In this document: one piece after another, positions 1-64,000 of the stretch
Position numbering within the stretch: position 1 is the stretch's first letter
How the letters are laid out: the number at the start of each line of letters is the position of its first letter
Assembly: GCF_018977255.1 (NCBI RefSeq)
Contig: NW_024704754.1
Coordinates: 18,724,001 to 18,788,000 of the forward strand
Direction: 5' to 3'
Length of the DNA: 64,000 nt
DNA from: Callorhinchus milii
Taxonomy: Eukaryota
Program-made: the position numbers and the translations under genes
The notes under the pieces: generated by a model
The model's database searches: none
The model's input: only the letters and a program-made list of their open reading frames with translations
Told to the model about the DNA's origin: nothing

Positions 1-1312
1 TTTTGTCGGGTTTTTTTTTCAAAGAGAAACATTAACCCATTGGGCGTTTTTTTCAATAGAAAAATAACAGAAAACACATTTTTTTTCGTGTATTGTGTGT
101 GTGTGTGTGTGTATTACGTGTGTATTTGTGTGCATTCTGTGTATGGGTGTGGGTCTGTATGTGTGTATTCTGTGTGTGTGTGTGTGTGTAACTGCACAGT
201 AACCTCTAAGGGACAAAGGGACATTGAATGAATCAATCGGTGGGAATAAATCATACGGACAAAGGCTATTGTAGGTTAATCGAAAATATATCGCGATTAG
301 CAAATTGTTCCAAACACGCAGATGGCATACAAAATGAGTGAACAGTGCCGGACATAATACCCCCTCCTCAAATACCCCCCTCCCAGGAGAAAATCGCTTT
401 GGAATAATCACACTGATTAAAAGCCAGATAACACAGATAATGGTTCCCTCTCTCTTTATTGCTATAATCAGACTTCAAGCGATCTCGGATTAGCCGCTGA
501 TCTGGGCAATAAAACACAGAGCCCTTGAAATGATTTGTTTGATGGCGCAAAAAGAAGAGAGACGAAGCGATTTATGTGGCTTAATAATATGCACATTTAT
601 GCTTACATTTTTTTGGGGGGGAGGGATTGAGGTAGCGTTGTGTGTAGCAAAATACCATTTCGCAGATGCACTGTGCAGTAAACTGGATCAATGAGCGCGG
701 AAAATGGGGGAAAATGAATAGCAATTAATAGAATTAATGATCTCTAACTGACTCCGAGATGTAAGATTTTGCCTTTTGGTCGGCCCCGTGTCTGACAAAG
801 GCGGAAACCCATCACTGTGCTTCAGAGTCCAAAAACCTAAAGGGTGTTCGGGACAATTCAGTAATCTGAGATGTGAGATATGCACAGGATATTTTAAAAT
901 AAAAATGGGTATTCGGGAGTGTCAGTGCAGACTCCTCCCTCTCCCCCCACTCCCCTCCCCAAGGCAGCTATTCCATCCCCCACCCCCCACATCCCCGACA
1001 TCTATTCTATCTCCCCACCCCGTCTAGCACTGACCGGTTGGTGTAGAGACCACCGAACGCACTTTGACCGGCTCTATCTGTGCCGGACGCCGGGAAACCA
1101 ACACGTCCTGATCCAGAGAACTGGGAACAAAAGAGTCATTGAGTCAACCACCGAGAGAGAGATCACAGCGCAGTGAAACGCAGGAGAGAGTGAGACACAC
1201 ACAGGGCAGAGAAACGACACACACACACACAGGACAGAGAGAGCGAAAGTCACCACAGAGACACAGGTGAATAAACTGGAATAGGAATAAATAGGATAGG
1301 AACATTGTTTAC

Positions 1313-1371
1313 CTGATAGGAAGATTGTTTTGAAGGGGTGAGAATCGACAGTCAGTGTTTTGTGGCTTCAT
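1313..1371 (-). CDS. Clustered protocadherin constant exon 1 (59 nt)
   Basis: TTTTACAG acceptor and AG|GTAAAC donor bound exactly 59 nt. The phase-0 translation MKPQNTDCRFSPLQNNLPI resembles the 59-nt first constant exons of Pcdh-gamma (QAPPNTDWRFS) and Pcdh-alpha (PRQPNPDWRYS). Phase matches the donor at 3519. Confidence 0.8.
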
Positions 1372-3519
1372 CTGTAAAACACATAACAAACAGGTCCTTT
1401 GTGGGGGTGTTTTTTTTTGGCTCTAGTTATTTAAAAGCAAAATATATCCTAAGATACATATTGAATACTACTAAATGTCTGGTCGGGAGAAAATGGGATT
1501 GAACAAACTCACTACGTTTGATTTACACTGATCCAATTCCCTTCTCTCTCAGAGTTAGAACGGACAAGACACCAAAGATTTTACCACCGCCCCCCCCCCC
1601 CCCGGCCAAACAAAACACATGTTAACAGATAGCTATAATCCACGTCCCAGCACACAGTGAAGGGTAAATTGCACATTACTTCCAGAAGTAAGTTAAAATT
1701 ATGCCATCAATCAAAATCGCTGCTGCGTATTTGGAAGGACATCATTTTTTGTTCCACTTAAAGGGGGTTCCACTTAAAGTTTAGCCGATAAAAAATAAAG
1801 TAGAGCCATGAAAGGGTTTATACCCTAATTAAAGTACACCCATTGTAGGGTTAACAGTTGATTTAACGTCCAACATGTCATACCGGTGAATGTCAGACTG
1901 TAAATGAACTGATGGGGGGAGGTTTTCCCGCTTATTTACTTTGTAGGATGCGATTGAAAGCAAAGGACATTTGATGAAAATGGGATTGACATTAATTAAG
2001 TGCGTGTTTGTGTTTTCATCAAACCCACTCAAAGCTCCATTAGACCTCTGAATGCCACACTCCCCCACTCTCTCTCTCTCTCTCTCCAAAGCCTATTTAA
2101 CCACGAGCAAAAATTCCACTTGAAAACCCACATTTAAATAATACATTTCCTTATGCAACTGACAGCTTAAACTCAACCCATTCGCTGGGCTAGTTTCTGA
2201 GACATAAAACGTATCCGCCTGAATTTAACTTATTTCAATCCCACTTCAATTGATCTCACTAATTTGAACTTTTTGATGTATAAGAAACAGAATATTCAAG
2301 CTGTGTAAAATTAAGATTCTTTATATTTACAGAAAGTGGCTTGATGTAACATTACAAGAAAATTTCAGGCGATGGTTTCTCTTTTTTTAACCAAACTTTA
2401 AAGTGGAATTTTTTTTCTGCTCTGGGCTCAGTAATAGTTGTGTTTAAGATGTGGAACATTTTGAAAGAAACGGAGAAAAGAAGGAAAGAAGAAAATAAGG
2501 AAGGAAGCGAATTATTTGCGTGACAGTCACATAAAAGGCAAGATGGGTTGAGAGCAGCGTGAATAATGCCACCTGGAGTTACTATCTGTCACCCTCACCA
2601 CTCAGACATACTTGTTGCAAATAAATTAAGAAAGGTCGAGCAATTACTAGGGAACCAACCCTATATTGTCAATATGTCAAGTTCCATCGCACACAAACAT
2701 CAACACAACAATTGTATTCAGATGAGATATGCGTCTGTGTCTCAGTAAAAAAGTGAGTTAAGTATTCCTTTGCTGTCACAAGAAAACGTTTTGGTTCATC
2801 ATTCTATCGGTTCATATGCTTACAGCTCCCAGGGGGATTACCCCATTAGCCTAGATACAAAGAACCTTGATGTATGCGACGCCTTGTCGCTTCTAAACTG
2901 TCTCAAAGCTCGGCTCGGTGCTGGGATGTCAGCCTACACTGTGTGTAGACTGAAGTCCCAAAGTGGTTAATTGTTGGCGTATTTTAGGAATGATCGTGTC
3001 TTGTGTTCGAAAAAGGAGCGCTGTGGCGGAGGAGAGTTACCTGGTCACTTCTGGCGAGTGACCCATAACAATGTGCCTCCCTTAGTTCACTCCCAATGGG
3101 AAAGGGTCTCCTTAACAGACAGCGTTATGTGGGAACCTGTGAATACTGACACCCATTTGCGGTTTAAAGGGAGCTAATGGATCACATGATATCACACACA
3201 TACACCTAACGCGACATCGACTGAGGATAGGCAGAGTCTCGATGAATACTGAGAGATCCCTCGCTAACAGTCCCGGTGACAGACTGCACAACTCTTCCCC
3301 AGTCAATGCATTGAGTTTGTTGGATGGTGTGCAAGTGTGGCGAATTCTGTCTGGAAGGTTCCCTGTGGACAGAGGGTTCACCCGAGGCACCGTGTATTTC
3401 AGAATCAGCAAAGAAAGAAGGAAAGAAAGGGAGAAAAAGAGAGAAATATATGGTTTTGATGTTCTTCGACTGCTTGTCCGTTAGTCTGAGTTGAGACTTA
3501 AAGACTCTATCAAGCTCAC

Positions 3520-6027
3520 CTGGCTTGTTGGGTTGGTCCTGGGTTTGGCAGGGTTTGGGGTCTGCCCACTCCGTCCAGTCACAGAGGGCTGGGTGTTATT
3601 GGGCGGGGGGGCGGTGGCTGGCGCGTAGGGTTTGAGAAACATGAAGTCACTTTTGGCCGACTCAGGGGTCAGACACACCCTGTAACAGTAAGCCTGGGAC
3701 CCGCTGCCTCCCACCTCGGCGCAGTTGGGCGCCGCCTTGGTCCCCGAGGCGATCTGCAGGTTGTTGTTGGCCTTTTTTTGGTAGATCTCCCTCGGACTCT
3801 TCCTTCTCCAGAAACAGACACTCCTACAGCAAGGTACTGGGGAGCAGGTGTAGGCTTCGCGGAGGTTGTTTCTGTCCCTGTGGCAGCGGATGGCGGCGAG
3901 GATAACGATAGCCACGAGAAACAAGAAGGAAATGGAGCCGAGAGAGATGATCAGATAGAGAGTGAGGTCAGTGTGTGGCTCCTGATCTCTGGTCACGTCA
4001 GATTGGATCTCAGGCACAATGTCCACGATAGACAGGGCTATGGTCATGGTGGATGACAGTGGTGGTTGCCCATTGTCCTTGGCTTGGATCACTAGTCTTT
4101 GGTTGACAGAGTCTTGGTCACCAAAGCGCCTGACTGTCCTGATCTCTCCCGTGTAGAGCGCCACGCTGAACAAGCCCGAGTCGGTGGCTTGGAGCAACCG
4201 GTAGGAGAGGCGAGCGTTCTGTCCCGCATCCGCGTCCACCGCCGTCACCTTCACCACCAGGTAACCGGTATCGGCGGATCGAGGCACCCTCTCCACCGCC
4301 ACCGAGCCGTTGGGCGGTAAGGGAGACACGATAACCGGCCCGTTATCGTTCTGATCCAGAACGAAGACGTTGACGGTCACGTTGCTGCTCAACGAAGGGA
4401 AGCCGGCATCCTGCGCTTGCACTTGGATTTGGAAGCTCTTAAGTTGCTCGTAGTCAAAGGAACGTAGGGCGTAGATGTTCCCGGTGTCCGAGTTGATGGA
4501 GACATAAGTGGACACAGACATGCCCTGTATCTGACTGCTCAGGATAGAGTAAAACAGGTAGGAGTTCTGGTTCAAGTCTGGGTCCACTGCGCTCACAGAG
4601 CAGATGGAAGCGCCCGGTGCGTTGTTCTCAGTCACATACACAGTGAAGGTGAGCTGCGTAAAGCGCGGGGTGTTATCGTTCACATCCGACACCTGTACCA
4701 CAATGGTCTTGTTGCTGGAGAGAGAAGGGGTCCCCATGTCTCCGGCGGTGATGGTGATGTTGTACTCAGCCACACTCTCCCTGTCCAGCAGGTCATCAGT
4801 GACCAACGTGTAATACTTCTTGAAGGAGGGCAAGAGTTTGAACGGGATGTTCTTGGCGACTTTGCAACTCACCCTCCCGTTGGCCCCGGAATCGCGGTCC
4901 ATCACGTTGATCAGAGCGATCACGGTACCCGGAAGTGAGTCCTCTGGGACGGGGGTGGACAAGGAAGTCAAGATGACCTCTGGCGGGTTGTCATTCAAGT
5001 CAATGATCTCCACCATCACATTGCAATGCGCCGCCACCGCGTTCTGTCCCTTGTCCTTGGCTTGTACAAAGATCTCATATAACGCGGCTTCTTCGTAATC
5101 CACCAACCCCCTCACCCTGATCTCCCCGGTTCTGGGGTTCACGCTGAACAGTTCCCGCACCCGCTGATGAGCGTGGTTACTGAAGGCATAAACTATCTCC
5201 CCGTTCGTACCTTGGTCCAAATCGGTGGCTTCCAGTTTGAGAACCAAAGTTCCCTTGGGTGCATTTTCCACCAGCCTCACAGAGTAGACCGTTTGGTCAA
5301 AGACTGGGGTGTTGTCGTTGGCATCCAGAACACTGATGGTGATCTGCGCGGTGCCCGATTTCTCCGGGATGCCCCCATCTATCGCTGTCAACACTAAGTG
5401 ATGGGTCGCTTTCTGCTCCCGATCCAGCGCCTTCTCCAGAATCAGCTCCGCCAACATGCTCCGTTCGCTGCGAGCATGCACATCCAAGATGAAGTGTTCG
5501 TTGGGAGTCAGCCGGTAGGTCCGCAGCGAGTTGGGGCCAACATCCGGATCGTGGGCGCTTTCCAGGGGGAATCTGGCTCCCGGAGTCGCCGATTCGGTGA
5601 TGTCCAGCCGCACTTGGCTTTGGGGGAAACTGGGATAATTGTCATTGACATCCAGAATCTCTATCTCAGCCTGATACAGCTCCAATGGGTTCTCTATCAC
5701 CACTTCCAGGTTGAAGAAACAGGTGGGATTCAGTCCGCAGAGTTGCTCTCTGTCTATCTTCTCATTGACAAACAATATTCCATTTTCCAAGTTGACATCC
5801 AAGTAGTGTTGACGAGCGCCGGACACAATGCGGAACCTGCGGGCGGACAGTTCCGCTACGTTCAAGCCGAGATCGTCGGCGATATTGCCCACAAATGCGC
5901 CGTGTTCCAATTCCTCGCGAATCGAGTAGCGAATCTGCCCAAACGCCGAACCCCAAAGCCCGGAAGAACTCAAGAACAAAAACGCCAGACAACAGTCCAA
6001 AATCCGGCTTGGATTCGAATTAGCCAT
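3520..6027 (-). CDS. Clustered protocadherin variable exon (signal peptide, 6 cadherin repeats, TM, variable cytoplasmic region); first gene of the cluster
   Basis: ATG at 6027 (MANSNPS...). Hydrophobic signal peptide, QIRYSIREE start of EC1, repeated DRE/DxNDN/AxDxG motifs, TM segment YLIISLGSISFLFLVAIVILAAI, cytoplasmic CYRVCLTPESAKSDFMFLKP. Phase-0 donor CAG|GTGAGC at 3519 precedes the ORF stop at 3481. Confidence 0.95.
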
Positions 6028-6062
6028 AACACTACACAAGTTATTATAACACCACTACTGAG

Positions 6063-6118
6063 AATAATAATCCTATAGCATCCGATAGAGCGCCTTATCA
6101 CGTCTTCGAGGCGTCTGA
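6063..6118 (-). mobile_element. SINE 3' tail fragment just upstream of the protocadherin ATG
   Basis: aataataatcct...gcgccttatcacgtcttcgaggcgtct matches the tail of the SINE family repeated throughout the window. Confidence 0.7.
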
Positions 6119-7689
6119 AGTTCTCCCTTAACCCCCCCCCACCCACCGCGCAATAAAACCGTTCGATTTTCAACAACCCGTCTTATATCCAGAGCCGGGA
6201 ATGATCGATTCCAACAAAAAACTTTTGGGCTAAAGTGGATTTGCACCCGCGCTTGGCTCGGAATAACCTCTCCCGCTCTCTCTCTCTGTCTCTCTGCACA
6301 CCGCGACTCTGCGCCAGACGAGAGAGTGTTGCAGTGCAAATGAGAGACATCGCCACTAATCCCTTGCTGCCCCGTCCGATGTATTTAACAGCCCGAGGAT
6401 GATCTGAGCGCTGCTTTCTCTCTCTGATTTCTGTACTGTGTTTAATGCCGAGAAGGGAGGGAGGGAGGGAGGGGAGAGAGCGCGTTGTCTATCTCGCTGC
6501 ATTTCAACACCTTATTGGAGGACAGCTGAACAGAGATACTCACTCGGTAACACAGCCCCGCGCGTCTTAAGGAGGAAGGATCCTTATGATAATAATGATC
6601 CTTGCATTTGATGTAGCGCTGAGATGTCTCAAAGCGCTTAACGTGATATATTGTAAAGCGTAGTGACTGTGTATTTTGCGGCAGCCAATTGGAGACAGCT
6701 GTGTCCCACAGCAAGTCGTGGACTGAGTGAACAAATTATTATTTATTCATTATTTTTGGAAGGGATTATAAATAAGTGACCCGTTTTGGAAAGAACACAG
6801 CGTGGAGTCGCTGGTCTAAGTCACTAATTAGCATTACCAGGGCTGGCGCTGCAACGCTATGCAGTTTATAAGCTTCCTCTCAAAGGGTCATGAAACTTAG
6901 CAGTAACCTTGGCCAAAAAAATCAAATAAGCAAATGAATAAGTGAATGAACGGATCAGTGGATCGATGAATCAATGAAGCAATCGATAAATAAATAAACC
7001 AAGTTAACCCAACAACACGGCACACAACACAACACTGCAGTGAGCGAGGCAATGCACCGCAGACTGGAGCCCCACTCCCCTCATCCACCGCTGTAATCAG
7101 AAGCAGGTTCCCGGCAAACTGCATTACAAGTAGTTTTCCGCAGCACTGGAATATCATTGTTTTATACTGTACTTACAGCTGCTCTTCGGTGTCACCAGCT
7201 GGTACCCTGTACTTAAACATTGGGATTAGAACACACCATGGGATGGGATCAGCGTGTGTGTTTTAATCTTCAGTCTCTTGAAGTCCAATATTACCAGCCC
7301 TGGATGGATGCCTTTGGACTTAAACATATGTAACTGGAGCTGATTAAAATTATTTTAATATTGTTGTTTCCTGCCGGGGTCACTGTAGCGATACGGGCTT
7401 AATGAAATGCTATGATCCGGCGTTTCCAGGACTCACAGTCCTTATCCTCAGTTACTTACAGTATTACTTACTCTGTTCTCTGAACATGTGTAATATTCAA
7501 ATTAAACTCTAATCAGAGTAAATAAAAATCTACCAGACGATTAATTCCTTTCGGATGAAGGGATTTTGCCTTTAAAACCCTATGAATTTATGGACATCTT
7601 TAATGCGGTGTGACATGGAGATTGAGAGCAATGCCAATTCTTCCAGAAGTGTGAAGGGACCAAAAAACCTCAGGTAACAACATCCAACG

Positions 7690-8030
7690 TAATAATAATA
7701 ATAATATTAATAATAATTCTTGCATTTGGTGTAGCGCATTATGACACCTTCTAGACGTCTCAAAGATCTTCACAAAATATACTGTAAATTGGATAGACTG
7801 TGTTTTCTGAGGGCAAAACGTGGCAGCCAATTGCACACAGCAGTGTCCCGCAAACAGTTGTGGATTGAGTGACCTTTTTTTTTAGAGATTATTACTACCG
7901 GAAAGTGATCCGCCAATCCACTAACAACCGAGTTCCTACTTACTGCTTGGTAAACAGAGGCGAGTGGAGTAGGGAAATGTGCCTGAGGGAATCGAACTTC
8001 CAAAGCGAGCGCACTAACCCCTTCGATATG
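7690..8030 (-). mobile_element. tRNA-derived SINE copy
   Basis: Full body and tail of the repeated family (taataattcttgcatttg...cagccaattgcacacagc...gggaatcgaac). Ends approximate. Confidence 0.8.
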
Positions 8031-11000
8031 TGACTCCACAGTAAGTCAGACATGTTGGTCAATAATAATGGACTTACTATGGACCTGTGTGTCTCTCTCT
8101 GGCTTCATACAGCTGTTCTCTGAGACTTAGTTCAATCCTAGGGAGACACTGCTTATCTTCTCCCCCCCCCCCCCCCCCCCCCCTCACCTCCCCACATTAT
8201 TATACCTTACACTCATAGCATCAATCTCTTGAACGGAATAAGGGTGTGTTGCATCCAGTGTCTTCAAACTCAAACTTGTTGATCTCAAGTTTGGCGCTCA
8301 AACCCAATGGTCTATCAAGAAATTACAGGGACCCGATGATTGACAGACAGCTATGATGGTATTTTGCACTGTGACGGATGCTTTTAGTTATGATAGTCCC
8401 TGATCTTTATTCCAGACAGCACATCGTTCAAGTGAAGGACAGGGTTAGGTTCAGCAGAGTAGCCTGCCAATATTCACTGACTTGTCTCCCACAGGAAGAA
8501 TCGGGCAGTTTATCTGATTTCACATAAATTATTGAAAGACTCAATTTATAGGCTCTTGGAAATCTCCATTCATAAAGAATCAGAACACGCACTCCTTTAG
8601 CCAGCGAGTTTTAAATGGCTCAGTACAGTATGAACATTGTTCCTGATTGTTGGATGATATGTGTAGCTCTGAATGCCCTACAATACCTCACATTATATGG
8701 ATGGACAGAGACCATTAGTTTAAGTCTTCTGTGCTTTTGCTCCATAACATTTTACAACTGTTTAAGATGCTGCAAAGCCACCGTGCGATATCACGGCTAA
8801 TTTGCATTATTTCTTAATGGGTTTGTTAATAAGGAATCCCTATAGAATTCCCACTGACCTAAGCAGATCACGTCGGAGCAGAGTTCTGTCAGCAGTAGTA
8901 CTTTCGGTTACTGGAGAGAGTGTCCATTTCTGCGACTAGGATTTCTTGTTGAAGAATCCTATCAAGAAATACTGTACGTTGCATTGCATTGTCAGATTGT
9001 GTTCATCTGGCAATGGAGAGGAGAATCTACTTGAAACCGTTTCATCTTCCCAGACGAGGGGCTGTTGATTGTGGCTGAGTGTAAGCTATTACATGGCTGC
9101 TCTGTACAGCATTGTGCTGTCAGTGATTGCAGATTCCCACTGCACTTGACTACTTAAGGAAACTGACAGACTGCTGCCCCTCTTTAAACAATGACCTTGC
9201 TCTTAATTCTCTAGCAACAAGCTTCAAGCAATTCATACTCAACCTCCACATGGAGTGAATGTTAAAGTCTTCACCAAAATTGCGTATTTTTCCAGCTATC
9301 TCTTCCCCCCTCCCCCTTTTAATCTTAGCCAATATATTGTACTGTAGGGAATAATGAAAAGCAAACATCAGAAAAGGAAATCTCAGTTCTGGTGGGCAAA
9401 GGAAATGTGTACAATTATATTTTAATAAAAAATATTCTAAATGTGGTCATATGCCTCTTACTTTCCTATTTGTCCTTATTCTCTCCTCCCCATTCTTATC
9501 ATCTATTCTTGCATCCCCAAATTTCACGTAGCCTTAGCCTTTTTCTTTTAAATATAATTAAATTAAATGCAGAATTGTGAAAAATTCCTAAATTCAGTAT
9601 TAATTTTCTTTTTAAGCACTGCGGAAAACCGTTTTTCCAAATTAATAATAATAATCCTTGCATTTGATACAGTCCCTTATCACGTCTTCGACACGTCTCA
9701 AAGCACTTCACAGAATATATTGTAAAGTGAATTGACTATATATTTTGTGGGCAAAATCAAGACTAAATTTAAGAATTTTCCATCTTTCTGCATGATCTTA
9801 AACATTAAGAAAGGCAAAGACTGGGTGGCTTTTCAGACCTATAATCCTTTGAGAGAAAAAGCCAGACAAAAGAAATCTCACTGTGAATGAAATGGTTTTA
9901 GCTGGAAATTTGTTATAAAGTTGCCCGGCTCATTTCAGAGAAGGTGGTTTCATTTTCTGTACATTACAATGTTCTCACGTTGAGTGAAGGAGCAAATGAT
10001 TTTTGTAATTACAATTATCGGGCAGGTGGCGGGAAAAGTTTAAATGTGTTGCGTGAGAGACAAAGCAGTCAATCAAGTACAATAACCTTCCTGTGGAAGG
10101 TTAACAAAATATAGATAAGCGGTATGTACTGACTAATGGGAAATGTAATCTTGAATGGTTTCTGGGCTCTTGCAGCAAGACAGTTCTGAAAGGATTAATA
10201 GGAATGCAATGCCGAAAGGCTGAAGTAGTGGGTGAATTTATTGGTACAGTCATCTGGGAAATTTAAGGTGGCCTGTACTTTACATTCTGCCAGATTCTCA
10301 ACACCATCTTATTTCCCAGGTGACTGCAACGGTTTTGTTAGGGTGACTGCAAAATAATTTCAAGAACCTTCCCACCAAACTTAGCTTTCAAAAGAGAGGA
10401 TTGCACTTAATATCTTAAAGTCCGCTACTACAACACAGGGGATGTTGTGGATAATCAGGGGAAAAGGGTATAAGCCGTAATGTGATTATGACATTGTAGA
10501 TAACTGCACTTGAAACAGTGGATAATTATTAGCCTCTTTAGCACCCTTTCACATCTCCTAAGGCTGGGTACCAAAATAAAAGCAAAGGCTTCAACAAGCC
10601 CATGTCATATTGCATTCATAGCCATTAATATCACAGTTAGTTCACTCTCTAGGTCAAGCCAATATAATAATATTCCTTGCATTTGATGTAGCGGTTTATC
10701 ATGCTTTTGCGACATCTCAAAGTGCTTCACAGAATTTACTGTAAAATGAATTGACTGTATATTTTGTGGGCGAATCGTCATTCCTCAATCACTGCTTAGT
10801 CCTCACATTTGGCATGCTGGGCCTTTGTCCAAGTAGTAGCTCATCAACGATGATCACAAGAGAGGTTCAAATGAAAAAGCCCCTGTGGCACATTTGATAT
10901 CATCCTACCTTCTTCCCATTATAACACTGAACTGCTTCTTAAATATGACGTGCAATCAGGTCTGGTAACCTGTTTCAGCTGTTCGATACCCTCTGTGTAC

Positions 11001-11756
11001 AGCAATACTTGTGGTGTCTGTACTGAAATTGCCCTTCACACCCACCCTGCGTCCTCTTGACATTTGCCAAAATGCCTTTGAAATAACTGAAGCTACCGTT
11101 CTGGGTTAACTTTCTCAATCCCATTTTGAATCCTAGGCGGTTTAGTCACACTAACCTGGCATGTGGTCGCCACGCAAAGTTACTGACACAGAAGTATATT
11201 AGAATTGACAAATAATTTTAAAGTGCATTTTCCTGGAACAAATTGTGTAATTGTTGACTGTAGCACAGGTTTCAATATTAATGATTAAAAGCCTTCAGTG
11301 AACTTAGACATGAAGGAAAAACCTTGTTTCGAAATTGCTACACATGAGCCTCTTAGACTGTCAGTCATTACAGTCTTCAGTGCAATTGAGCTGGTATTTC
11401 TATTGGATGATGCTGCCGGTGGGATTTACATTGACATGACTTGAGTGTGCATGCAACCATCCATGTTATTTGTGGTGACAGCTACTGGCTTGTGGTATTT
11501 TATGCACATTGTGTTTCTGACACAACTTCGAAGATTTCAACACAGAATTAATGGACATTCTCACTGCGCGTTAACCTTAGGCTTACAGTCTAAGCTGTAT
11601 TTGTCACACTTGACATCAGTTCCCTGTGAGGCGTTCTGAGGCGTTTCCATCTTGTACACACTATATCAAATGCAAGAATTATTGCATTACTTAGATGTAT
11701 TGCTGGAAATGAATGCAGAAGTGAGTGAAAGGTTTTGCATGCTCACCATCTCAGCA

Positions 11757-11945
11757 TCTCTCTCCCCCAAAAGGCTATGGATGTTGGCTCCATTCAAATT
11801 TTCAAGACTGCAGTGGATAGGTTTTTGTTAGGAAAGGGTATCATGGGATATGGGGCACATTTGGAGTTGAGGTACAGATCAGCCATAATCTTAATAAAAT
11901 GGCGGAACAGGCTCGCGGGGATGAATGGCCTACCCCTGTTCCTAT
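11757..11945 (+). mobile_element. CR1-type LINE 3' end fragment
   Basis: ctcccccaaaaggctatggatg...gagttgaggtacagatcagccat...gaatggcctac. Similar pieces at about 34165-34360 and 31100-31190; reverse complement of the 3' end of the CR1 at 16050-16860. Confidence 0.7.
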
Positions 11946-12225
11946 GTCGCTGTGTGCCTATTTTATGCCCAAATTTATCAAAGTCCTTTGCAATAATCAC
12001 TATCAAATGCAGTAACTTGTTTGCAGGCAAATTATCTTTTTGTGTTCCGAATGTTCGCACCAGCTAATAAGGATTATTATTCCTTCAGTGCTTATAACTG
12101 AGTTGCTTAATTGGAGCTCATGGGATCGTGAAGTTAAAATTCCTTTTATTTATTAGCCTTTTGGGGGAAATACCACACAAGACACTAAGTTCAATGGAAA
12201 CCCCTCTCGTGTTGGTGTCACACCA

Positions 12226-12239
12226 CTGCCACCTCGTGG
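12226..12239 (-). promoter_or_regulatory. Candidate CTCF site
   Basis: Minus strand reads CCACGAGGTGGCAG, close to the CTCF core CCASYAGRKGGCRS; about 6 kb upstream of the first Pcdh gene. Confidence 0.45.
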
Positions 12240-14156
12240 GCCAATGTGGTAACACGTCGCAAGTGGTGAACCAAAATACAACTCAGACAATTACAATTAA
12301 GGAAGAGCTTCAATTTGCAGCATCTTATCATGTTGAAGCATCTCAAAATACATTACAGTAATTACTGTCAAGTGTACTGACTGTTTTTCTAATATCTCCC
12401 CAGAAGCTATTTTACCATTAATAATCCTTTTAAGTACAGCGACACAATTCTGCTTTCTTCACCACAAACTCGAGAAATAAGAGCCCGACAGCCCTGGGAC
12501 ACATCCAGGTACAGAAGCAACATCTTTTTTTGCTCAGATGAGCAGCAACGCAAATCTGTGTCAAAAAAAATTATTGCAAGCAGAATGGAGTCAGGAGAGT
12601 ATAAAGTAAAATTGTCTCTGCCTGAATGGCACATTGATTTCAGTCGCTGTTCAGTCAACCTCATTTTTTTTGTTACTGGTGCAATAGCCTCCAGAATTAA
12701 TCTTCCCATGTAAACAACGAGCTACGTTTGTACATCACCTTTCATGTAAAAGAAACATCCCGAAGCACTTGACATAATAAGATTCATTAGAAATTAAGTG
12801 AATGTCGAGAGGCAAATGTAGCTGTTGATTTGTACCTGCAATGTGCTACATATTTAGGAACGTTGTTTTTAAGTAAAGGGTTATTGCTTCATGGTAATGT
12901 TACCACAAACAACAGTTACATCTGAGTCAATGACGGTAGTTAGAAGGAAAACACTTTCAGCGCAGAAATCATTTGGCCTATCACTCCTGTTCTGGAGCTC
13001 TCGGCTCTAATTCCATTCCCCATGTAACAGGATTGATAATATATAGGGAATGGGATCCAATCCCACTTTAATAATAATAATACCACTTTAATCTCATTCT
13101 CCATGTAACAGCGTACAGGGAAAGAGTAGGGGGATGGGATTTGGGAGCTCCTGTAGGAGAGTTCACACAGAGTAGGATGAATGGGCTAAACATTTCTATG
13201 GTTCTATTCAACAGGTAGAAATAATAAAAGTAACGTGTTCAGTTTCACTGCCTTGAGATCATTAAGACTCGGTTGGGATGGGATTTTCAGGTCAAACCAA
13301 CACAATTTTTTCAGTCTAACCTCACTCTGGCAAAGCCAAGGTCTTACATTTACATGTTATGTTTAGCAGGTCCTGGAGGAGAGGAATAGCCAAAGGTCAG
13401 TATCCCTGAACAAGTGCTTCATTCACTGATCTACCGTTGTCTTTCGGATGTTGATCAGCATGATCATGGAATTTTACAACACAGAGGGAGATAATTTGGC
13501 CCATGATGCCAGTGCCCGCTCTTTGAAAGAGCTACCAATTAGTCCCGATACTGCTCTTACCCTATTGCCCTGCAATTTTTTTTATTTTCAAAAACCTATC
13601 CAAATCCCCTTTGAAAGCTACGATCAAATTGCTCTCATTTTGTCCGTACATTTCAAATCCCCAGTATTTCTAATGAAATGCTTCACTTAAAACCAATTCT
13701 ACTCAATTTAGCTATTTTGTTTTACAGAAAATAACATAGGATTCTCCAGAAAATCATAGCTCCCTCAGCATTAAGCTGCTGGTTGCAAGCTCCTGGATTG
13801 CTTCCTGCAGGGTTGACTTGCACATAAACTGTTTTCATTACATCAACAAAATCCCCTTTGCTTAAGCAGGTCACCACTTAAAGCGGCTTTAATCCATCAC
13901 AGAAGCTTTAGCTGAACACAGCCCTATGTTTTATTCCGAAATACAGGCTTGGTTGGATTACTAAGGCCGCTGGAACAGATTTGAGTCCCACTCATTGTGG
14001 ACACATAGAGTTATGCTCTTGGCTGCTGCCCGGGTCAAAACCAGCAGGTTCATTGGGAATATTCAAAGGAACCCAAATAAATTGAACTGATATGTCATTG
14101 GAATGTGCACTCTCTCCCTGGAGCCACGCATCCAGCTTTCCTAATCCTTAAAGTAT

Positions 14157-14465
14157 TAATAATAATAATCCTTGCATTTGGTACAGCGCCTTATCATGTC
14201 ATTAAGACATCTCAAAGTGCTTCACGGAATACTGTATATTGTAGAGTGTAATGACTGTGTCGTTTGTGGACAAAATGCAGAGGCCAATTGCACACAGCAG
14301 GTGTTCCACAAACAGTCATGGACTGATTAAACATTTTTTTAAAAAAAAAGCATTATAATCCCTGGAAAGCAATCCGCCAATCGACTAACAAGCGGGTTCC
14401 TACTGACCGCGAGGTAAGCAGAGGTGTGCGGAGTAAGGAAACTTGCCTGAGGTTTTGCCCAAGGA
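14157..14465 (-). mobile_element. tRNA-derived SINE copy (5'-truncated)
   Basis: Same family tail and body as 7690-8030 and 24733-25063. Confidence 0.8.
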
Positions 14466-14768
14466 CCAAGGCTCGGAGTCCCCAGAGTGTGATTTACATT
14501 ATAAATAATTCTCACTCACAGTGAATAGCTATTGTCCTTCAATGGGACTCGTCTTATTTGGTGCCTCCATTAATCCAGAGTTTTGTTTGTTTGTACAGCA
14601 TTTCATGTTCTCCTTTGGTGTATCCCCCCCCCCACACACACACAGGTGTGACTGAATCAGCAGTGGTGCTCCACTTCCTCGTCATTGTACTGCTTTTTGT
14701 TGCGAACCAGTTAAATGCCAAAATAGTCAAAACATTATCCGGTATAAAAATAAAGAATATTGAGGGGG

Positions 14769-14872
14769 AAAAAAAAACGTCAGACAGCGCCCGTGGCACG
14801 AGTCCCGATGTTACTCGGGGCTGTTAAGTGTTTTGCAATAAACGAAGTATCCACTGAGCTATAGCTGACGCC
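14769..14872 (-). ncRNA. vtRNA: Vault RNA, copy 1
   Basis: Minus strand: GGCGTCAGCTATAGCTCAGTGGATACTTCG...CACGGGCGCTGTCTGACG-T9. Box A TAGCTCAGTGG, vault-typical TACTTCG and GGGCGCT blocks, terminal stem CGTCAG/CTGACG and an oligo-T Pol III terminator. Lies between ZMAT2 and the Pcdh cluster, like human VTRNA1. Confidence 0.88.
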
Positions 14873-14897
14873 GAGAACTAGAGGTGAAAATACAACC

Positions 14898-14914
14898 TAT
14901 AAAGAGTGGTGTCA
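14898..14914 (-). promoter_or_regulatory. Upstream elements of vault RNA copy 1 (TATA-like TTTATA at about -26 to -31; TGACACCA at about -35 to -42)
   Basis: Read directly. Vault RNA genes are known to combine internal A/B boxes with upstream TATA-like and CRE-like elements. Confidence 0.5.
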
Positions 14915-15016
14915 TTCCTCCTCAGAACAGAAACCGAAAGTGTTTCTCAGCAAAACACCATCTCACCAAAAACCACTGGGTCCAAACTGTCCCCCAACTC
15001 CCCCAACAAAACTTTA

Positions 15017-15403
15017 CCCCCCCCCCCCCCCACACACACCACCCCCCCACACCCCCCTCCCACACACACCACCCCCCACACCCCCTCCCACACACACACC
15101 CCCCACACCCCCCTCCCACCCCCCCCTCCCACACACACACCCCCACACCCCCCTCCCACACACACCCCCCTCCCACACACACACCCCCACACCCCCCTCC
15201 CACACACACCTCCCCCCCACACCCCCTCCACCACACACACACACCCTCCACACACTCACTCACTCACTCACTCACACACCCCCACACACTCATTCACTCA
15301 CACTCACTCAACACCCCCACAGACTCACTCACACTCACACACACCCCCACACACTCACTCACACTCACTCACACACCCCCACACACTCACACACTCACAC
15401 TCG
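15017..15403. repeat. C/A-rich low-complexity and microsatellite tract
   Basis: Runs of cccccacacac and cactcact; absent from the second duplication unit. Confidence 0.9.
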
Positions 15404-15794
15404 CTTCTTTTTGAAACCCCACTGACACTCTTCACACTTCAGATGTCGATGTTCGTTTTGATATTATTCTCTTTGCATTTTTTTCATCATTGTTACTATT
15501 ATTATTAAACACCGGGAATCCCCGAATCATTAGTCAGTGGTTCCCATTCACAGACCCGCGTCACCCCCCGGATTGAAAGGCTATTATTTTTTCCCCCAAA
15601 CACTCCCCACTCCCCCCCCCACACAGATAAAGGGGGGTCGGAAAGGACAGCAATGGGGGAGAGAGAGAGAGAGGGAGAGAGAGAGAGAGAGAGGGAGAGA
15701 GAGAGGGAGAGAGGATAACGGAAACTCCGCGGAAGCAGCGAAACGGCAAATTAAACCGGAGACCGAGTGACCGACTGTGAGGAGAGAGAGAAAC

Positions 15795-15965
15795 CCCACG
15801 CGGGGCCTCGGCCTCGGCCCCGCCCCCCGGGGAGCACGTGGGTCCACATGTATCGTTTCAGGGACCAATCGGCGAGCGTTCTGCGCTGATGGATACACTG
15901 CCGACCAATCGGGTACCGCGGGGTGACGGGGGGGCGGGGCCGCCCGGGAGGCCCTTTAAACTAAA
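15795..15965 (+). promoter_or_regulatory. CpG-rich orphan Pol II-type promoter
   Basis: GC box ccccgccc, E-box CACGTG (15835), two GACCAATCGG boxes (CCAAT at 15865 and 15905), GGGGCGGGG, then TTTAAA at 15955. Confidence 0.55.
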
Positions 15966-16049
15966 CCACTCATCGCCATCAAAGGCTGTGTGTGGGAGCG
16001 GAGCTCCGACTGTCCCTCACCGTGTCCTCAGCTCTGTGTGTGTGTGCAA

Positions 16050-16860
16050 CATAACATGTAGGAGCAGGAGGAGGCCATTCGGCCCTTCGAGCCTCTGCTC
16101 CACCATTCAATCGTGGCTGATCTTCTAATCTAACTCCAGCTAATAACCTGGCCCTGCCTTACCCACATATACCCCCCCCCCCCACACATCACCCACCCCC
16201 CAAAGCCTTATCCCCATATCCCTTAATCCCTTTTGCAATAAGAAGTCTATCTCTCTCAGTCTTGAATATGTTCGAGGACTGAGCGTCAACAGCCCTTTGG
16301 GGTAGTGAGTTCCACACATTCACTGCCCTTTGAGTGAAGAAGTTCTTCCTCAACTCAGTGCGAAAGGGCTGTCTCTGATTTTAAGGTTGTGACCCCTGGT
16401 TTTAGTTTCTCCGACCGGGGGAAACAATCCCCCACTATCTACTCTATGCCCTTTGATGATCTTATAGGTTTCTATAAGATCCCCTCTAATTCTTCTATAT
16501 TCTAGAGAATATACACCCAAATTGGTCAGCCTATCCTCGTAACTCAACCCCTTTATCCCTGGTACTAACCTAATAAGTCTACGCTGCACCCCCTCCAAGG
16601 CAAGTACACCCTTCCTTAAATAAGGAGACCAAAACTGCCCACAGTATTCCAGGTGTGGTCTCACCAGGGCCCTATACAGTTGCAGCAAGACTTCCCTACT
16701 CTTATACTCTATTCCTTTCATAATGAATGCTAACATACCGTTCGCCTTCCTAACTGCTGCTGCAGCTGCAGACTAACTTTCTGTGATTGGTGTACAAGGA
16801 CACCCGAGTCCCTCTGGACTCTAACACATTCCAATCTCTCCCCTTCTAAAAAATAACCCG
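16050..16860 (-). mobile_element. CR1-clade LINE, 5'-truncated (RT C-terminus and 3' UTR)
   Basis: ORF 16350-16736 contains LQLYRALVRPHLEYCGQFWSPY..LEGVQRR..RGDLIETYKI..TRGH, typical of the CR1 ORF2 end. The 3' end has the aggagcaggaggaggccattcggccc motif on the plus strand. Confidence 0.92.
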
Positions 16861-16864
16861 CTCT

Positions 16865-17045
16865 ACAAGCGGTGGAAGAGGATAGAGTGGTCGACCCTAT
16901 CGAATGCGGCCGATAGATCGAGAAGGACGAGGAGGCAGAGGGATCCCTGGTCGCAGATGGTCAAGATGTCATTAGTGACCGTGACCAGGGCGGTTTCCGT
17001 GCTATGGGCAGCACGGAAACCCGACTCGAGGGGTTCAAAAAGTGA
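16865..17045 (-). mobile_element. L2-clade LINE RT fragment
   Basis: Minus-strand translation [49 protein letters not shown]. Confidence 0.85.
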
Positions 17046-17066
17046 ATGGGTAATTCACTTGTTCTT

Positions 17067-17479
17067 GTGTATCCCACACACACACACACACACAGGTGTG
17101 ACTGAATCAGCAGTGGTGCTCCACTTCCTCGTCATTGTACTGCTTTTTGTTGCGAACAAGTTAAACGCCAAAATAGTCAAAACATTATCCGGTATAAAAA
17201 TAAAGAATATTGAGGGGGAAAAAAAATTTTTACTGAAAAAAAACGTCAGACAGCGCCCGTGGCACGAGTCCCGATGTTACTCGGGGCTGTTAAGTGTTTT
17301 GCAATAAACGAAGTATCCACTGAGCTATAGCTGACGCCGAGAACTAGAGGCGAAAATACAACCTATAAAGAGTGGCGTCATTCCTCCTCAGAACAGAAAC
17401 CGAAAGTGTTCCTCAGCAAAACACCATCTCACCAAAACCACTGGGTCCAAACTTCCCCCCAATTCCCTACAAAACTTTA
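17067..17479. repeat. Local duplication unit 2 (carries vault RNA copy 2)
   Basis: Near-identical to 14618-15016. Confidence 0.95.
17236..17338 (-). ncRNA. vtRNA: Vault RNA, copy 2
   Basis: 95-nt body identical by eye to copy 1; T8 terminator followed by a second T run; upstream TTTATA and TGACGCCA. Confidence 0.88.
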
Positions 17480-17599
17480 ACCCACTCACTTTTTACACAC
17501 TGACACACTTTACACAATTTGAATAGCTAATCCCAACAGTTTTTTTTTATATCTATTTTATTTATATATAAGAAAGCCCCGAATTTGTCTTAATATACA

Positions 17600-18600
17600 T
17601 TCACCCGCTTCACCTGCTTTTGCATTGAAAGCTATCAAACATCAAGTGCGAAGAGGTCCTGACTTCTTCACCTCAAAGATTGAAAACATCCATCACTCCT
17701 GGTTGCATCATCTTCCTCCCCCCCCCACCACCCTCATTGTCCCCTTCCACCCCACCCGGAGCATCCACTCCACCTTCTCCCTCCGCCACGGTTCCTGACG
17801 CTACCCCCTCCTTACACTCTTTTGCCCCCCATTTCTTCCTCCTCCCTCTCAATCACAATCACCCGCATGAAGTTCAGCACCTGCTGCCTTGACCCCCTCC
17901 ACACCCAGCTGCTGGTCACTCAACTTCCCATCCTCGCCCCCCTGTGGCCAACACAGTCAACCAGTCTCCCCGTTGGCAATGTCATCCACAGACACGAGGT
18001 GAACTTTCACATGTATGCGTACGGCACACAATTCTACTTTGCCTCCTCCATTATCGACGCGAGGTCCCTCGATGTTGTATCAGCTTGTCTGGCAGACATC
18101 AGGGCCCAGATGAGTGCAAACTTCCTGCAGCTGAATGTGGACAAGACGGAAGCCATACACTTTGGCGCCCGTCAACATCTTCACTCCCGCGGATCTAAAG
18201 TCTTCAACCTCCCTGGGCTCTCCTTCAGGCTCACCGAACTAGTGCACAATCTAGGTGTTCGGTTCAAACCCCAGCTGTCCTTCATCCCCCACACCCGGTC
18301 CCTGACCAGGACCGCCTTCCTTCACCTCCGCCACATTGCCCGCCTCCGACTGTACCTTACCCCAAATGCAGCCCAAACCCTCATGCGTGCGTTTGTCACC
18401 TCCCGCCTGGATTACTCAAACACATCCTTTGCTGGTCTCCCCAGTTCCACCATTCACAAGATCAGCTCATTCAGAACTCTGCTGCTCGCATACTTAACCA
18501 GACCAAACTCCGTACCCACATCTCACCAGTTCAGGCCAGGCTCCACCTGCTCCCCATCACCGAACGGATCGACTTCAAGATCCTCACACTTGTGTCCAAA
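17600..18600 (+). mobile_element. Decayed L2-clade LINE ORF2 fragment
   Basis: ORF 17822-18790 contains FHMYAYGTQFY (degenerate YADD), CLADIRAQMSANFLQLNVDKTEAI, HNLGV and FVTSRLDYSN. Confidence 0.88.
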
Positions 18601-20099
18601 TAGCTTTCATGCTTCCTTTCTCAACCCTCTGACCTCCTCTGCTGCCTTCGCTTTGCGTCCCCTTCTTTTCTCCTCTTTGCCAAGTTCTGCTGTCTTTCAG
18701 CCTCAGGCGCACTCTCTCTCACCTCCTGCTCATCTCCACAGTATGCAGCTGCCAGAGTTAATTTATTTACTAATAGCATTAACCCAGTAACCTTAAAGCA
18801 ATCGCTGGTCACCTCAAGCAGCCTCCATGCTTTCCCTCACAGATGGAGCAGACAAGGGCAGGATTGGCTTGTAAAAGTTGTCACATGCATTTCACAGGTT
18901 TTTCAGCTTATGTGGCTAAAATCAGCATCTGTTTTGCTTTATCTTTTATATCATTATGATTAAGGACCAGCATAAACCAGACCCTTCTCTCTCTCCCGTC
19001 ACCAATATTGTGAATGAAGATGATGGTAGATTTAACTTGAATTGAGAAAGCCAACTCAAGTGCTCGGAGAACAGACACTATAGAAGAAAGAATAAATAGA
19101 CACAAAGGTTAGAGAGCTCCAGGGGAGATGTAAGCACCAGCACAGACAAGATGGACTGAGTGACCTAATTTAACACTGTAAGCTTTCTGTGGATGTTTGT
19201 GGGACACTGCTGTGTGTGTAATTGGCTGCCTTTGGGACGTCCTCCCAACGTGAAAGGCGATCTATAAATGTATTTTTGTTGTTGTATTTTGTTGTTGTTG
19301 CCACATTTCGCCCCAAAATACACAGTAAATCCACTTTACAATATATTCCATTAAGCGCTTTGACCCGTCTCAAAGAAAAGTGATAAGGTGCTATATCAAA
19401 TGCAAGGCTTATTATTATTATTATCTCCAAAAGGCGACACTTGTTGCTGATGCTGCAGATCAGAAGTGGAAAGTTCTTCTGTGGCCAAACAACACAAAAA
19501 TTGAAGTCTTTATGACAAATATATCAGTTGCTCTTTGTCCAGTGTTTCAAACAAGCTTATTCACGTCTTGTTGCTATTGAAAATAATTGAGTTTAAGGAT
19601 GGTATCCATGACACCGGCCCAATGTGTAAACTGTGGCAGAGATCCTCTGTGAACCCAGTTGTGGGTTTCCCAGCCTCTGTGCTGTTTCAGGGAACTTACA
19701 TTGGACCTCAACCCTTAATTGGAACTGACAAAATAAAATGTCACATTGCCTCGGGGCTAAAACGGTAACCTTCTAATCTGAGATGCAAGTAGTTGCTCTT
19801 CCCAATGTACCATCGGGCTTTTTGCTCCTGGTTTCTGTTAGGTAACTAATGGGATGAGTCAATAAAACTGCCACTGCATAAAGTAATGGGATGTGGGTCT
19901 GCATGTGAAACTCCCCCAAACTGTGAGCTTCTCATCTGAACCACTCCATGATGAGCAATTGGCAAATGGAGACCAAGAGGAAAATAAAATTACGCGACTG
20001 TGTTTTATTGAGAACAGTTTCTTTGTCATACATTCCTTCCTTCTCCTTGCAATTTTGTGAGAATAACATTAACAATAAACCATGAATCTGAATATTACA

Positions 20100-20460
20100 C
20101 CTATAAATATTTCAAAGTGCTTCACAGATAATTGCGAGTCAAGTTCAGTGACTATATATTTGTAGGAAAACACAGTGGTTAATTTGCACTCACCAAGGAC
20201 CTACAAACAACCCATCAAGTGAAGAACAAATTTTATCTGCGGTGGTGTTGCCCAAGAAATGGGAGAAATTCCCTTCTCTTTTCTATTAACGCCACATGAA
20301 TTAACATCTACTTGAACAGCCACAGACAAGAGCTTGTTTCAATATCTCATCCGAAGGACGGCACCTGGGACAACACAACACCAGCCTGGCCTGTGAGCTC
20401 AAAGTACTGACACGGGGTTTGAACTCATAATTAAGCATGACCGATTGAACCAAGTTGACA
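20100..20460 (-). mobile_element. Ancient Deu-domain-type SINE
   Basis: atctcatccgaaggacggcacc matches the recalled DeuSINE core. More decayed copies at about 24050-24250 and 39650-39800. Confidence 0.6.
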
Positions 20461-23446
20461 ATGACCCCAGGAACAGACTGGAGTTGTCTCAGATTTTTTT
20501 TCTCTGATAAGGTAACTGCTGTTGTTCTCATCCTCTCCTAACCTCCCCACACGCACCTCAAGGCCTGGACTTCACCCACACAATCCACTCTGTAGTTTCT
20601 ACAGATAATTGCATAATTTATTGAAGCTGGCTGCTGCGTCGCTGAGCCCTGAGGTCTGCTGTTGCCACACTGGTACATTTGTAGTGATTAAGTGCTTATA
20701 TTCAGGCACAGTCTATGTTATGCTCTGATGTCTGATTATTTCTCTGTGTAGCACATAAGACTTGTCATTTATTTTTGTTCTGCCTTTGCCCGCTGGCTTG
20801 GAATAACATCAATTTGATCCCATATCTGGTGATCCCAACTTTAAGTTACACAAGAGTTCCATTTTCATTTTTGAGCAACACTCTGATTAATCATTCTTTT
20901 AGATGGTGCCCCCATTTCAGCAGGTATTATGAAACTAATTTAAATAATACTTGTGAATCAATACACTTGCGTATCTACCGTTCAGTAAGAGTATGATCAA
21001 TTGCATAAAAGGCTGACCAGGATTCATATAAACCAAGCATATAGTCCATCTACTAATACACTGGACATTGACTCATTAGACAAAGTCAGCATTGATGTTC
21101 TCGCCAGGATTTATTGAGAGATATAGGTGAGAGGAGAACGAACTATGGAAGGGGTAAGCAGACAATAGCCATTATTTCAGCATTGAGTCTAGAGAAATTC
21201 ATATATGAACTCCCCTTCAAACTAAGCAGTTTGAAAGTCTCCACAAGGGTATCTTACAAGATGTAAGGCAGGCAGTTTTACACCCCCAAGGGCTACAATG
21301 GAACTGAAGCCAAGCTGCTCTCAAACATCTGAACCAATGGGAGCTGGACAGGCCTTGACTAGAAGATATAAGAAGGTTCCTTTGAACAAAAAGGCTTGAA
21401 GATCTGCCGAAGGTATGAATGTATAACAGATGTAGAGTGAGATCAGGCATGTAAAACCTAGGGTGAATGTTAGATTTGAGCGAAAATCAGGAAGATCACA
21501 GTTAGAGACAGTATGCATACATTTCATTTCCAATTCACTGTGGACGGAACTTCTGGTCTCCCAATTAAATAACCGAGTGTCCCCTCTTATCCCAGCACCA
21601 AAAATAATGTTGAAATCAGTTTTTAATTATGGACACAATGCCCAAGTCACAAGCTTGTGTTGAAGACTTTCTGTGGTTGAAGAATTTTAAGCAGATCTGC
21701 CTCTAAAACTCAACAAACTCGAGCACAGTTGCTAACGTCAGGCTCCACTCAACACGCTTCAAAGCTGTCTGTCTCTACTGGGATCCTTAAGTTGCTTTCT
21801 GAACACTAAGAAAGTCAGTGCTGGTAAATTGAGGAAGAGGAGGGAGAAGAAGAGAAACAAGGAATGAAGCCAAATCCTGTGGTTGTGAAGTGCATAAAGA
21901 CGTTACCCACTGTGGTACTGAGTCAAACACAACCAAGAGTTTAGCGTCTGGTACATGAAACAGTACGTTTAGCCAGAGCGCTCAGCAATTAAATAGCGAA
22001 AACAGATCAGAGACTTCAGGGTTTTTTCATCTTTTAATTAAAAAAAATCACGGACACCAAGTTCTCAGTAGAAATTGTACACAATTTGTGAAAGGAAACG
22101 TAAATTTCGGGACAAGCGACCTCCCTGGATTGAAAGGAAAAGCATACAAACACTCAAGAGCACGTCGCATGCAGTAACAGACACTTTCATGTCACTCGAA
22201 CAGTTGTTCAGACGCAGGTCCCTCACCGGCTCACTTTCCACTTGTTGGTGAACTCACAGAAGTGTAGCCAAGCGAGCACACACCAAACTGGGCATTTGGG
22301 AATCTCGAACCCCTTCGCTCAGGAACTTGCATTTTTCCCACCCTCAATCCTGACCCCCTCACTGCAATCACTTGCTTTCAAGAGCCACAGAACAATATGG
22401 GATGTAGGCCTTCACTCACTGGTCATATTACTTGTGACAGAAGAGGCCTGATCTAGTTAGGAATGAATATTTTAACAAGAACATAGTTTACGACACTTTC
22501 CTTCTTCCTCTCAGGCCAGTAGATGTAGAACAGAAGTTTAGGCAACTGCAATCCTGGCAGAAAAGTTAACAATCCAAGGCAATGTGGGCAGCAAGGTTCC
22601 ACCTTCATTTACACCCCCCTCCCCCCAAACTGCAGTATCCCCTTTCCAATACCAGATCACAGCAATTGCTTCTGATAAGTTGCATTCCCTGCACAGCCTG
22701 AGGGAGGCGAAGTCTAGCGGGAGCAATCCTGGGTCAAAATACTCCCAATAGATATATATGGAGAAAAAAATCTATAATTTTGCAATGACAAGAAACCTTT
22801 GCTTCAATCGTTCCCACTTCCCTTCTCGATAACATTCTTGGATGTGGTGATTTTATATTGATGTTGAAAGGCTAAGTGAGACCCACCACGATTCAAGTCC
22901 AAAGGCTTCTGGTCGTAAGCCTGACCCAGCTGATCTACCCAGTTGACCCCAGTTGGGACGAAGCAGCAATCCTTCTACACTTTGTCTCCCTCTTAAAATT
23001 AACACAAACTTGAAACTTAAAAAAACTTCCCCCTCAAAAGTTTGCACATTACAATAAATACATGGGAAAGAGTTGGGGTAGTCTCAGAACCTTACAGTTC
23101 ACCACAGGACCAGACACTGGGTTCCTACAGTCCAAATCTCCCAGCTGTGCTAACTCACCCACAGGCATGACGTCTACACTGCTCCCGAGGCTGAATCTGC
23201 TCCACACACAGCCGTGAACCATGCGCTTTTTCCTTCTTTTAAAACAAAAAAAAATGCATTTCAAACTAGGAAAAGGGCCACTGCAACTTTGCCAATCCAG
23301 GACCCTTCCACAACCGTGACATGTTCGGTTCGTCCACATTTAAGCACAGCGATTGCCACTGCCTGGTGGGGCATGGAGGGAGAGGAGGAGGTAAATTCAG
23401 TCAATGGAGCGCCAAAGGCAGTACCGAGTGGGTCCTGTGGGGTCGG

Positions 23447-26400
23447 TCAGCTGCTCTTCTTTGTTGACCCGAAGCCAGAGAAACCCATGACAGCCGCCAT
23501 CTCGTCGTCTTCCTCAAACGTCAGCTCTTCCTCTGCCTTTCGCTTCTTCTCCTTCTGCTTCTCCTTCCTGTAAGCCTTAGCTTTCTCTTCCTGCAAATAA
23601 CAGGCAAAACTAGCAATCAAGCAACATCACAACAACAACTTGCATTCACACAGCGCCCCTCGCGCAATGTAGTGTCCTAGAGCGCTTGAAGGTTAGCGGA
23701 GCATGACGTGGAGCCAGGAGAGGTGATTGTAGGCACGGTCGAAGAGGAAGGCCTTCAAGCTCCATCTGAAGATGCGGATGGCAAGGGGAAGGCGGAGGGA
23801 TAGAAGAGCGTTCCAGAGTTTCGGGGTATAGTGGCTGAAAGTGCGGTCACCGATGGTGGAATGGAGGGAGGGCACGAAGGATAAGCACTAGATCGGTGCC
23901 CAGGTACAGACCACTCGACCCATCCCTCGTGTCTTTCCCACATCCAATGAAGGAGAGTGTGCAATCTTATCACAGCTCATCACAAAGAAATTGTCTTAGT
24001 AATTAGTCACATAGAGCAACTGTCTTTATCGGCAAATATCGCTGCTGTTTTATACACAGCAAATCGCCACACATAAATCATGCAGAGAATGAGATTTAAT
24101 CTGGGGGGTTGTTGACCAGGACAATGTTTTCCAAGGGATTTTTAACATCCACCCAAACCCCAAGACTGGGCCCTGGATTAACATTTATCGAAAGGATAGC
24201 ATCGGCAACAATGCAGTTCCTCCCAGCACAAAAAGTTCCCTCAATTAACAGCAGAGCATTGATTTATCACCAGAGCCCCCGCCAGGTTTCTCGCGCTGAG
24301 ACTGAACATTTCATGGCCGCAGGATTACCTCAAGCTCTGGTGAGTAAACAGGAGAAGCCAGGCTGCTCCTTTAATAAACAGTATCGACTGCACCCTGGGC
24401 AATAAATCTCATTGCCGGTCACACTGTAAATCATGCTCCACATAATCTCAGGTTATAGATAAATGTGTCCTTTGAACAATCGTTCTTTCTCTGGGTCTAA
24501 TTGCTTGTCCTCAGGACATCAGTAAACTCCTGGCTCAACAAATAAATCTTTCACAACAATGTGCATTTCTTTCAGGTAAACAAAGTGCTTTGTAAATATG
24601 ATAGGGAGCACCGAGCAGGAAGGAATGAAAGGAGAATTAAGGATGTTGATAGTTAGAAAGGTAGATTTAGGGAGGGTTGTTCTAGGTAGTGAGAGTGGAA
24701 AGGCGAGGAAGAGGATTTCAAAAATAATTTTAATGATAATCTTTGCATTTGATATAGCTCTTTATCGTGACTTCGAGACATCTCAAAGAACTTCACACAA
24801 TATATATTAAAGTGGAATGACTGTATATTTTGTGGGTGAAATGCAGCAGCCAATTGCGCACAGCAGCGTCCCACAAACAGTCGTGGATTGAGTATTTTTA
24901 AAATTTTGAAGGGATTATTATCCCCGGAAAAGCGATCCGCCAATCAACTAACAACTGGGTTCCTACTTACTGCTGAGTAAATAAGGGAACCTGCCCAACT
25001 TTTCACTCTGCCCGGGGATCGAACTTGCGAGATGAGTGCTCTAACCACTAAACTACAGGACTCCACATTTCATTTCTTATTCTAATAATGAGCATTTTAA
25101 GCACTAGAGGCAAGTGTCACTCTCGGTGTGCAGTCTCTCACCTCTTCCCTCAGCTCCTTCATCCGCTCTTCAAAGTCGTACTCCTTCTGTTTCTCTTCAA
25201 TTTTCTTTTTATTTAGCTCGAAACGTTTCTTCACCTGGTCCAGGGTGGAACGCTCCACCTTCATAGACATGCCCAGGTTCCTTTGGTCTGTCAAACAAGG
25301 GATAAAAAACATCAAATTGGGTGCTACAGTCAACACAGCTCAAAGAGGCAAGTGAATGTTCAGAAACTATGGCACAGGAGGTTGCAATTCGGTCTGGCTT
25401 TAAAATTCATTTTATATGAAATGCTAAAGTGGTATTGATAAAGCTTATAGATAACGACCCTCCCCTGTTTTGGGGTCATGTTATCAAATGCTTAATGATT
25501 TCATAATCATTGCTGTTTGTACCTCTGCTTCCTTTAGCGAAACTACTGCAAGATGAAGAATTTTCTCTGTAAATCTGCCCTCGGTCACTGATTATAAAGA
25601 TCACTCAACACTAGTACAAATAAGAGAATTTCTCCCACTGCCCCTATAATAATCCTTGCATTATTATTCTTATTATTATGCCCTAGACAAAAATAATTCC
25701 ACATTCATCTCTTGGCTGTCGTTGAAAGCTTGTGATTGAGGAAGGAGATTTTGGTCTGTCCTGAATCAATCAGTCGCTGCCTGACTCTGAGAAAGTTCTG
25801 TAAACCCTGACTTGAGTTTTGTGTTCAATACATCCCCAGAGCCAACAATTCTCTAACCAGTTCACACTAAACTCAACAGGTATTTGTTTTATTACAGTGG
25901 GAGCATCAAATAACAAAAAGTTGCCCTCTGGATTTCACTCCATCTTTAAAACAAATAGCAAGTTTGCCCATTTGATTTTTTCCCTGCAAATGATTTTCCG
26001 ATTCTCCCATTTGTCTCTATCAGAGGAAAGGGTGCAGTCAGTTCTGCAACCCTTGATTTATAACAAGGAGAAAAAGCAATTGTCAATTTAGTAAAAGCAC
26101 AGCACAGCCCAGATAACAGCTCAGTATGTTTGGAATTGAAACACACAATGTAATACATCACATTTACTTACTTCCTGCTAATTCAGCTCCCAGTAAAACC
26201 TGTCAGGTGCTATTGCTACTGTAGCACTCTGTCTTAATGCCCCCGGGATTTAGAATCAAATCTCAATCCCTCTATCCTGAAATAATCATCACTGCCCCTG
26301 CCCGGCTGGCTGTCATTTGATAATGGTTGGAAGAACATCCTGGTTCAGATGAAATGTGCTTGTCTAACGGTAGGTAGGGAGGTGTCATTCCGTTTATCAC

Positions 26401-29400
26401 CTCTGAAGTGAAATCAATCTCCATTCAAACCAGCAGCCAAATCACTTTTTCTTCCTGCTCAGTAAATCCACTCAGCGATTAGCCTCTTCCACAGACTGTA
26501 ACAGAACCCTGCCGTTTACCAGCAAAGGTATTTCTACAATTTATCTCACCCTGATACTCTAATCCAGTAGGTTTCTGATTTAGCCCTCGACAAAACATAT
26601 TCCAGCTGTCAGGCAAGCCCAGGACTAATCGATCCAGCAACAAGCTCCACCAGATTGGTTCTGCTGGTGTCATCGGGATGATAGGGACACAGAACTGACA
26701 CATTCACAAATTGTGCAGACAGTGACAAGAGTGAATTTGTATTGCCTTCTTTAAAGTGTTTATAAGGCAGCAAAATGGGCCTCTGAGTTACTGCATTATA
26801 TCTGGAATAGGAGATAAAGTTATTCAGTGCTCATGCATCAGGTGTGATTAGAAATTTTGGAAAGAAATGGCTATTTCTTATAACATCATAGAATTTTACT
26901 CATCGGTCGGTCCATTCTGCTCACGTTTTTTGCCGTTGATGTGATCCAAGAAGTTGATGGAATCCTTCACCACACAGTCACAGACATTGCAATAGTATCT
27001 GCGGGAGGAAGCGTTTACACAACAGAGTGTAACAAAAGTCAGCGGATGTGTGAACATATTGTATTGTGTTGTGAACATTTTGTTTCTAACAGCACAGTCT
27101 GCTCGTTGGGCACAACTATCATTCAATCTGTTTTCTGTACTTCACTATGATATACATTTGTAGTGGGGTAGGTATCAATCCAGAATGAAGGAGACCTATA
27201 ACTCCCGCGGTGCACATGGTTAACATGTAACACACCTTACTGTCAAGTTCACACAGTAATAATAGGCACGTGGGCAGGATACTTCTGTCCAGCCTTGTCC
27301 CAGGAATGATCTTGTTTCCCCAGTCGGCAAAGGAAATATTTCAGAGGGGATTTTTTAATCACCAGTTGAATATTTGGAAGCAATCGGTAAAGTCATGAGT
27401 CGGGGGGAAATCACATGCTACTCAACACAGTCAACTGCGGGAAGTTGTCCATTCCCTGGGTACATTACTGTCAACAGAAAAATGTGTTTACAGACCAATC
27501 ACAACAGCTATTTGGACCTCCCCTCCAGCCCGACTGCTCATGTGGAACAATGAGGACACGTGCAGGGCACTCACCCTCCCATCTCCGACTGTGGCGTTGT
27601 TTTGGTGATGACGATGGTTTTGCCCAGTTTCGATTCCAAATCAACTTTATAATCTCGGTGACGCAGAAGCTCCCGCTTAACGGGAGTGGGAGGCTTGGCT
27701 GGAACAAGGAGAGAATGTGGAATGAGTGTGAATCCCAGGCGAGGGGAGTACAATAACTTGCATTTATAATAGCGCCCTAGTGTCATGCGGGGTAGAGTCC
27801 CAGAGTGCTTCACAGTGGCCGAGTCTGACAACGAGCTTAAGGGGAGAGGGAGGGGAAGGAAACCGTAAGACAATCAAGTAAAGGAAGGCCTTTAGGTAGG
27901 ATTTGAAGGTGGGGAAAGAGGAGATAAAGCAGAGGGATTGAGGGAAAGTTCCAGAGTTTCGCAGAGTAGTGGCTGAAGACACAGCCACTGATCGTGGAGC
28001 GGAAGGCACGAGGGACAATTAGGAGGCCAAAGCCAGCTGAGTGGAGGAAGCAGGTGGTGTAGAGGGGTCTAAGCAGGTCGGATAGGTGGGGAGGTGTGAG
28101 GGAATTAAGTGATTTCAAAACAAATATTGTGGCTTGGCTATGATGCCTTTTCCCCCCTCCCCCAAAATAATCTACCAACCCTCGCCCCGTTTTTCTCACA
28201 CTCGCATAAGTCATATCAAGAAACAAGTCTAAATTTATACATTTATTTAATGACCTTGATTATTTTAACTGATAAGAAATTGACAGGTTAAATCCTCTCT
28301 TAAGTATTTTGTTTTCTCCTGCGTAATTTTCAAGCAAACAAAGTTCGATTCCCCTTGTTAATTCAAAATTCCTTTTCATATCTCCCCGTCATCCGAGCTG
28401 GATTTCCTTCCCTCAAATCATTAGTGTGTTCCCCCTGTACACACTGTCACCTCTTCTCCCTCTCCCCTTTGTTTCATCATTGAACTGTCTTGTCTGCTTG
28501 TGGCGATGGAGCCAGGCCAGCTCACTATAGTGCATGGCTCCCTGCAGCAGCCCATCGCCAGCTAACAAGCAGAGCACGTTAAAGGTTTCACTGCCTCTAA
28601 GCTAAACGATCCCACAACAGTAATGAAGAAACTAGGGAATAAGCCGCATCCATTGGATTCTGGCTGGCCAAAAAGTTGCATGTTTAAATAAAGAGAAAAG
28701 TCATAAGAGTCACAGAAATACCAACACAGCGGCAATTCATTCAGCCCATCGAACCTCATCTAGTGAAACTCTCTCCTCTAAACCCATTCCCCCATTCTTG
28801 ATAGGTTCCTTCTAGGTTTTTAAGAGTTTTGAAGACAAAGAAGGAGAAAAATGAACAAATTGAAATGTATCCAATATTGAAATAAACCATAACCGAAGAT
28901 TCCGGCATAGCGCCGACACAGCGATGTAAACATGCTCACTGACTACATATTTGTACAGTGGAATCATCGCTTTCCTCTGAAGCACTGACTGTTCTGCATT
29001 TCCACTTACCATCTCGCTTCTCTCTCTCTTCCAACAACCGTTTCTGTGCCAGTTTCTCGTATTCATCCTTGTCCCACTTCTTGCGGAAGTCCATGTTTTT
29101 TGTCTACAGGAACAAGACGACTTTGTTAGGAACAAAACTTGGAAGGAACGCATCCCTAAGCGACAGTGTAATGTGTGGCTCGTGCCCTCAAGTGTTCCTT
29201 GTTCCTCCACACATAATGGGTGGAATGGAATGAAAGGGCTAATAGAGGAAAGGCAGTCAATAATATACACTGCAATAACTGCATAAAACTACACGTACAA
29301 ATAAAAGCATCCCCAACACCTCACTAACTACGGTCAATACGTGGTGGGATTGAAGCGACTGAATGACGTTTGGATTTTTTTAAGTCACCAGAAAGAAAAC

Positions 29401-30579
29401 CACATTGATCAAAAATTTGGAAGCCCCAAAAAGTTCAGACTTAGCAGCAACTTCCCCCAAAACGTTAACAAACTTCATTCTCCCTATTTTCAGTCAAGAC
29501 TCGGGCGACTGTTTATTGACACAAAAATGGGCAGGGCTTTGGGGTAAAGAGCGGGGGAGTGGGACAAGTTGGTAGCTCTACAAAGAGCTGGCACAGGTAC
29601 GACGGGCTGAATGAATGGCCTCCTTCTGAAAGGTTGTGTGATTCTACGGGATATTGTACATAGGGTGTTCGGGATGTAGGTGCATGCGATCGCCAGGAAG
29701 GCGGAAGGCGAACTAGACGGAACTTGGGGTCTTTTTTCCGTCCGGCGTCTCTGATGTTCCCACGACCAAGACAACTTGCTCAGGGCCGGGCAGCGCTTCC
29801 GGGCTCAGGGTGACTTTTCATGTGAATTACATTGTGAGGAACAAATTCAGCGTGAAGATTATTTCACTGATCCACAAACAGAGGATATAGAGATGTATAA
29901 TTATCCACACAAACACAAACTGTTGTTACTTTCCTACCAGAGCAGCAAAAACAAATTGGGTCACTCAATCCGTGACTGTTGGTGGGGCATTGGCTGCCAC
30001 AAATATCAATGTAATAACAATAATCCTCGCACTTGACACAGCGCCTTATCACGTCCTCCGAGACGTCTCAAAGCGCTTCACAGGATACGCTGTAGAAGTG
30101 TAGTGACTGTGCATTCTGTGGGCGAAGCACGGACAGCGTTCCCCCGCAAACGGCCGTGGGTTGAGCGACCAAATCTTCCTCATCGACGCGGAGGGGTTAC
30201 TAACCCGAGCGACGCACAACCGGGTTCCCTCTCTTCCTGCTGCTCAGGGGCAGGTCACAAATACACAGTCACTACACTGGACAGTATGTCCTGCGAAGCG
30301 CTTCGAGACGTCTCGTCGACGTTATATCAAACGCAGAGATTATTATTACTATTATTATTATTATGATTATCCCTTCACTGGGAGCCTGAGGCCCGGGGGC
30401 CACACCAGCGAGAGCGCGAGTCTCCCCCGGATGGTGATGGGGGGGGACAGGCCCAGGCCTCGGCCTCAGGCCCCGAGCGGGCGCAGGCTTCAGGCCTCGG
30501 TCCCCGGGCAGTTGCGGGCTGTCGGGCTGCGCCCCCCCCCCGGGCGGCCTCTCGCACTCACCCCACTGCCAGACGCCAT
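23447..30579 (-). CDS. ZMAT2: Zinc finger matrin-type protein 2 (199 aa, 6 coding exons)
   Basis: Exons 30562-30579, 29010-29103, 27575-27698, 26925-26998, 25142-25287, 23447-23590; all GT-AG, 600 nt in total. Protein [22 protein letters not shown]...[30 protein letters not shown]...[12 protein letters not shown]. Confidence 0.97.
24733..25063 (-). mobile_element. tRNA-derived SINE, near full length
   Basis: Tail at 24733; tRNA-like head (ggatcgaac...ctaaccactaaactacaggactcc) at 25015-25063. Confidence 0.85.
27750..28110 (-). mobile_element. L2 LINE 3' end fragment
   Basis: Minus strand encodes [17 protein letters not shown]-like text followed by the gcgctattataaatgcaagtt tail. Similar fragments at about 23630-23890, 37960-38290, 47305-47560 and 56570-56800. 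Confidence 0.75.
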
Positions 30580-30779
30580 CTCTCCGTCTCTCTCTGTCTC
30601 TCTCTCCCCCTCTCTCTCTCTCCCGCCGCTGCCGCCGCGCTCACTCCGCCCGGGACAAGAGGGCCCTCCCCGCACCTGCTGCCGGCTCAGCAGCGACACG
30701 CCGCCCCCTGGCGGCCGGAGGCGGCACCGCACCCGCTCAGCCCCGCGCCTTCAGCACTCAAATGCCCTGTGGGCTGCGG

Positions 30780-30872
30780 TGTGGGGGGCGGGGCCATGGG
30801 GGGCGGGGCCGTGGGGGCGCCGCTGGGGGGCGGGGCCGGGGGGCGGGGCCGGGGGCGGGGCCGTGGGGGCGG
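30780..30872 (-). promoter_or_regulatory. ZMAT2 CpG-island promoter with tandem GC boxes
   Basis: Multiple GGGGCGGGG repeats about 200-290 bp upstream of the ATG at 30579. Confidence 0.7.
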
Positions 30873-31232
30873 TATAAGCCTCGCGTTTGATATTGCGCTC
30901 TTGAGTCGCATCGTTGAGACGTCTCAAACGCTTTCCCAGAATATACTGCGAAGTGGAGCGACTGCTGTGTCTCACTTACGGGTGGAACAAAGCCCGAGGT
31001 CCCGACCGTCTGCGGTCCGGGGTCCGGGGGTCCGGTCAGGCGGATGGATGGACGTTTGTCAGGTCAGGGGATCAGGGAGATGAGGCAAAGGGTGGGGTGG
31101 GGGGTAATTGGGAGTTGAGGTACAGATCAGCCATGAGCTCACAGCGGAACGGGCTGGAGGGGCTACGTGGCCTCCTCCTGCTCCTATGTTCCCCAAAGAT
31201 CCCGGTGAAAGATGGGGCGCCGGGAGATTTGT

Positions 31233-31545
31233 GGAGTCCTGTGGCTCAGTGGTTAGAGCACTCGCTTTGCAAGTGAGAGACCGGAGTTCAATTCCAGGCA
31301 GAGGGCGAAACCTCGGGCAAGTTTCCTTACCCCACACAGAGCCTAATAATAATCCCTCCAAAACAATAATAAATTGGTCATTTTCAACCTACGACTGTTT
31401 GTGGGACATTGCTGTGCGCAATTGGCTGCCGCGTTCGCCCACAAATATACAGTCAATTCACTTTACAGTGTGTTCTGTGAAGCGCTTTGGGACGTCCTCC
31501 CGACGTGAAAAGCGCTATATCAAATGCAAGGATTATTATTATTAT
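31233..31545 (+). mobile_element. tRNA-derived SINE with intact Pol III A and B boxes
   Basis: Head GGAGTCCTGTGGCTCAGTGGTTAGAGCACTCGCTTTGCAAGTGAGAGACCGGAGTTCAATTCC (anticodon-like TGC); tail ggattattattatt. Confidence 0.88.
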
Positions 31546-31651
31546 TGTCTCCAATAGTAAATTGACTTATTTGAGGAGAAATGTGAGTTGTTGACCACGT
31601 GACATTAATACGTGAATGCGATTTCATACCGTGTTTAAGTTTTACAAGGAC

Positions 31652-31683
<32 letters not shown>

Positions 31684-32925
31684 ACTGTTTTTGTGGTTCG
31701 ATTATCTATTGGTAATTGCCCAGTCATGTTTAAATGGAAAGATACCGTGCACGTCTGTAAGGTGGATACAATAATAGACCCAAACTATCACTTGGTTTTA
31801 ATTTTAATAAACTTTTCGGAAAAAAAAATCAAACATTCTTCCCTCAAACAGCATTGGAAATAAAGCTTCCGATAGAATTTTCCCCCCGCAAAAAGTCTGA
31901 GTACAAAGAATTCAACATCAGCAAAATGGCAACCGTTTTCTTCCAAGTTCTGTGAACACAAATTTTCAAAACAACACAAGTTACGTACAACTATGCAGTG
32001 TGACACCTTAAGTTTTTTTAATTTAAAAAAAACTAGATCTTGGCGTTTCATCAATAAAATGACCGTAAACGAACTCACCATAAACTATAAGCTACTTGCC
32101 ATTCTATCCCTCCTAAATCCAATCAGACATCCTGGGCAATCATCAATGTAGAATCTGAGGTGTAAAGATAAATCATCTGGGTTTCTTAAACACACGGATC
32201 CTTAGGTCATACTGGATTGCTACTGATCCGTCACTGGAACAGTATTTGGGTGAACGACTGAAAAAAAATTTCAGCCGAATTGTTTTTCGGGAAAATGTTG
32301 GGACGCAATGAGAGGGAAATTCTTTAGCCTTGTAGAATTCCAGGCTCTGAAATTGAGGCAACCGTCAATCCACCAAACAGTATCATATTTTTAAACTAAG
32401 ATTTCAAGGTACAAAATGTTTCCAATACGAACTTACTGCGACATCCTCCTGGCATGAAAGGCTCTATACAAATGTAATTTTGTGTTGTATTTTTGTATTA
32501 ATACATCGAATGCTTCTTGCCATTGATGGGGAGGGTTTAGATCATCTAAATCTACAAGTGTTTTAGTTCCCGGTCAAACAAAACAAAGACATTACTGGAA
32601 TAAATTTACAAACAGAATCCCTCACAACATAACAAATTTGTACGATGAATGCAGTCACTGGGACAACCATCAATGGAGGGATGTGGAACAGGCTTGTAAG
32701 TAACAAAAAAGTAATCTTAATTAAAGTAATAAATTAAAGTAATATTGACAGCTCAACTTGACACTCTGCACCTGCAACTGCATATTGTAAAAAGCATAGA
32801 CTGTTTATATTCATCAACACAGATCAGGTCAAAGCAAAATTATGGACCAAGGCACAGTTGCAAATGATATGAGGCAAGTGTGAGTGACAGCAACTCGTTT
32901 GGTTTTCAGAACGGCTTCTCTTCAG

Positions 32926-35228
32926 TCAAATTACTTGAAAGGCATCGATATTCTCAGAGCGACCTATGGAGAGAGAGAAACATCAGGCAATGAAAATACG
33001 TATTCTATGACCAGAGTTTAGAGTAAGCTAGGCGTACATCAAAGCAAGAGACAGCCAACACACCAGTTTTTAATGAATCAGAATGAATGCAGACAAAAGT
33101 GACGCAATTAAACCAACTCGATTAAAAATATTGTCACTCAATCCATGACTGTAATTGGCTGCTGCTTTTCACCCACAAAATATACAGTCAATTCATTTTA
33201 CAGTATGTTCTGTGAAGCACTTTTAGACATCTCTAAGTTGAGACGTGATAAGGCGTCGTATCAAATGCAAGGATTATTATGACTCACCTAGATGCTGCAG
33301 CACCTCTTGTGCAGCCTTTTGTTTGGGCAAGTCTCTGTTGGCAACCAGATCATAGAGCATTACATTCACTGTCCCATTAAAATAGGCGGGAAGTCCTGGA
33401 ATGAGAACTTTAAACAGGTAGCTGTGATCATAACAGCTGGACCTCAGGAGGTGGATGCTGCAAATGGGAGACCCCCAACGTCTTTTTAAACAATATTCAT
33501 TCAAGAGTTGAATGGCATCACCTCCCTTCATGCCTAGTGAGCTCAGGCCATCCCAGAGGCAAGACCTCCCACCAATCGTATTGCTGTTTGGATTGACAGG
33601 ACTGTAATCAGAGGACACCTGGTCAATATTGGGCAAAGAGAATTTAGTGTTGTCCAGCGCTGGTGCCGAGACCACCAGGCTCGATGCCGGCTGTGGCAAT
33701 AATGGTGATGGCAGCTGTGTTTCGGCTCGAACCATCCTGCTGCGTCTTTGCTTATTATCTGACTTCATCCAGTCAACTTCAATCGCATGACCCCACAGTT
33801 CAATACAACCTGGAAAGAAACCAAAATATAGTCAACAACTGAACTGAAACTACTAGCATGAACTGAGAGAGAAATTCACAGCCATGAACCACCCACAGAA
33901 AGACATTACCCAGTTGCCCTTCTCCAATACTAAGATGTTCTAACTCTGATATGGTGTACACAATTGCAAAGCCTCCCAAAGAAAGGTGGCAACAATATAA
34001 TATCTGGGGTATAGGAGACATTTCTCCGCTCTCCTCTCCTTTCTCTCCTCCTCCCCTAAACAGTGCAAATCCCATTACCAAATTATTCTGATAGCTCGCT
34101 ATCCACATCACACAACGCCATTATAAACTGCAGCTGGAATAAAGATAGTGGAAGTGGAAATCTGAAACTCTCTCCCTCCCCCAAAAAGGCTGTGGATGCC
34201 AGATCAATTAAACTTTTCAGGATAGATTTTTGTTAGATATGGGTATCAAGGGATATGGAGCAAAGGCGGGGAAATGGGAGTTGAGGTACAGATCAGCCAT
34301 GATCTTATAGAATAGCGGAACAGGCTTGAGGGGCTGAACAGTCTACTCCTGTTTCCAGGTTCTTAGTGATAAGCAAGGTTTCTTCTTTTCATTGAACAGA
34401 CCCAACACTTACTTTGCACCAGGTTTTTCTTGGCCAAGGCTGCTGACCGGTGATCTTCATACTTGACCACAGCGTACATGGTCCTGCTCGTTTCAGGGCA
34501 GAGGGTGACATCAGCCACTCCACTGGTCAGCTCCCTCAGCACCGATATAACCGCCACCCTCTGCCTTCCGTTAGGGATACCGCCCATGTACAGCTCATTC
34601 TTCTCAGTGCTCCTGCACACTGTGATGGGGCAGCCATTCTCGATCTGATAGCCGTTGAACATGTTGATAGCACATTGGGCATGCCAGCGACTGGCGTACC
34701 TGGCATAGGCAAAGCTACGGTTCTCACCGCTGAAGGTCATCATCAGACGGAACTCGTACAGCTGCCCGGCCGACTGAAACAGTGGAATTAGTTTATCCTC
34801 GTAGAGATCTTGCGGTAATCTGCTGATGAAGACCTCAGAGCCAGATGAAGGGGGTGGACCAGTCCAACCTGTGCAACAAATAATAATATTATTAATAATC
34901 CTTGCATTTGCCCCTTATGTTGTTGAGACATCTCAAAGCGCTTCACAGGATATATTGCAAAGTGGATTGTATTTTGTGTGTATTTTGCACAGCAGCGTCA
35001 CACAGTTGTGGATTGTGTGACTAATTTTTTTTGAGGGATTATTACCCCCAGAAAAGCAATCCGAGAATTGACTAAAACCAGAGAATTGACTGGTTACAGG
35101 CGCCACTCACCTGGAGGGGGTCCACCATACTTTCTTTGGCCGTTGACTTGCACGAGCCTGATGCCAGTTGCCTCCACCCATGCTCTGAATGCCACTTTAT
35201 TCTCAGTGTTGAGTAAAGTGTCCTCCAT
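32926..35228 (-). CDS. DND1: Dead end homolog 1 (two RRMs plus C-terminal dsRBD-like domain), about 377 aa
   Basis: Exons 35111-35228, 34413-34868, 33288-33809 and a probable terminal exon 32926-32963. Motifs [54 protein letters not shown]. Adjacent to HARS as in other vertebrates. Confidence 0.93.
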
Positions 35229-36192
35229 AATCTGTGCATGTAAACAAGCGAGTCAGCAAACCCAAGCACATTCCAATACTCATTATTACTCAAGGGCTAT
35301 AGGGTACTCATTATTACTCAAGGGCTATTATTGTAGAGATTTCAGGAACTATGGCAAGTGCTGATCTACATCAGATCTCAAACCAGAGCCGTCAAGTTTT
35401 GAGGGTTTATTTAACGCTGTTTCGTGCTTTAATACAACATTTTTTTGTGTGGGGGGGGGGGGGGAATTCATGCTCTTATCCAGAAGATCGAATATGATTC
35501 GACTGTGGGGTAACATCCCTTTTAAATTTAATTTTAATTTAAAATGAAGACGATGGATTCAGAGTTCCAAAGGGTTTCCCAACAGTGGAATACAGTTGTC
35601 TATGTCCGTGGACAGAGAGCCTCCCAGCTGTTGGAAGGAACAAAGTTGCTTTCTGCCACCATCATGGTGTCAACCAAATAAATCCCTTTAACGCGCCTCA
35701 GTACAACGCCAAATCAAACGTTACTGAAAGCAAAATCGAATCCACAGCAACTGCGAACATGTGAACCCCCCAAACAAGTTGCATTAAAAGTTACTAAACA
35801 GCGTTACACAAACCCTCAAAAGTCCCTAAAAAAAATAAATGCCACACACACGAAAACCCCACCTGGAGAGTGTCCCGGGGCGGCGCGGGTTAGAGATTAC
35901 TCGCGCATTAAGATTAAAAGGCAACGCGTTCCAGTTATTCGGGGGGAGGGGGGAGGGCAGCAAACAGCACCAACAAACAAGTCAGGGGAGAGGTATCTGC
36001 TCATTGGTATCAGAGCATAGCACGAGATTTTTTTTGGGGGGGGTTGAATCCCAACCTTTTGCAAAGAGTGACCCCACCCACCCACATACCTGCAGGATTG
36101 GGGGCTGAGTCCGGGTTCGGGTTTGAGCTCAGATTGTCTCTCTCTCTCTCTCTCCACGATACCTGTCAGAACTCGCCCCTCTCACCCATCCC

Positions 36193-36342
36193 TTTATACC
36201 CCTCCATACTGCATCCGATCATTGGCTGTCTGAGTCCTAACGCCTGTCCCCAAATTACTCGAGAGGCAGTGGTTCCCTCCCCCCTCCTCACCCCCCCCCC
36301 CCCCCCCCCAAAGATAGACACATGCCCTGGATTGGTGATTGG
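36193..36342 (-). promoter_or_regulatory. Probable DND1 promoter (TATA and CCAAT boxes)
   Basis: Minus-strand TATAAA at 36193-36198 with CCAAT boxes at 36221, 36331 and 36338. Candidate non-coding exon donor CAG|GTATGT near 36089. Confidence 0.55.
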
Positions 36343-37449
36343 AGCCCAGATGATGGGAGAGATTCTGCTTCCAAACAGCACAGAATGTGGAGGATGGAAA
36401 GTTTGGAAATAAAGTTCCACTGAAACTCTTTAACTCAACCCTCTCATTTTCTCTTTTCTGTCTTAGTCCACAAAACACATTGCGCACCAGATAAGAACTT
36501 CCTTTCCTCACTCATTTCCAGGGCATTATATCGATTGCATTTCAAATTAACAAATTTCTACCAGAGTTTCCCCGGACAAAATCCTGGCTGGATTCCTTCT
36601 GCTCGGATGCGAAGGGGACAACTCCTCGAGTTGGGAGGGCAATGGACGCTGCAATTATAAAATTGGCTCCTCTCTCAGCGATGCAGGTCCACTATTCCAG
36701 CCTTGATTCCTAAGACACAGCAGTAAGTACCCGGGAAATATATGAGCAAGCAACATTCCTTGGGGTGGGGGGGGTTAAGAAAAACAACTTCTATCCTTAG
36801 CCTCGTTACTAATCCTCCTCAGACTCCCGTTTTGTTGGGGAGGAGGTAAAGAACTCTTACTTTCACTTGTTCACACTTTCAGATTCTGAGATGAATCCGT
36901 TTGCAGCCCCCACCCCCCCTTTCCAAATTAGCAGACACAGCAACAGCTGAGAAAGCTTCATTGACCCCAATCGACCCCTCCTGTATTAACAAGTCCAACT
37001 GTTAAAACAGAAACTCGCTCTTTCTCACACTCAGAATTAAAACTTTTTTAAGACTTCCCCATTTCTGAATCCTTTATCCATTATGGAAGAAATCTTTGGA
37101 ACTTTAAGTCACATCCCTTCCCCCACCACAAATTGCTCATTTCCCCCCACCCCATTGCACTTTGACCACTTGCACCACTGGAGTCCTTGACCTGACAATG
37201 AGTAGCCACAGGTGTAACTAATAAACTGGACAACTTCTTGATGTGACCATGTTGATTGACCACTTCATCGTCCTGTAGATGTCAAACCAATTTCACTGCG
37301 CTTCTGTGTTGTGAACCAATTTCTCAGCCACCTCAACTTTCTTCTAAGTCAACCTAACTGCTCGCCTAAAACAACAGCGCTCTTTCCATATCGTTTCCTG
37401 CAACCAAGATGTCAAAAATTGACACATCAAACAGTCTTATCATCATACT

Positions 37450-37455
37450 TTTATT
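37450..37455 (-). terminator. HARS polyadenylation signal
   Basis: AATAAA on the minus strand about 300 nt after the stop codon. Confidence 0.55.
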
Positions 37456-37759
37456 CATTCAGTTAACTTGGCAAATACAGTTGCAACAGCCTTTGTAAAA
37501 TCAGGTTATTGATTACACAGAATTAAGATACGTAGTACAATGGTAATTGTGCTCGACGCACCTGAATAAAAAAAAATCCAGAGTACTTTCAGTTCCACAT
37601 TGAGGTGTACTTTCGGAGGTTATTAGTAAGGATTGGTCATAGTTGTAAATAAGTGCTAGGAACAATGGTGGCCTTCAGAGAGCTCATTCTACACTTCTAT
37701 TGGCTGTAGAGAGACTAATAAATTACGAAGCTGCGTGATGGAAAGGCAGATGTTGTACA

Positions 37760-40700
37760 TTAGGGCTGACCTGTTCGTTTCTTGATTTGTTCTGCAAGGT
37801 TTACTCTGAGAATATCAACCTGAGCAAAGGTAAGAAAATAAAAGTTAACTCGGGAAGAAAATATGAAATACAGTACAATCCCATTATATCCCATTTGGGG
37901 TCATAAACTCAACGGGTATAACAGGGCACAAAAGTGAAACAGCCACCATACCAACATTTCCCCCACCACCCTCTGAAACTCCATTCCACAGGCCCTTCGC
38001 CTCGCACCCTTCATTGCCTCCATCTGAAATGCTGTCTAGCGTCTTGGGACACCCTCCTGACGTGAAAGGCGCTATACAAATGTAATCTTGTTGTTGTTGC
38101 CTCCTTCAAGACCTTCCCAGCTCAACACCTTCCTCTTCGACCACACCTTCAGTCACCCTCATACCCCCCCACCCTCCCTGCCCTCCACCCTTCCTGATCC
38201 CAACCCCAGCTCTGGTTCAAATCTCTACTATCCAGTCCTTGGAACATCTTCCCGATGTGAAAGGCGCTGTGTAAATGTAATTTGTTGCAGTTGTGTAAAA
38301 CAGTATAGCTATTTCCTGAAAAATGTCCACCAGACATTTTCTGCACACTCCAAATGTATTCATGCTATTCCTTATATGCCAAACAGTGATAACGTGACAA
38401 CTTTCAATTAGGTTCTATTGTAACAGGACTCACAATTTGTGTCAAAATCTATTTAAAAAACTGTATTGAAATCAGGTTCAAAAGCCACTCATCTTCTCCA
38501 GCTAAGTCAGGTCAATTTAGATATAAATGTGCAGAAACCAAATCTGAGTTTCTATAACAAACTGTATTGTTTAACATAGATGTCGTTTGAATACAGAGCA
38601 TCATTCCTCCCCGACCTTCCTGTTGTGCAGCTACACAAGGAAGCTACATTAAGAGTGAAACTTAGGAATGACCTCTTCTCTTGTAACCACATCTCGCAGT
38701 TTGACCACTCCATCCTTGAGTTCCTGCTCTCCGAGAATAGCCACCAGTGGGATACCCGTCTCCTCACAGTATTGCAGCTGGTTCAAGAGCTTTGGGTTCT
38801 TCTTGTACGTGATCTCTGCCTGTGGGAGCACAACACAGGTAGCAATTTAGATAAAATTGAGATAAAAACAAACCTCTAACTCTCCGCCTTGTTCCATCCT
38901 TCCCCATCTTCAGGTCGTGCCTGAAGATCTTCCTCTTCGACCATGCTTACAGTCACCTCTCTCCCCCCTCCCTGACTCTGTGTCGTGCTCCGCCACTGTC
39001 AAGCGCTTTGGGACGCTACTCTGGCCGAGGGGGCGCAATATAAATGTAAGCCATCGTTGTTGATGTTGAGAGGAAATGGAAAGTGTTTCAGATTGATCAC
39101 TTCTGTGCTATAAAATTCTATTCTTTAACAAAGAGCTGACCGTAAAGGTCACTGCTAGCAAACTAAGCATCGCAGATAGCCCTGCCCTGGCTGATATTGG
39201 GCTTTCATATGAACAAATATTAAAACACATTAAATTGTTGTCCCTATTTGAATTAAAACCTGCCTCGCTTGTTACACAGGCAGAGTATCTACAGTACAAT
39301 ATACAACACCTTGATGCCAGAATTCCAGAGTTCTGCCACAAGCTTCATCCTCTCCTCCAGCAGCTTCTTCTGGGCAGCAGCAACAAGCACCTGGGTTTCG
39401 GTCGTGCGAATTTTCTGTTCAGTCCCCTGATGGAAAAGGGCAGGAATTGAGCCATAGCATTTAACAGCAAAGATTAGCAGCACACAGACAGCATCACAAA
39501 GCTGAAGTGGTAACATTTCAGCATGGGGGTAAGAGAGAGAAACTGGAGTGATGAAGACAGGAATTTATTCTTAATAATTCTTGCACTTGATAATAATGCC
39601 TTATCACATCATCGAGACCTCTCAAAGAGTTAAAGGGCAAAATGCAGCATCCAGTTGCTCACAGCAGTGACCCCCAATCAGGCACGAAGTGAGTGACCAA
39701 TTTTTACTTGGGGGATTTTTGGCCAGGACACCAGGGAAGAGAAACTCCCTTCTCATTTTGAATGGGATCCTTAACAGCCACCTGAACAGGCAATCTTCAA
39801 ACCTCCAATAAAAGTCTCCAGCAAGGTCAGCTTTATTATTTATGGCTTGTGCCAAGTGATTTACTTTTCACCTGATCCCCAAATCTATTGTATATAAGAT
39901 AGCACTTGGTCGCACTCTCCCCAGTTAATTGGGGCTCTGGGTTGAAATGTAAACACCAGAGATGTGCTGTGATTTACTGCTCTGAAAGGGTTTGAATTTC
40001 TGAAAGTGAGAACAAGTGAATAAAAGGGAGAGGCCACAGTTTTACTGGCTTCAGCGAGACTAAAAACTTAAATTTATTGATTGAATTCACAGAACTTTGT
40101 TCATGTGAGGAGCAAAACCTCACAGGTTAACAAGATTCTTAAATATTTTTTAAAATTGGCCTATGGTTTCTAAGAGAGCCTGGGAGTTGGACACAGGTTT
40201 AATAATATTAATCCTTGCATTTGATATAGTGCCTTATCACATCGTCAAGACTTCTCAAAGCGCTTCACAGGATATACTGTACCTCAACCTGCTGCTCCAG
40301 TATGGAGAATATTCTCTCCATTCCAATGCTGACTCCCACACATGGCACCTTCCGACCTTTGGAGTCGAACATTCCCACCAGGTTGTCGTAACGGCCCCCA
40401 GCAGCCACGCTGCCCACACTACTCGTCTCCGTGTGCTCCTCCTGCTGTGTCGGTGCTGCCCCCTGGCTCGGCCCCAGCACGGCTTCGTAAATCACACCCG
40501 TGTAGTAATCCAGCCCTCGCGCCAGGCTCAGGTCAAACTTAACCTGGTCAGGGAAACACAAGAGGCATATTTTAAAATAAATGTTGGCAGTGATTTTTTT
40601 TTGGTCAGCCGGGTGTCTCAACACATGAAGAATCCCATCACTTTGCTTAATGAATATCCAAACCAAGCTGCGATTTCCATGCATCCCACCTGCATATGCA

Positions 40701-43700
40701 AATTGCAGAGATAAATTGTTGGAATGGGATGCGCTCTCTCTCTCCCTGGTGGGACACATCCTGCTTCGGGAAAGTATTAAGTACAGGTTGGCAATACATC
40801 CAAGGCTTGGGGAGCCTAGCATGTGCGTTGGGGAAACTGCTGGAGTCTAACCAGCTAAAGCAAAAATAAGGCAGTGACAACTTTGAATTAACAACTTTAC
40901 AATTTCAAAAGGTTTAGAAAAATCGAAGGAGGAATATAATTTTTAAGCAAAGCACACAAGTGGCGAGGCTGGTGCAAAGAAATGCTGGTCAGACTGTGCT
41001 CACCTGTTCCCCAACTCCGAAGAGCGTGAGATACTGGAACAAAAGTTTCAGGTCGTTCAGCCCCTCCAAGGCCACCTTACTCTGGCAAAGGCTGATATCG
41101 TTCAGCAGTTTCTCAATCAACTCAGCCCCACCTGAAAAAGACAGATTAGTCTTCATACACAGACAAGCAGAGGATAAAATGAGATGTGCGATGCTTTAAA
41201 GATAATAATCCTTGAAGATGGTTTAAAGCCACATCCGTGAACAGATTGGCATTGGGATATTCGCCCACAAAATACAGTCAATTCACTTTACAGTATATTC
41301 TGTGAAGTGCTTTGAGACGTCTCAACAACATGATAAGGCGCAAAATGAAATACAAGGATTATTATGTCAGGTGTTTTCAACTGTGCACACTTTCAAATAT
41401 TAAATAATGTAGACATATTGATACTCTATGAATTTCAGTTCATAAACTGACTAAGCCCAACCCGTATCAGCTAAGGTCTGTGAAAAATGGGTGACTTCCC
41501 TTATATGTGAACAGTATGCTCACACTGAGAGACCCCTGTGACAGACTGACCCAAATCAGGGATAGACGGAATCCTGAAACACGGTTAAGATCCTACTTAC
41601 ACATAATGACATTTCTCAATCCCAGAAACAGACATCCTGCTTAGGAGGAGGGGTGGGAAGCGGGAAGATTTTTTTGGAGGATAAATTCAAAAGGAACAAT
41701 ATAAAAAGGAACAAGGTAAAAGAACGGGGAATTGGGATAGAATCAATTGGTTAAGTTCTACCCCATCAACGGCGCTCACAAAGCCTTTATTTTGACTGAG
41801 TAAATCGGACCATTCACTATAAGCCTGAAAAGCCAGTGTGGACAAGGAGGTCTATATGGAGGAAGTACGTACCATTGAGCTGCACATACGTTCCAATCTT
41901 GTCAGCAGACTCTGGAGCCAGGCCCTTCTCCCCAACCATCTCATTCTTCACATCCTCCCACGGCAACTGTGGGAGAAACCAGATCCACATTAGGCTCTCC
42001 TCTGACTATACACTGACTGAACACAAGACCTGCAGTAACTAGGACTAACATTAACTAATATCAACAGATAAATTATTTATTTAATTGTTGTCCGGGGCGG
42101 AATCAAGAGCATTTAAGAGCGGAATCAAGAGCATTTAAGAGGACAAGTAAATCGAGCCAACATGCAGAGATGCTAAATAGCACCTGACCACCAATTGTGT
42201 GATAAATTTTAAGCCTGTGAAAAAGACAATAAAGGTCGTAAAGATCACAGTCAGTGAGGTGCAAAGCCCTCACCTTGTCCAGTTTATCCACAGACGAACA
42301 AATTGTGCGGAATTTGTCATCAGGGACGCCACAGACTTCAAACATCCCGTCCAAAATGCGCCGATCGTTCACCTGCGTAGACAAACAATTACTCTTCAAA
42401 GTTTGGAAAGGTAATGTACAGCGGGGGGTCCAACCTCTTGGCTGCCGAGGGCTGGATGCGTCTTTGAGAAACATCCGCGGGCCGCATAAGCAAAATTTTT
42501 GTGTTTGCCTTCCAGAAACAGAACATTTATGGGTTGTGCAGGGAGCGGGTCGGTCAGATGAAATGGGGGGGGCGGATGGGAACGGGGGACACAGATGGAC
42601 TCAGTCCATGGGTCGCTAGTTGGACTACCCTGACGTAGAGAAAGGTTTTCTAGTATTCAACCTGTAAGTGAGAGTTGAATTATCAGTGCAGTATTAGTGT
42701 TTCCAACACAGTCTGTCATAGGTTCAGTGGCCTCCCACCCTGTACTAAACTGGAACCCACAGATTATAATTACACATCATACAAACGTCACTCCTTTACC
42801 TTAATACAAAAATCACCCAACTTCAGGTCACTTAAGATCTCATGGACGATTTTCAGGCACTCGGCGTCAGGGATCATTGGGTCATACTGGCCTGCGATGT
42901 CAAAGTCCTGAGAAAGGAGAACTCCTTTTATTACTGTTTATTTTGAATTGTCTTAATACAAAACACTAACTTGATTGGGGCGAGATTCTTATAGAATCAG
43001 CAGTTACTAGCCACTTATTTTAGCGTAAAACTCAGACACATCTAATCTGTATAAATCGTATAATTGCCCAATTCCCGTTGAATTTCCTATTATTTATACA
43101 TTTCACATAACTCATACTTTGCAGAAGTCATATTAAATGTATGGTCCCAACTGATACGACTTATGTGAAGTTTTCTGTATATCAATATAGAGGTGGATAA
43201 GGGAAGGGTTAAGGCGGAAAGCTGAGCCAAGGTTCAGTGTGTACAAGTGAGACTTAATGCTGGTGTATGTGAATACTTCATATGTAGAATTTTCTACAAT
43301 TCCTATCACTATCTATCTATATATATATACACACACAATATATATATATACATACACACATATGTATATATAGAATGTTCCAAATTGCTCCTTTTCTGGG
43401 GAGTAAACTACTCTAAATAAATAAGTGCATTTTTCACCCACATTTTAACATCAGAGCAGTAAATACTCACACACTGGTAGAACTCTCTGTAGCGCCCCCG
43501 GGTCATGGCTGGGTTGTCCCTTCTGTACACTTTAGCTATGTGATATCTCTTAATATTGGTGATTTTGTTCATAGATAAGTAACGGGCAAAGGGAACCTGA
43601 GAGCTGGTAGTTAAGGGTAAATCTGACAATAAAAACACGATCTGCTGGTCTCAGTGAGATTTTATTCTTTGTAAAGCCTGCTATTAGCAATGTCAAAGGG

Positions 43701-46700
43701 AACAATATTGCATCAATACTTACCTTCCTGAGGGACTCAAAAGTTTTATTTAAATAAAACCCCTCAGTAGTTCAGTGGGTAAAGGCTCCACTGGACACAC
43801 ACGAACGCAACAGGTTCAAATCCCACTCACATCGAGTGGGTTCAATTCTCTGGCATAAACGATTACTGAAGTGGACACTATAAATTTTCTTAAAGAGGAA
43901 ATAGACAGATGCTTGTAAAAGTGGAACATGAGGAGGTAATGGGAGCAGAGGACGGAACCCACTGGCTCAAGTAGAGAGAAGCACCAGCACAGACTTTGGT
44001 GGGCAGAACTGCCTGTTTCTGGGCTGCAACATTCTGTGTCATCCTAATACCTAAGTAACAACATAGCAACTTTTAACCCGTCACTGTGTAAGATCAGCAA
44101 TATTCAGAGGACTTAATTTCAGAATTAATCATTTAAATTCTATAGATTTCAAATGCTATACAAAATATACAGTGTACTGGTCATTTAAGAAAAAGAGGAA
44201 CACTTCATTGAAGTTGCTTTGACATAAAGGGCATTTAGTTGTGGATTTGAAGATTATTTCCCCCGTTCTTTCACTGTTTAGGGAGAACCCATCAAGGATA
44301 CAGTTAGATCATATCGCAGTGACAACAGCTCACCACCCTGGTCCTTCAAGTCATAGATAAGCTTCGAGTCTTCCCCATATTTTCCAGTCAACGTTTCCTG
44401 AAGAACAAACACACAGAGATCCAACAGAGCACAATGAGACAAGCACAGTCAACAAGTCATTCTCCCCATTTTGTATTGTAAATGTGATGCCGCTGCAGTA
44501 GAGATGGAGCACCCAAGTAATCAATCATACACGTCTGCCATCAACACTGAAGTATCTGTGCAAACAGCTCTGCAGGGCATTGACACATTGAAAGAACCCA
44601 GGGAACCCACTTAATGCAAGAACAAAGTTCAAAGAAAGAAAGAAGAAACAGTTTTGTGACACAATCACACCAAAACACCTCGTATTTCACACACAATTAC
44701 TGATAAGTGTATCGACTGTTCTTGCCAGAAAACATGCCCCCAATTTGCACCAGCAAGACCACACCCACTGCCAGGAGGTGAATGAGCCATTAATTTGCAG
44801 TCCTCCCCATCAGGACATGGGGACAAACTCCTGCTCGTTTCCAATAAAGTTTCAGGACGTTTAGATACCAAACAAAGCACAAAAATTTCACGTTGCAAAG
44901 CTTCACACAGAACTTTACCTTCAGCTCAAACACTGGCGTGTCGATGGTCTCAGCTCCGTGGCGTTTGAAGCAATTAATGATGGCGCTGAAGGCCTTCTCA
45001 CGGATGGCCATCTGCTTTGGGTTATAATCCCTGGTTCCCTGAGAAATGTAAATTTCGGGGAGAAAGCAGAAGCAGATTATATCAGCAATTCAAAGAAAAT
45101 TAGTTAGCTTTTTGGTAAAGAAATGGATTTGAGAGGTATAGAAGATAGAACACAACTGTTATGAGTAGAAACAATAATAAAAAAAATTGGTCATTTTCAA
45201 TCCATGACTGATTTGTGACACTGCTGTGCGCAATTGGCTGTCGCGTTTCGCCCACAAATATACTGTCAATTCATTTCATAGTCTATTCTGTAAAGCGCTT
45301 TGAGACGGCAAGAAGACGTTAAAAGCGCTATATTAAATGCAAGGATTATTATTATTATTATAACAGACCTTCCCTGAGGACATTGACAACAATCCTGAAG
45401 CTGTGTGGCTTTTACCAATGCTTTTTAGAAAAATAACTTTGAATGATGTGACTGCGCAGAGGGATTCTTAAGTTTAACCTTTAAGTTGTCGTCCAACTAA
45501 TGTTTAGTTAACATTAACACTATCCGACCGTCTCCTTTACCTTTGCTGTTTTGAGAACAAACTGGTGCTTTCCATCATTCGATCCCAGCTGTGCCTTCAG
45601 TTCCAACAACTTCCTCACTTCCTCTGTGATCTGAATGGAATAAATAACACATACCTTCAACTCAGGAAAACCTGCGATAAAACAACCCTTCGCTTTACTC
45701 TCCACCAAGTAGAAATGAATAAAAAGAAATTCTGGATGCAGAATTATTTGGGATGTTGCAAAAGTAGAGATACTTGGGCAGTATGGGTAAAGCAGAGAGA
45801 TGGAATTAAAACAGCTTATATAATTCAAAAAATTGGTAGAACAGACAAGATGTACCAAACGGGGACTCTCCTGTTCTGGCACCTCACAGCTGCTTGTAAG
45901 GTGAGATAAAAATGATCTTCACATGTTACAGAAACAGTGAAAGGATGACTTTCAGGAATCCTTTGCCCAAGGGTTTTTGCACAAGATCTTTTATCCTATA
46001 TGGTAACCACGCAAAACCAAATATAGAAATATACACATGCTTTTCACAGTAACAAACAATATCGGGAGGATAATAGGCAGAACTCTGCTAAATCAGTGCC
46101 ATTCAATCTCCCTGATGATAATAATAACTAACCACCTGCGAGTGTGGAAATGGATGGATATCAATGAGTTCTCACAGCTCTTTGAAACATACAACATTTC
46201 TAATTCGTGAAAGATTACACACCTGCTCATTAGGCCGACAGCACATCGCACGCACGGTGGTGTTGTAGGATCCAACCCGTCGGCACATGAATCCAGCCCA
46301 GAATTTCACAGAGACGACCATTCCAAATGTGTTCATTTTGAGGTTTTAAACCAGTTCAGTGTGATGAAGCACACAGTTCACGTAATCACAAGTGTCCCAG
46401 CAAAAGTATTGGCAATGAAATTCCATTAAATGCCACCCATTGTCCCAACAGAGCAGCAATTTTTATTCCCACAGGTCCAGTCCATTCCGTCATCAAGAAT
46501 TCATCGGGTCGAAAGCAAAACGTAGCACAGGGCAGTGGGTGAGCATGAAGGAACAGGAGAAAACTGGTCAGCAATTACCACTATCCCAGTGGTGCAGTGT
46601 GGCAGCAAAACATGGTGGAAAGGAGCAACAATTGGAATTAACCTCTGTATCTGAACCACCAATACCAATTCATACCAATATCTATCAACTCTGAATGTCA

Positions 46701-48536
46701 GTAAACAGTACAACATTGAGCTTTATATTCAGGTGCCTTTCACATTCATATAAAACAATCGCATCGGCCCCCAAACAAACAGTTTTGACAGTTGTGGGCT
46801 TACGGTATTGTGCTGGGTGTACACTTGAAACCTTGATTTCCCAAGCAAAAGCCCTAATTTAATCAAAACTTGAATCTTTTGGAGGGGAAAGAAGCAAAGG
46901 ATTGATTAAAAAATTCCCATGATGATTCTGTGTGCTGGATCGTGAAGCAATTTAATTCAGGGTTGCATCACCCAGCCATAAATAACTTCACTCAACACAG
47001 CAAACATAAGAGGGTGAGATTAGAGAATTAGCTCAATGTTGGTTCTACCATCTACATATACCTCCTTCACCATTAAGGAAGAGACAATAGTCTCTGAAAA
47101 ACAGATTTTAATAAAAACAGATTCACAATGAATGCAGAACTGCAGAATTCAGCTGTAACACTAACCCAACGAAACCACTATCTTTTTGGCTGCAGAGACC
47201 ATCTCTGATCAACAGCAAACTCCAGTCGAGGTATCAAGAGATATCTGATTACAGGGACCACATCATAATGTGCCTTCTTGAATCCATCAGAATATAAGTA
47301 AATCAAAATGACATTTGTACTACAGAGCCTTTCGCATCGGGAGGGCGTCCCAAGGCACTGGAGAGTCAGGGATTTGGACCCGAACTGGGGGGCGGAATCG
47401 GGGAGGGTGGTCGAAGGCGCAGTCGAAGAGGAGGGTTTTGAGACGCGACTTGAAGGAGGCGAGGGAGGGAGGGAGGGAGCGAGGCGAAGGGAATGTGTGG
47501 AGGAGTTCCAAAAGGTGGAGTGCAAAAAGGCTGAAGGCCCGAGCGCTGATGGTGGTGGTGGGGGGGAGACGGGATGTGGAGCCTTTATTACAGGACATGT
47601 CAAACAGATTGACAGTTTGTTGCTGTCACCGCAGGTCCTGCAAACAGTCCACCACTGCACTGGAACACACAGCAGAGCTCGGAGCACTGCAGGTCCACCC
47701 CACACACACAGCCCCCCCCCACACACACACAGCCCCCCACCCCACACACACACAGCCCCCCCCCACACACACACAGCCTCCCCCACACACACACAGCCTC
47801 CCCCCCACACACACACAGCCTCCCCCCCCACCACCCCCCCCCCCACACACAGCCCCCCCCCACACACACAGCCCCCCCCCCACACACAGCCCCCCCCCCA
47901 CACAGCCCCCCCCCACACACAGCCCCCCCACACACACACACAGCCCCCCCCACACAGCCCCCCCCCACACACAGCCCCCCCCCACACACAGCCCCCCCAC
48001 ACACAGCCCCCCCCCCACACAGCCCCCCCCCACACAGCCCCCCCACACACAGCCCCCCCCCCACACAGCCCCCCCCCACACAGCCCCCCCCACACACACA
48101 GCCCCCCCCCACACACAGCCCCCCCCCCACACACAGCCCCCCCCCACACACCAGCCCCCCCCCCACACACACACACAGCCCCCCCACACACACACACAGC
48201 CCCCCCACACAGCCCCCCCCCACACAGCCCCCCCACACACAGCCCCCCCCCCACACAGCCCCCCCCCCACAGCCCCCCCCACACACACAGCCCCTCCCCC
48301 ACACAGCCCCTCACCAGCCCCTGTGCAGACCCGCTGTACCCGGGGCTGACAGCCTGTGTGAGGGGGGGCTCTCCTCCCCCGCCCGCCACGTGCTGCCGCC
48401 ATTCCCCGCCGCTGGGAGGGGGGGGGAGGGGGGCACTGACCTTGTCCTGAGCGGCCTTCTCCGCCTTCAGTTGGCGGACCCGCTCCGCCTGCGTTTTAAC
48501 CGCGACCTCCAGCTCCGCGCCTCCAACCGCCGCCAT
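37760..48536 (-). CDS. HARS: Histidyl-tRNA synthetase, cytosolic isoform (513 aa, 13 exons)
   Basis: Exons 48441-48536, 45541-45630, 44919-45038, 44302-44397, 43471-43596, 42800-42907, 42274-42372, 41873-41966, 41004-41131, 40283-40543, 39310-39426, 38673-38819, 37760-37819; 1542 nt, in frame. WHEP N-terminus, [36 protein letters not shown]. Confidence 0.97.
43597..44301 (-). other. U12-type (minor spliceosome) GT-AG intron in HARS
   Basis: 5' site GTATCCTT at 44301-44294; branch site CCCTTAAC at 43617-43610, about 12 nt from the AG; no strong polypyrimidine tract. Confidence 0.88.
46223..46336 (-). CDS. HARS: Alternative first coding exon of HARS encoding a mitochondrial targeting peptide (38 aa)
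   Basis: ATG preceded by an in-frame TAA. Translates [38 protein letters not shown]. Phase-0 donor CAG|GTGTGT joins in frame to exon 45541-45630. Confidence 0.78.
47698..48310. repeat. Degenerate (CACAGCCCCCCC)n minisatellite in HARS intron 1
   Basis: Seen directly; source of several spurious Gly/Pro-rich ORFs. Confidence 0.9.
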
Positions 48537-48564
48537 GACACCCGGCACCGTGCGGCTCGCGCTC

Positions 48565-48700
48565 GCCTGGACGTCACGTGACTGACAGGCCGGAACCGGA
48601 ACCCACCGCTCCACCCACCCACCCCCGGCCCCGCCCTCCCGGGCCTCTCATTGGCCAAGTCGCCTGTCGGTCTTGGGCCGCCGGACCCGCCCACCTGTCA
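48565..48700. promoter_or_regulatory. CpG-rich, probably bidirectional promoter of HARS and the CRAL-TRIO gene
   Basis: GACGTCACGTGAC (palindromic E-box GTCACGTGAC at 48573-48582 overlapping a CRE-like site), tandem CCGGAA at 48590-48601, GC boxes and ATTGG at 48650. Confidence 0.65.
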
Positions 48701-49012
48701 ATCACTGGTCCCGGCCACGACGAGTTGCTGATAATAATCATAATTGCAACTGACGCTGTGGGCTTTGATGTCAAACTGCCAGACATTTATGGGGCAAAAT
48801 AAATAACGATACCAACGGCACACGAGCGGCCCTCGCCCCCGACGTGCCCTGTGTAAACTCACAAGCACTGGCAGGGAAATGGAACAGTGCAAAAACTGCA
48901 TATAAAAAAATATCCCACACATTGCTGTCAGCTCCACAATGAGAACAGATGTGTACACGCACTTTTGGATGCTGCCAAAGGAGGTACTTACTTAGGAACC
49001 AGATATGGCTTC

Positions 49013-49360
49013 CAGTGAGATGTGGCATTGCTCTGACAGTGAGATGTGGCATTGCTCTGACAGTGAGATGTGGCATTGCTCTGACAGTGAGATGTGGCAT
49101 TGCAGTGACAGTGAGATGTGGCATTGCTCTGACAGTGAGATGTGGCATTGCAGTGACGGTGAGATGTGGCATTGCTCTGACAGTGAGATGTGGCATTGCT
49201 CTGACAGTGAGATGTGGCATTGCTCTGGCAGTGAGATGTGGCATTGCTCTGACAGTGAGATGTGGCATTGCTCTGACAGTGAGATGTGGCATTGCTCTGG
49301 CAGTGAGATGTGGCATTGCTCTGACAGTGAGATGTGGCATTGCTCTGACAGTGAGATGTG
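49013..49360. repeat. 24-bp minisatellite (CAGTGAGATGTGGCATTGCTCTGA), about 14.5 copies
   Basis: Near-perfect head-to-tail units with a few variants (gcagtgac, ctggca). Confidence 0.95.
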
Positions 49361-49611
49361 CGAATGGATGGATTGGCAGTGGTCATGTATGTGGGTGTTG
49401 CACTGCCAGCGAGGGGCTGTGCTTGTGCCCTGGGGTGTGGGTGACATTGAGAGGAACGCGGGTGGCGCAGAGCTACGCTGTGTTTGTGACACTGTCCCCA
49501 TTGTGAAGCGCACTGACGGCACAAGGCTCAGCTCCGCTCTGGGCGGTTGGGTTCTGTGCTTCTTCCCCACAGTCCCCGCCACCGCCACCCCCTGAGGCCA
49601 CAGATGTAACC

Positions 49612-52600
49612 ATGAATTCAACTAACTTCAACTATTCAAAGTGCGAGAACGTGGGCGCTACAGGGTAATGGCTGAGTGTTATGTGATCTCACTGTAACCA
49701 CATTAACCTGAGAGTGTCATCGCACTCAAGTAGCAGTTCTGATCGTGACTGTCCACAGTGATAGCAATGTATTTGCAGGTTTGGGAAGTATTGACGCCAT
49801 TAAAGGTTTGGTTTGAAGCGTTGGGGACAGATCTAAACTGTGGACTCCAGTACACGTGTCTGTCTGTCTGTCTGTCTGTCCCCAGGCACATGGTGCTCTC
49901 ACACAGCTCATTCTTACCCAGAAGTGGCTGCCCAGAGGAGCAATATAAAAAGGGTGTGGGCAACTAGATGGAAATTGGGATAAAAGTGGATAAAGTTATT
50001 CTCCAGGGCGCCAACAAAGTCCTGTTACCCCCCTGTGACAAAACAGCGATGCGAGTCTGCAGAGGAGCTGAAACAAGAGACACATTTCGCCGCGGCACTC
50101 CATCCATGTTACGGAAGATGTCGCACCGAACGTGGCGAGAGATGATCGTCCGCCATGAAAGTCATGGCTCTCGCACCCTCACTCACGCACACACTGATCC
50201 TCTGGACGGCTAAATACAGTTAAACTCTTGTACTGAATACAATTAAGCACTTCTAAATACAATGATCATCAGTTTTCCATATGTTTCAGTTGTTGGTCAG
50301 TGCACTGTAGAAAAAAAAACATGAGAGTAACAGGACTTTGCAGACACCGTGTACAGTTGGAATTGTGAAGTGAATGGGACACAGTATTATTCTGCTCCCC
50401 ACTACACATCCAACCAGGTTCTATTTTAATTACTTTTGATGATTTCATTATTATTTAATGTTACTTATTTTATCAGGAAGAAAGAAAGTATCGGTGACAG
50501 TAGCTATGACAACTCAAATTCTGCCCATTTTGACTCACAAGCAAATAAGTTACTTCTGGAGAAAAAGACAAAGGTAGGGGCTGTTTGAGAAATGACCAGT
50601 CAGATGAGGTTTGGACCAGTGAAAAACATAGAATTACAGCACAGTATAGAATTACAGTCTTTCACCCACAAAATACACAGTCAATTCACTTTACAATATA
50701 TTCCGTAAAGCACTTTGAGAGGTCTCAACGACGTAATCCGGCATTATATCAAATGCAAAGCATTATTATTAAGGCCATTAGCCCATGCTGTTACTCTAAT
50801 CCCATCCCCCTGCTCTTTCTTCATTCATGTCTGTGTTAGTGCTCACTCCCTCACTGGAAATTATATCCACTCATCCTACTTCCTTGCTCTTTGCCCATAT
50901 GGTGAAAGAATGACGTTTATCCTACCTCTCATTTCCTTGGGGGCATTGAGTTTCTTCAGAACCCTCACTACTATTATATAAGAACTTAAAAATTGCTCAA
51001 TGAAAGAAGACCAAGATCCATCCAGTTTGCCTTCCACCATACTGGCAGTCACATGCACAAGTATTGTGCCAAGTTAGATACTGTATTATCTGCTTTTGTT
51101 AAAGATTCCTAAGACACAATCTGGAATTTGGCTACAATTTTGATTTGTGAAAATTCACATGAAAATTCCGCTTTCAACACTTGTGCTTTGTTTTTCCAGG
51201 TTGCCTGCAGAACTTTGCCAGAGGTAGGATTAGGTCTGTAAATCTCTCTCAAGGCACAAAAATATGGGACACATTCTGTGTGAGGATTAAGCATTGTGAG
51301 ATTAGAGCAAAAAAACCTCACAACCTTCATCAATCCTCATCCTCACCTTCTCACCATAACCTTCAACGTCTCAAAATACTGTCCGAGCATAAAGAAATTG
51401 TATTTTTCTCACCATTGATTGTATTCTCCTCATTTATCGTAGCTTTCTTGTTAAGCAGAATCTGTGCATAAATCACCGATACATTTGTGGTTCAATGACA
51501 GAGGGCAGTGTGGACAAGAACTGACATTTTGTGTCTTGCAGGATCTGAACGACAAGGGGCTTGCACGGTTCCTGAGGGCATTTGGCACAGTGGATAAGGC
51601 TCTGACTGCAATCCTCAGTTACCTGAAGTGGAGGAAAGAGTTTGGCGTTGACTTTATTACTGCTGATAGCCCCGAAATCAAAGTTGAAATGAAATCTGGT
51701 AAAGCTGTGCTTCTTGAGGAAAGAGACTTAATGAGCAGGTAGGTATTATATAGCACCTCAGGAATGTACAGGACAGGGGAAAAACATTACGGTCCATCTG
51801 ACTCACTTGATGTCAAAAAGACATCCGATACTTTATCTCTCATACTGACTGCTCGAGCGCCTTCTTCACCAAATACAAGGGCAATTCATTTTTAATTTGC
51901 TGACCCAATCTGTCTCCCTTAACTTTCCCTCCCACACATTCACCACTCTCATTGGTAACGTCATCATAATCCTTGCATTTGAGAGATTTTCTGCATCGCT
52001 GAAAACGGCACTGACCACTTCGGGAGGCAGCTTCGGAAGTCGGTGGGGGGGGGGAACAGTAGGATTGAAAAGACCCTGTAGATTGTAGAAGGAGAGATGT
52101 GATCTACAGTTTTTTTTTAACAATTAGGCGTAGAAATTCCCATCTAAAATGGCCTTTTTTCCCTTCAGGCCCATCATAATGGTAAGAGCCAGAATGCACA
52201 ACCCAAAGGAGCGGAACCTCCAGAATCTAACGAGATTCATCGTGTACCTGCTGGTGAGTTTAACATTCAACCGAGCACGGATTGCTTTTAGCTCAGGCAG
52301 AGGGGAGGGCGTAAAAGAGCTTTTGAGTATTTTTTTAACATAAAAGCTTTAACAGAATCAGTTACTTTACATCTAGTAATGGGCCTTTATTAAAACTAAT
52401 TTGGGGATTCAATTTGTAGCATTCCTTAAAGTGGAATCAGAAAATCACACAAATTGGGAACAGCTTCCATTAACCAGATCAGAGGTTCTCCTGGGGGTAA
52501 ACCTTCTCTAATTTCAAAATGGAAGCTCTGCGTGTCAACATGAATTATGCAGACACCGCATCAAGGCATCGCATTAAAAAATACTGCAAATTCTTCCCCA

Positions 52601-53446
52601 TTCTTTGAACATGATCTGACCAGAGTTAATTTATCCACAAGAGATTTTAAAAATATCACATACAAGAAACTACCACAGCTAACCTATACATTGGAGTCTA
52701 AATGTAGTTGTGTCCAAAGGCAATACTTGATAGGAAAACGGAAGGTTCTGTACCCAATGGGACCGTGTTTTGCACTAACTTAAGTCAGTACTGCAATAAC
52801 TAGGGTCAAACACAAGTGAGACATAATTTCATTAACTAACTGGTTCCTGTTGATAAAATCTACCTCCACCTCCACAGGAGTCTGCGTCCAAGAAATGTAA
52901 TGATGACATGTGCGATAATTTCTGCATATTGTTTGACATGAAAGACTTTTCCATGAACACAATGGACTATCAGTTTGTTAAGAATCTAATTTGGCTCCTC
53001 TCTAACTACTACCCCGAGCGACTTGGAGTCTGGCTGATCGTCAACCCTCCGGTTCTTTTTACTGGCTGCTGGATAATTATACGTGGTTGGTAAGTTTCCT
53101 TTCTTTATGACTGCACGGGGGGGGGGTCTGTATTGTGGCATTGCTTAAAAGAGATTCCCCAATAAAGAATCCTGAGCTCCACAAATTGGGGGTTCCTTCT
53201 GTTGACTGGTAACGTGCCATTCCGACCCACAGGAAATCTGCCACTTCCAGAGAAGAATTCCCGGGTTCGGGAAAGCTTTAGCGACTCGAGAATATACTCA
53301 CAAGTTCAACTAGGTATTAACTTTGGGAATTCCATTTCTTTAGGCTGGATGAAACCACTGCTAAGAAAGTTGTCTTCGTGAACAAACCAGAACAACTCAC
53401 AGAATATATTCACCCAGAGATCTTGCCCACAAATCTGTTCCACTGA
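49612..53446 (+). CDS. CRAL-TRIO/Sec14 lipid-binding domain protein (about 256 aa, 7 coding exons)
   Basis: Confident exons 51542-51738, 52169-52253, 52878-53089 and 53344-53446 (LARFLRA..LKWRKEF, RPIIMV, ILFDMKDFS, NYYPERLG..NPP.LF). Proposed upstream exons 49612-49664, 50477-50573 and 51200-51223 keep frame with canonical splice sites. AATAAA at 53501. Confidence 0.85.
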
Positions 53447-53694
53447 TTATTTGCTCTGTAAATGCGTTTTGCATCAGACTGTATTACTCAACATAGAGAA
53501 AATAAAGTTGCGAGTCTTGATATTACTCTGTATTCACAAGTCTATTTGTTATAAGTATAAGAAAGACTAAACAAAGCGATAGACAACAGAATGTTGCGAC
53601 AAACACAGAGCGCCTTTGTCCCCGAGCGAGAGCGAGAGAGAATTCCCAGCCAAAATTCCTATGTGCAAAATTCATGACATTTAGAAAAAACATT

Positions 53695-53700
53695 TTTATT
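53695..53700 (-). terminator. Probable UGDH polyadenylation signal
   Basis: AATAAA on the minus strand about 770 nt after the UGDH stop. Confidence 0.45.
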
Positions 53701-54471
53701 AGGAAAAAGATGTAACCAATAAGTTGAGTGAAATCTCATCAACACGGAAGTCACGTAGTTTTCTTTTTTTTAAAAAAATCTTGCTCGCCAAGAGCAAAAC
53801 ATTATGAACGTGGAATGTGAACACAATGCATTTCCTTTACAGTATTAATACAGGTAAATGATGATTATCTGAGGTTAAAAACCCACAGGTTCACTGCTTT
53901 TTGAGGACTCTACCTTACCTGGCAACCATCATCTCTCCTAACTCAGTTACACAATGATGAGGATTAGACAGAAAGACATACTCCATTGTCTCTCCATGTA
54001 CCGATGGGACGAGTCAAGTCTTTAACCTCACAATGATTGTTCAAAGCTTACGATTCGTGGCTTTCATGATAAAACAAAGTTTAGACATCAGTACCTTCGG
54101 CACAGCACCCTCAGTTACATGTGATGTGCAAATGATGTGGACAGAGTGAATTATAGGTGAGGTCCTGACCCTTTGGTCCATGTGCAAAATGGTTTGAATT
54201 GCTCTAGTTTCTTACCCACCCCACTCTCCATTGACATCATCTTAGTTATCAATGAAACACAATCATTTCTCCTGCAATACAACCAACTGATAGGAACTTG
54301 TGTAAGTCCCATCCCAAATACACAGTCTAATCATTCATCCATCACATTCTTCTAAAAGTTGCCTAAAATACTGCCTTAGTGTCGTCGTTATGCCTGGGGA
54401 CTACATGTAAAAACTAATACTGAAGTGTATAAAATATGCAGTTTAAAGTCACTGTGAACCCAGTTGATCCA

Positions 54472-60690
<6,219 letters not shown>

Positions 60691-62473
60691 GGGAGCAACC
60701 TGTCTGTGAGAGGAAAACATTGACTAATTCACTCAAGTCCACATTAAGATGGATTTCTTTTGGAAAATGATACGTGGGGGAATACAGTGATTTGAGACAT
60801 GACATACAGTAAGTGTAGTGTTCTTGGTTTCCAGGGAGTGAGCAGAGGAGAGCTTGGAAAGTGATCAGAAATAGATTCCTGGCTGATTTCACATGCGCGC
60901 GCACACTCATGGAAACCAATTGCATTCCCGCACACTGACCCATTTAATAATAATAATCACCCGTGCATTTGAAATAGCGCCTTATCACGTCTTCAAGACG
61001 TCTCAAAGATCCTCTCAGAATATATTGTGTGTTTTGTAGGTGAAACGCTTAAGATAACTAATAAATGACTTCAAGATCAGTACGGGAGCAACAGCCAGCA
61101 ACCAACTCCCCCTCCCCCCCCCTTACAACCACGCATTAATGTTTCCGCTCAACTCTCTTCCCACATCAAATCCAAAACACGTAAGAAATGCTGGATGCCT
61201 TCATCCAGTTTGCCTTCCCCCAGCCTGGCAGTCGCACGCACATGTCATGTCATGTTCCAGATTGGCGTTAACTAACTTTTTTGGAGGGGTGAAAGAGGGC
61301 AATAAAGACAAACATAATTAAAACCGACAGATGGCACTAGAGTGCATTCAGGGCAAAGGATCCCATGCAAGTTCACAGTTATTTCATTGGGTAATTAACA
61401 GTACCTACAGTTCCTTACTGAAGCAAAGCAATAGAAGACATTAGCCCTTCCTTCCCCCAAAACATTTCTTGCGCAGTTGATCATTGCAATTGGGATGCTT
61501 CCTTTGACGACTCCAGTCACCAGCTAAACTGCTCCAACCAGTAACCAATGGATTTAAGTCGCCAGCTCAGCTCTCCACATCCTCGGTCATTTTAGGACAC
61601 AACAACAATAATAATCCTTGCATTTTATATAGCGCCTTATCCCATCGTTGAGACGTCTCAAAGTGCTTCTCGGAATGCACTGTAGAGTGAATTGACTGTG
61701 CATTTTGTGGGTGAAACGATAAAGAGTTTTAACTACATATTTGGGTTTTTTTTGCAATTTAAGGAAAGCATTTCAAGACACAACTGGCCAGATATAAACC
61801 AGCCACACCTAATGCTGAGTGCCACATATTGCAGAGTTTGCAGCTTACACCCTCAGTCCCCAGTAACTGTTAGAAACTTTGTGTAACTCTCTCTGTTTCT
61901 CTCCTGTCTAACCCCAGTCTTAACTGAACTATAATAATAATAATCCTTTAATTTGATACAGCGTCTTATCACGTCTTTGAGACGTCTACAGTATACTTTA
62001 CAGTATACACAATATACTGTAAAGTGAATTGATTGTGTATTTCATGGGCGAAACGCGGCAGCGAACTGCGCACAGCAGCATCCCACAGACAGTCGTGGAC
62101 TGAGTAACCCAATCATTATTAATTAATAATATTATTATGTATTTTATGTATTAATTAAATTAATGCATAAAAATATACATCAAACATCATAAAATCCAAA
62201 TTTTCGCCACAAAGTTGACGTGACACTTGGCTGGAAGTTCCCCCAAACCCCAAAGAGTGTGAACCCTTTCCCTCTGCCCCGGGGGCTGTGAGGACCCCCA
62301 TACCCCAATCTGTGGGGAAGGAGTCAGAGCCGCCTCACTGGGGAGGAAAGGCACCCGAGCAATGGGGCGCGACCCCGGGAGGGAGTTACTATCATCCAAT
62401 GATCAGTACCTCCCGAGTGTTGTGTTACAATAATATTAAATACTAAAAAATGACCCCCACCTTCTCTTTCCCG

Positions 62474-62990
62474 CCAAACCCACCACCCCCCAAACCCACC
62501 AACCCCCCCAAACCCCCCACCGCCCCCACCCCCAAACCCACCAACCCCCCCAAACCCCCACCCCCCAAACCCACCACCCCCCCCAAACCCACCACCCCCC
62601 AAACCCACCACCCCCAACCCCAAACACACACCCCCCAGACCCACCACCCCCCCCAAACCCACCACCCCCCAAACCCACCACCCCCCAAACCCACCACCCC
62701 CCAAACCCACCAAACCCACCACCCCCCAACCCACCACCCCCAAACCCACCAAACCCCCCACCCCCACCAATCCAACCCCCCCAAACCCCCACCCCCAAAC
62801 CCCCCACCCCCAAACCCCCCACCCCCCCTCCAAACCCTCCACCCCCCAAACCCACCACCCCACCCCCCAACCCACCACCTCCCCAAACCCACCACCCCCC
62901 AAATCCCCCAACCCCCAAACCCACCCCCAACCCACCACCCCCAAACACCCTCCCCCCTCCCCCCCAAACCCTAACCCCCCCTCACCCCCA
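62474..62990. repeat. (CCCCAAACCCACCA)n-like low-complexity repeat
   Basis: Seen directly; source of spurious Gly/Trp-rich ORFs. Confidence 0.9.
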
Positions 62991-63006
62991 ACACACTCAC
63001 TCTTAC

Positions 63007-63105
63007 CTTGAACCCAGAGGCTCCGCTGTAACCCCGGGGGGAGGGATGGGATCTTCGGCCAAACAGCGGACGGCAAATTTCCGAAATGTGCTGTTTCTCA
63101 ACCGC
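63007..63105 (-). other. Probable non-coding 5' exon of UGDH
   Basis: Strong donor AAG|GTAAGA at 63006 in a CpG-containing segment. The ATG exon has an acceptor at 60700. 5' boundary uncertain. Confidence 0.45.
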
Positions 63106-63107
63106 TC

Positions 63108-63568
63108 TCCTTCCCCTCTCTCTCTCTCTCTCTGAGCCTCTCTGACCCCTTTCCTCTCAGTCTCTCTCTCTATCTCTCCCTCTGCCCTTCTCTCTATCTC
63201 AGACCCAGTCTCTCCCCCTCTCTGAGCCTCTCCCCCTCTCTCTCTGAGCCTTTCCCCCTATCCCTCTGAGCCTCTCTCTCTCTGAACCTCTCTCCCCCTC
63301 TCTCTGAGCCCCTCTCCCCCTCTCTCTGAGTCTCCCCCTCTCTCTGAGCCCCTCTCCCTCTCTCCCCCTCTATCTGAGCCCCTCTCCCTCTCTCCCCCTC
63401 CCTTTGAGCCTCTCTCTGAGCCTCTCTCTCTCTCTCTCTCTGAGCCTCTCTCCCCCTCTCTCTGAGCCTCTCTCCCCCTCTCTCTGAGCCCCTCTCCCTC
63501 TCTCTGACCCTCTCTCTCTCTGAGCCTCTCTCCCCCTCTCTCTGAGCCTCTCTCTGTCTCTCCTCTCA
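63108..63568. repeat. (CTCTCTGAGCC)n-like pyrimidine-rich repeat
   Basis: Seen directly. Confidence 0.88.
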
Positions 63569-64000
63569 GCCCATCTCCACGCAGGCGCGGTCTGTCCTGT
63601 AGGCGTCACGTTGCTGTGGGTGGTCTCTGTGCCCCGGACCTGCCCATCAGTGGGGTCAGACCCCACTCTGCCCTGTCCATCCCCTTCCCCCCCCCCCCCC
63701 CCCCCACCACCTTGACCAGCCGGGTCCGCGGGCAGAGCGAGTTCCTGCATTTGAAGTTGCACCTCAATGTTAATTATTATTATTATTATTATTATTAACG
63801 TTAATAATAATCCTGACATTTGACTTCAGGGCCGTATCATGTCTTCGAGACGTCTCGGATATTTTTTTGTGCATTTTGTGGGCGAACCGCAGCAGAACAA
63901 AATCCCCGTCGTCGTTTCAACATTGTCAGGTCATCAAAAGCAATAATTTTATTGCAAAGAATCTGTGATCGAGATTCCCGAAGTACTATTAACGTGTTAC

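What the first reader, a model, noticed from the sequence alone, without database searches (positions are those of the whole stretch)
14769..17338. Two identical vault RNA genes hidden in a local duplication between ZMAT2 and the protocadherin cluster
Seen: two identical 95-nt minus-strand units (14778-14872 and 17244-17338) with box A, TACTTCG, GGGCGCT, a 6-bp terminal stem and an oligo-T terminator. Their flanks differ by substitutions and indels while the RNA bodies do not. Known: human VTRNA1-1/2/3 sit at the same ZMAT2-PCDH junction. Inference: an independent, recent or gene-converted expansion of the vault RNA locus in this lineage, invisible to protein-based annotation.
Basis: partly seen in the sequence, partly recalled or inferred. 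Interest (0 to 1): 0.8.

Follow-up and report, generated by a model that had tools for sequence, protein, structure and literature searches.

The report
Twin vault RNA genes, elephant shark
Two identical vault RNA genes lie at the usual vertebrate site between ZMAT2 and the protocadherin cluster in a genome that matches the elephant shark; they are likely an old duplication kept alike by gene conversion, so this is a known RNA in its known place with a small evolutionary twist.

Summary
Observation confirmed. Both 95-nt units are identical and score 63.9 bits on Rfam Vault RF00006 (cut-off 34). They are the only two matches that DNA and model searches returned in the genome. They lie between ZMAT2 and a clustered-protocadherin exon, on the same strand. 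A neighbouring DND1 exon is 98% identical to Callorhinchus milii DND1.

The duplication is probably old, not recent. A ~385-bp core (downstream flank, gene, promoter) is 97% identical, while collinear flanks beyond it are only ~72% identical, which points to gene conversion. Three of five inner-flank differences are CpG-to-TpG changes in copy 1, one in a CRE-like promoter motif, so copy 1 may be the weaker gene.

Contigs from one study confirm copy 2 and both outer flanks; copy 1's core rests on the assembly alone. Expression was not shown. Reviews already report the gnathostome locus and its repeated local expansions. Ordinary: a new member of a known kind.

The parts
14773..14872 (-). Vault RNA gene, copy 1 (PCDH-proximal), ~99 nt, T9 terminator
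   Evidence: Rfam RF00006 63.9 bits; motifs
17239..17338 (-). Vault RNA gene, copy 2 (ZMAT2-proximal), body identical to copy 1; T8 terminator and a second T8 nine bases further on (the 16-nt indel)
   Evidence: covered in context by contigs of X1 and X2 and, in its copy-2 form, of X3
14618..15020 (.). Near-identical core, copy 1 (downstream flank, gene, ~150 bp of promoter); inferred conversion tract
   Evidence: 97.4% identity over ungapped columns, 10 substitutions, 4 gap events; blastn
17067..17483 (.). Near-identical core, copy 2
14898..14903 (-). TATA-like TTTATA at -31, copy 1 (same in copy 2 at 17364-17369)
   Evidence: role inferred from the composite vault promoter
14907..14914 (-). 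CRE-like site at -42, copy 1, TGACACCA (CpG lost at 14910)
17373..17380 (-). CRE-like site at -42, copy 2, TGACGCCA (TGACG half-site intact)
   Evidence: same letter in the contigs of X2 and X3
15020..15400 (.). C/A-rich low-complexity expansion interrupting copy 1's upstream flank
   Evidence: 248 C, 102 A, 30 T, 1 G in 381 nt
15399..15586 (.). Diverged outer upstream flank of copy 1, homologous to 17484-17637
   Evidence: 72% over ungapped columns, 10 gap events; 0 of 1000 shuffles at the sensitive setting, reciprocal best of 1266 tiles
17484..17637 (.). Diverged outer upstream flank of copy 2
   Evidence: covered by contigs of X1 and X2
14470..14611 (.). Outer downstream flank of copy 1, weakly homologous to 15933-16045 plus 17046-17066
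   Evidence: 0 and 5 of 1000 shuffles at two settings, 746 and 39 of 1000 at two stricter ones; boundaries chosen after looking
15700..16035 (.). Unique CpG-rich island between the copies with two CCAAT boxes, GC boxes and an E-box; target unknown
   Evidence: sequence; CpG o/e 0.88 at 15800-15999; single match in G000; X1 contig 15718-16072
16046..17045 (-). High-copy retroelement fragments between the copies (CR1-like and L2-like; labels recalled)
   Evidence: very high contig depth; ORF 16350-16772 has no Pfam hit
23450..30580 (-). ZMAT2 gene, upstream neighbour
   Evidence: exon translations; exon matches human ZMAT2, E 1.5e-21; zf-met
3481..6027 (-). Clustered-protocadherin variable exon, downstream neighbour
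   Evidence: Cadherin, Cadherin_2, Cadherin_C_2; Atlas protocadherin clusters at 0.99

Best explanation
These are two identical vault RNA genes at the ZMAT2-protocadherin locus, likely transcribed by RNA polymerase III into one ~99-nt panhandle RNA, and likely derived from an old tandem duplication whose central ~385 bp was later homogenised by gene conversion. Shown: family match, synteny, box A, terminators, and a 97% core inside ~72% collinear flanks. Inferred from family knowledge: TFIIIC binds box A and a degenerate box B, upstream TATA-like and CRE-like elements add to transcription, and the RNA would bind TEP1 and vault particles in part while most of it stays free. Inferred from sequence: copy 2, with the intact CRE-like half-site, is likely the main gene; copy 1 carries CpG-decay changes and may be weaker.
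For: Rfam Vault 63.9 bits vs cut-off 34; two matches in G000 by DNA and by model (the model search scored 49 of ~125,000 rough candidates). Synteny as in human. Core 97.4% identical, including 98.5% in the downstream flank, where no function is expected; outer upstream flank 72%. That outer homology beats 500 of 500 and 1000 of 1000 shuffles at the sensitive setting, is the reciprocal best of 1266 window tiles in both directions, and starts right at the core edge; 7 control stretches were not significant. Both outer upstream flanks are covered within the same samples (X2: 15408-15552 and 17006-17690), so they behave as paralogues, not alleles. An exact X3 contig runs 14466-14633, into the first 16 bases of copy 1's unit. 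3 of 5 inner-flank substitutions are CpG-to-TpG (p 0.002 against uniform placement), as germline mutation gives and random assembly error does not. In X1 and X2 the contig in copy 2's context carries copy 1's letter at 17166 and 17433; X3's copy-2-type contig does so at the first site. Conversion would produce such shared variants. A second TROVE-domain gene besides Ro60 is in the genome; that it is TEP1 is inferred.
Against: The outer-flank homology is marginal under stricter scoring (48 to 146 of 1000 shuffles at 2/-3, 44 to 60 at 1/-1), and the flank is AT-rich. The unit contigs of X2 and X3, laid on copy 1, carry copy 2's letters at 14708, 14885, 14910 and 14945 and the 16-nt insertion. 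X2's contig crosses both edges of the core unbroken in copy 2's context (17006-17690), which a collapsed two-copy unit would not normally allow. All informative runs come from one study. Box B does not fit the strict tRNA-type consensus. CpG-biased differences also fit two alleles of copy 2. The shared letters at 17166 and 17433 could be errors or private alleles of the assembly.
Confidence: 0.62

Rival explanations
1. Copy 1's core is not fixed in the species: it is a copy-number or conversion polymorphism, or it was overwritten with a second allele of copy 2 during assembly or polishing.
For: Unit contigs of X2 and X3 show copy-2 letters at four substitution sites and at the 16-nt indel; X2's contig crosses both core edges unbroken. 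Copy 1 vs copy 2 inner divergence (5 substitutions in ~335 nt) is not far above that between contigs and copy 2 (1 and 4 in ~590-690 nt).
Against: The flanks on both sides of copy 1 are covered in these samples, and X3's flank contig enters the unit. Contigs drop variants. Contig depth beside the C-rich tract is low (2.3-5.2 vs 6.2-7.3), so copy 1's path would tend to lose when near-identical paths are merged. An artefact cannot create diverged outer homology.
Confidence: 0.17
2. A single recent ~400-bp duplication made copy 1; the resemblance of the outer flanks is chance or compositional.
For: 97% core identity with fairly sharp edges at simple repeats; outer homology is weak under strict scoring.
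Against: The outer homology is collinear, abuts the core on both sides and is the reciprocal best in the window. Differences pile up at the upstream edge (83% in 14987-15017), as at the end of a conversion tract.
Confidence: 0.13
3. Old duplication, with identity kept by purifying selection alone and no conversion.
For: The bodies are identical, and the X2 and X3 contigs show no change in the body.
Against: The downstream flank past the terminator is 98.5% identical; the vault central domain is highly variable between paralogues and species.
Confidence: 0.05
4. The units are dead Pol III-type repeats or pseudogenes, not working vault RNA genes.
For: Degenerate box B; vault pseudogenes exist in mammals.
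Against: Only two matches in the genome, at the canonical locus, with an intact stem, box A, terminator, TATA-like and CRE-like elements; reported pseudogenes lack the CRE-like element.
Confidence: 0.03

Closest known systems
Vault RNA family, Rfam RF00006; human VTRNA1-1/1-2/1-3 locus
   Same: Full-length model match; ~99 nt; box A, terminal stem, oligo-T end; upstream TATA-like and CRE-like elements; position between ZMAT2 and the protocadherin cluster; small tandem cluster (PMC7058938 section 2; PMC10491885 section).
   Different: The two copies are identical in the RNA, whereas the human paralogues differ in length and central domain. Box B is degenerate. No second (TGFBI-SMAD5-type) locus was returned.
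Lineage-specific vtRNA clusters of primates, guinea pig, pika and shrew; two bullfrog vault RNAs (89 and 94 nt)
   Same: Local multiplication at the PCDH locus (PMC10491885; the review does not place the bullfrog pair).
   Different: Here the flank anatomy points to an old duplication with a converted core. I found no such description for a cartilaginous fish, but the primary survey (Stadler 2009) could not be read.
Concerted evolution of tandem paralogues by interlocus gene conversion
   Same: A near-identical tract inside diverged flanks, a ragged tract edge, and variants shared between copies.
   Different: It concerns a two-copy small-RNA gene. The neighbouring elephant shark protocadherins are reported to have had only limited conversion (PMC2764143 passages).

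Membership tests
Vault RNA (RF00006) | Covariance-model score above the gathering threshold over the full model | tested here: met
   63.9 bits vs 34, model positions 1-99, both copies
Vault RNA (RF00006) | Panhandle: 5' and 3' ends pair, variable central domain, ~90-145 nt | tested here: met
   Rfam alignment; fold with a 7-8-bp terminal stem, z -2.0
Vault RNA (RF00006) | Internal box A | tested here: met
   TAGCTCAGTGG at +12
Vault RNA (RF00006) | Internal box B | tested here: inconclusive
   ATCGGGAC at +64 aligns to the model's ucGAgAC columns but fails the strict tRNA-type patterns
Vault RNA (RF00006) | Oligo-T Pol III terminator | tested here: met
   T9 in copy 1; T8 and T8 in copy 2
Vault RNA, VTRNA1-type locus | Located between ZMAT2 and the protocadherin cluster | tested here: met
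Vault RNA, VTRNA1-type locus | Upstream TATA and CRE-like elements | tested here: inconclusive
   TTTATA at -31 in both; TGACG at -42 in copy 2, TGACA in copy 1; motif match only, consensus recalled; no PSE or DSE identified
Vault RNA (RF00006) | Transcribed by Pol III as a ~100-nt RNA | tested here: inconclusive
   No informative data; see Tried and rejected
Vault RNA (RF00006) | Associates with TEP1 and vault particles | not testable with these tools
   A second TROVE gene is present; MVP profile searches were uninformative (see Tried and rejected)
Gene-converted (concertedly evolving) paralogues | High-identity tract inside older, diverged homology | tested here: met
   97% vs 72%; significant at two sensitive settings, marginal at two strict ones
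Gene-converted (concertedly evolving) paralogues | Paralogues closer to each other than to orthologues in related species | not testable with these tools
   G000 has no relatives here

The most novel reading that the evidence does not exclude
The elephant shark keeps two vault RNA genes homogenised by gene conversion, plus a TEP1-like gene, but has lost the major vault protein: a vertebrate whose vault RNA works entirely without a vault particle. Five MVP domain profiles found nothing in the assembly, but these searches lacked a positive control for MVP and an assembly gap is the likelier cause.
Probability: 0.06. Interest if true: 0.72.

Novelty: new member of a known kind. Interest (0 to 1): 0.24.

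Why it matters
It places the ZMAT2-vault RNA-protocadherin linkage in a cartilaginous fish, the sister group of bony vertebrates, which agrees with published statements that the linkage is gnathostome-wide. It also adds one more local expansion. The fresh detail is the anatomy: an old duplication with a converted gene-plus-promoter core, and a one-base difference in a CRE-like element between otherwise identical genes. That pair is a natural test of whether the element sets vault RNA output. It does not bear on what vault RNAs do unless MVP is truly missing.

Tried and rejected
Expression: no RNA holder listed; run X10, guessed to be RNA, laid nothing on 14466-16040. Neither is evidence.

Copy 1 cover: X1 had no contig depth on 14768-15350 and X2 next to none; no contig with copy-1-specific letters was laid for X2, X3 or X4, and X4 had no unit contig at all. 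Contigs show presence, not absence, and the stretch abuts masked low-complexity tracts, so this is left open.

In all, 7 of the 24 listed runs were laid. 

MVP: PF11978, PF01505, PF17794, PF17795 and PF17796 gave 0 matches in G000. The tool's control genomes did not ring either, so absence is not shown. TROVE was found, partly on minor contig C1075. An Atlas search on one of those exons was uninformative. No MVP protein was available as a query.

Flanks: homology beyond the L2-like element (15600-16045 vs 18700-19300) was not significant (23 to 82 of 300 shuffles). A DNA search with 15400-15600 returned only itself, so it lacks the sensitivity to see the 72% paralogue.

Selection on the body: the body-versus-flank contrast was rejected as evidence.

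Other: ARAGORN found no tRNA; the Rfam tRNA hit at 31239-31301 looks like a SINE head (inference). Earlier scan findings: nothing by place, words or sequence; 8 of 11 'vault RNA' notes were shown and are unrelated. Stadler 2009 and Yu 2008 are not held; they and their supplements may already list this locus.

Full report
Observation. 14778-14872 and 17244-17338 are identical, within a 115-nt exact match. Rfam Vault RF00006 matches both over the full model at 63.9 bits, E 4e-12, against a cut-off of 34. Searches of the own genome with the DNA and with the model (49 of roughly 125,000 rough candidates scored) returned only these two places. The RNA folds into a panhandle with a 7-8-bp terminal stem (z -2.0). 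Box A is at +12. A box-B-like ATCGGGAC at +64 aligns with the model but fails the strict consensus. Copy 1 ends in T9; copy 2 ends in T8 with a second T8 behind it, which is the 16-nt indel.

Context. Downstream lies a clustered-protocadherin variable exon, 3481-6027. Upstream lies ZMAT2, 23450-30580, then DND1, HARS and a UGDH-like gene. All are on the minus strand, like the vault genes. The DND1 ORF is 98% identical to a UniRef entry labelled Callorhinchus milii and at most 74% to sharks and rays, so the genome is the elephant shark or a very close relative. Reviews place human VTRNA1 between ZMAT2 and the PCDH cluster (PMC7058938, passages and section 2). They state that in gnathostomes the functional gene is often upstream of the PCDH cluster, with local multicopy clusters in primates, guinea pig, pika and shrew (PMC10491885, passages and one section).

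Anatomy of the duplication. The near-identical core is 14618-15020 vs 17067-17483: 371 matches, 10 substitutions and 4 gap events in 14634-15017 (97.4%). It is 98.5% in the downstream flank, 97.3% in the inner promoter and 83% in the last 31 bp. Past the core, and past a 381-nt C/A-rich expansion in copy 1, homology continues: 15399-15586 aligns with 17484-17637 at 72% over ungapped columns with 10 gap events. At match 5/mismatch -4 this beats 500 of 500 and 1000 of 1000 dinucleotide shuffles (4 of 1000 reach it with heavier gap costs). It is the best of 1266 window tiles in both directions, and 7 control stretches were not significant. At strict scoring it is marginal (44 to 146 of 1000). A weaker collinear match appears on the downstream side when the repeats at 16046-17045 are left out (0, 5, 746 and 39 of 1000 at the four settings; boundaries chosen after looking). 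I infer an old tandem duplication of at least ~0.7 kb, later split by retroelement insertions, whose gene-plus-promoter core was homogenised by gene conversion. Selection alone does not explain 98.5% identity past the terminator.

The two promoters. Both have TTTATA at -31. At -42 copy 2 reads TGACGCCA and copy 1 TGACACCA. [quoted passage not shown] Three of five inner-flank substitutions (14716, 14885, 14910) are CpG-to-TpG in copy 1 (p 0.002 against uniform placement). That fits real germline mutation and hints that copy 1 is the more methylated, weaker gene. This is inference; two alleles of one gene would show the same bias.

Independent data. Logan contigs of four samples from one study were laid. 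Copy 2 is covered in context: X1 17104-17689, X2 17006-17690. X3 has a 619-nt contig of copy-2 type. The bodies in X2 and X3 show no change; one of X1's four substitutions was not listed. Both outer upstream flanks are covered within the same samples, the CpG island is covered in X1, and an exact X3 contig runs 14466-14633 into the first bases of copy 1's unit. Against my reading: the unit contigs carry copy 2's letters at 14708, 14885, 14910, 14945 and the 16-nt indel, and X2's contig crosses both core edges unbroken. For it: they carry copy 1's letter at 14716/17166 (X1, X2, X3) and at the 17433 indel (X1, X2), as shared variants from conversion would; and contig depth beside the C-rich tract is about half, which would disfavour copy 1's path. 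Copy 1's core therefore rests on the assembly. I put about 0.17 on polymorphism or artefact.

How it likely works. From family knowledge: Pol III transcribes the gene from box A and box B with help from upstream TATA and CRE-like elements, and stops at the T run. TEP1 binds vault RNA through its TROVE domain, and most vault RNA lies outside the particle (PMC3762200 passages; PMC9179338 passages). The genome has Ro60 and a second TROVE gene on contig C1075, inferred to be TEP1. The MVP question is open (see Tried and rejected).

Literature coverage. Ten searches were run; none listed a paper on vault RNA copy number in a cartilaginous fish. Also read as passages: PMC7904556, PMC7255616, PMC2764143, PMC7916137. 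The primary survey, Stadler et al. 2009, and the elephant shark protocadherin paper, Yu et al. 2008, are not held. From recall only, Stadler's abstract reports the PCDH linkage throughout gnathostomes and frequent lineage-specific expansions, so this locus may well be listed there or in its supplements. No supplements were read.

Verdict. A real, correctly named vault RNA pair at the canonical locus; a new member of a known kind and possibly already catalogued. The added value is the old-duplication-plus-conversion anatomy and the promoter asymmetry. Interest 0.24.

Noticed in passing
window 15700-16035: Unique CpG island between the two vault genes with two CCAAT boxes, GC boxes, an E-box and a TTTAAA; it looks like a Pol II promoter with no evident target.
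   Followed up: partly
window 54800-59000 (-) and G000:C1:47869150-47869374: A UGDH-like gene sits next to HARS; a second UGDH-like exon, 76% identical, lies on contig C1. Possibly a retained whole-genome-duplication paralogue; not tested.
   Followed up: partly
window 23450-48560 (-): HARS, DND1 and ZMAT2 run on the same strand with DND1 between HARS and ZMAT2 and no HARS2 seen; in human and anole DND1 and HARS oppose ZMAT2. Spotted gar is also reported to lack HARS2 and to have DND1 in a different place.
   Followed up: partly
G000, whole genome: Five MVP domain profiles gave no match while a TEP1-like TROVE gene lies on minor contig C1075; the searches lack an MVP positive control.
   Followed up: partly
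window 31239-31301 and repeat families D8-D17, D20: tRNA-like head (Rfam 33.8 bits) followed by a body repeated many times across the window; likely an abundant tRNA-derived SINE.
   Followed up: no
window 48941-49444: Tandem array with a 24-nt period and copies up to 96% alike, just upstream of the HARS first exon.
   Followed up: no
window 15020-15400, 47695-48290, 62440-63600: Long strand-biased C/A-rich or C/T-rich low-complexity tracts; the second lies in the first HARS intron.
   Followed up: no
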